NCBI GenBank assembly: GCA_964658305.1
Contig: OZ210885.1
Coordinates: 3,596,001 to 3,660,000 of the forward strand
DNA from: Leptogorgia sarmentosa
Lineage: Eukaryota
DNA: 64,000 nt
Reading direction: 5' to 3'
Of this stretch, positions 1 through 64,000 are shown in pieces. Positions within the stretch are counted from its first letter, which is position 1. Each line of letters starts with the position of its first letter. Below the pieces are notes generated by a model. That model was not told where the DNA came from. It ran no database searches and worked only from the letters and a program-made list of their open reading frames with translations. The translations under genes were made by a program, and so were the position numbers.

Positions 1-3000
1 CAAAAGAGTCAAGTAGTTACCAAACATTTCACGACAAGAGGAATTGGTATGTAAAGGTTTGGGGAAGCATGCTTCCATGGAGATATCTTATTCGTACTTA
101 ATTTCGTGTGACCTTAATTTCGCACTTGGAAAAAAATCGCAAATTAAAGCCCCGCGAAAAACACTTCCCCACAAACTTACACACGCGAAATTAAATACCC
201 TAGTATATAAACAATTTAAAATTATTAAATTATTAATGTTTTCATGAATACAATCAATCACATGTTGAAGAAGGTTGGGATAGCGAACGTACTTATCAGT
301 ACAGAAGACCAATTGTCGAATGAGTTTCATGTGACTAGAAAAAACATTATGGTCTACTTGTCATGGTTCTGTCTTCCTTGAAAAGTTGTTTAAATATTTT
401 AAGTTGAAGTTTAAATCATAGTGTAAATGATTCTCAGGAAAAACTCTATCCCTTTTTCTATTTTCGGTTATTAAAATCGCGAAAATAGAGTCTCGCGAAA
501 TATGGTTTCGAAAAAATCGCGAAATTAATTAGGTGCAAAATTAAGTACGAATAAGGTATGTACTCGTTGGGTTAAAATTCTTGTTAAGGTGTGGTAGGGT
601 GCTGTTTGTGCAATTATCTTCTATAATCTGCTAAAATCGGGGACAAATTTATTTCCGCTTCAAATTCTGGAAAATTCATTCATCAAAGTGAACATCACCA
701 TGTCATGATAACACTGTATCTTGTGGCTACACACAGCATTGTTCGAATCTATACTGTTATAAACAACAACTTTTCCTCTTTCAAAATATGCGATTAATTT
801 TCCATTTTTTCTTGTCGTAGCACCTCCCGCAGTCATTTCAAAGATCCTATCAACGGCCTCTAAAACGTACACTATCTTCTGGGTTCAACCAACACTGCCT
901 GTTGGACAAATCGTCTTGAAGTACTATATAAACTACAGAGTTCTCAATGGGCCCAATAATTCAAAAAATGTATCAAAGGATATGACATCTATTGCTATTG
1001 ATGTTGAATATGAGAAACAATACATTTTTGAAATAAAAGTTGTGACCGAGCCGGGAATAAGTAATGTGACGTCAAGAACCTGGTTCTCTCATTCAGGTAA
1101 AAATACATGAAATGTTTTTTTACAATGTGACAGTAGGAACGGTTTAGTCTATGGAACTGCCAAATTTATCTGCGCCAAATTTTTGCTTGTAGGGAGGGAT
1201 GGGTACTGTGGTGCATAAAAATTATGCATCGGTCATTCAAAAGTAATTTAAAATTAAACCACGTTTTAAAAAATTTCTCAACCTGCCTTTTAGTACACCT
1301 CAAATTTCTGGCATATAGTTAAAGTGTCGGCGATTGAAACAATTTGGTTGTTTTTCCATAATTATTCAATTTTATTTGTGTTTTTTATCCCTTCTATGTA
1401 GCGCCCTTGAAAACGCCGACCAAAATGAACGACAGTTACACAGTAACACTGATAAAGCCAAGAAAAGAGGGAAATATTAAGTAAGTTGACATGAAATAGT
1501 TAATAATTTGAAACAACTCACTTTTGTGTCTATATTGAATTCATTTTGTTTCAATATGTCTTTGTTTTCTTGTCTTTGAACTCTTGTAAACTGTGCTACT
1601 TAGTTACTTACTTTGAGCTAGTTGACGTATTAGACCGCGGTTAAAGTGCGAAAGTTTAGTCAGACGAAACTATAGGTAAAAGTTGTAACTAAACTGCGAC
1701 TACTGCGAATTGCAAGAAGAAACAAGGTTCCAGATAGTGAAATACCTACACGCAGATACTTTCTTTTCTTAGGGAAGTCGCTCTTGTGTTACTCAAATCA
1801 AAAAATCTCCTGGCACCAGAAGAAGTTGAGCTGCGGTTGTCGCCTCCTTCAGATGAAGAGAACGATATCGCCTTTAAAGCTAAAGTATTTGATATAACGG
1901 ACTTTCAAGAAGATACAATAGAAATATCACTTCAACAGACTCCAGACATACGACGAAGAAAGAGAAATGCAGTTGTAGTTGAGGCATTGTCACCTATGTC
2001 AACCTACAGAGCTGCCCAATTAAACACTGACGAGTCTGAGGTAGGTTAAAATAACTTCTTCTCGCAGGAAAGATTCATGCAAAAAACGACTTTTGAAACG
2101 CACCCATGTCAGAAATTTTAAACTGAGAAATCACAGTATTGCCAGCCTCAAATGATCATCCCAAAATCTCAACATCTATTTTGGGTAACGTCAGGGAGCT
2201 CTTCCGAACCTTAGCATATCATTGCAATTCCTATTGGTGGCGACTACCGGGCTTACAAGATCTTGTTTATAACCCATGATTTCAGAACCGTAACGAACAA
2301 ATGTACTGTCGCAATGAGGAATAGCGTCATAGTGATAGTTGTTTAACTGAAATTTGGCATTTTTTTAGAATGAACGTTGGTCATATTGGAGTGAACCTTT
2401 TACTTTCATTGGAGGTAGGCTACATGTATTTATAAAATAACCGGAAGTAAGTGAAAAAGACTGCGCGCGCGTGATTGGCTAACAGTCGTGTTGATGTGAG
2501 ATTATGTATATTGTGAAATGTGAGATTATTTCCACACATTTCTCGTTCTCCCAAACTTGCACTCCTGTTTACATAACTCGATGCAAACATGCAAAATGTT
2601 CTCAATTCCTTAAATACAGCTAAGGCTATATACTTGCGAACTTCAAACCTTGAACTGAAACTATAAGCGTACAAAGCATGATGGGAGCCGCATTTTATCA
2701 GTCCAGAAATTATATATGAGGCTCATTCCTTAGGACAATGGTACGACTGCTAATACAATAAAAACCCAATATTTATAGTTTCCAGGCTTGAACTCGTCCT
2801 GCCCTATATGCTTTGCGCGCTCACAGTTTGGGAATTTTAATTTAACGTTTGCAAAGTAGTTGTAGGCTGTTTACCAAATCGTCTTAATAAAATCTCAGTG
2901 CGATATGTTATATTTTAACATTATTTGGGAATCTTATTGAACATGCAAATTCTTCAAGTGTTGTATAATTTAGTCATTTAGATTTCAGATATTTTAAAAA

Positions 3001-4298
3001 ATAGATGGTGGATACGCCGCAAGGTAAAAAGTATTTTAAAACCAATATCTATTCCTGACAAAATTAATTTTTTTGAAATTTTTCAATAAAATATTCTTGT
3101 ATAGTCAGTAATCAAGGTAAAGAAGATGAAAGTGAATCACTTTCTTGCTGGTTTATTTATTCTGTTCATGAAATCAAAATACCGTTGACAAAATGTTGGG
3201 ATGGACATGCAATATTCTGAATTCTTGTATTATAGACGGTAAAGATGAGAAGCAATCCAGTAGTGAGAAAATCCAAATAAATGTCCTCATTCCTCTGGCT
3301 ATTTTTGTTCTTGTTTTCTGCTGTCACTTGGTGTAAACATATATCAACGTCGTCTCATTCAAAATTATAAAAAGCAATCTGGCCGCGACTACGAGATACC
3401 AGAAAAGGCAAAAGCAGACCAAACGATTAAATCTAGTATGTATACTTATTCTTTCAGTTAAGTTATTCTATTAACGTTAAATTAAATTTGTCAGCAGTAT
3501 ACTGTAGTACATGAAAACGCAAATCTTAAAATATAAGATAAAATATAGACTCGGCCTCAAACGAAAAGGCCTTTTGGGGCCTGCCCGTTCCAAAATCTTT
3601 CGGTTTATGAAAAAGCACGCAGAAGAGTCATGTTTCAGCTATAATACACTTCTCAAATCATAATTCGCATGCATTGACCGCGGAAGATCGATAATTGGGG
3701 GGGGGGGGGCGGGGGGGGCTCATTATTCATATATTCGAGTTCACAAATCTTGATTTCAAGACAACCCACAACAATAAATTTCAAAAGGAATAAAGAAAGC
3801 AAAACACGAATATATAAATATTAGCCCCCTCCCGGCATTTGTTAAACTTCCGCGGTCGCTGAATTCAACCCATGACAGCCTGTTGTATATTGCATATCGC
3901 ATATCCGTTAGGGTTATCTCGAGCGTTTGTTTCGCGTGGGTGAACTGACAATGATAAATAATTATCAGGGATCAAAATGTAAGAGATGCATCAACACCTT
4001 TCTTAATTCCATTCTAGCTCTTGAAGGTAACAACAAAACTGTGAAAGCCGTCAAAGCTGCTACCGGCAGTGATTTGAACAAGAATGATGGATATGAATCA
4101 CCTGACTGCTTTGCTAAAGGGAACAAGCAAAATGAAACTGAATCTCAACAAGAACTTTCTGCTGCCGAAGAATCCTCGACCTACATGTCTTTGAAAAACC
4201 GCAAAGATCCTGAGAACGTGTATCAATCGCTACAATACCTCAATATTCAGACCGTGGAATATGAAAATCCCACATTTACATCCAATGGGCAAATGTAG
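1..4298 (+). pseudogene. Receptor copy A, 3' part only (FN3, FN3, juxtamembrane, TM, Tyr tail), frameshifted in the TM exon
   Basis: Exons <1-46, 821-1096, 1402-1480, 1773-2040, 2369-2414, (3105-3131), 3236-3435, 4018-4298, all with AG/GT boundaries. A 1-nt deletion at about 3311 (cttgt versus ctttgt in B and C) gives TAA at 3334-3336. It could be a truncated receptor, a pseudogene or an assembly error. Confidence 0.75.
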
Positions 4299-6683
4299 AT
4301 TCAACAAAAGCCTTTCGTCGGAGATCGTTTTGTAGTGACTGGAAATTTTGCTGCGTGTAGAGTGGCCAGAGTGCATTTTCCTCGGATATACGTAAGAGGG
4401 TTTATAACTACACATCTTTATATATATTTTAACAAGGGCCTCAGCTAGAGTGTTAATTGGGGGGGGGGGGGGGGGCGCCTATGCATATATTCCTCTTCTG
4501 CCCAACGGATTTTTATCAAATTTGTTGTTTTTAAATAAAAGAAATCCGTCGGGGAGAACATGACTACATACGAATATGCACCCCCCCCCCCCCCATTAGT
4601 TTATAGCTAACGCCCCGATTGTGACTATTTTAACGATTTGCAAAAATGCATGAATAAGCCTATAGCATGTATTTAATACCATTTTACTCTATATTATAAT
4701 TAACTTAACGTATTTAGTACTTTTTCGCTACTACATAATCATGATAACACATTAGTGTTAAAGCGAAAAAGTTACAAATAGTGTAGGTATTTTGGTACTG
4801 CATGTACATGCATATCTATGTTGGATATTTGTATTGGTGTATTTTGAAAAACAGTTATATCGTATTTCTTCATATTAACGTTATTAACCTACATGTAGTT
4901 CTTAGAAAATGCCATGGAAATGATCCAACATGCAGCATGCATAGATACATCTCTTGACAAATCATGAATAGGTAGTTTGTGTTGAAAAATAAATTTCCCT
5001 TATTCATTAATACTACCTGATTTTGAAAATACAAATGACATTTCAGAATATATGCACTAATTATTAACAATTAAATTATCCCCGCGAGGCAAGCCGTTCG
5101 GTTGGCTATTCACACCAGGGTAAAGGAAAGCATAGCGGAGTCTGAAGCATTGAACAAAAAAATAACTAGAACGATAAGTCAGGGGGAAATTGAAGCCGTG
5201 CTTGAAGATGTTTTTGTATGGAGACCCAGTCTTTTTCTAATATCATTTTATAATATTCATTTAGACAAAACTAAGACGTCAAACCTCAGGAATTATTTAA
5301 CCCTATGTAAAATACATCAGTATGCGAAGCTTCGTGAAGATTGGAGGCATAAAAGTCGAAAGAAATGGGTTTGATTTTATTGTTGACAAAAACACTCATT
5401 ACCAGAATCTTAAGCGTCGCGCCCGCTGTCATGTGTCAGTGGCAACAATCATGAATTTTAAATATTCAATGAGCAGGCGATGAAGCGAGTCAGAATAACT
5501 GTATAGCACAAGACGTATAGCATATTTACCACAGAGAAAAGTGAGGCAAATTTATTTCTTCGCGGCTCAAAACTACTTGATTCTTAAACCTATAATATTC
5601 TTTTTTGCTAACCTAAGTTCACCTTTTCGTTTTAACGCTTGGTTTTTGTTCATTTGATCACGTTTGTAGCCTAATCGCGTGCGATTATGTAGGAAGTACT
5701 ACAAATATCAAATGTAAGGAGCATGAAATGCGATGATCGTAGAAGTAATGTCAATTTTATTCATTTTGAGCTAACTTTTTTTCCGTACTTTCCTTTCATG
5801 CTTAATATGCTTAACCAAAATTCACATTTTTAATTTTTGGTGTAAAAAAACTAAAAAAATTGCATTAACCAGTATACTCATATGCCTTCCAATAAATAAT
5901 AAATGATTCACGACTTTGAATTGTGAAGGCCTGGGGAAAGGGCGCCATTTTAGGAATGGTTCAGATTTCTGGTGATGATTTATTCGGAGTACTCGAATTT
6001 CCCACGAGAAGTGCGAAGTCAAAAATACCAACATTTGAAAGAGTCGATTTATTCCCGTTTTAAAAGAGTTATAGCGGCAATGAACTGGTTAAAAGGAAAG
6101 TTTCATTATTTTTGTTGGTTGAAGCTAGAGCAAACATTTGTCATTTTTTTGAAATATAAAACTAAAAATCCTCACTATTTGCGGCAGGTGGACGTAAAGC
6201 AGTTGGAAGTAAACAGGTAACCTAGTGTGAGTCCAAAACATTGATGTTTTTCTACTAAAAACCGTGTACTTCTTGCCAATTTTTGCTCAAAAACAAACTT
6301 GTGAGAGAAAATCCTCACTCGAAACTCGAACTCTCCTCAGTCTGTAATTGTATATTAATTTTACTGCGCGCCGGGTTCAGCCAATCATAGGACCAAATCA
6401 TAGGAGTTATCGTCCCAAATGTTTCAGACAGAAGATCCATATTGAAATTCTAAATAAAGCTAAAGGTCAAGAACATGTTTTTTAATACTTATATTATTCG
6501 AATTTACCGCAAATTATATCAAATCCACCAAAACTTCGCCCTCAATAATTCCTTATATGTTCGATCTCATTCAATAATTGTTGATAATTAGTGCATATAT
6601 TTTTCATTTCGTTGATCATTGAGAAATATTGTGATGCGGAAGTATATGCTCTTACTCCTTCAGTATTCAAAATCAACGAAAAG

Positions 6684-9600
6684 ATGTCGTGGCTTTTTCA
6701 TCGATGCCTTTCTTATTTTACCATATCCTTGCTGGTGTTTGAAGGTAATGTGTGATACGGTTGTAGTCAGTACAGCAACAGTAACTAGCTACTGACAATA
6801 TTTTTTACCCCAATTGCCCACCAATATCGATCATAGAATGTTTAAGGCTTTAAGCTACGCTTTCAAGTGTCAAACGTCAAACAGCAAAGACAAACTGACA
6901 AAGTTTCAACCGTAAGCAGTAGAATGTCAATGGACTTGTTGTTAAATTATTCCTTTGACATGAGAAAGAAAATTGTTAAACCAAATTCTGCGGCAAGAGT
7001 TAGACCTTCCGTTCGCCGTTCACCGAAGCATAAACTCCCTGATAACATGAGTCTAAAAATCAAAATGTATGTTATATTTGGTTTAAAAATGTTTTGCTTG
7101 CGATAAATTATGCAGTATGCGTGGTGGCATTAATGATCAAGACTATCATAGGCTGAGTTTATCCTTATATACATTGCCTAAATATTATTGACCACATAGG
7201 TTCTGGAAGTTGGTTCAGGAACAACAACTTGGTTCAGGAAGTTGTGATATTATAGTTAAGTGCCTGTTAACTGTTGTATATCTCTGGGTAGAAGGTTTAT
7301 AAATTTCACTCAAACCTATATAGTTATTATTAGTACCCTGATAAATGTATATAATTATACATATAACTAGCTAGTGGTTTATTAACGTATGAAAACGAAA
7401 CGAACACGAGTTATATATATCGTTTGGTATATAGCTGTAGCATAGCAGTAGAGTGTAAAAATCAAAATGTATGTTATATTTGGTTTACAAATGTTTTGCT
7501 TACGATAAATTATGCAGTATGCGTGGTAGCATTGATAGTCAAGACTATATAGGCTGAGTTTATACTGTATATACATTCCATAAACATTATTGACAACTTA
7601 GGTTCTGTAAGTTGGTTCAGGAACAACAACTTAATTGGTTCAGGAAGTTGTGATATTATAGTCAAGTGTATATCTCTGGGTAGAAGGTTTATAAATTACA
7701 CTGAAACCCTGTCGTTCTTATTAGTACCTTGATAAATATATATATACCATATATATAGTGGTTTATTAACGTATAAAAAACGAAACGAACACGTGTTATA
7801 TATATCGTTTGGTATATATGAGAATGCTCACACCAGACGCATATGGTACACACCTAGACATCAACACATCCACACATGCGCAGAGAGGCATTGGGGCAGA
7901 GTGGTCAAACGACCACAAGGGACGCGAGCTTTGCTCTCGCTCCAAAGCATAAATAGACATTCCTATAATGTGCCTATTTATAGCAATGTTGAAAAACAAT
8001 ATGATGTATTCACGAGCAACAATCGTGTTTAAGCGTGCATTGACACGCACATTGACAACGTCATATAGCTATATTATAGGTATTGACTTATTAAGAATTT
8101 AAGATATCTTTGTATAGACCATTGACGCCATCAGTTTTCTGTCCTTGGGATTTCAAAGGAGGAGCTTCGCAAATTCTGAAGAAGAATATTTCGTCAATAA
8201 TGCATGCATGCACTCGTGGGTTCAACTTCGTGCTATGGGCATTGAAATTCTAACAATGGATTATTTCAAATATTTGCGATTTTTTGTACACCCTGTAGCT
8301 ATGTGACAAATTGAAGACATTCTGTGCAGCTAAAATATATTCATGTCGAAAAAGCTTGGGCGGAGAGCAATATCAATGTGTCGCGGGATCAGAACTTGTT
8401 TAGGTCGTGTATATATTCGCGCGGAAATTATCTTACTTGTGTTGTTATCAGTGTCATTGCAGTTTCAATTTTTATCCTTCTCTGTTCAAATTGTGGAGGC
8501 CTTTTCCTCAGGCATACCCAGACTGGAAAGTGTATTACGCCATCGGAAGAACTCGCGTACGACGCTCCGGAAGCTATTCCTTACTATGTTGTATTGACTG
8601 ACAACTGCTTGAACGATACAGCACAATTCCGTTATCTTGACAAGCCGCTGTTATTCAATATTGCGAAGCAAGGAACGCTGTGGTCTCCCAGCCACCTTGC
8701 CTTTATGTCTCGTTGGTGGGTTTACAATGGCATACATCCCAGTAGAGTTGGGAACGAAATGAAAAGTTCCAATTATTTAAAACAAACAGCTGCAGGGTCT
8801 TTATTCTTGTACAATCGGGGTGTATGTGCTCAGCCCAATTTATCAAATTATGTATTGAGGGAAACGTGTGGCAACACAGCAGAGCAAGAGTTTACATTTG
8901 GTAAGTGAGAATTATCTGGATACCGCGCACAATTATGTCGAAAGAATAAAACTGATTACTATATTCGTCTTCCCCAGACAGATTTGTTTTGAAATAAACT
9001 TAAAAGAAATTCGTCGAATGAGGGCAAACATTGGGCTTGATAATTCTTCATATTGTGCGAAAACCGAATTTAGCTAATAATTGTTTTATTATTTATTTAC
9101 AGTTGATTTCAGGTCACTTTCACTGTTTGTATTTAGCCAACCAGAAACCAGGAATTTTAAAATAAATAATAATGGTCTTTTGCATTGTGTGTAAGAAATA
9201 TTTGCAAATTTCTACAGTTCAAAATGTTAATTATGAGGTGACTGTGTCAAATCGCTTTTCACACTTGGTTTATCTCTTACTTACTGTGATATCGGTCAGA
9301 TTTCCCTATGACCAGAGGAAAATTTATTTAATTGAAAATTTTTTGAAATGCATGTCCACAATTGTAAAAATTAGTCTAATATCAACTCTGTTTGATAGGT
9401 TCAGTGACAGCCTATAACGCTGGAATGGAAAATGTTCACTGCTCTTCAGAACAGCATATGATGGTAAAGAGTGCTGATTATGGAGATTTCAATGATAATG
9501 GTACATTTAATCACAAGCCAAACATTGATACACAATGTAGCAAGCTTACCACTTGCCAAGTGAAATCTCGTTGTAGCGGAGAGAAATCGTGTGAACTGGT

Positions 9601-12600
9601 ACTCGACAGTAATTTGCTACCATCACAATATTGTTCTGATACTTCAAAACAAATATACACCAAGTACACTTGTGTGGATACCTACAACTCCTCCGATATA
9701 ACTGCAGGTAAAATTTATTGAAATGTTGTTGTATAATTATTATTTTTTCTCTTTTAAATTTCCTTTTTGCACTATTGATGTTGATGAATCAAAGTTAATG
9801 ATTGTTTGAGATCATTTACATTAGGGTCGACATATGAAAAGTTCGAACTACGATCTTGGACAATAATGGCCCAACCGACTATTTCCAGTTTTAAATATGA
9901 CTAAATATGATTTTTTACCTCAAGGGATTCTAATAATTACACGCACGACAAATGAATCATTGTTCGATAATTTAAGGCCGAGATTGTAGGCCTGAGGATC
10001 GTTATCGCAGGCTCATGAGACCAGCAATTGAAAATCCGAATAAATGAGATACATGCAGCGACAAATATCTTTACTTTGGATGTGCAGTGTCCTCAGAGCA
10101 TGCAATGACTTCAAAACTACATGTTTGCATTATGAAGTATATAAGGCTCGAAAGAATTTTATATATTAATTTATTATGTCATTCACATTAACAAAAAATA
10201 GTATCAATAATATGTGCAAGGTGACCCAGCCAAAGCAATCAAAGTTCTCCATCAAGAACGAGCACTTTGCCTACGACGTTTTTTGAATGCGAAGTATTTC
10301 ATAACCATAATAAGCGATGAAACGCAAATCCCAGCAGCAATTTTTTTAAGAAAATATATTTTTCTTTGCTTTTGGTTAAAATGTGTTCAGAAAGTTAAAA
10401 TAAGTACTGCCCAACTATTTCACGACTTGGAAAACAGCTCTATCGAACGATAACAAAGCATATGAATTATTTAGCAGTGTTCATGATTTGATAATATTAT
10501 TAATGTTTCAGCTTCCAATATTAGATTGTCAAACCGAAACGAGGGGTATATTGAAATAAAAAATGGTTCAATATGGAAGAAAGTTGTTGAGGAAAACTGG
10601 GATAAAAACCGTCAAAAAATGCTGTGCCAGTATTTAGGATTTGAAGAGATTGATGGCAATAATATTGAAACTACACAGTTAGGGAGTGGACAAAAGATTG
10701 CAACTGGGGACCTGATCTGTTATAACACACAATCAAGCATAGCATCCTGTTGTGTCCATCTTAATCCTTTAACAACCAATACAAGTACTACGATTCCAGA
10801 TGTGAGATGTAAGTACGCGGCTCTGCGTGTAGCAACAGAGAGGATGTTTGCTGAACGTTTCGGAAAAGTCTGGATTTGCCCCCGCCGAATAGCTCCCCCG
10901 TCGCCACTGAGCTGTGTAACAAAAAATCTGAAAAACTATTATCCACCCATCAGTTCTATATACAGAGCAGCCATGTTACTCTAAATTAATGTTGGTGCTG
11001 CATTAATACATTTCCGCTATACTGGAATGGATTTCTAAGCATGTGAACGAGGCCGAAAAATGCATCAAACATTTAACTCACTGCGATGATTGTGTTTTTG
11101 TTCAAAGTAAACACCTACCTAAAGGAATGACGTAATTTCAACCTACGAATGTGGCTGAATCAATGTTCTGAAAATGTACATAATTCAGTCTGAGATATTC
11201 AGTTTCCTACAACAATAAGTAATATTGTATTCCTGCACCGATGAATTTAATTTAGTTTTTCAATTTTCGTCGCAGGCAAAATATGTAAGAACCCACTACT
11301 GCAAGATGAAAATACTTTTCCAGACTCTGTGCTTTCCGGCAGTGGTGATCCAAGTGAGAACTACAAAGATGCAAGAATCACTAAAAGTGGCTGGTGTCCA
11401 TTGGGGTCCGGCAGCACATACCTCTTGCTCGACCTTCAGAAAGAATATCACATAACTCAAGTCGTGGTTATGGCTGATGAAGAACAAACAAAATGGAGCG
11501 GCTCATATTCTTTGAAATACAGTCACGACACTTCTTATAACAACAGCGCAAAGGTACAGTTATTCTAGTAATGAAGTTATGGTTTCCTGAAAATGAATGG
11601 TAGAAAAGAGTTGGTAGAGAATACTTGATGAAACAAGACCTTGCTAACGTATCTAGATTGACAAACTCCTACCCTTGTAATATAAAATAGAAACGTGATT
11701 TACCTAATTCCGGCGATCTTCAGTGCATGGTATACAATAGCGTATAATTAATTAACTATAAAGCGTCGAAAAAGTGAGGAGATTTTAAATCTAAGAGTCT
11801 AAGACAGCACATAATTTTATTTAACTTAACAAGGAATTGAACGAATTTAATTATCGATGATGTACATATTACTTAACGTAACTGTTTGAGATCACGAGTT
11901 CTTCCTAATTTTCAGGAATTTGGAAACCAAAACGGCTACCAAGCATCAAGAACAAGCCTTAATATTTATAATGTTAGACACATGAAAATAGAGTCCACTG
12001 GAAACAGAAACTTTTGTCTACGTATAGAACTTTGTGGAGAGGGTAAGAAATTGAGGAACAGTGAATAACATACATGAATGCCGAGATTGTCAGCTCGCAA
12101 AGAAACAGGTTATTTAGTCGAATACAAAGTTTTCATTGTATTTTAATATCAAACAAAGTTTGGGAGTAATTAGCATGGTAAATCGTGTTAGTCAATAGTC
12201 GATATTCAAGATATGAAGATAATTCAAGATGTTTCGCGAATTAAATTAGAGCGGTTTCTGGCCCCCTCAAATTTCTTTCAGGACCATTCTCACAAAAGGT
12301 CTAAAACTGTGTAGATGTGATAAACGGCGGGGGGGAGGGGGGGTGTGGGTGTAAGAGGCGTTAGAAGATCCAATAATGATGCTGTTGAAGCATAGAATAT
12401 TATGCTTTAATCTGAAATCTCACCAGGAAAATGCAGTCTAAATTTCAACATTTTCTGGTGGAGCAAGCACTTGCCCGGGATCCCCTGCAGTACCACGAAT
12501 CTCGCTCCAAAAAAAATGACCTTGGCTTGATTGTCTATACTTTGTTTTTAGTTCAAACGCCAGCTCAAGTATCCAATATCTCAGTTTCACCATCAAAATT

Positions 12601-15600
12601 CTCTGCAACAGTAATGTGGAAAATATCTACATCCACTCAGCACTCCAGCTATATAACAGGGATCATCATATACATCAACGGCCAAGTACACAAGACTGTA
12701 TCTCGGGGGACTCAAGTATCTATAGAGGGACTTTTACCGTACACTTCGTATTCCGTGGGAATTCAAACTCAGGATGGTTCATCACAAAAGAGTCAAATAG
12801 TTACCAAACCTTTCATGACAAGAGGAATTGGTATGTTTGGGGAATCATGCTTCCATGGAGATATCTTATTCGACCTTAATTTCGTGTGACTTTTCTTTCG
12901 CGATTCGAAAAAATCGCAAATTAAAGTCCCGCGAAAAACTCTTCCCCACAAATTTACACACGCGAAATTAAATACCCTCGTATATAAACAATTTAAAATT
13001 ATTAAATTATTAATGTTCTCATAAATACAATGAATCACATGTTGAAGAAGGTTGGGATAGCGAACGTTCATATCAGTACATAAGAACTTCCCCTAGAAGA
13101 CCAATTGTCGAATGAGTTTCATGTGAAGTAGAAAAAACATTATGGGCTACTTGTCGTGGTTCTGTCTTCCTTGAAAAGTTGTTTAAATATTTTAAGTTGA
13201 AGTTTAAATCATAGTGTAAATGATTCTCAGGAAAAACTCTATCCCTTTTTCTATTTTCGGTCATTAAAATCGCGAAATATGGTTTCGAAAAAATCGCGAA
13301 ATTAATTAGGTGCAAAATTAAGTACGAATAAGGTATGTAATCGTTGGGTTAAAATTCTTAGAAAATTTATTCACATAGCCCCATTACGATTTTTCTTTCA
13401 TGGATTAGTTAAGTTGTGGTAGGGTGCTGCTTGTGCAATCATCTTCTATAATCTGCTAAAATCGGGGACAAATTTATTTCCGCTTCGAATTCTGGAAAAT
13501 TCATTCATCAAGGTGAACATCATCACCTTGTCATGATAACACCTTGTCATGATAACACTGTATTTTTTAGCTACACACAGCATTGTTCGAATCTATACTA
13601 TTATAAACAACAACTTTTCCTCTTTCATAATATGTGATTGATCTTCCATTTTTTCTTGTCGTAGCACCTCCCATAGTCGTTTCAAGGATCGTATCAACGG
13701 CCTCTAAAACGTACACTATCTTCTGGGTTCAACCAACACTACCGGCTGGACAAACCGTCCTGAAGTACTTTATAAACTACAGAGTTCTCAATGGGCCCAA
13801 TAATTCAAGAAATGTATCAAAGGATATGACATCTATTACTATTGATGTTGAATATGAGAAACAATATATTTTTGAAATACAAGTTGTGACCGAGCCGGGA
13901 ATAAGTAATGTGACGTCAAGAACCTGGTTCTCTCATTCAGGTAAAAAATACATGAAATGTTTTTCTACAATGTGACAGTAACAACGGTTTAGTTTATGGA
14001 ACTGGGAAATTTATCTTCGCCAAACGTTTTCTTGGAGGGGGGGATGGGTACTTGAAGAAACTTCTCAACCAGCCTTAGTACACCTCAAATTTCTGGCATA
14101 TAGTTAAAATGTCGGCGATTTAAACAATTTAGTTGTCTTTCTATTATTTATTCAATTTTATTTGTTTTTTATCCCTTCTATGTAGCGCCCTTGAAAACGC
14201 CGACCAAAAAGAACGACAGTTACACAGTAACACTGATAAAGCCAAGAAAAGAGCAAAATATTAAGTAAGTTGACATGAAATAGTTAATAATTTGAAACAA
14301 CTCACTCATAATGAAATCATTTTGTTGTAAAATATGTCTTTGTTCTCTTTTCTTTGAACTCTCGTAAACTGTGCTATTTAGTTACTTACCTTGAGCTGGT
14401 TGACGTTGTCCGCGGTTAAAGTGCGAAAGTTTAGTCAGACGAAACTGTAGGTAAAAGTTGTAACTAAACTGCAACTACTGCGAATTGCAAGAAGAAACAA
14501 CTGAAGGTTCCGGATAGCGAAATACCTACACGCAGATACTTTCTTTTCTTAGGCAAGTCGCTCTTGTGTTACTCAAATCAAAAAATCTCCAGGCACCAGA
14601 AGAAGTTGAGCTGCGGTTGTGCCGAGAAGAGAACGATATCGCCTTTAAAGCTAAAGTATTTGATATAACGGACTTTCAAGAAGATACAATAGAAATATCA
14701 CTTCAACAGACTCCAGACAAACGCCGAAGAAAGAGAAATGCAGTTGTAGTTGAGGCATTGTCACCTATGTCAACCTACAGAGCTGCCCAATTAAACACTG
14801 ACGAGTCTGAGGTAGCTTAAAATAAGTTCTTCTCGCAGGAAAGATTCATGCGAAAAACGACTTTTAAAACGGACCCATGTCAGAAATTTTCAACTGAGAA
14901 ATCACAGTATTGCCAACGTCAAATGATCACTCCCAAAATCTCAACATCTATTTGGGGTAAATTCAGGGAGCTCTTCCGAACCTTTGCATATCATTGCAAT
15001 TCCTATTGGTTGCGACTAGCGGGCTTACAAGATCTTGTTTATATATATAACCCATGATTTCAGAACCGTAACGAATAAATGTACTGTCGCAATGAGGAAT
15101 AGCGTCATAGATAGTTGTTTAACTGAAATTTGGCATTTTTTTAGAATGAACGTTGGTCATATTGGAGTAAACCTTTTACTTTCATTGGAGGTAGGCTGCA
15201 TGTATTTATAAAATAACCGGAAGTAAGTGAAAAAGACTGCGCGCGTGTGATTGGCTAACAGTCGTGTTGATGTGGGATTATGTATATTGTGAAATGTGAG
15301 ATTATTTCCACACATTTCTCGTTCTCCCAATCTTGCACTCGTGTTTACATAACTCGATGCAAACATGGAAAATGTTTTCAATTCCTTAAATACAGCTAAG
15401 GCTATATACTTGCGAACTTCAAACCTTGAACATTATTTGGGAATCTTATTGCACATGCAAATTGTTCAAGTGTTGTATAATTTAGTCATTCAGATTTCAG
15501 ATAATTTAAAAAATAGATGGCGGTTACGCCGCAAGGTAAAAAGTATTTTAAAACCAATTTCTATTCCAAATTAATTTTCTTTAATTTTTTTTAGAAAATA

Positions 15601-17222
15601 TTCTTATATAGTCAGTAATCAAGGCAAAGAAGATGAAAGTAAATCACTTTCTTGATGGTTTATTTATTCTGTTCATGATATCAAAATACCGTTGACAAAA
15701 TGTTGGGATGAACATGCAACATTCTGAATTCTTGTATTATAGAAACTGTTGACGGTCAAGATACGAAGCAATCCAGTTGTGGGAAAATCCAAATAGATCT
15801 CCTCATTCCTCTGGTTATATTTATTCTTTGTTTTCTGCTGTCACTTGGTGTAATCATATATCAACGTCGTCTCATTCAAAATTATAAAAAGCTATCTGGC
15901 CGGGACTACGAGGTGCCAGAAAAGGCAAAAGCACAGCAAACGATTAAATCTAGTATGTATACTTATTCTTTCAGTTAAGTTATTCTATTAACCAGGGGCG
16001 TAGCCAGCCCTACAAAAGTGAGGGGGTCCATTCATCCAGTAGATCATATACAGTTATACTGCGCAACAATATGTCCAAACGTTCATGTATTTTAGGCGGG
16101 GGTGTTATGAACTTGAAAATAACAAATGTTTCACAAGTGCACCTTAAACAAAACAGCCTAATGTGTGTGTATATGAATCAAATAATATATTAATCAAATG
16201 TTGGGGATGCAATGGTGCATGATTAGACTGTGAGGAGGCGTACTCGATATTCCTTATATCCGCTTTCTTACTTGATTTTGAAGGAATTGAAAGACATGTT
16301 TTGAATAAAAGTGGGGGGTCCGGACCCCCCCCCCCCCCTCCCATTCCATCCCGTTAAATTAAATTTGTCAGCAGTAGACTGTAGTACATGAAAACGCAAA
16401 TCTTAAAATATAACTGCTTCTTGATCTACAACCTATATCTTGTTTAAGCTCGTTGCAAGGCATTTTTATTTTGTTATTCAGGCTTTCCCATGGTTATAGA
16501 AGTAATGTTAATCAGAGAGAATGCATAAACATGGCAGGGTTCTAAACTCGGCCTCAAACGAAAAGGCCTTTTGGGGCCTGCCCGTTCCAGAATCTTTCGG
16601 TTTATGAACACTTGTTTGGCCAAAAACACAGAAAAGAGTCATGGGAGGGGGGGCTCATATTCATATATTCGGGTTCACAGACCTTGATTTCAAAACAACC
16701 CACAACAATTGATTTCAAAAGGAATAAGGAAAGCAAAACACGAATATATAAATATTAGCCCCCCCCCCCCGTCATTTGTTAATCTTCCGCGGTCGCTGAA
16801 TTCAACCCATGACAGCCTGTTGTATATTGCATATCCGTTAGGGTTATCTCGAGCGTTTGTTTCGCGTGGGTGAACTGACAATGATAACTAATTATCAGGG
16901 ATCAAAATGTAAGAGATGCATCAACACCTTTCTTAATTCCATTCTAGCTCTTGAAGGTAACAACAAAACTGTGAAAGCCGTCAAAGCTGCTACCGGCAGT
17001 GATTTGTACACGAATGACGAATATAAATCACCTGACTGCTTTGCTAAAGGGAACAAGCAAAATGAAACTGAATCTCAACAAGAACTTTCTGCTGCAGAAG
17101 AACCCTACATGTCTTTGAAAAACCGCAGAGATCCTGAGAACGTTTATCAATCGCTGCAATTCCCCAATATTCAGACCGTGGAATATGAAAATCCCACATT
17201 TACGTCCAAAGGGCAAATGTAG
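6684..17222 (+). CDS. Receptor copy B: SP, ricin-B-like, SUEL, SRCR-like, F5/8C, FN3 x2, juxtamembrane, TM, ITAM/ITIM-like tail (about 977 aa)
   Basis: Exons 6684-6744, 8463(8490)-8900, 9399-9707, 10512-10808, 11276-11553, 11916-12042, 12552-12830, 13665-13940, 14186-14264, 14553-14811, 15145-15190, (15612-15638), 15743-15952, 16948-17222. Phases are compatible and there are no internal stops. The canonical exon-2 acceptor is AA (8488-8489); an in-frame cryptic AG lies at 8461-8462. Confidence 0.8.
7056..7820. repeat. Local direct duplication of about 400 bp in copy B intron 1
   Basis: aaaaatcaaaatgtatgttatatttggttt... starts at 7056 and again at 7457, with matching downstream sequence. Confidence 0.85.
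15993..16352. mobile_element. hAT-type MITE with one TIR lost, specific to copy B
   Basis: Begins CAGGGGCGTAGCCA. The body is the reverse complement of the element at 48451-48700. It is absent at the homologous site in copy A (ctattaac|gttaaatt). Confidence 0.75.
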
Positions 17223-18010
17223 ATTCAACAAAAGCCTTTCGTCGAAGATCGTTTTGTAGTGACCGGAACTTTTGATGCATGTAGAGTGGCCAGAGTGCAT
17301 TTTCCTCGGATATACGTAAGAGGGTTTATAACCACACATCTTTATTTATATTTTAACAAGGGCCTCTGCTAGAGTGTTAATTGAGGGGGGGGTGCCTATG
17401 CATATATTCCTGTTCTACCCAACGGATTTTTATCAAATTTGTTGTTTTTAAATAAAAGAAATCCGTCGGGGAGCACATGACTATATATACGAATATGCAC
17501 CCCCCCCCCCCCCCCCCCCCATTGGCTTTCTAGCTACCGCCCCGATTGTGACCATTTCAACGATTTGCAAAAATGCATGAATAAGCCTATAGCAAGCATT
17601 TAATACCATTTTACTCCATAATATAATTAACTTAACGTATTTAGTACTTTTTAGCTACTACATAATCATGCCGATAACACATTAGTGTGAAACCGAAAAA
17701 GTTACAAATAGTGTAGGTATTTTGGTACTGTACATTCATATCTATGTTGGATATTTGTATTGGTGTATTTTGAAAAACAGTTATATCGTATTTCTTCATA
17801 TTAACGTTATTAACCTACATGTAGTTCTTAGAAAATGCCATGGAAATGATCCAACAGCATAGATACATCTCTTGACAAATCACGTATAGTTTGTGTTGAA
17901 AAATAAATGCTTTGTTTTCATTTGATTTTTTACCTTATTCATATATACTTCCTGATTTTGAAAATACAAATGACATTTCACAATATATGCACTAATTATT
18001 AACAATTATA

Positions 18011-18374
18011 ATATAAGTAGGGTAAAATCTGCAATGCGATTGGATAATGAGCGTGCATTATAACAGCGTAATGCACGCATCTAGCTATTAAATTTCTCCC
18101 GCGACTCTTTGGTTTGACAAAAAGACAATAAAAATACATATATACTAAAAATACATCCATAAAAAACGCTTGAATTGTTTGCTTTCGCTCAGCTAAAGGA
18201 ATAAAGCTGTGTTGCTGCTTGGCAACGTTTGAGAACACGCTTGATTACATGTAAAGAGAATTGTAATTTTGATCTTCGTAACGAAGTTATTTGTTGCGCT
18301 AATATTCTCTTATATTATAAAAGAAATAGAACATATAACAGCATAATGGCACGCGACTCGTTATCTACTTCTTA
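18011..18374. mobile_element. Insertion of about 360 bp in the B-C intergenic region, likely an interspersed repeat
   Basis: Absent from the homologous A-B intergenic site near 5070. It has imperfect inverted ends (agtagggtaa / ttatctact). Confidence 0.5.
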
Positions 18375-19749
18375 ATTAAATTACCCTCGCGAGGCAAGCC
18401 GTTCGGTCGTTAGCCGGGGCTGAGGGTAATAATTCCGTACGGCTATTCACACCAGGGTAAAGGAAAGCATAGCGGAGTCTGAAGTATTGAACTAAAAAAT
18501 AACTAGAACGATAAGTCAGGGGGAAATTGAAGCCGTGCTTGAAGATGTTTTGTATGTAGACCCAGTCTTTTTCTAATATCATTTTATAATATTCATTTAG
18601 ACAAAACTAAGACGTCAAACCTCAGGAATTATTTACCCCAAGTAAAATACATCAGTATGCAAAGCTTCGTGAAGATTGGAGGCATGAAAGTCGAAAGAAA
18701 TGCGTTTGATTTCAATGTTGACAAAAACACTCATTACCAGAAATCTTAAGGGTCGCGCCCGCTGTCATGTGTCAGTGGCAACAATGATGAATTAAAATTA
18801 TTCAATGAGCAGGCGATGAAGCGAGTCAGAATCACTATGTGGCACAAGACGTGTCTCAAAACTACTTGATTCTTAAACCTGTAATATTCTTTTTTGCTAA
18901 CTTAAGTTCACATTTTCGTTTTAACGCTTCGTTTTTGTTCATTTGGCCACGTTTGTAGCCTAATCGCGTGCAATTATGTAGGAATTATTACAAATATCAT
19001 ATGTAAGGAGCATGAAATGCGATGATCGTAGAAGTAATGTCAATTTTATTCATTTTGAGCTAACTTTTTTCCATACTTTCCTTTCATACTTTTAATATGC
19101 TTAATCAAAATTCACATTTTCAATTTTTGGTGTAAAAATACTAAAAAAGCTGCATTAAGCAGTATACCATATGCCTTCCAATACATAATAAATGATTCAC
19201 GACTTTGAATTGTGAAGGCCTGGGGAGAGCGCGTCATTTTAGGAATGGTTAAGATTTCTGGTGATGGTTTATTCGGAGTACTCGAATTGCCCACGAGGAG
19301 TGCGAAGTCAAAAATACCAAATTTGAAAAAGTCAATTTATTCCCGTTTTAAAAAAGTTATAGCGGCAATGAAATGGTTAAAATGACAGTTTCATTATTTT
19401 TGTTGGTTGATGCTAGAGCAAACATTTGTCATTTTTTTGGAATATAGACCTGAAAATCCTCACCATTTGCGGCAGGTGGACGTAAAGCAGATGGAACTAA
19501 ACAGATAACCTGGTGTGAGTCCAAAACATTGATCTTTTTCTACTAAAAAACGTGTAATTCTTGCCAATTTTTGCAAAAAAAAACTTGCGAGAAAAAATCC
19601 TCACTCGATCCTTTCGAACTCTCCTCAGTCCTTTTGTATATTAATTTTACTGCGCGCCGGGTTCAGCCAATCATAGGACCAAATCATAGGAGTTATCATC
19701 CCAAATGCTTCAGACAGAAGATCCATCTTGAAATTCTAAATAAAGCTAA

Positions 19750-19903
19750 GGCCTATAGGTTAAACGTCAAACTTTTCATGTGCCGAACCTAATGTTAATG
19801 AGCAAAGTTCTTTGTTTGAGCTCATTTGCATTAGGTTCGGCGCATGAAAAGTTCGACGTTTGACTTAGGAAAAGTTCGACGTTTGACGTTTGACGTTTGA
19901 CCT
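19750..19903. mobile_element. Harbinger/PIF-like MITE, same family as 32353-32474, with a stuttered end
   Basis: Shares the core cttttcatgtgccgaacctaatg...cattaggttcggcgcatgaaaagttcgacg and ends in (gacgttt)n. It is absent from the homologous sites upstream of B and D. Confidence 0.7.
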
Positions 19904-20101
19904 ACTTATATTATTCGAATTTACCTCGTCTTCGGCAAATAAAACAAACCTTGGCCTTAATAATTTCTCATATGTTGCCCGACCTCATTCCATAATTGTT
20001 GATAATTAGTGCATATATTTTTCATTTCGTTGATTATTGAGAAATAATGTGATGCGGAAATATACGCTCTTACTCTTTCAATATTCAAAGTCAACGAAAA
20101 A

Positions 20102-23100
20102 ATGTCGCGGCTTTTTCATCAATGGCTATCTTATTTTAGCATATTCTTGGTTGTGTTTGAAGGTAATGTGTGATAGGTTGTAGGTTGTAGTCAGTACACC
20201 AACAGCACTGATAATATTTTTTTTACTCCATTTGCCCACCAATATCGATCATAGAAAGTTTAAGGCTTCAAGCTTGGCGTTCAAGTGTCAAACGTGAAAC
20301 AGTAAAGACAAACTGACAAAGTTTCAACCGTAAGCAGTAGAATGTCAATAGACGTGTTGTTAAATTATTCTTGTGACATGAGAAAGAAAGTGGTTAAACC
20401 AAAATTCTGCGGCAAAAGTTAGACCTTCCGTTCGCCGTTCGCCGAAGCATAAACTCTCTGATAATATGAGTCTGAAAATAAAATAAAAATGTATGTTATA
20501 TTTGGTTTACAAATGTTTTGCTTGCGATAAATTATGCAGTATGCGTGGTGGCATTAATGATCAAGACTATATAGGCTGAGTTTATACTGTATATACATTG
20601 CCTAAACATTATTGACAACTTAGGTTCTGGAAGTTGGTTCAGGAACAACAACTTAATTGGTTCAGGAAGTTGTGATAATTTAGTTAAGTGCCTGTTAACT
20701 GTGGTATATCTGTGGGTAAAAAGTTTATAAATTACACTCAAACCATGTATAGTTATTATTAGTACCCTGATCTGAAGGTGTTTGAGGTATCATGTTTGGT
20801 ATTAATAATGATGAGTAGTTTGTAATTCTTCTTCAGGCATAATGATTTTAATAAAAAAGTTAAAAAATATTAAAACCGTCCAGACGTTACTCCGATTAAG
20901 GCTTCTTCAGTGGACTAACTGTTCGAGTAATATTAGGTTACTTATATACCTAATCACAAACAATAGATATATATTAAAATATTTATCTATTGTTTGTTAG
21001 AATAGGGTTGAGAGTTTTTATTTTTTTCATGTATTCTAACAAAACTAAACGCTGTAACCTTGGCTATGTCTATCCGTAAAACTTACAATTATCTGTCAAC
21101 CCGAACTAAGTTCCCTAAACAAACGCAACGAACTCGTATCCACTTGCCGACATCGCAAGAAATTCTATTGCGGTAACATTCATGCAATACTCATCAGGTG
21201 GGTCAATGATTTCTGTTTGATGAAAGAGGCTGTAGTGGCAAATTTTTGAGGCAAAACTATATTTGCCCCACTTGTGTTGTTATCAGTGTCATTGCAGTTT
21301 CAATTTTTATCCTTCTCTGTTCAGATTGTGGAGGCCTTTTCCTCAGGCATACCCAGACTGGAAAGTGTATTACGCCATCTGAAGAACTCGCGTTCGATGA
21401 TCCAAGGGCCGCTCTTCCTTACTATGTTGTATTGACTGACAACTGCTTGAACGATACAGCACAATTCCGTTATCTTGATAGGCCGCTGTTATTCAATATT
21501 GAGAAGCAAGGAACGCTGTGGCCTCCCGGCCACCCTGCCTATATGTCTCGTTGGTGGGTTTACAACGGCGTACATCCCAGTAAAATTAGACACGAAATCA
21601 GCAGTTCCAATTATTTAAAACAAACAGCTGCAGGTTCTTTATTCTTGTACAATCTGGATGTATGTGCTCAGCCCGGTTCATCAAATTATCTATTGAGGGC
21701 AACGTGTGGTAGCACTGCAGAGCAAGAGTTTACATTTGGTAAGTGAAATTTAATATGTACTGAACTCCGCACAATAGACCTTACCGATTATTCACATTTT
21801 ACCTAATGGCCTCGTTTTCACGCTGTATATTTACTCGTATTTCGCGCACAATATGGTTAAAATTGAGTAAGCCTATGATTGAGTTTAAGTTATAAACAAA
21901 CAAATTCATTCGAAAAAAGTCGGAAAATGACTTTCATGTGAGCTTACCAAACGACAAGAAGCAAAACATGTAAACGAGGCCATTGGGTAAACGGGAATAA
22001 TCGGTAAGGTCTATTATGTCGAAAGAACAAAACTGATTACGTAGAATGGATTGATTTCGATATACGCGCTTAAAATGCGGCGTTATGGTTGACATACATA
22101 CAGACAGTATTGAATGTTACACTCCTTAGAGTAGTTATTTAACCCGGTACTGTTTGCGTTTATATTCATAGGAGGAGGAATACATATTACTGTTCATAGA
22201 CAGATTTCTTTTGAAATAAACATAAAAGAAATTCGTCGAATAACGGCAAACAATGACTTCATAATTCTCCATATTGTGCGCAAACTGAATTTAATAATTA
22301 TTGTATTATTCATTTAAAATTTTAGAACATTCAATTCAAATTCGCTATTTAATTTGTGGAAACTTAATACCTGTTGTTTTTAGCTATCCTTCAAAATATA
22401 GTCTGTTGAAGTTTTTATTGATCTTTTTGTATTCAAAGAAACTTTTTTCGCAGTAATTCTTGAATTTCGACTTTCCTTTATTTGTATAAAAAAGTTAAGT
22501 TAAAAAAAACAATTCCTTAGACCTATATAACAGCCATCGTCGTGAGTAGGGGGGCGTCAGCGTCAATATGAGTTAGTTTGATAATGGTCTTTTGCATTGT
22601 GTGTAAGAAATATTTTCAAAATGGAATTTGAAATTGCGAAAGCTAATTAAGTCACCAGCTCAAAGTGATAATTATGAGGTGACTGTGTCAAATCGCTTTT
22701 CACACTTGGTTTATCTCTACTTAGGGCGATGCGAGATTTCTCTATGACCAGACGAAAATCTTTTATTTGGATTTTTTTAAATGCAGTCCACGATTGGGAA
22801 AATTGGTCTAATATCAACTCTGTTTTATAGGTTCAGTGACAGCCTATAACGCTGAAATGGAAAATGTACACTGCTCTTCAGAACAGCATATGATGGTAAA
22901 GAGTGCTGATTATGGAGATTTTAATGATAGTGGTACATTTAATCCCAAGCCAAACATTGATACACAATGTAGCAGGCTTACCACTTGCCAAGTGAAATCT
23001 CGTTGTAGCGGAGGGAAATCGTGTGAACTGGTACTCGACAGTAATTTGCTACCATCACAATATTGTCCCGATACTTCAAAACAAATATATACCAAGTACA

Positions 23101-26100
23101 CTTGTGTGGATACCTACAGCTCCTCCGCTATAACTGCAGGTAAAATTTATTGAAATGTTGTTGTATATTATTTTTCTCTTTTAAATTTCCTTTTTTGCAC
23201 TCTTGATGCTGCTGAATCAAAGATAAGGCACTAAATTCTGTGTTTGAGATAATTTACATAAGGTTCGGCACATGAAATGTTTGACGTCTGAACTACGATC
23301 TTAACCAATAATGCATAGAACGGCAGGCCGAACCGACTATTTCCAGTTTTAAATGCGATTAAAGATGATGTTTTACCTCAAGGGGTTTTAATAATTATAC
23401 GCACGAGAAATGAATCATTGTTCGATAATTTATGGTCAAGATTGTTGCCCTGAGGATCGTTATCGCAGGCTCATGAGACCAGCAATTGAAAATCCGAATA
23501 GATGCATGGGATACAACTGCAACTATCTTTACTTTGGATGTGCATGTTATGTTTGCATTTTGAAGTATATAAAGCTCGGAAGAATTTTATATGATTTATT
23601 TTGGCAATCACATTAATGAAATGCTAGTAATATATCATCAATAATATATGCAATGTGACCGAGCCAAATCAAAGTTCTCTCTTCAAGAACGGGCACTTTG
23701 CGTACGACGTTTTTTTGAATGCGAAGTATTTCATAACCATAATAAGTAACGAAAGGCAAATCCCAGCAGCAATTGTTTTCAGAAAATTTTTCTTAGGTTT
23801 TGTTAAAATGTGTTCAAAGGTTAAAACCAGTACGGCCCAAGACTGATGATTTCGAAAACAGCTCTATCTATCCGAACGATAATAAAGCATATGAATTATT
23901 TAGGAGTGTTCATAATTTGATAATATTATTAATGTTTTAGCTCCCAATATTAGATTGTCAAACCGAAGCGAAGGGTATATTGAAATAAAAAATGGTTCAA
24001 TATGGAAGAAAGTTGTCGAGGAAAACTGGGATAAAAACCGTCAAAAAATGCTGTGCCAGTATTTAGGATTTGATGAGATTGATGGCAATAATATTGAAAC
24101 TACACAATTAGGGAGTGGACAAGAGATTGTCACTGGGGACTTGATCTGTTATAACGCACAATCAAACAGAACATCCTGCTGTGTCCATCTTAAACCTTTA
24201 ACAACCAATACAAGTACTGCGATTCCAGATGTGAGATGTAAGTACCACATCACTGACATCAGATGTAAGTTTCCACTTATCAGTTCTATACAGAGCCGCC
24301 ATATTGCATTAAATTAATTTTGGTGCTGCACGAATACATTTCTGCTATACTACAATGGATTTCTAAGCATGTGAACAAGGCCGAAAAATGCAGGAAACAT
24401 TTAAGTCACTCCGATGATTGTGTTTTTGTTCAGAGTAAGCACCTACCTAAATGAATGACGTAATTTCAACCTACGAACGTGGCTGAATCAATGTTTTGAA
24501 AATGTAAATAATTCAGTCTGAGATATTCAGTTTCCTGTCATGCACAATAAGTAATATTGTATTATCGCATCGATGAATTTACTTTAGTTTTTCAATTTTC
24601 GTCGCAGGCAAAATATGTAAGAACCCACTACTGCAAGATGAAAATACTTTTCCAGACTCTGTGTTTTCCGGCAGTGGTGATCCAAGTGGGAACTACAAAG
24701 ATGCGAGAATCACTAAAAGTGGCTGGTGTCCATTGGGGTCCGGCAGCACATACCTCTTGCTCGACCTTCAGAAAGAATATCACATAACTCAAGTTGTGGT
24801 TATGGCTGATGAAGAACAAACAAAATGGAGCGGCTCATATTCTTTGAAATACAGTCACGACACTTCTTATGAAAACAGCGCAAAGGTACAGTTATTATAG
24901 TAATGAAGTAAATGCTTTCCTGAAAATGAATGGTAGAAAAGAGTTGGTAGAGAAGACTTGATGAAACAAGACCTTGCTGACGTATCTAGATTGACTAACT
25001 CCTATACCCTTGTAATATAAAATAGAAACGGGATTTACCTACAATTCCGGCGATCTTCAGTGCATGGTATACAATACGTGATATAGTTAGATAACTATAA
25101 AGCGTCGAAAAAGAAATCTAAGACTGCACATATTTAACTTAACAAGGAATTGGACGAATTTAATTATCGATGATGTACATATTTCTTAACGTAACTGTTT
25201 GAGATCACGAGTTCTTCCTAATTTTCAGGAATTTGGAAACCAAAACGGCTACCAAGCATCAAGAACAAGCCTTGATATTTATAATGTCAGACACATGAAA
25301 ATAGAGTCCACTGGAAACAGAAACTTTTGTCTACGTATAGAACTTTGTGGAGAGGGTAAGAAATTGAGGAACAGTGAATAACATACATGAATGCCGAGAT
25401 TGTCCGCTCGCAAAGAAACATGTTATTTAGTCGAATACAAAGTTTTTATTGTATTGTAATGTCAAACAAGGTTTGGGAGTAATTAGCATGGTAAATCGTG
25501 TTACTCAATAGTCAATATTCAAGATATGAAGATAATTCAAGATGTTTCGCGACTTAAATTAGAGCGGTTTCTGGCCCCCTCAAATTTCTTTCAGGACCAT
25601 TCTCACAAAACTGTGTAGATGTGATAAAGGGCGGGGGCGGGCGGTGGGAGTGGGTGCAAGGGGCGTTAGAAGATCCAATAATGATGCTGTTGAAGTATAG
25701 AATATTATGCTTTATTCCGATATCTCACCAGGAAAATGCAGTCTAAATTTCAACATTTTCTGGCGGAGCAAGCCCCCCCCCCCCCCCCGAGACCCCTTCA
25801 TCAGAGGCTCTAAATTCTCCGGCGATCTAGAGGCTCTAAATTCTCAAAATTTTCTCGCTCGACGCCAGCCATGGTGGCGTCTCGTGAGACTCGCCCCCCC
25901 CCCCCGATCTTAAAACCGTTCCTACGCCCCTAGTATTCAAGATGTTTAGCGACTTAAATTAGAGCGGTTTCCGGCCACCTCGAATTTCTTTCAGGATCAT
26001 TCTCACAAAAGGTTTACAACTGTGTAGATGTTATGGGGGGGGGGGGGGTGTAAGGGGCGCTAAAAGATCCAATAATGATGTTGTTGAAGCATGGAATATT

Positions 26101-29100
26101 ATGCTTTATTCTGAAATCTCACCAGCAAAATGCAGTCTAAATTTCAACATTTTCAGGTGGAGCAAGCACTTGCCCCGAGACCCCCTGCAGTATACCACGA
26201 ATCTCGCTCCAGAAAAAATGACCTTGGATTGATCGTCCATACTTTGTTTTTAGTTCAAATGCCAGATGAAGTATCCAATGTCTCAGTTTTACCGTCGAAA
26301 TTCTCTGCAACCGTAATGTGGGAAATATCTACATCAATTCAGCACTCCAGCTATATAACAGAGATCTTCATATACCTCAACGGCCAAGTACACAAGACTG
26401 TATCTCGGGGGACTCAAGTAACTATAGAGGGACTTTTACCGTATACTTCGTATTCTGTGGGAATTCAAACTCAGGATGGTTCATCGCAAAAGAGTCAAGT
26501 AGTTACCAAACTTTTCATGACAAGAGGAATCGGTATGTTTGGGGAAGCATGCTTCTATATAGATACCTTATTCGTACTTAATTTCGCGATTGGAAAAAAA
26601 TCGCAATCGAAAGTCCCGCGAAAAAAAAATCCCCACGAATTTACACACGCGAAATTAAATACCCTCGTATATAAACAATTTAAAATTATTAAATTATTAA
26701 TGTTTTCTTAACGATCAATCATAGTTATCAGTACATAAGAACTTCCCCTAGATGACAAATTTCTAAAATCTTCATAATAATGTCGAATGAGTTTTATCTG
26801 ACTAGAGAAAACATTATGGGCTGCTTCAAAGTATAGTATACAATTTGTTACGGTTCCAACCAAGTTTAAATCATAGTATAAATGATTCTCAGAAAAAAAC
26901 TGTATCCCTTTTTCTATTGAAAAGTCTCGCGAAATATGGCTTCAAAAAAATCGCGAAATTAATTAGGTGCAAAATTAAGTACGACTGAATAAGGTATGTA
27001 CTCGTCGGGAATGCTATAATAACAGAATTACAGAACAACGATAATTGCAGACTGAAGGTTTAAGGTGTGGTTGGGTACTGTTTGTGGAATCACCTTCTTT
27101 AATCTGCTAAAAACGGGGACAAATTTATTTCCTCTTCTGGAAAATTCATTCATCAAGGTGAACATCACCATGTCATGATAGCACTGTAATTTGTAGCTAC
27201 ACACAGCATTGTTCGAATCTGTACTAATATAAACAACAACTTTTCGTCTTTAACAACATGTGATTGGTTTTCCATTGTCTTCTTGTCGTAGCACCTCCCG
27301 CAGTCATTTCAAAGATCCTATCAACGGCCTCTAAAACGTACACTATCTTCTGGGTTCAACCAACACTGCCTGCTGGACAAATCGTCCTGAAGTACATTAT
27401 AAACTACAGAGTTCTCAATGGATCCAGTAATTCAAAAAATGTATCAAAGGATATGACATCTATTACTATTGATGTTGAATATGAGAAACAGTACATTTTT
27501 GAAATACAAGTTGTGACCGAGCCGGGAATAAGTAATGTGACGTCAAGAACCTGGTTCTCTCATTCAGGTATAAAATACATGATTTTTTTCTACAATGGGA
27601 CAGTAGGAACGGTTTAGTTTATGGTACTGGGAAATTTATCTGCGCCGAATTTTTTCTTGGAGGGATTGGGCACTGTAGTGCATAAAAATTATGCATCGGT
27701 CATTCAAAAGTACTTTTAAAAGAAACTTCTCAACCTGTCTTAGCACACCTCAAATTTCTGGCATATAGTTAAAATATCGGCGATTGAAACAATTTGGTTG
27801 TTTATTATTCCATTTATTATTCAATTTTATTTTGTTTTTTATCCCTTCTATGTAGCGCCCTTGAAAACGCCAACCAAAATGAACGACAGTTACACGGTAA
27901 CACTGATAAAGCCAAGAAAAGAGCAAAATATTAAGTAAGTTGTCATGAAATAGTTAATAGTAGTTGTGGCTATAACGAACTCATTTTGTTGTAAAACATG
28001 ACTTTGTTTTCTTGTCTTTGAACTCTTGTAAACTGTTCTGAGTTACTTACCTTGAGCAAGTTGAAGTATTAGACCTCGTTTAAAGTGCGAAAGCTTAGTC
28101 AGACGAAACTATAGGTAAAAGTTGTAACTAAACAGCAACTACTGCGAATTGCAAGAAGAAGCAACGTTCCAGATAACGAAATACCTACACGCAGATACTT
28201 TCTTTTTTTAGGCAAGTCACTCTTGTGTTACTCAAATCAAAAAATCTCCTGGCACCAGAAGAAGTTGAGCTGCGGTCGTCGCCTCCTTCAGATGAAGAGA
28301 ACGATATCGCCTTTAAAGCTAAAGTATTTGATATAACGGACTTTCAAGAAGATACAATAGAAATATCACTTCAACAGACTCCATACAAACGACGAAGAAG
28401 GAGAAATGCAGTTGTAGTTGAGGCATTGTCACCTATGTCAACCTACAGGGCTGCCCAATTAAACACTGACGAGTCTGAGGTAGGTTAAAATAACTTCTTT
28501 GCCCAGGAAAGATTCATGCAAAAAACGACTTTTGAAACGGACCCATGCATGTCAGAAATTTTCGACTGAGAAATCACGGTATTGCCAAGGTCAAATGATC
28601 ATCCCAAAATCTCAACATCTATTTTGGGTAAAGTCAGAGAGCTCTTTCGAACCTTTGCATATCATTGCAATTCCTATTGGTTGCGACTAGCGGGCTTACA
28701 AAATCTTGTTTATAATCCATGATTTCAGAACCGTAACGAATAGATGTACTCTCGCAATGAGGAATAGCGTCATTGTGATAGTTGTTTAACTGAAATTTGG
28801 CATTTTTTTAGAATGAACGTTGGTCATATTGGAGTGAACCTTTTACTTTCATTGGAGGTAGGCTACATGTATTTATAAAATAACCGGAAGTAAGTGAAAA
28901 AGACTGCGCGCGCGTGATTGGCTAACAGTCGTGTTGATGTGAGATTATGTATATTGTGAAATGTGAGATTATTTCCACACATTTCTCGTTCTCCCAAACT
29001 TGCACTCGTGTTTACATAACTCGATCCAAACATGGAAAATGTTTTCAATTCCTTAAATACAGCTAAGGGTATATACTTGCGAACTTCAAACCTTGAACTG

Positions 29101-30036
29101 AAACTGTAACCGTACAAAGCATGATGGGAGCCGCATTTTATCAGTCCAGAAATTATATATAGAAACTGTTTTGTTTCTTGTCTTGTATTATAGAAACTGT
29201 TGACGGTCAAGATGCGAAGCAATGCAGTTGTGATAAAATCCAAATAGATCTCCTCATTCCTCTGGTTATTTTTATTCTTTGTTTTCTGCTGTTACTTGGT
29301 GTAAACATATATCAACGTCGTCTCATTCAAAATTATAAAAAGCTATCTGGCCGGGACTACGAGGTACCAGAAAAGGCAAAAGCAGACCAAACGATTAAAT
29401 CTAGTATGTATACTTATTCTTTCAGTTAAGTTATTCTATTAAAGGTAAATGAAATTTGTCAGCAGTATACTGTAGTACATAAAAACGCAAATCTTAAAAT
29501 ATAACTTGCTTCTTGATCTACAACCTATATCTTGTTTAAGCTCGTTGCAAGACATTTTTATTTTGTTATTCAGGGCTTGCCAAGGTTATAGAAGTAATCG
29601 TAGAAGTAATGTCAATTTTATTCAATTTGAGCTAACCTTTTTCTCCATACCTTCCTTTCATGCTTAATCAGAGAGAATGCATAAACATGGCATAACTAAT
29701 TATCAGTGATCAAAATGCAAGAGATGCATCAACACCTTTCTTAATTCCATTCCAGCTCTTGACGGTAACAACAAAACTGTGAAAGCCGTCAAAGCCGCTA
29801 CCGGCAGTGATTTGTACACGAATGACGAATATGAATCACCTGACTGCTTTGCTAAAGGGAACAAGCAAAATGAAACTGAATCTCAACAAGAACTTTCTGC
29901 TGCAGAAGAATCCTCGACCTACATGTCTTTGAAAAACCGCAAAGGTCCTGAGAACGTTTATCAATCGCTACAATACCCGAATGTTCAGACCGTGGAATAT
30001 GAAAATCCCACATTTACGTCCAAAGGGCAAATGTAG
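20102..30036 (+). CDS. Receptor copy C, intact: SP, ricin-B-like, SUEL, SRCR-like, F5/8C, FN3 x2, juxtamembrane, TM, ITAM/ITIM-like tail (about 974 aa)
   Basis: Exons 20102-20162, 21325-21738, 22831-23139, 23941-24237, 24608-24885, 25229-25355, 26254-26532, 27292-27567, 27856-27934, 28212-28479, 28812-28857, 29194-29403, 29756-30036. They sum to 2925 nt in one open frame, all GT-AG. Motifs: MSRLFHQWLSYFSIFLVVFE (SP); LRHTQTGKCI...QFRY...QEFTF (ricin-B-like); SADYG...VKSRCSGGKSC...KYTC (SUEL); IRLS...EGYIEI...W...WD...LCQYLGF (SRCR); ARI...GWCP...YLLLDL...CLRIELCG (F5/8C); LLPYTSYSV (FN3); LLIPLVIFILCFLLLLGVNIY (TM). Confidence 0.9.
21776..22012. mobile_element. TIR MITE specific to copy C
   Basis: AGACCTTACCGATTATTC...GAATAATCGGTAAGGTCT form TIRs of about 40 bp. 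The empty site acaat|tatgtc is present in copy B, implying a 2-bp duplication. Confidence 0.8.
25530..26190. repeat. Direct duplication of about 260 bp of intron sequence in copy C
   Basis: attcaagatgttt...ccgagacccc occurs at about 25535-25796 and again at about 25934-26185. It is single-copy in B and D. Confidence 0.8.
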
Positions 30037-31878
30037 ATTGAACAAAAGCCTTTCGTCGAAGATCGTTTTGTAGTGACCGGAACTTTTTCTGCATGTAGAG
30101 TGGCCAGAGTTCATTTTCCTCGGATATACGTAAGAGGGTTTATAACCACATATCTTTATTTATATTTTGACAAGGGCCTCAGCTAGAGTGTTAATTGAGG
30201 GGGGGGCGCCTATGCATATATTCCTGTTCTGCCCAACGGATTTTTATCAAAATTTGTTGTTTTTAAATGAAGGAAATCCGTCGGGGAGAACATGGCTACA
30301 TACGAATATGCACCCCCTCCCCCCCCCCCCCCCCCCAATTATCTTTCTAGCTACCGCCCCGATTGTGACCATTTTAACGATTTACAAAGATGCATGAATA
30401 AGCCTATAGCATTTAATACCATTTTACTCCATATTATAATTCACTTAAACGCGTAATTAATACTTTTTAGCTACTACATAATCATGATAACACATTAGTG
30501 TTAAAGGGAAAAAGTTACAAATAGTGTAGATGTTTTGGTACTGTGCATGCATATCTATGTTGGATATTTGTATTGGTGTATTTTGAAAAACAATTATATC
30601 GTATTTCTTCATATTAACCAAAGAAATGCGTTTGATAATGTTGACAAAAACCACTCAATACCAGAAATCTTAAGCGTCGCGCCCGCTGTCATGTGTCAGT
30701 GGCAACAATCATGTATAGTATATTTACGACAGAGAAAAGTGAGGCAAATTTTTTTCTTCGCATCTCAAAACTACTTGATTCTTAAACCTGTAATATTCTT
30801 TTTTGCTAACCTAAGTTCACATTTTCGTTTTAACGCTTCGTTTTTGTTCATTTGACAATGTTTGTAGCATAATCGCGTGCAATTATGTAGGAATTATTAC
30901 AAATATCAAATGTAAGGAGCATGAAATGCGATGATCGTAGAAGTAATGTCAATTTTATTCATTTTGAGTTAAATTTTTTCTCCATGCCTTTCTTTCATGC
31001 TTAATATGCTTAACCAAAATTCCTATTTTCAATTTTTGGTGTAAAAATACAAACCAGTATACTCCTATGCCTTCCAATGAATAATAAAATGATTCACGAC
31101 TTTGAATTGAAGGCCTGGGGAGAGCGCGTCATTTTAGGAATGGTTAAGATTTCTGGTAATGGTTTATTCGGACTACTCGAATTGCCCACGAGAAGTGCGA
31201 AGTAAAAAATAGCAACATTTAAAAAGTCGATTTATTCCCGTTTTAAAAGAGTTATAGCGACAATGAAATGGTAAAAATGAAAGTTTCATTATTTTTGTTG
31301 GTTGAAGCTACAGCAAACATTAGTCATTTTTTTGAAATATAAAACTAAAAATCCTCACTAAACAGGTAACCTCGTGTGAGTCCAAAACATTGATGTTTTT
31401 CTACTAAAAACCGTGTACTAGCTTCTTCTAGCTTCTTGCCAATTTTTGCTCAAAAACAAACTTGTGAGAAGAAATCCTCACTCGATCCTTCGAACTCTCC
31501 TCAGTCCTTTTGTATATTAATTTTACTGCCCGTCGGGTTCAGCCAATCGTAGGACCAAATCATAGGAGTTATCGTCCCAAATGCTTCAGGCAGAAGATCC
31601 ATTTTGAAATTCTAAGTAAAGCTAAAGGTCAAGAACATATTTTTTAATACTAAATATTTACCGGAAATTATCTCAAATCCACCAAAACCAAAGTTTGTTT
31701 GTGTTATTTGCCCTAAAACAAACCTCGCCCTTAATAATTCTTTATAATTATGTTCGATCTCATTCCATAATTGTTGATAATTAGTGCATATATTTTTCAT
31801 TTCGTTGATTATTGAGAAATAATGTGATGCAGAACTATATACGCTCTTACTCTTTCTATATTCAAAGTCAACGAAAAA

Positions 31879-34800
31879 ATGTCGCGGCTTTTTCATCGAT
31901 GGCTATCTTATTTTAGCATGTCCTTGGTTGTGTTTGAAGGTAATGTGTGATACGGCTGTATAGTCAGTACAGCAACAGTACTGACAATATTTTTTACCCC
32001 AATAGCTCACCAATATCGATACTTGAGAAAGTTTAAGGCTGCATGCTTGGCGTTCAAGTGTCAAACGTCAAACAGCAAAGACAAACTGACAAAGTTTCAA
32101 CCGTAAGCAGTAGAATGTCAATGGACTTGTTGTTAAATTATTCTTGTGACATGAGAAAGAAAGTGATTAAACCAATATTCGGCGGCAAGAGTTAGACCAT
32201 TCCGTTCGCCGTTCAGCGAAGCATAAACTCTGTGATAATATGAGTCTAAAACTAAAAATGTATGTTATATCTGGTTTACAAATGTTTTGTTTACGATAAA
32301 TTATACAGTATGCGTGGTGGCATTAATGATCAAGACTAGTTTACTGAGTTTAGGCCCAGTTCAGACGTCGAACTTTTCATGTGCCGAACCTAATGTTAAT
32401 GAGCAAAGTTCTTTGTTTGAGCTCATTTGCATTATAGGTTCGGCACATGAAAAGTTCGACGTCTGAACTGGGCCTTATTCTTATATATACATTGCCTAAA
32501 ATTAATAGTTCTGGAGAAGGTTCAGGACTGAAGAACAACTTGGTTCAGGAAGTTGTGATATTATAGTTAAGTGCATACATTGGGTAGAAGGTTTATAAGG
32601 TTTATAAATTACACTGAAACCCTATCGTTGCATGTAATTAGTACCTGATAAATATATATAATATATGATAGAATAATAGTGGTTTATTAACGTATAAAAA
32701 TCAAACGAACACGAGTTTCTCCAGAGTGTCAAACGACCACAAGGGACGCGAGCTCTGCTCTCGCCCCGAAGCATAAATAGGTTTTTGTTATAATATGCCT
32801 ATATAGCAATGTTCAAAAACAATATGATGCAGATATTCACGAATAACAATCGTGATTAAGCGTGCATTGACATCCATATTGACACTGCATGTGCATATAT
32901 GATATTAGGTGTTTTTAAGAAATTAAGATATCTTTGTAAAGTGTACTGATGCCATCGATTTTATGTCCTTGAGAGTTCAAAAGAGCTTCGTGGGTTCAAC
33001 TTCGTGCTGCAGGCACTGAAATTCTAACAATGGATTATTTTAAATATTTGCGATTTTTTTGTACACCCTGTATTTGACAAATTGAAGACAGTCATTCTTT
33101 ACAGCTAAAATATATTCATGTCGAAAAAGCTTGGGGAGGAAGCAATATCAATGTGTCGCGGGATCAGAACTTTACATTAGCCTGAGTACATTCGCGCGGA
33201 AATTATTTTACTGATACTTGTGTTGTTATCAGTGACATTGATAACTGCATCATCATAATCATTCAGTTTTTATCCTTCTCTGTACAGATTGTGAAGGCCT
33301 TTTCCTCAGGCACACCCAGACTGGAAAGTGTATTACGCCATCGGAAGAACTCGTGTACGATGCTCCAAACACCGCTTTACCTTACTATGTTGTATTGACT
33401 GACAACTGCTTGAACGATACAGCACAATTTCGTTATCTTGACAAGCCGCTGTTATTCAATATTGAGAAGCAAGGAACGCTGTGGCCTCCCAGTCACTCTG
33501 CCTATATGTCTCGTTGGTGGGTTTACAGAGGCGTAGATCCCAGTAGAATTTCGCTGGAAATGAGAAGTTCCAATTATTTAAAACAAACAGCTGCAGGGTC
33601 TTTATTCTTGTACAATCTGGATGTATGTGCTCAGCCCAGTTCATCAAATTATATATTAAGGGAAACGTGTGGTAACACAGCAGAGCAAGATTTTACCTTT
33701 GGTAAGTGAGAATTATACTGGACACCGCGCACAATTATATGTCGAAAGAATAAAACTGATTGCTATATTCGTCTTCTCCCCGACAGATTTGTTTTGAAAT
33801 AAACTTGAAAGAAATTCCTCAAATGAGGGCAAACATTGGGCTTGATAATTCTTCATATTGTGCGAAAACCGAATTAAATAATTGTTTTATTATTTATTTA
33901 CAGTCGGTTTCAGGTCACTTTCACTGTTTGTATTTAGCCAACCAGAAACCAGGAATTTTAAAATAAATAATAATGCTCTTTGCATTGTGTGTAAGAAAGA
34001 AATATTCCCAAAATGGAATTTGAAATTGCGAAAGCTAATTAAGTCACCAGTTCAAAATATTAATTATTAGGTGACTGTGTCAAATCGCTTTTCACACGTT
34101 TATCTCTTATTTATTGCGATTTCAGGTTTCCCTATGACCAGACGGAAATTTATTTGGATTTTTTTAAATGCAGTCCACGATTGGGAAAATTGGTCTAATA
34201 TAAACTCTGTTTTATAGGTACAGTGACAGCCTATAACGCTGAAATGAAAAATGTTCACTGCTCTTCAATACAGCATATGATGGTAAAGAGTGCTGATTAT
34301 GGAGATTTTAATGATAGTGGTACATTTAATCACAAGCCAAACATTGATACACAATGTAGCAAGCTTACCACTTGCCAAGTGAAATCTCGTTGTAGCGGAG
34401 GGAAATCGTGTGAACTGGTACTCGACAGTAATTTGCTACCATCGCAATATTGTTCTAATACTTCAAAACAAATATATACCAAGTACACTTGTGTGGATAC
34501 CAACAGCTCCTCCGCTATAACTGCAGGTAAAATATATTGAAACGTTATTACTCTTGTCTCTTGATGTTGCTGAATCAAAGGTAATGATCTAAATTCTTTG
34601 TTTGAGATCATTTACATTAGGATCGACTTATGAAAATTTCGACGTCTGAACTACGATCTTAACCAATAATGCATAGAACGGCAGGCCGAACCGACTATTT
34701 CCAGTTTTAAATGTGATTAAATATGATGTTTTACCTCAAGGGGTTCTAATAATTATACGCACGATACATGAATCATTGTTCGATAATTTATTGCCAAGAT

Positions 34801-37800
34801 TGTTGCCCTGAGGATCGTTATCGCAGGCTCATGAGACCAGCAATTGAAAATCCGAATAGATGGGATACAACGACAACTATCTTTACTTTGGATGTGCATG
34901 TTATGTTTGCATTTTGAAGTATATAATGCTCGAAAGAATTTTATATGATTTATTTTGGCAATCACATTAATGAAAAACTAGTATCAATAATATATGCAAG
35001 CTGACCGAGCCAAAGCAAGGTTCTCTCTTCAAGAACGAGCACTTTGCGTACGACGTTTTTTTGAATGCGAAGCATTTCGTAACCATAACAAGCGATGAAA
35101 CGCAAATTCCAGCAGCAATTGTTTTCAGAAAATATGTTTTTCTTAGGTTTTTGTTGAAATGTGTTCAAAAGGTTAAAACCAGTACGGCCCAAGACTCATG
35201 ATTTCGAAAACAGCTCTATCCGAACGATAATGAAGCATATGAATTATTTAGGAGTGTTCATAATTAATTTTGATAATATTATTAATGTTCCAGCTCCCAA
35301 TATTAGATTGTCAAACCGAAACGAAGGGTATATTGAAATAAAAAATGGTTCAATATGGAAGAAAGTTGTTGAGGAAAACTGGGATAAAAAACGTCAAAAA
35401 ATGCTGTGCCAGTATTTAGGATTTGAAGAGATTGATGGCAATAATATTGAAACTACACAATTAGGGAGTGAACAAGAGATTGTAATTGGGGACTTGATAT
35501 GTTATAACACACAATCAAAAAGAACATCCTGTTGTGTCCATCTTAAACCTTTAACAACCAATACAAGTACTGCGATTCCAGATGTGAGATGTAAGTACCA
35601 CATCAGATGTAAGTTTCCACTTATCAGTTCTATACAGAGCCGCCAATTGCATTAAATTAATTTTGGTGCTGCACGAATACATTTCCGCTATACTAGAATG
35701 GATTTGAACAAGCATGTGAACAAGGCCGAAAAATGCAGGGAACATTTAACTCACTGCGATGATTGTGTTTTTGTTCAGAGTAAACACCTACCTAAATGAA
35801 TGACGTAATTTCAACCTACGAATGTGGCTGAATCAATGTTTTGAAAATGTAAATAATTCAGTCTGAGATATTCAGTTTCCTGTCATGCACAATAAGTAAT
35901 ATTGTATTATCGCACCGATGAATTTAATTTAGTTTTTCAATTTTCGCCGCAGGCAAAATATGTAAGAACCCACTACTGCAAGATGAAAATACTTTTCCAG
36001 ACTCTGTGTTTTCCGGCAGTAGTGATCCAAGTGGGAACTACAAAGATGCGAGGATCACTAAAAGTGGCTGGTGTCCATTGGAGTCCGGCAGCACGTACCT
36101 CTTGCTCGACCTTCAGAAAGAATATCACATAACTCAAGTTGTGGTTATGGCTGATGAAGAACAAACAAAATGGAGTGGCTCATATTCTTTGAAATACAGT
36201 CACGACACTTCTTATAAAAACAGCGCAAAGGTACAGTTATTATAATAATGAAGTACATGCTTTCCTGAAAATGAATGGTAGAAAAGAGTTGGTAGAGAAG
36301 ACGTGATGAAACAAGATCTTGGTAACGTATCTAGATTGACAAAATCCTACCCATGTAATATAAAATAGAAACGTGATTTACCAAATTCCGGCGATCTTCA
36401 GTGCATGCTATATAATAGCGTGCAATTAGATAACTATAAAGCGTCGAAAAAGAGAAGAGATTTTAAATCTAAGACTGCACATAATTATTTAACTTAACAA
36501 GGAATTGAACGAATTTAATTATTGATGATGTACATAATTATTTCTTAACGTAACTGTTTGAGATCACGAGTTCTTCCTAATTTTCAGGAATTTGGAAACC
36601 AAAACGCCTACCAAGCATCAAGAACAAGCCTTGATATTTATAATGTTAAACACATGAAAATAGAGCCCACTGGAAGCAGAAACTTTTGTCTACGTATAGA
36701 ACTTTGTGGAGAGGGTAAGAAATTGTAATGTCAAACATGGTTTGGCAGTAATTAGCATGGTAAATCGTGTTACTCAATATTCAAGATATGAAGGTATTCA
36801 AGATGTTTAGCGACTTAAATTAGAGCGGTTTCCGGCCCCCTCGAATTGCTTTCAGGATCATTCTCACAAAAGGTTTACAACTGTGTAGATGTTATGGGGG
36901 GGGGGGGTGTAAGGGGCGCTAAAAGATCCAATAATGATGTTGTTGAAGTATGGAATATTATGCTTTATTATGAAATCTCACCAGCAAAATGCAGTCTAAA
37001 TTTCAACATTTTCAGGTGGAGCAAGCACTTGCCCCGAGACCCCCTGCAGTATACCAAGAATCTCGCTCCAGAAAAAATGACCTTGGATTGATCGTCCATA
37101 CTTTGCTTTTAGTTCAAATGCCAGATGAAGCATCCAATATCTCAGTTTTACCGTCGAAATTCTCTGTAACCGTAATGTGGGAAATATCTACATCAATTCA
37201 GCACTCCAGCTATATAATAGAGATCATCATATACCTCAACGGCCAAGTACACAAGAACGTATCTCGGGGGACTCAAGTAACTATAGAGGGACTTTTACCG
37301 TATACTTCGTATTCTGTGGGAATTCAAACTCAGGATGGTTCATCACAAAAGAGTCAAGTAGTTACCAAACTTTTCATGACAAGAGGAATCGGTATGTTTG
37401 GGGAAGCATGCTTCTATATAGATACCTTATTCGTATATACTTAATTTCGCGATTGGAAAAAAATCGCAATCCAATGTCCCGCGAAAAAAAAATCCCCACG
37501 AATTTACACACGCGAAATTAAATACCCTCGTATATAACAATTTAAAATTATTAAATTATTAATGTTTTCTTAACGATCAATCATAGTTATCAGTACATAA
37601 GAACTTCCCCTAGATGACCAATTTCTAAAATCTTCATATGTCGAATGAGTTTTATTTGACTAGAGAAAACATTATGGGCTGCTTCAAAGTATAGTATACA
37701 ATTTGTTACGGCTCCAACCAAGTTTAAATCATAGTATAAATGATTCTCACAAGAAACTGTATCCTTTTTCTATTGAAAAGGCGAAATATGGCTTCAAAAA

Positions 37801-39704
37801 AATCGCGAAATTAATTAGGTGATTAAATTGAATAAGGTATGTACTCGTTGGGAATGCCATAATAACAGAATTACAGAACAACGATAATTACAGAAGTTTT
37901 AATGTGTAGTAGGGTGCTGTTTGTGCAATTACCTTTTTTAATCTGCTAAAAACGGGGACAAATTTATTTCCTCTTCTGGAAAATTCATTCATCAAGGTGA
38001 ACATCACCATGTCATGATAGCACTGTATTTTGTAGCTACACACAGCATTGTTCGAATCTATACTATTATAAACAACAATTTTTGGTCTTTAAAAACATGT
38101 GATTGGTTTTCCATTGTTTTCTTGTCGTAGCACCTCCCGCAGTCATTTCAAAGATCCTATCAACGGCCCCTAAAACGTACACTATCTTCTGGGTTCAACC
38201 AACACTGCCTGTTGGACAAACCGTCCTGAAGTACATTATAAACTACAGAGTTCTCAATGGATCCAGTAATTCAAAAAATGTATCAAAGGATATGACATCT
38301 ATTACTATTGATGTTGAATATGAGAAGAAATACATTTTTGAAATAAAAGTTGTGACCGAGCCGGGAATAAGTAATGTGACGTCAAGAACCTGGTTCTCTC
38401 ATTCAGGTATAAAATACATGAAATGTTTTTCTACAATGTGACAGTAGGAACGGTTTAGTCTATGGAACTGGGAAATTTATCTGCGCCAAACGTTTTCTTG
38501 GAAGGGGGGGGGGGGGGGGGGGTGTACTTTAGTATATAAAAATTCTGCATCGCTCATTCAAAAGTACTTTTAAAAGAAACTTCTCAACCTGTCTTAGCAC
38601 ACCTCAAATTTCTGGCATATAGTTAAAATATCGGCGATTGAAACAATTTGGTTGTTTTTCCATTTATTATTCAATTTTATTTTGTTTTTTATCCCTTCTA
38701 TGTAGCGCCCTTGAAATCGCCGACCAAAATGAACGACGGTTTCACGGTAACACTGATAAAACCAAGAAAAGAGCAAAATATTAAGTAAGTTCACATGCAT
38801 GAAATAGTTAATAATTTGACAATAATGGAATCATTTTGGTGTAAACTATGTCTTTGTTTTCTTGTCTTTGAACTCTTGTAAACTGTTCTGAGTTACTTAC
38901 CTTGAGCTAGTCGACGTTTTAGACCGCGGTTAAAGTGCGAAAGTTTATTCAGACGAAACTATAGGTAAAAGTTGTAACTAAACTGCAACTATTGCGAATT
39001 GCAAGACGAACCAAGGTTCCAGATAGTGAAATACCTACACGCAGATACTTTCTTTTCTTAGGAAAGTCGCTCTTGTGTTACTCAAATCAAAAAATCTCCT
39101 GGCACCAGAAGAAGTTGAGCTGCGGTTGTCGCCTCCTTGAGATGAAGAGAACGATATCGCCTTTAAAGCTAAAGTATTTGATATAACGGAGTTTCAAGAA
39201 GATACAATAGAAATATCACTTCAACAGACTCCAGACAAACGACGAAGAAAGAGAAATGCTGTTGTAGTTGAGGCATTGTCACCTATGTCAACCTACAGAG
39301 CTGCCCAATTAAACACTGACGATTCTGAGGTAGGTTACAATAACTTCTCTGGGCAGGAAAATTCATGCAAAAAACGTCTTTTGAAACGGACCCATGTCAG
39401 AAATTTTTCAACTGAGAAATCACGGTATTTGCCAATGTCAAATGATCATCCCAAAACCTCAACATCTATTTGGGGTAAAGTCGGGGAGCTCTTCCGAACC
39501 TTTGCATATCATTGCCATTCCTATTGGTTGCGACTAGCGGGCTTACAAGATCTTGTTTATAATCCATGATTTCAGAACCGTAACGAATAAATGTACTGTC
39601 GCAATGAGGAATAGCGTCATAGTGATAGTTGCTTAACTGAAATTTGGCATTTTTTTAGAATGAACGTTGGTCATATTGGAGTGAACCTTTTACTTTCATT
39701 GGAG
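31879..39704 (+). pseudogene. Receptor copy D: ectodomain exons only, premature TGA in the juxtamembrane exon, own TM and tail exons absent
   Basis: Exons 31879-31939, 33288-33701, 34218-34526, 35294-35590, 35953-36230, 36588-36714, 37113-37391, 38131-38406, 38706-38784, 39062-39329, 39659-39704. TCA>TGA at 39138-39140 (CCT TCA GAT in A, C and E) would give a protein of about 732 aa without a TM. Homology to the other copies stops at about 39762. Confidence 0.75.
32353..32474. mobile_element. Harbinger/PIF (Tourist-like) MITE with TTA target-site duplication
   Basis: GGCCCAGTTCAGACGTCGAACTTTTCATGTGCCGAACCTA is followed by its exact reverse complement and flanked by TTA on both sides. The site is empty in copies B and C. 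Confidence 0.85.
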
Positions 39705-40734
39705 GTAGGCTATATGTATTTATAAGATAACCAGAAGTAATTGAAAAAGACTGCGCGCGCGCGACCTTAAGCATGTAGGACGGGAACGTCACGAAAAAGA
39801 CAAACCAAATCGTTGAAGTAAATGATCGTTTGAGAATGCTTGTCCTCTAATATATATTTCGCACGAAAAAGAATTCTCCTAAGGGTGAATGTTTACACCG
39901 AGCTTATGCCTGGAAAGTAAGAGTTTAGGGCCCAACTGACAGCAGAACTGGATGTAGCATAGTTTAATATGGACGAAGGCAGAACGTGATAATCTGTATT
40001 TTGCCGTTGTTAACAGAGTAACGACGTCGTGTAAAACTCCCGCGATATTTCAATCGGCAAAGCTGCTCATTCTCTTTCTTTGATATCATATAAACAACTG
40101 ACCAAGTTTCACCTTCATCTTGCTTATTAAAGTTATTAATGAGTGTTTTTCTTTACGATTATTAAAAAGGGTAAGAAGATTGTTTTTCTTGCCATGTTTC
40201 CGTACTAGAATCCGCTTTGCTTATATAAGCTCCTTAATTCATGAACCTCGGATACGGTCAGATTTCGGCTTGGAATCTCCCCTGCCCTCTGCGTGTAGCA
40301 ACTGAGAGGATGTTGCTAAAATGTCGGAAAAGTCTGGATTGCCCCCCCCCCCTGCCGAACAGCTCCCCCGACACCACTGAGCTGTGAAACAAAAAATCTG
40401 AAAAATTATTATCCACCCATCAGTTCTATATGCAAAGCCGCCATATTGCATTAAATTTATTTTCGTGCTGCATTAATACATTTCCGCCATACTCTGATGG
40501 ATTTCTAAGCAAGTGAACAAGGCCGAAAAATGCAGGAAAACTTTTAATTCACTGCGATGATTGTGTTTTTGTTCAAAGTAAGCACCTACCTGAATGAATG
40601 ACGTAATTTAAACATGCTAATGTGGCTGAGTCAATGTTTTCAAAATGTACATAATTCAGTCCGAGATATTTTTCCAGCTACTATAAGTAATATTGTATTC
40701 TTGCACCCGATGAATTTAATTAATTTCGTTGCAG

Positions 40735-43700
40735 GCAAAGTATGTAAGAACCCACTACTCCAAGATGAAAATACTTTTCCAGACTCTGTGTTTTCCGGCA
40801 GTGGTGATTCAAGTGAGAACTACAAAGATGCCAGAATCACTAAAAATGGCTGGTGTCCATTGGGGTCCGGCAGCACATACCTCTTGCTCGACCTTCAGAA
40901 AGAATATCACATAACTCAAGTTGTGGTTATGGCTGATGAAGAACAAACAAAATGGAGCGGCTCATATTCTTTGAAATACAGTCATGACACTTCTTATGAA
41001 AACAGCGCAAAGGTACAGTTATTATAGTAATGAAGTATATGCTTTCCTGAAAATGAATGGTAGAAAAGAGTTGGTAGAGAAGACTTCATGAAACAAGACC
41101 TTGCTAACGTCTCTAGGAATGACTAACTCCTGCCCTTGTAATATAAAATAGAAACGTGATTTACCTAATTCCGGCGTATGTTTAGACATATTTAACTTAA
41201 CAAGAAATTGAACGAATTTTAGAAAAGCATTTCCTTGTCTTCTTGTGTGCGCTTGCAAATAGAGTAATAAATTAATACAGTAATGGTGTACATATTTGTT
41301 AACGTAACTGTTTGAGATCACGAATTCTTTCTAATTTTCAGGAATTTGGAAACGAAAACGCCTACCAAGCATCAAGAACAAGCCTTGATATTTTTAATGT
41401 TAGACACATGAAAATAGAGTCCACTGGAAATAGAAGCTTTTGTCTACGTATAGAACTTTGTGGAGAGGGTAAGAAATTGAGGAGCAGTGAATTACATGAA
41501 TGCGCCGACATTGTCAGCTCGCCAAAAAACATGATATTTAGTCGAATACAAAGTATTGTAACATCAAACAATGTTTGGTAGTAATTAGCATGGTAAATCG
41601 TGTTACACAATATTCAAGATATGATGATATTCAAGATGTTTAGCGACTTAAATTAGAGCGGTTTCCTGCCCCCTCGAATTTCTTTCAGGACCATTCTTAC
41701 AAAAGGTCTACCTGTGTAGATGTTATGACTTATGTGAGGGGGGGGGGAGGAGGAGGAGGTTGTGAGAGGATCGAATAATGATGTTGTTGAGGTATAGAAT
41801 ATTTATCATTTATAGACCCAGAGCGAGGGGGATTCGGCGTAATATAGCCTATAGTCTATAGATGGGTCTATAAATGATATATTATACCAAAGACAGTCTA
41901 TTCATTTCTTCTTCCGAATCTTGCTCTCCCGCCATTTCCATAGCTATCCTAAGCGCGTGTTGCCCACGCGTCACGCGTGAGCGTGGGAACTATAATATCC
42001 CACGGTGGATCTGCCGTGGGATATTATAGTATCCCACGCTGGATTGCGTAATCATAAATTTGAGTGAAATATCGTAAAAAGTCACACTATCACGTGGTAC
42101 AAATGCTGTTTTTTCATTGGACAATTTGAATTTGAGGTATAGAATATTATGATTTATTCTCAAATCTCAACGAAAATGCAGTCTGAATTTCAACATTTTC
42201 TAGTGTAGCAAGCACTCCCCCGACCTTTCCTACGCCCCTGATTAAAACTGTAAAACGTTTGATATTCCATACTTTGTTTTTAGTTCAAACGCCAGCTCAA
42301 GTATCCAATATCACAGTTTCACCAACAAAAGTCTCTGCAACCATAATGTGGGAAATATCTACATCTACTCAGCAGTCCAGCTATATAACAGAGATCATCA
42401 TATACCTCAACGGCCAAGTACACAAGAACGTATCTCGGGGGACTCAAGTAACTATAGAGGGACTTTTACCGTATACTTCGTATTCTGTGGGAATTCAAAC
42501 TCAGGATGGTTCATCACAAAAGAGTCAAATAGTTACCAAACGTTTCATGACAAGAGGAATGGGTATGTAAAGGTTTGGGGAAGCATGCTTCTATAATAAA
42601 TACCTCGTTCGTACTTAATTTCGCGTGACTTTAATTTCGCGATTGGAAAAAAAATCGCAAATTAAAGTCCCGCGAAAAACACTTCCCCACAAATTTGTAC
42701 TCGTCGGGTTGAAGTTAGAAAATTTATTCACATAGTCCCATGGCGATTCTTTCCATCATGGATTAGTTAAGGTGTGGTAGGGTGCTGTTTCATCTTCTTT
42801 AATCTGCTAAAACCGGGGACAAATTTATTTCCGCTTCGAATTCTGGAAAATTCATTCATCAAGGTGAACATCACCTTTTCATGATGGCACTGTATTTTGT
42901 AGCTTCACACAGCATTGTTCGAATCTATACTAATATAAACAACAACTTTTCCTCTTTCAAAATATGTATTTGATTTTCCATTTTTTCTTGTCGTAGCACC
43001 TCCCGCAGTCATTTCAAAGATCCTATCAACGGCCCTCAAAATATACACTATCTTCTGGGTTCAACCAACACTGCCTGTTGGGCAAATCGTCTTGAAGTAC
43101 TGTATAAAATACAGAGTTTTCAATGGATTCAATAATTCAAAAAATGTATCAAAGGATATCACATCGATTACTATTGATGTTGAATATGAGAAGCAATACA
43201 TTTTTGAAATACAAGTTGTGACCGAGGCGGGAATAAGTAATGTGACGTCAAGAACCTGGTTCTCTCATTCAGGTAAAAATACATGAAATTTTTTCTACAA
43301 AGTGACAGTAGGAACGGTTTAGTCTATGGGACTGACAAATTTATCCGCGCCGAATTTTTCTTGGAGGGAGGGCCGGAGGAATTGGGTACTGTAGTATATA
43401 AAGATTATGCATCTGTCATTCAAAAGTACTATTAAAACCACGTTTGAAGAAACTTCTCAACCTGCCTTAGTACACCTCAAATTTCTGGGGCCGGTTGTAT
43501 AAAAACGTAGTTAAAGTTAACTATAGTTAAGTGAGAAAATTGACCAATCAGAAACGCGTATTTCAAAGTTTACCATAAAACGGATAGTTAAGAGTTTTAT
43601 ACAACGACCCCTGGCATACAGTTTCAGCGATTGAAACAATTTGGTTGTTTGTCGCATTTATTATTGAATTTTATTTTGTTTGTTATCCCTTCTATGTAGC

Positions 43701-46700
43701 GCCCTTGAAAACGCCGACCAAAATTAACGACAGTTACACAGTAACACTGATAAAGCCAAGTAAAGAGCAAAATATTAAGTAAGTTGACATGAAATAGTTA
43801 ATAATTTGAAGCAACTCACTTTTGTGTCTATAATGAATTCATTTTGTTGTAAAATATGTCTTTGTTTTCTTTTCTTTGAACTCTTGTAAAGTGCGAAATT
43901 TTAGTCAGACGAAACTATAGGTAAAATTTGTAACTAAATTGCAACTATTGCGAATTGCAAGAAGAAGCAAGGTTCCAGATAGTGAAATACCTACACGCAG
44001 ATAGTTTCTTTTCTTAGAAATGTCGCTCTTGTGTTACTCAAATCAAAAAATCTCCTGGCACCAGAAGAAGTTGAGGTGCGGTTGTCGTCTCCTTCAGATG
44101 AAGAGAACGATATCGCCTTCAAAACTAAAGTATTTGATATAACGGACTTTCAAGAAGATACAATAGAAATATCACTTCAACAGACTCCAGACAAACGACG
44201 AAGAAAGAGAAATGCAGTTGTAGTTGAGGCATTGTCACCTATGTCAACCTACAGAGCTGCCCAATTAAACACTGACGAGTCTGAGGTAGGTTAAAATAAC
44301 TTCTTTGCGCAGGAAAATTCATGTAAAAAATGACTTTTAAAACGCGCCCATGTCAGAAATTTTAAACTGAGAAATCACGATATTGCCAACCTCAAATGAT
44401 CATCCCAAAATCTCAACATCTTTTTGGGTAAATTCAGGGAGCTCTTTCCGAACCTTTGCATATCATTGCCATTCCTATTGGTTGCGACTAGCGGGCTTAC
44501 AAGATCTTGTTTATAACCCATGATTTCAGAACCGTAACGAATAAATGTACTGTCGCAATGAGGAATAGCGTCATAGTGATAGTTGTTTAACTGAAATTTG
44601 GCATTTTTTTAGAATGAGCGTTGGTCATATTGGAGTGAACCTTTTACTTTCATTGGAGGTAGGCTACATGTATTTATAAAATAACCGGAAGTAAGTGAAA
44701 AAGACTGCGCCCGCGTGATTGGCTAACAGGCGTATAGATGGGAGATCGCTAGATGGTATACTCCAAAATAAGATATCCGCGACTGCTGTACATTCACGTC
44801 AGCGGTGATAGAAATTTCTATTGGCGTATTCACAAAATAAACCAGTCCCAAACCATAAATCTGACCCTAACCTTTGGTTATGGTTTGGGACCCGTGGTTA
44901 GGGTCAGATTTATGGTTTGGGACTGGTTTATTTTGTGAATACGCCAATAGAAATTTCTATCACCGCTGACGTGAATGTACAGCAGTCGCGGATATCTTAT
45001 TTTGGAGTATACCATCTAGCGATCTCCCGTGTAGATGTGAGATTATGTATTGTGAAATGTGAGATTATTTCCACACATTTCTCGTTCTCCCAAACTTGCA
45101 CTCGTGTCTACATAACTCGATGCAAACATGGAAAATGTTTTCAATTCCTTAAATACAGCTAAGGCTATATACTTGCGAACTTCAAACTGCAGATCTTCCT
45201 TGAACGATAGATCCTTGAACTGAAACTGTAAGCGTACAAAGCATGATGGGAGCCGCATTTTATCAGTCCAGAAATTATATATGAGGCTCATTTCTTAGGA
45301 CAATGGTAAACGACTGCTACATACAATTAAAAAGCCAATATTTACCTTATGGGCTGGAAATTGTGCTGCCCTATATGCTTTGCGCGCTCACATGGCGTTT
45401 TCAATTCAACGTTTGGAAAGTAGTTGTAGTCTGTTTATCAAATCGTCTTAATAAAATTTCAGTGCGATATGTTATATTTTAACATTATTTGGGAATCTTA
45501 TTGCACATGCAAATTCTTCAAGTGTTCTAAGCAGATTTCAGATATTTAAAAAATAGATGGCGGATGTGCCGCAGGGTAAAAAGTATTATTTAAAAACCAA
45601 TATCTATTCAAAATTAATTTTCTTGAAATTTTTCATAAAATATTTTTGTATAGTCAGTGATGAAGGTAAAGAAGATGAAGAAAGTAGTGGTGGAGGTCCA
45701 GGTGTTGCTGTTGTTGTAGGCATCGCAGTTGCTGCCGCCGTTCTTATTGTTGTTGCTTTGGTTCTTGCTGTTATCTACTTCAGAAGAAGGTAAATTTCGG
45801 TAATGAGCGATGACTCTGACATGAACAACAGATGTTGCTCACACAGCTCCATCTCTGCTAAATTCATTAAAGTAAGATACTCTTGATCACAAAGATATCG
45901 TATTTAAATTTTCAGCGTCTAAGATAGGGTGCTTATTCAGGGATGGCGCTCATTCGGGGGAGGGGCTTTTAAAAAATACTTCATGTTCAATGTCAACAAG
46001 AACTATTAAGTTACTTGAACTTCAAAAATACACTCATCAGTTCACTGACACGGGCTGTAAGATGTGATGTTAGCTTTTTGAATAATCATGATAGTGTACT
46101 CAAAAACAAGTGTGGCGCTCATTCATGGATGGCGCTTATGAAAGATGCGGCGCTCTGGCGAGTAAATACTGCAGTATGTATAATATTGTACTCTCACTGT
46201 CGAAGTGAGAGTTTCAAAGTGATACATTTCAAGAAAGAGAGAAATTTGTTTTAGGTTTTTAGTGGATATTTTTTGTGGCAACACTGGCTGGTTTATTTTA
46301 TGTTTCTTTACAACTGATACATCTCAGTATATTTGAATTTCATTTAGTTGACGCAGAATATAATTAACACTATATTGGCCTTCTATGTTAAACTTCCTAT
46401 GTCCGTAGGAAAACGTACAAAGAGCATGGCGAGAAAGGAGAAGAGAGCCATGATTATGAAGAGATGGATACGTTTGAAAACAGATCTGCTGAGATTGGCC
46501 AGCCAAATGATTCCTTTGCCCATGAAAATGGTAATGACAGTCGCAATGATGAAGTGATGAATGGATTGGAAAACGAAAATAATGAAGAAGACGCCGGAGA
46601 GGCAAATGTTGCAACTGCCAATGGAAATAATAAAGACATTTATTCAAATGAATCGGGTAAAATAATGTTAACAAAATTTTTGTAAGGGTGTAAATAAAAG

Positions 46701-47840
46701 TTTACTGTGGGAAGTATTGCCTGAGCTAACGAGCGCACGAAATTTGTGAAAAATAACATAGCCAGATTTCCACCCTCTAGTACATCTAGCACTGAGTTTA
46801 TTTAAAAATCTATCTTTTTTAGAGTAGGAAATTTGTTGTTGGAAGGCACTTTAAAGTTTTGTGAAATTTGGTGCCGGCAGAGTCAACAGAGGCATGTCCG
46901 AAAACTGGATTTTACGTTCTTTCCTGTGTGATTACCGATTAATTTATGCATAATTACATATTTGCATTAATTACCAATGCAAATTGAAAGCTAATTCCCA
47001 AAGGTCCGTAATCACGCGAAGAAATTGCGGCAAATCCAGTTTTCGGACATCGTACGTTCGTCTCAGCGTCCACCAAATTTCTCAAAACTTGAATAGCCTG
47101 TATATCATACTCCATATTTTCATCTGACTAAATCAAACTGTGTGAAGAAAACTTATTTTTTGCGCGCAAGCCGTTTTTAATGGGCCTTTCAGTAACCACA
47201 TTTCCCGTTCTAAAAAAGTTTGTTTTTAAAATAAAGTTAGTACAATATATACCAGAGGGTGTTAAAATACCCATTCTAACCGAAAGTTTTTGGAAATTTT
47301 GAGCGCTCGTTAGTTTAGAGAATGTTTTTCATCAGTAAACTTTTTTTTATACATCCCGTAGATATTTGCTTTAGTTTTAGGTGCGTGATACTTGGGACTA
47401 TGGTGCGATACTTCGCACGAATATTTAGTGACGTCCAAGCAGCAATAATGTGAACTTTATTCATTTAAAACGGATTTATTTAACTATTTTAATTTTAAGG
47501 GGACGTTGGAGTAAAATCACATCCATCTGTGCCAGTTGAAGAATTTTCACATTATGTCAACGAACTGAAAGCAAGCGACAACCGTGAATTCGAAGCCGCT
47601 ACCGGCAGTGAATTGTACATGAACGATGGATATGAATCACCTGCAGACTGCTTTGCTAAAGGGAACAAGCAAAATGAAATTGAATCTCAACAAGAACTTT
47701 CTGCTGCAGAAGAATCATCGACCTACATGTCTTTGAAAAACCGCAAAGATCCTGAGAACGTTTATCAATCGCTACAATACCCCAATATTCAGACCGTGGA
47801 ATATGAAAATCCCACATTTACATCCAAAGGGGAAATATAG
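40735..47840 (+). CDS. Receptor copy E (no own 5' exons): F5/8C, FN3 x2, juxtamembrane, alternative TM, acidic linker, RPTP wedge-like segment fused to the Tyr tail
   Basis: Exons 40735-41012, 41342-41468, 42284-42562, 42997-43272, 43700-43778, 44018-44285, 44613-44658, 45654-45789, 46409-46656, 47500-47840, open and phase-compatible. TM is VAVVVGIAVAAAVLIVVALVLAVIYF followed by RRR. It probably forms the 3' part of a D+E transcript. Confidence 0.8.
43488..43610. mobile_element. Short TIR MITE with CTG duplication, specific to copy E
   Basis: GGGCCGGTTGTATAAAA...TTTTATACAACGACCC. The empty site aaatttctggcata is present in copies A-D. Confidence 0.7.
44740..45028. mobile_element. Foldback MITE with 133-bp perfect inverted arms, a 23-nt spacer and an imperfect 8-bp TSD
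   Basis: 44740-44872 is the reverse complement of 44896-45028. Flanks are gtatagat / gtgtagat. The empty site cgtgttgatgtgag is present in copies A and C. Confidence 0.9.
46685..47358. mobile_element. Degenerate TA-flanked non-autonomous TIR element (Tc1/mariner-like)
   Basis: GGGTGTAAATAAAAGTTTACTG...CTAACGAGCGC pairs with GCGCTCGTTAG...CAGTAAACTTTTT...ATACATCCC. An inner inverted pair is GTCCGAAAACTGGATTT / AAATCCAGTTTTCGGAC. Confidence 0.6.
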
Positions 47841-48450
47841 ATTCAACAAATGCCTTTCGTCGGAGATCGTTTTGTAGTGACAGGAACTTTTGCTGCATGT
47901 AGAGTGGCCAGAGTTCTGCTACACCACCGTATTAAATACAAATTTGTAATTAGACCATAGTATTGACGTAGTATAACTTCGGGCTTCGCCCTCATCAACT
48001 ATCACCTCATAGAAATCTCGAGCTCGTAATCTAATTGTTAAATAGAAACACGGGTTTTTTGAGCTCTCGACCAATCAACGCCCGTGTTTTTAAAAGGCTA
48101 TTTTATAATGAATACTAGTACTACGTCACGCGTGCGATATATGAGAACGCATCATATTTATATACTAATGAACACTACGTTATGCGTGCGTTGGGCTACC
48201 TATGATTAGACATGTTATGATTAGACATAATAATGTTACACAAGACAGTAATCATTAATTATTTTGTAGACAATAATAACTTTCGTTCTATATACCAGTT
48301 TAACAAAGTAGAAAACCCGATATTCATTTATGGTGACATACAGGAATTCCATAATATAGGTCCTCTAAAAATAAAACTTTTTTTACGATATATGAGTTTA
48401 TCTTTTTAAAGGCAAGACTTCACAAAATATTTACAAGCGAACATTGGTTG

Positions 48451-48700
48451 CAGGGGCGTAGCCACGGGGGGGAATGGGGTTCGGACCCCCCCCCTCCCCC
48501 CCCACTTTTATTCAAAACATGTCTTTCAATTCCTTCAAAATCAAGTAAAAAAGCGGATATAAGGAATATCGGGTACGCCTCCTCATAGTCTAATCACCAT
48601 TGCATTCCCAACATTTGATTAATATATTATTTGATTAATATTCACACACATTAGGCTGTTTTGTTTAAGGTTCACTTTTATAGGGCTGGCTACGCCCCTG
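48451..48700. mobile_element. Complete 250-bp hAT-type MITE
   Basis: 14-bp TIR CAGGGGCGTAGCCA / TGGCTACGCCCCTG and a perfect 8-bp TSD ATTGGTTG (48443-48450 and 48701-48708). Confidence 0.92.
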
Positions 48701-50970
48701 ATTGGTTGGAAACTGTTTCATCTTGAATATTTAAAGCGTTTTATGCAAATAAATGTAGTATTTCGTACCAAATTCAAGTTTATATTAGTCATAATAACGT
48801 ACGGATAACAAATGATTTTTCAAATTAAACAAATGCCAAAAAAGGAAAGATGAAAGCTGATATTTTGACTGTTTTCAAAAAAATACAGAAATATGGATTT
48901 TGAAGTACTTCATGTTCCAAAAAATATAGTTGCAATAATTCGTTAATTGTTGCTGCATATATGTATTTTCTAGTACTACCTTAATCAATAAAAAAATAAG
49001 TCATTCATGCAATACCATCATTGAGGCATTTTGCATGGCCTTAATTAATATTTTTATTCTTTTTTCAACAATTTTTTGGATTACTTTCCATATGACAGAC
49101 TTTGACCAGACAGGGTGATCACTATAGGATGAATCAGGGCAACCAATAGGGTCAAGGCTAGCGTTTGTTTTATAGGGTTTTGTGCAAATATCTTCCCTTT
49201 TGATATTGTATAAATATCAAATACATATTTACAACAAAGATGTTTTTGCCTCAAGGCACAATATACATATGCTTCATTACATATTAAGTGTGTTGCTTTG
49301 GGTATAACAACCACAGTAAAGGCAATGAATATCAGAATACACCGGTGACAAAAGGAGTAAGAGTGAAGAAAAGAATTGCTCAATTGTTTTCGTGCTTATC
49401 AGTTTAGCAGAAGTGATTCTTGGTGATGTGTGGTGAAATTTTGGTAAAAGATGGCTTGAAAAAGTGAGTATAAAATGTTTTGGAAATAATTAGGTTGGAA
49501 ATAACACTAGCTAATTGCAAAAGTGAAAATATAGACTTGATTAAAGAACAAACCTGAGTTCAAACCATAGAATGTGTAGCGTCTGCGTTTTCAATATAGT
49601 AATAGAAACAACATCAAAATACACGCAGTAAAAGTTCAACTCGTATGTAAAGGATACAACAGATTCCAATTTGGAGTAAAGACACGTAAAGTTACACCGG
49701 ATGGCACAAAAAGTTTTCCGAAGACGTTTTTTAATTAGCTATATAGCCGGCAGACGGCTGTTTAGTTAAATGCCGCCATTATGCCGGTAGTATAGTGACT
49801 GTAGCTAAAGACTTAAAGTCCATTTTTTTTACAAAATGAACCAAACGCAAACGCTAATCCTGACCCTAACCCTATAACTGTCCAACCCTAAACACCATAA
49901 ACAGTTTGGAAGCGAGAAAAAAATGTCTTCAAAGTTTTTTAATTTGAAACGATAAATAAGTCTCTGAAGAAATCCCAGCGTGGCTCCGCTTCAGATCGTT
50001 GTGCGCTTCGAAATACTAAACAGCCGGAGCCGGTCGTTTAAGGCCCGTTTACACTTGCAACTTTGACTGCATGCGATTTTCTCCTTTTGACGGATGTGAA
50101 TGAGTGGAAAAAAATTTTGCTAAGCAATAAGAATTAAATAATGATAGAAATATCGATCAAACTTATAGTACTTCATCTTTTTCATTCGTGTGTGGGCGAA
50201 ATCCTAATCCTTATTTGACTGGCTGTAGCACCCGGTGGAATTTTTATCTTGACCGTGGTACAACGGTGATATTTTATGACCATAATTAATTTTGAGGAGC
50301 GAGGCAAATAAATTACTTGCAAGTATCCAAAAATAAAAATACCATAATTGCAATACTAAAGATATAAAAATAAAAAGCGACGAATAACAAAAAGCTTTTG
50401 TGCTTTAAAAATGGTATCCTTGCTCAATTTCGTAAAAAACATGCTAAAGCATGTCAAATTATTTTGATTAATTAGTTTATTATGAGCGAAATGTTTTTCG
50501 ATAAATGCTTTGGTATTGAAAAACATGATATTTCAACCATAGCAGCATCTCCACGAAAACTAAAGGGCTTTTACCATGTCTTCTTGATTGTTTGTCTGTT
50601 TTTACTTGGAATAAAGTAGCAAACACAACTGACCTGAATTCTATAAGTTTCAACGTTAAAATTCATACTAATTAAATTAAGCATAGCGCAGAGGAAAATG
50701 ACGTCAACGAGCACCAAATTCTATACGTAAACGATACAATAAGATTCAGACGATTATTGTATTATTCAAATATAGTGCCCAGAAATTTTGCTGCTTGTTG
50801 ATTTTGTTACCGCTACCTTTTGCATGTACACAACACACTGCCTTCATAAAATATCGCAAAGGAAAATATCTGACCTGTAGGATTTTCATGTTCAAATGAA
50901 TGTCAAATCTTTTCGGATTTACTAGAGAATTCATATCCGATAGTTTGTAGGAAAGGGTTAGTGTGTCTTA

Positions 50971-51109
50971 GGCCCGTTTCATATATAGCTACGTCGAATT
51001 TTGGTCGCATCGAATGCAATTCAAACAGTGAATAATGAGATGACTAACTTGATTATCTATTGTTTGAATTGCATTCGATTGGACCAAAATTCAACGTATC
51101 AAACAGGCC
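50971..51109. mobile_element. Harbinger/PIF-like palindromic MITE
   Basis: GGCCCGTTT...TCGAATGCAATTCAAACA pairs with TGTTTGAATTGCATTCGA...AAACAGGCC, with TTA/TAA flanks. A half-copy lies at about 60632-60683. Confidence 0.7.
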
Positions 51110-53335
51110 TAAGTACATCGAGTGGAAATTATAGCTACAAGTATCGAAAGTCAAACCTTTTTTTGATAATATCATTTTGCTTTAAAAGGATTGCACATTT
51201 TGAAGAGGCGAAAAATGGCAAATGTAGGTAAACTCCTGTATATCAGCTGAAGAAATACAAGGAAACTACAAGGAAACAAGGAAAATGCTGAGATTTCAGT
51301 TAAATATAACTACGTTTGTATGAGATAAGTTTTTTAGGTTTCTAATATTCAATGAGTCAAAAAGGGGAATATATTTTGCGACACCAACGCAAATCACATA
51401 ATTTATGTACAAGCGATAAAAATAATGTATTAGTACAAGACATGCTGCATACGAACGAGGCAAGAAAAAATATATATAATGCACAAAGTCAAATATCAAC
51501 TAATTAAAATGCGAGAATACATCGAAGAAATGAATTAAAAATCAAGAGATCGACAAAGGTTTTTTATATCTCTGGGTCAAGATCATATTTTGCTCTATCT
51601 CTATGCTTTATCATTTTTCTTAAATAATCAACTAATTAATTCTGTCTTCTAACCTGTCTAGTACATCTCATACAGGATCACACTAAATTGAAGAAAAATG
51701 CCCATTAACACAAAGCCAACGGGAATGCATGTGCGTTTCAATTAGAAAAATAAGACGCATTTCATTTTTCCCCCCACTATCGTTGCAACCAAAAATGGAA
51801 TTTTCATCTCAGAAATGTTTTGACTATACGAAAATGCCTGGCAACTGGTTCGTTAGATTCGTACGCGTTGGCAGCTCCAGTTTTTTTTAGTTTTTTTCAA
51901 ATAAAAAAAAATATATTTTGACTTTTTTATTTTAAAAAATATGTACAATATTTTAATTCAAAATATGTATGGCAGTATTTTTAAGTTTCATTAGGGAACT
52001 ATATAGAGGTATCGCATTCCAAAGTAACCAAATGTTATTTTCAGATTTTCTTGACAGCTTGCACAAGTCTAGCGAAATCGACTGAGAATCAACTTCAATT
52101 CCATTGAGTAGCCATAGCAACTACATCTTTAGTAAGTCACGGTCAATTACAAATGGTTTAATATATGAATTGTTTTGATATTGTTTCATTATCTTTTGAC
52201 ATATATATTGCAATTTCTTTCTCGACATAGAGCGTTTTTATTACATTGATTTGTCGACCAACTTTTGGGCATTCCAAATTTCAAAAATACTGTATATTCT
52301 GCTCATCAAAGCTGCCTTGGTGCAGTCCAAATGCATTAGCTATAGGGTGCCCAAAAAGATGTTCTTACAATGTCTGTGATATTGTAATATATTAGCTTTC
52401 ATAAGTGTTTTTATTCTTCACAAGACTTCTGTGTAGACTCTTTAACAACCCACGTAGCCTAGATTAGTATAATTGAATCGAAAATGCCTCCTAAATTGTG
52501 GTAAAAGTATGAAATTTGGTAAGTTTTGGTATCGTAAATATCTCGTCGTGAAATTGCGAAAATTAATTTTGTTTGCTTTTTTATAACACCCGTTATGCAA
52601 AAGATAATCACACTCGAAATCCGGTTATTATATACCTTATATTTTCGTGTCAATATGTATGCAAAAATTCGTGACAGTATTTTTCAAATTTTACGAAATA
52701 ATTATAATTTTGTAACCTTGCAAACCGGTTCAAAATTTCATTAAATTTATGATAATTTTCCAGCGGTGCTTTTCCTAATTTGAAAGTTGTTTATCCAGAG
52801 GGGTCTATTGTATTTCTCCCAAACGCATGTCTCATTATTAAGTCATTCCGGAAAAAAGTAACGATAAGTTATTTATGAGTGAATTACCAATTGAACATAA
52901 TATTACAAGAATTTCATTGAGAGTAAAAAGTCCCAAACACCCAATAGAAATAGCATGGTAAGATAATGCAATGTAGAGGGGGACGGACCAGTTTGTGTTA
53001 TACAATAAAAATCCCCAATAAATTTCAAAAATTCTAAATCCTGGCCTTATTGTCTCGTTTTTTTATCATAATTTTGCTAGATTATTCTAGGACAATTTTT
53101 TTCTTCTCATCAAAACATAACGGCTTTTTGAAGTACAGTAATCTCCTAGTCTATATCTCCTATATCACAGGATAGGTTTTTATCAGTGAATTATCAATTG
53201 ACCATGGTTAAAAATTCAGTGTGATTTCTGACCCTACGTCCTTATGGTAAGCATAATTCATGGGCATGATGATGGTTATTATCGATGTTCTAATACAAAA
53301 GAAGACACTTTCTGCAGAATGCGTTTTTAAAAAGA

Positions 53336-53341
53336 TTTATT
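53336..53341 (-). terminator. Putative polyadenylation signal of RS-peptide paralog 1
   Basis: AATAAA on the minus strand about 105 nt downstream of the predicted stop. Confidence 0.45.
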
Positions 53342-53446
53342 CAATATGTTTCACAGTTTTGTTATGATTCTTAGTTAATCTACGTATTTCATTTGCCATT
53401 AAGTTCCTCCCAGGTGAGATTATCCTTTCCAGCCAAATGCATCAAA

Positions 53447-54482
53447 TTCTAAATTAAAACAAAAGAACAAAAAAGAAATTGTATAGGTTTGACAATAAGT
53501 TCATCTAACATTGGACGAATGAGGATACAAGTAGAGGGTGCTACGGTGTAAGAGAGGGGAGAAAGTTGGAGGAAAGATCATGACGACACCAAGCTGTATC
53601 GCATTCGAGGACACAAAAATATGATTATCAAAGAAAGAACCCTCAACATTGCAATGCGACAAAGATTTCAGTCTTAAATCATAGTAGCTATGCTTTGAAA
53701 GTATGAGTTGAGTTTAAGGAGTCGATTTTCGGACCATTACTCAACATATTTTCTCAATAGTTATAACCAGTTGTAACAACTATGATGTTACAGTAAGTTA
53801 CATATAATATATGTGACATGTAATTCACTTTACATTTAGTGAAGCCAAAATATCCGACGTGATCAGATCTAACAGGTCCATTGCTCTGCCCTCGGCCACG
53901 GCTGGGGCTGCGGCTATTACTGCGACTATGGCTACGGCTACGGCTACGGCCACGACTTTGACTACGACTTTGACTACGGCTGTTACTGCGACTGCGGCTT
54001 CGTCCACGACCGTTTCGTCGTTTTCCAGTCCGTTTTCTGCCAAATCGACGTCGCCCAAGCATAGCCATTGGATCAGCAAATACTTCGTTTGAAGCTGATC
54101 TATAGAAAAGTTCAAAACGTGAAGTGTTGTTTTGAAAAGCTCTTGCATGTCCAAAATGAACTTGTCCTGTGAATTATGTATCAATAATGAACTGTTTATA
54201 CAGTCAATTTGCCACGCATTGACAAAATATGGAGAAGTTACAACGCACCGTACGCAACCCGATAACACGGAGTGATCTTTTCAAGTTTTCAAATACAATG
54301 GCTCGTGATGTAACATTATCATTAAAGTTTGTAGCGCTAAAACATCTTAAACCTGATCAGAAACAATTTTACACCACTCACCTTTTCAGGGCATCTTTTA
54401 CCAACGTTTCATCGTCTTCACCAAGAATCAGAGTTGCTGAAATGATGAACAGAAACGCAAACAAGAGGATAGTTTTCTGCAT
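53447..54482 (-). CDS. Secreted Arg/Ser-repeat cationic peptide precursor, paralog 1 (about 122 aa)
   Basis: Exon 1 54482-54382 encodes MQKTILLFAFLFIISATLILGEDDETLVKDALK (phase 2, GTGAGT donor). Exon 2 54099-53834 encodes RSASNEVFADPMAMLGRRRFGRKRTGKRRNGRGRSRSRSNSRS...YFGFTK. A putative exon 3 from 53448 completes the stop as T|AA. There is a TATA box upstream and AATAAA at 53341-53336. The 3' end is less certain; without that splice the frame stops at 53754. Confidence 0.82.
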
Positions 54483-54546
54483 TCTTGCGTTTTCTTCTTT
54501 AAATGCAGAAGCAATAAGTACTGATTTTTACTGCCTCTGTTGTGGC

Positions 54547-54553
54547 TTTTATA
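54547..54553 (-). promoter_or_regulatory. TATA box of RS-peptide paralog 1
   Basis: TATAAAA on the minus strand, 65 nt upstream of the ATG, at the same distance as in paralog 2. Confidence 0.7.
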
Positions 54554-55293
54554 TAGCCAATGCACAACACCCTTAATATGTAAATAAATGTAATTGTTTT
54601 GCTTCGGGACAAAACGTACTTTGTTGTAAACACTTATGAAATTTAGCACAATATTCATGGTTGTTACGTGCGAAAATAACTGATAATTACATAAAAGATT
54701 TCAGTTTTTTTCTAAGCAACCTCCCTTTAAATAAATCGCAAACAGTTTTATTTCTAGGCAACCTACCTTTGAATACATCGTAATTGTACCAAGTTGCCAC
54801 CAACGTAGCTATAGTGTAAGAAGTCCTTCAATTTTTTGTACTTTTGATGCTTTACTTACTCTATATTATTATTCTTTCCATGTAAGTATTAATACAGTAA
54901 CTGAAAAAAATGAAATTATCAGCAATGCTCACAGTGGCGTCGCCAGCTCCAAAAGTAGGGAGATATATTCACATGTTCCTGTTTTGCAAGTTTGCGCAAT
55001 TGATTTTATTTTTTGAAAATGATTGTTTCTAGCAGTGGCGTGGGACGATTGATAATAAAGGAGGCTGATATTCATATATTAGTGTGCTGAGCTTGTGCTA
55101 GAGCATCATTCTTTATGGTCTGTGGACACGAATATATGAATATGACCCCCCTCTAATTATCAATCTTCCTACGCCACTGGTTTTTACGACCTGTGAACAT
55201 GAATATATAAATATGCCCCCTCCCAAAAATTATCGAGTCTGGCAACGCCACTAATTGCTCAACACATGACCTGAGCTTCAGCATTACTGTTAA

Positions 55294-55505
55294 GGCCGTT
55301 TTCCATTGCAGCCGCTTTGCCCGCGCGGGCGGAGCGAACATGTTTCAACTTTTGGTATAGGTGTCTAATCCAAGCTTTTTCTGTCTGCCTTTGAGCGCGC
55401 GGACACGCTTAGAAGTTGAACTACATTCAACTTTCCTGGCGTGCCCGCGCGACTGATTTTTTACGAGGTTAAAAGCGGGCAAAGCGACTGCAATGGAAAA
55501 TGGCC
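55294..55505. mobile_element. Harbinger/PIF-like MITE
   Basis: GGCCGTTTTCCATTGCAGCCGCTTTGCCCGC pairs with GCGGGCAAAGCGACTGCAATGGAAAATGGCC as TIRs of about 31 bp. Confidence 0.75.
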
Positions 55506-57466
55506 TGTAGCTTTACGTTTATGTAACGATATTTGGTTGAACATTTCATTGATTTTGTGAACGGGGACTGAGGGGTATGATCCATAAAATGACGATGTAA
55601 CTTAATTCCTTGATAAAATTTTCGAAGCTCTTTCCTTATTCAGATACTCACCTTTGCACAGTGGCGTCACCAGACTTGATGTGTGGGCGACATGTTCATA
55701 TATGTTAATTGTCCCCTCCCCCTCTCCCCCCACCCCAATTTGTCGAGCTGGGGATGACACAAACATTGATGTCATAATGATTGCCTATAAAACGACGATG
55801 AATCATAAAATGCTTGAAAATATTTCAATTTTTAAATGTCGATTCAAAAAGTTAAAATGTTTCATTAATTTAAGATAATTATGTGCCACATCAATTCTGA
55901 GTTCATCCACTTTTATTCCAGCAAATCTTATTTTCTCTCCCCATGCAAAACAGACGAAATCCTAGCCTTTATTTCAACCAATTTAGAACCTTCTGAAGTA
56001 CTATGATTTGTTGCTAATGGTAGCTAAGCAGAGCAATATGTGAAAAATCATACCTTTAAGATCGTAGAATACAAAAGATATTTTTTGAGTTGAGCTGATG
56101 GTTTTGTAATCATTTTCTGGTCAGGATTTTGTTAGTCGATACAAATTGGCCATTTTAAAAATTTATTGATGTTTTCTAAGATTACAGTTATGTCTATTCT
56201 ATATATGTCTATTCGTACAAGTTATAATGTATACGTATTTACTGTTCTGGTTAACCATTTTTTGTTCAGCATCTCAGCGAAAGTCATCGGCCCTATATGA
56301 AAAGAAAGAACACACAAATTGTAACGCGTATATAACGATTAGTTTTGAACGAAGGGGGAGGGTAGTCGCTGTTGTACCGTACACCTCAGACTATAACGAC
56401 TAGCGAGTCATTTAATAGAAAATTTGAGGTTGTTCAAACGTTTTAAAAGGTTGTCCGATGTGGAAAAAATTAGGAAGTGTTGGATTTTCAACGCCTCAAC
56501 CGCAATATAAAGCCAGCCTAAAAACATCGAGTCTAAATTCAAATGATTTGAAAATTCAATCTATTTAATTTGTCCGTGAGAGCAATATTTTCAAGATTGC
56601 TTTTAAGGACCAAACGTTTTCTATTGGAAATCAATCCTATGGGCGATTGAAAGAATAATCAATCAAATTCCAAACGTTTTTCGATTTAAAGAAGCTTATT
56701 CTTGGCCTTCTATTGCCGCACACGCGACGTTTGAGCAATGTGATTGGCTTAGAATTTTAAATCTTTACAAAGATTGAAATGATTCTCAGTCGTCTTTATC
56801 CACTGACATACTTTCAATCGAATTGCACACTGAAACAGTATTTTTCAATCTAAATTCAATCTATTATAGACTGACTTATTTTTCAACTGAACTGTTGAAA
56901 GATTGAAAATTTCAATCTTCTGAATTGAGAGGGTAAAAACAGGATGAGATCGATTTTTCTCACAACTGGCCTAACTGAGAATTTTTCTGCAGCAAAGTCA
57001 TTATTTTTCGCTATGATTTCTTCCTGCAGTCACGGAGTGAAACACGACTATTTTTTATAATTTTGACCATTAAACTTAAAAGTTTCATTTTTGATTGGCT
57101 AGCTACATCGAAATTTATAGGAAAATCTATAAAACAGTTTCAATGTTCCGCTCCGAATTACCCATAAAATTTATAAAAACTTTCATAAAAGGAAATTCAA
57201 AATATCTAAGAAAAAATTTTAAGAATGTCCTGTTACTGTGGTAATGAAAATATCTAATAACATGTTTAATTTTTGAGAGACACCTTAATTCGTAGTACTT
57301 TGAAATTAGATAAATTATGAGGTTGAGAATTCGGATAAAATACTAGAATTCGGAGTATTAATTTAGATATGTAATCTCAATATTCGAAACCGAGTCATAC
57401 AACATATGACTATGTTGTCATACAACTTTTTATCAAGTCTTATAATTTTTAGTAATATACTTACAT

Positions 57467-58259
57467 TTAGTGACGATAATAATATTCATCATATGGGCTG
57501 TAGCTACGGCTACGACTGCGGCTGTAGCTGTAATGAGGACCACAAGTAATGCTACGGCTACGGCTGCGACTACGGCTCCATCGACATCCTTTGGGGAGCT
57601 TGCCGGTGAAAGGTTTTCGGCCGAACAGTCGACGCCGGAGATCCCTGGGATCAGCAAACAATTCGTTCGAAGCTGTCCTAGAAAAGTTTGTAATCGTCTC
57701 TGTTCAGTGCTGTGTTGAAAAAATGCCTTGCAAATGAAGCAGGAGCTTCATATTCTATATCAAAAAACTGTTAAGAGGATAATTTTTTCAATGTAGCGTA
57801 TTTTCGACGAAATGTGTTCAAAACCCGAAATCGTTTGGGCGTTCCTCTCAAAAGTCGTTATTCTGCTGACTGAGAAACCTCAAAATTCTAAATTTATATT
57901 TCGACGAATTTGAGTTTTCAGCGCTAGATACGTGACATACAGAAAATCTTCGTCTCAATTCCTCCCAATTTTGTTCCTACTGTAAATTCACGTCGCGCTG
58001 AACGCGATTGCGATTCGTAATGACAAGAGATATTTCCAAGTTTTCGGAATCAAATACATTCAACTTCTCCTTAGTCCTGAAGTAATTTTCCTGCAAACCT
58101 TAGCTACAATGCTAAAAACATCGTAACTCTCTGAGTAGAAAACAATCATATCACTCACCTTTCGAAGACATCTTTCACCAATTGTTTATCTTCTTCGCCA
58201 AAGATCAACGTTGCTGAGATGATCAGCACAAACGCGAACAAGAAAACAGTTTTCTCCAT
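57467..58259 (-). CDS. Secreted Arg/Ser(Tyr)-repeat cationic peptide precursor, paralog 2 (103 aa)
   Basis: Exon 1 58259-58159 encodes MEKTVFLFAFVLIISATLIFGEEDKQLVKDVFE (phase 2). Exon 2 57677-57467 encodes RTASNELFADPRDLRRRLFGRKPFTGKLPKGCRWSRSRSRSRSITCGPHYSYSRSRSRSYSPYDEYYYRH*. Exon-1 length (101 nt) and phase match paralog 1. Confidence 0.85.
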
Positions 58260-58323
58260 TTTTGCTCTTCTCTCTCTGGTGTACAAGCTAGCAGACTCTG
58301 ATTTTTACTGCATTTGCTCTGCC

Positions 58324-58330
58324 TTTTATA
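58324..58330 (-). promoter_or_regulatory. TATA box of RS-peptide paralog 2
   Basis: TATAAAA on the minus strand, 65 nt upstream of the ATG, positionally conserved with paralog 1. Confidence 0.7.
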
Positions 58331-59049
58331 GCTATAATGCAAACATCCTCAATATGTAAATAAAATATATTGCGCGGTGGGACAAAAAATACTTTGTTGG
58401 AAACACTTAACACTTGAGAAATTCGACACAATATTCACAGTTGCAATATTCAAAAGCCCTGATAACCATTTTAAATATTTTGGTTATATTTGAGCAAGAC
58501 ACTTGAAAATAGTGCATGACTTCTATTTAGTTTCGTATTATACGTACTTTCTATTTAGTTTAATTCTCAACCTTATTATTTTCCCACGAGAAGAGTATGG
58601 GGAAATCTCATAAATAGTGCAATCAAAACGTCTTCATGATATTATACTATTAACACTGTTCAACATCTGCAGTGCTTCAACAAGCTGTCAGGATACAGCA
58701 CTAGCCTCCCCACCCCCCACAAAGCTCTAAGTGTTTATGTAACGATATTTCATCTAGCATTTTATTGATGATATTCAACAAGGATCACAATATAATGACG
58801 ATGTATTTTGGTAGATTTTTTCTAAACTTTCACCTTATGGAGGTAGTCAACTTCATTTGATATGTAAATAATACAACTAGTGAGGTCATACTATATAATG
58901 AATTTTCAAAATGTTTTATCGATTTAAAAAATAGACAAGATGTTTGTCATTATCACTTGCGCTAGATCATGGCACACTCACACTAGTGCAGATTTAATTT
59001 GATAGTAATTTAACAATTAGATTACTAGCTTCGGATTTCTACGAGGTGA

Positions 59050-61520
59050 GAGTTAATAAGAGCGAATATTGGACTGATTGGATGATAGACAAATTCGAAA
59101 AAAGTGAAACCTATCGTTACAGCATTAAAGAGCATCTTAAGCTACTAAAATTGCAAAGTCTGGTTGTAAAATGTTGCGTAAAATGCGAAATTATATAAAC
59201 ATGAATAGTTTACAAAGTGTAGTCTATAAATTTACAATAATATACTGTGATTCTACCAATGTTATATTCTACGAGTTTGCGATACGCCTATCGTGGTAGA
59301 CGCTTATTACAAAGTATGACGTCACCATATAGCTATAGTTCTATTATTTGCATTTTACTCAATCCCATTTTACTTTCAGACTAGGGAATCTCATTTTCCC
59401 CGTCCCAAAACAAGCGATTCCTAGCTTTCATTTTACCCTATTTAGAACGTTTGTATTGAAGTGTTATGACATGTTGCTAGTGGTAGCATAATAGGAAAAA
59501 CATTTCAGAAATGACGCTTTCAAGGTGGTAGGATACAAAAAATCTTTCCTCAACTGATGATTTAAAATAGTGTGTCAAACTTGACATTGCCACGGCTATA
59601 ATAGCCATTTAAAATCCCACAAAAAATTTCTAATGTTCAAACGGAATCTCAAACTTAGCAATGAAACGGAAATATGCCACAAATAATTTGGTTCAGCTTT
59701 CTAAGTATCTTTTATATATATTGTAGTGCCTAGTATTAGGCAATGTTCAATGAATTGAGCTCATCTCATTTTTTATTTCATTTGTATTAGAAATCGCTTT
59801 AATATATTTCACACAAGCATATATATATATATATATGATTTTTGCAAGTCATGGCCATTTCTAGGCTTAGGAATAATCTTATTGTATATAATTGTATTGC
59901 AATAATATATTATATTGTATGACTTTGTGAGCATTTTCCGGTCGAATTAACTTTCATCTCATCGTATACTTGAGAGTTGAGAGCGAATCATTTTTCTTTC
60001 AAAGCGAGACAGAAGTCATTTTCTTTCAAATCAAATTCGCTTGTTTCGCTATCATTATTATGCTATTTCTGTATCGAGGAATAGTTTGTCAATAGATTAG
60101 CCAATCGAATTACAGCATTTGCGCATACAATAGAATACTGGTATGATTCTACTAACTACGACATACGTATTCTGCTAAGCACTCATTACATAGTATGACA
60201 TTACAGTAGCAATAGTTCTTTTATTGGCGTCCTGCCAAATCCTATCTTAGGAAATCTCCTTTTCCTGCCCCGGAACAGGCAAATCCCAGCTTTAATTTTA
60301 CTCTTTACAATTTTTGTTTTGAAATGTTATGACATGTTGCTAATGGTAGCATGGCAGGAAGAATATTCGAAAAATGATGCCTTCACGTTGGTAGAATACA
60401 AAAAGTCTTTTTCCTTGTAGCTGATGAAAGTGTGTCATTTGAAAAGTGTGTCAAACTTGACATTGACACGACCAAATGCCGCAAAAAAAAATGTTAACAT
60501 TTGAACAGGAGGTCTTGACAATGAAACCGGACAAATTCTTGGCCACGAATGTTTTAAGCTTTCTAAGACTATCTTTTATTATACTGTATATACCTAACGT
60601 TAGCCAGTGTTAGCTAGCTATATAATGAATCCATTGTTTGACTTGCATTCGATGCGACGGAAATTCGACGTCTAAAACGGGCCTTGGTTTTTAGATGCTT
60701 CGAAATATTAATCATCGAACTCCCAAGGCTACTTAAGTAAACGTAGTTTGCTAGAATTTAGAATGCTGTTGTTTAATTAAAACTTTGAAACACCATTCAT
60801 CATGCCACAGCTAACAATTCCGGAAAGAATATGTAGAGCAATATTCGCTTTGAAATTTCTTGTGAGCACTCACTTTATACACCCTGCATGTATATAATTT
60901 ATCCTGTAAGCTAGTTCTAAAAATTTCAATTGTATTAGACATTGTTTTAATGTAATTAGTTTCACCTTAGCATATCACCTGTAAGTTATTTCTGAAAATC
61001 AATTTTTGGGGCAATTAACTGATTATATTGTATTGGGATATTGAATAACATGATATTGGATTGTATGAATAAATTTACAGCTCGAATTTGAGAGCGAATA
61101 AGTCATTTTACAGAGCGTAACAGACAAAGTTTTCTTTCATTTATATAAAATTCGCTTGTATTGCTACTTTTTATTCATTGAGGAGCAATTGGCGAGTGGA
61201 GTTGTCAAGAAAGTTTAACTAATTTCATGTAGCGTTTGTAATAGTATTCTACTATAACTCTTCTATAAATGTAATGATGTCACCAAAGTTATAATTTTGT
61301 CATTCATCGTTCTGTCAATTCTAGGCAATCTCACTTTTTAGCACAGAAAATTACATTTATTCTGCCTCACTGAAAACAGGCGAATCCTATTTTTTATTTT
61401 GCTCTATTTACCTAGAGCCTTTTATGATAAAGTGTTGTGATATTGTGAGAAAATAATATCTTTAAGGAGGCAGGATAAAAACGTTTTTTGAGGACTTTGT
61501 AAGCATTTTCCGGTCAAATA
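59050..61520. repeat. Old, diverged non-coding tandem repeat with a unit of about 0.9-1.1 kb
   Basis: Blocks recur in the same order: gagagcgaat-like at about 59060, 59980 and 61090; tagg(g/a/c)aatctc...aaca(a/g)gc...tgttatgacatgttgcta(a/g)tggtagc at about 59381, 60247 and 61321 (most diverged). Confidence 0.65.
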
Positions 61521-62261
61521 TAAAAAATTATGTCTAGTCATAAATTTTGGTCACTCCTAAAATGGGCACACGTTGCTATAGTTACTAAACTCCGTAGTCA
61601 AAAGATGAAATACTTGCAGGACCAAAGAATGTGATCCGAACTGATTCATGGAAGATGTTCATGATAATCTTGACGGCAGGCTCCTTTGACAAGGTTGTAT
61701 GCAATAGACTAGAAAGTAAACTTAATGCATAATATGTTAGGCAGCGTTTTAACCTTTCCTATACGTAAACAAAGAAAGTCCATCATAGCGTTGTTCCCCC
61801 GCCATGTATATAACGCTCATACTTTTGTGACATATCTCAATTTACGGGTTAAATTAATTTTAATCACTGAATACAGATAATGTTAAGCGGAATAATTCAG
61901 CATTACACTCACGAAAATGTTTGGAAATCATTTTTATAAACAGACTTGGGAAAGCAACTGTAGAAGAGGCGCTTTAATTTATTTTGCGGCCATTTTCTCC
62001 TCTTGATCAGTCATAAATGTTCCATGCAAGTTATGAAATCCCACAACAACTTTGATGGGTAATCTACTCCTTCAAATGGTTCAAAAGGATCCGGGAAAAT
62101 TGCTCCTAAAATCGCAGCAAAAATCGTCGGTGTGAATAGGGCTTTAATCAAATAAAGAAATGCTAAAAATGCTCCAAAATTGGAACCATAATTTATAGCA
62201 ACCGACAGCATATCCTGGGCAAACGTAGATTGAGCAAGATTTTTGGCTTCTTATATATATA

Positions 62262-63079
62262 TACCGGGTGGCGCAAAAAAAGTATAACTGTTTGATTACT
62301 TATAACTCAAAAACCATACGCGGTAGAACCCTAAATGGAGTTTTATTGCATCCAGCTATGTCTAACTTAAATTTTGGTATATTCGACAGGCATTTTCGTC
62401 CAAGATTGACTGAGATATGAGAGTTTAAACGTTCGTTGACAATTTTGAAACCTTCACAAATTAGCTAAAAACGGCCCATTAAATATTAATACAGCATTAA
62501 CGACATATAAAGAGATGTACCGTGTTCCGAATCGTATAAAACAAACGTCTATTCGTTAGAAAATGCATGTCCCCGAGCACGAATGCAGCGTCTTGCCAAC
62601 TCTTTGGTCCTTTGTTAAACGAGGCATAATTATTACTTAGAAGCATACGAGGGGACATTCGCATTTTAGAATTCAGTTCATTCCCTTTAGACGTCGAATT
62701 AAAATTTAGAAAACTTTTAATCAACCTTGCCTTGTAGCTTAATTTTTCTGTTGCCGAACAGCAAACAAAAACGAGAAAGCATATCTGTTACAAGGAAGAT
62801 GGAATTTGCACTTCGACTACGTTTGTTAAAACGCTGCTTATGTTAAAATAGTGACGCGGTTATAAAATCAGTTTAATAGGCCGTTTTTAGCTAATTTGTA
62901 ACCGTTTGAAAATTGTTCACAAACTCTCATAGCTATCTCAGTCAAGATGCCTGTCGAATATACCAAAATTTAAGTTAGACATCGCTGGATGCAATGAAAC
63001 TCTATTTAGGGTTCTACTGCTTATGGTTTCTGAGCTATAAGTAATCAAATGGTTGTACTTTTTTTTGCGCCACCCGGTG
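62262..63079. mobile_element. Non-autonomous Tc1/mariner-like element with TIRs of about 210 bp in a (TA)n site
   Basis: TACCGGGTGGCGCAAAAAAAGTA... pairs with ...TACTTTTTTTTGCGCCACCCGGTG. Long imperfect inverted arms, TA flanks, and no transposase ORF. Confidence 0.85.
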
Positions 63080-63214
63080 TATATATATTCTGAAGGCATA
63101 TTTTTTTCATTTTTTCAAAATGAAAAAATTGAGAATTTTGGTAACCATCCAAGTTCTTCGCGATTAAGATATGGCCTTGGACACAAGAATTATATATGAG
63201 AAAAAAGACTTGAT

Positions 63215-63480
63215 AAAATAGCCATTTAAAAAGACGAGCGTTGATTGGTCGAGAGCTCAAAAAACCCGTGTTTTTATAACACTATAGAAACACGAGAATT
63301 TTCACGCGGTTGCGTGGATTGCGCGTGAAATCAAAATACAAAATTAATCAAAACTCGAAATTGTGTGGAAACACTCGCACTTCGTGTTCGCTTTCTCACG
63401 GAATTTCTCGTTTCGCCCAAATTTCCACGCGTGTTTCTGCAACTCTATAGAAACACGGAAATTTTTTTCTATTTCCTAAA
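63215..63480. repeat. Interspersed repeat shared in inverted orientation with about 48040-48105
   Basis: cgttgattggtcgagagctcaaaaaacccgtgttt is the reverse complement of aaacacgggttttttgagctctcgaccaatcaacg at about 48046. Confidence 0.7.
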
Positions 63481-64000
63481 TGGAAAAGATTTTTTATGTT
63501 CATGACATAGCTATTTAACTGAGACTGACAGTTACTGTCTGAACGTTTTCGCAGTATTGGTGCAGCTATAATATTGCCCCTAAGTGTGAGAGTGCGTATT
63601 TTCGGAAAAAATCAGCTCTAATCAAAGTTTTTGCATTCGAATAACTTATAATACATAATCATACAAGACAATTAATGCTATTGTAAATGAAGACATGCAA
63701 AACAACCATATGCTTTAATTTACACACATGGGGAAAGAAAAATTCGTGTATTGCTTGGACCGGAAAAAATGTCAAACGTAGTACAATATCTTTCATCTTT
63801 GTTGTAGTACATTTTTGTATGCAAAAGTGGTGCTGGCATTTTATGAAGGGCATGACGGAATTTGACTAAGTTTGGCATTATGGCAAAATATTCTCAAAGA
63901 CCACATTGACGGCCATGCACTGTGTGTAATATCCTGTATGCATTTGAAGATTTTTTATCTAAGGGGTTTCGTTGATCATTGTCAAATATCGTGTTACTAC

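Follow-up and report, generated by a model that had tools for sequence, protein, structure and literature searches.

A spliced coral receptor gene in which a truncated receptor tyrosine phosphatase wedge is joined in frame to an ITAM-like tail

We have described here an unusual receptor gene in Leptogorgia sarmentosa. The window, the whole 64,000-nucleotide stretch of contig OZ210885.1 that was analysed, contains five tandem copies (A–E) of one multi-exon receptor gene with 83–93% DNA identity (Table 1), and copy E is a genuine chimera that is found spliced, in a family where an ITAM-like tail has taken the place of the phosphatase on repeated occasions. Copy E is derived from a receptor tyrosine phosphatase (RPTP) and lacks a catalytic domain, and it is neither an RPTP nor, having no Ig domain, a LAR-type receptor. 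We are about half persuaded that it arose by in-frame recombination of RPTP transmembrane (TM), juxtamembrane (JM) and wedge segments with the ITAM-like tail, and that the product is likely a phosphatase-less activating or endocytic partner of intact RPTPs. A Pfam scan of the array open reading frames (ORFs) finds SUEL, SRCR, F5/8C (below cut-off) and FN3 domains, and the best named relatives are octocoral proteins; for the N-terminal domain, the AlphaFold model is unusable (pLDDT 37).

Table 1. Positions of the array copies and of the copy E features within the window
Feature	Positions	Strand	Details
Copy A	1..4298	+	5' end beyond window; TM exon frameshifted
Relic of E's TM exon start, copy A	3105-3130	+	86-92% to E with flank (A and B)
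Copy B	6684..17222	+	968-aa frame; exon-2 acceptor AA (broken)
Relic of E's TM exon start, copy B	15612-15637	+	86-92% to E with flank (A and B)
Copy C	20102..30036	+	Intact frame of 974 aa; phosphatase-less receptor that has its own TM exon and tail
Copy D	31879..39764	+	Exons 1-11, from the signal peptide through N-terminal domain, SUEL and SRCR onward
Copy E F5/8 type C domain	40735-41012 + 41342-41468	+	PF00754 E=3.1e-5, below cut-off; splice sites
Copy E FN3 exons	42284-42562 + 42997-43272	+	46-47% to P0024
Copy E membrane-proximal domain, RRRKR	43700-43778, 44018-44285, 44613-44658	+	50-75% to P0024 residues 810-939
Copy E RPTP-type TM exon	45654-45789	+	Phases 1-2; 43-53% to 4 octocoral RPTPs
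Copy E acidic JM exon, YEEM and IYSNE	46409-46656	+	Phases 2-1
Copy E truncated RPTP wedge	47500-47591	+	5 codons short of parent's own donor site
Copy E tyrosine-motif tail	47592-47840	+	93-94% DNA identity to A-C; YMSL-x9-YQSL, YENPTF, stop

The wedge and the tail meet within the last exon of copy E (47500–47840), which follows an acceptor TTTTAAG in phase 1, reads G-DVGVKSHPSVPVEEFSHYVNELKASDNREF up to the join and EAATGSELY... beyond it, and closes with TAG at 47838–47840. Its first 30 codons are RPTP wedge, and the in-frame switch falls at 47591/47592. At the DNA level, identity to copies A–C begins at 47590 and continues at 91–94% to about 47914, with unrelated sequence upstream; a TCAA is common to parent and tail at the join, and copy E has one further change. 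Five of 17 listed runs were checked for the junction, all as contigs, a bridge being at least 31 letters on each side, and three of the five (X1, X6 and X9, from two studies) bridge it gap-free: X1 over 47324–47685 (268 + 94 letters, three differences), X6 over 47545–47654 (47 + 63 letters, no differences) and X9 over 47502–47675 (90 + 84 letters, two differences). X1 is possibly the source sample, the X5 piece has just 12 letters to the left of the junction, and X3 has no bridging piece among the matches listed. The X9 record carries 203 extra letters upstream of 47502, and their consensus (two records, compared by hand) agrees at 23 of 30 positions with the end of the JM exon and the two opening letters of the wedge exon, and at two of 30 with the intron, which argues that the record is spliced; because exon–exon joins are seen, X5 and X9 are probably RNA. 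An assembly artefact is a natural concern in a repetitive array of such similar copies (83–93% identity), and the join between copies D and E near 39764–40287 is confirmed by no piece among those listed, but for the wedge/tail junction this explanation is extremely improbable and is refuted by the bridging in three runs and two studies, with one contig spliced. A sequence-only reading of this DNA had placed a mid-exon, in-frame switch into the tail of copies A–C at about 47592 and proposed confirmation by reads; the DNA alignment bears it out, as do the contigs of X1, X6 and X9 that span it.

The segment upstream of the junction is recognizably an RPTP wedge. On its own, the 32-residue wedge has a PTP as its top match in the PDB, a weak one (2nv5, E=0.022), and phmmer against 1.84 billion proteins gives four matches, two of which are wedge exons in genomic sequence (P0005, E=1.7e-5, and P0006, E=1.9e-4); the remaining pair, P0004 (a calpain-like repeat of a trypanosome) and P0007, is repeat-protein noise and was set aside. 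One of the two genomic exons matches 2nv5 at E=1.5e-4, with PTPsigma, PTPRU and PTPalpha weaker. A profile built from all three wedge exons has five matches among 1524 candidates (E 5e-12 to 9e-8), every one an octocoral RPTP with PF00102, and the copy E wedge is identical at 18 of 27 positions (67%; pairwise E=3e-10) to CAB3995581.1 of Paramuricea clavata (P0024), which we refer to as the parent. The similarity to RPTPs expected from the wedge translation was therefore found, and a direct homolog search with the whole last exon (113 aa) gave three tail-type proteins and no RPTP among 82 candidates, a weak blank. The TM exon has no match to the tail-type relatives, and the JM exon resembles RPTP JM segments weakly, with a best E of 0.002 in a nine-protein set and IYSNE in both; a homolog search with this exon gave none among 26 candidates, again a weak blank. 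Taken together, these comparisons support the derivation of the TM, JM and wedge exons of copy E from an RPTP, the similarity of the JM being weak.

The parent is collinear with the window exons from signal peptide to wedge and then continues into D1 and D2; its order is N-terminal domain, SUEL, SRCR, F5/8C, FN3, FN3, RRRKR domain, TM, acidic JM and wedge. The RPTP-like ectodomain features noted earlier hold up, in that RRRKR, LSPMSTYRA and SYWSEP of copy E align to the parent and the first FN3 exon scores above the Pfam cut-off (PF00041, 29.5 bits), with the second weak (E=0.06). A search of the window with D1-D2 of P0024 returned nothing (best E=3.2), and there is no PTP exon. The proposed LAR/R2-type assignment is at best incomplete: the catalytic domains of the parent, compared by bit score, score best against PTPsigma (505 bits) and LAR (476), ahead of PTPalpha (455), but the SUEL-SRCR-F5/8C-FN3 ectodomain is without Ig, and Pfam finds no Ig family in 14 window ORFs or five parents. 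LAR, or type IIa, RPTPs are defined by Ig-like domains ahead of the FN3 repeats.

Paralog contigs in the runs track the wedge to 47591 and then diverge from copy E. Those of X3 and X6 have KKQ[YF]K and then GTAAGT, the natural donor site, those of X5 read KKQYKDLPKD, and those of X9 read QKQYDDLPKD, which matches the start of D1 in P0024 at nine of ten residues (by hand), the continuation seen past 47591 being 30 letters, short of whole PTP domains. Several paralogs with an intact wedge exon are thus represented in the runs, and copy E is cut five codons before the donor. An intact parent-type RPTP was a further prediction, and collinear octocoral RPTPs do exist, with the run paralogs carrying the wedge into the start of D1. 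Because the wedge homology, the bridging contigs and the D1-continuing paralogs agree, chance and misassembly are excluded for the junction.

A single feature of the wedge stump hints, weakly, at relaxation: copy E has Ser at the central position of HPP/YPP, which is Pro in the paralog contigs and in five of seven relatives' wedges. The cut before KKQY(K/D) presumably removes most of the second helix of the wedge. That truncation, the Pro-to-Ser change in HPP, and the absence of the wedge from the other tail-bearing copies make it unlikely that copy E is a dominant-negative receptor, dimerising with intact RPTPs through TM/JM and blocking D1 with its tethered wedge as a natural wedge peptide would, although copy E alone retains the TM and JM of an RPTP together with the greater part of its wedge, and isolated peptides from the LAR, PTPmu and PTPsigma wedges inhibit their own RPTPs, according to the excerpt of PMC6016963.

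The tail belongs to a larger set of proteins. A YMSL-x9-YQSL pair, ITAM-like in form, is present with NPxF in all eight tails, and all eight pass the rule Yxx[IL]x6-9Yxx[IL] with a spacer of 9, whereas none passes a stricter rule with a spacer of 6–8. In 100,000 shuffles of the copy E tail the ITAM pattern arises in 0.8%, and ITAM together with NPx[YF] in 0.03%; the cytoplasmic part of copy E has ten tyrosines. Four intronless relatives (P0001, P0002, P0003 and P0008) have the same TM plus tail at 44–63% identity. In P0001 and P0002 the tail is joined after the WSEP exon, as in copies A–C, and in P0003 and P0008 after a domain equivalent to residues 590–722 of P0024, which has no counterpart in any copy in the window. 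The RPTP-type ectodomain ends in D1-D2 in P0024–P0026 and in the ITAM-like tail in copies A–C and E and in P0001–P0003 and P0008. On these sequence comparisons the tail predates copy E and belongs to an older, phosphatase-less family with RPTP-type ectodomains. Common ancestry of the A-type TM plus tail and the RPTP TM plus JM is unsupported (hhalign probability 8.5%, on the TM only). A metagenome scan gave one locus, the contig of P0002, and the ESM Atlas returned just unnamed clusters under 0.9 for the copy C tail. In a survey of a largely open-access literature, we found no account of the family or of a PTP-to-ITAM swap, and tyrosine phosphatase has no match in the main text of PMC11959691 or PMC10236652.

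The notion that an RPTP lost its phosphatase domains by fusion is correct as regards the RPTP origin of TM, JM and wedge, but the event was not a one-off, as copies A–C and the four relatives already have ectodomains of the RPTP type on this tail, attached through other junctions. Upstream of their own TM exon, copies A and B moreover carry an intronic remnant of E's TM exon, consisting of its acceptor and initial 26 nt, and this relic marks a second junction, which suggests that RPTP and tail genes recombined repeatedly. As judged from the alignments, the two appear to have been joined at at least three points: after the 590–722 domain, at the TM exon start, and inside the wedge. The relic in A and B points to a recent exchange, seen from one side because the parent ectodomain lies outside the data, and it favours, we infer, ectodomains recently derived from an RPTP. 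Copy E itself may be described either as an RPTP minus its 3' end or as a tail-type gene with a 1.9 kb RPTP patch.

The first copy E exons in the window are the F5/8 type C pair, and a model from 40735 has ten exons and 691 open codons, with the TM, JM and last exons mutually in phase and the membrane-proximal domain 78% identical to P0001. There are no frameshifts in 2078 nt, compared with intron gap events at 0.014–0.017 per site. In pairs that include copy E, dN/dS is 0.58–0.72 in the ectodomain (p 0.03–0.18) and 0.39–0.48, not significant, in the tail; purifying selection is weak, and the constraint could be older than the fusion. The ectodomain exons (5–11) are present, and exons 1–4, including the signal peptide, are absent from the window, so copy E needs the exons of copy D, which is the likely source of its 5' exons in this haplotype. 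Copy D has a TGA at 39138–39140 and no TM exon; six of 11 tested D-to-E splice routes stay open, all by skipping, and splicing every copy D exon onto E gives a stop at codon 733. The step from the copy E ectodomain to the TM exon is unbridged at 31 letters per side among the contigs listed, the X1 piece beginning at 45663.

These observations bear on whether copy E is a working gene. Three of the five copies are damaged, by a frameshift (A), a broken acceptor (B) and a stop (D), which argues that turnover of the array is high, and tandem expansion of receptor genes is described as common in corals in the excerpt of PMC10236652. Copy E could accordingly be a transcribed but idle by-product of birth-and-death turnover, the working genes being C-type receptors and intact RPTPs, and we regard this as a serious though doubtful alternative. 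It would account for a gene without its first four exons in the window and downstream of the stop-bearing copy D, in an array where A, B and D have decayed, and the constraint observed may come from the parents and predate the fusion. However, all ten exons and their splice sites are intact at 3–10% divergence from the sister copies, the mid-exon join is in frame, a one-in-three outcome by chance, and the junction is present in the samples of two studies at 0–3 differences, spliced in one contig.

For the preferred reading, in-frame recombination to a partner of intact RPTPs, a plausible course can be proposed. An RPTP wedge exon and a tail exon would have undergone non-homologous recombination to form the join, for which the 4-nt TCAA microhomology is a plausible site. 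On binding ligand through its lectin/SRCR/FN3 ectodomain, the receptor would form clusters, a Src-type kinase could then phosphorylate YMSL-x9-YQSL, and a Syk/Shark-type tandem SH2 kinase may dock on the phosphorylated pair, with YENPxF promoting receptor uptake and the wedge stump serving as a passive spacer. An intact RPTP with the same type of ectodomain would signal the other way, by dephosphorylation. The steps proposed from clustering to uptake would follow the general course of such pathways. The sequence-only reading had likewise cast copy E as a potential kinase substrate or SH2-docking receptor whose signalling would be inverted, roles suggested by its motifs. True pairing of phosphatase and ITAM-like members would require an intact RPTP in this genome with an ectodomain near-identical to that of copy E. 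More tentatively, and with somewhat less than even confidence, we suggest that octocorals have paired receptors whose inhibitory member is a receptor phosphatase and whose activating member has the same ectodomains recombined at at least three points onto one conserved ITAM-like endocytic tail. Copy E would be one swap caught mid-exon, and its membrane-tethered wedge could in addition reduce the activity of the parent phosphatase.

In vertebrate paired receptors, ITIM-recruited phosphatases and ITAM-recruited kinases are held in balance. If our interpretation is correct, exchange of a built-in phosphatase for an ITAM-like tail would be a simpler and independent cnidarian route to paired-receptor logic, and would provide concrete candidate receptors for research on coral immunity and self-recognition. 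Copy E is a base-resolution record of an enzyme-linked receptor that loses its enzyme and gains a putative docking tail in one in-frame step, and the pattern of swaps across the family matters more than copy E by itself.

The closest known systems are the octocoral RPTPs, of which P0024 and XP_028417344.1 of Dendronephthya gigantea (P0026) are collinear with copy E through ectodomain, TM, acidic JM and wedge; copy E differs in having a tyrosine tail instead of D1 and D2, and all window copies differ in lacking residues 590–722. The CED-1/Draper/MEGF10 engulfment receptors have EGF-repeat ectodomains and a tail with YxxL plus an NPxY-type motif. The copy E tail recalls this combination, although its motif is NPxF and is placed after the ITAM-like pair. 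The Hydractinia Alr proteins, as described in the excerpt of 10.1101/2022.03.04.482883, are likewise cnidarian receptors that occur in clusters and have Fn3-like folds, with ITAMs defined by a spacer of 6–9 (Yxx[I/L]x6-9Yxx[L/I]), and Syk and Shark homologs were found; they are Ig-superfamily members, unlike the copy E family, and that excerpt makes no mention of an RPTP origin. Synthetic wedge peptides (ISP, LAR/PTPmu) resemble copy E in presenting a wedge apart from a catalytic domain (PMC6016963, in excerpt), whereas the copy E stump is natural, membrane-tethered and C-terminally shortened. Siglec-5/Siglec-14 and CEACAM1/CEACAM3 combine like ectodomains with opposite cytoplasmic outputs, and these pairs were made and are kept via duplication, recombination and gene conversion (PMC4042635 and PMC2832619, both in excerpt). 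The copy E family similarly places related ectodomains on modules predicted from sequence to be opposing, although the Siglec and CEACAM ectodomains are Ig-type and those here are not, and although the inhibitory member there recruits a phosphatase via an ITIM, in these excerpts, whereas the octocoral one would itself be a phosphatase. By this analogy, copy E would correspond to the activating member of a Siglec-5/14- or CEACAM1/3-like set.

A remnant of the receptor tyrosine phosphatase (RPTP) transmembrane (TM) exon, consisting of the acceptor and 26 nt, persists in copies A and B of the tandem receptor gene within the intron upstream of each copy's own TM exon, and this relic stretch has been lost from copy C. 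The 137-residue N-terminal domain has no Pfam match; visual inspection suggests a resemblance to ricin-type lectins, but its AlphaFold model was unusable. The domain is 53-56% identical to P. clavata RPTPs versus 39-40% to P0003 and P0008, relatives with the A-C type of tail, whereas the neighbouring domains show the reverse order of closeness, and these opposite affinities suggest domain shuffling.

Copy D ends within intron 11 and copy E starts within intron 4, with ~520 nt of other sequence between the two breaks; this boundary is probably a deletion fusing D with E, and the reads gave no confirmation of the join. Intron 11 of copy E contains an inserted long and near-perfect inverted repeat, with very high depth in DNA runs, that is probably a MITE-type element. 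Homology of copy E to copies A-C stops at repeat sequence ~75 nt past the stop codon, and copy E has ATTAAA at +91 versus AATAAA at about +230 in copies A and B.

Coordinates of features within the window
Feature	Positions	Strand
N-terminal domain	8490-8900, 21325-21738, 33288-33701	
TM-exon relic, copy A	3105-3130	
TM-exon relic, copy B	15612-15637	
D/E boundary	39764-40287	
Inverted repeat	44746-45028	
End of copy E homology to A-C, with downstream sequence	47914-48311	
Low-complexity frame	53757-54173	-
Low-complexity frame	57446-57715	+
Duplicated segments	54339-54663, 58115-58443	

The low-complexity frames (Arg/Ser-rich or Ala/Thr-rich) lie in a duplicated region (72% identity between segments), and their sole Pfam match, to Transformer, is weak and below cut-off (E=4e-4).

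Two annotated octocoral RPTPs, P0022 (CAB4001321.1) and P0026 (XP_028417344.1), both stop within the first phosphatase domain (D1), and may be further truncations or else annotation errors.
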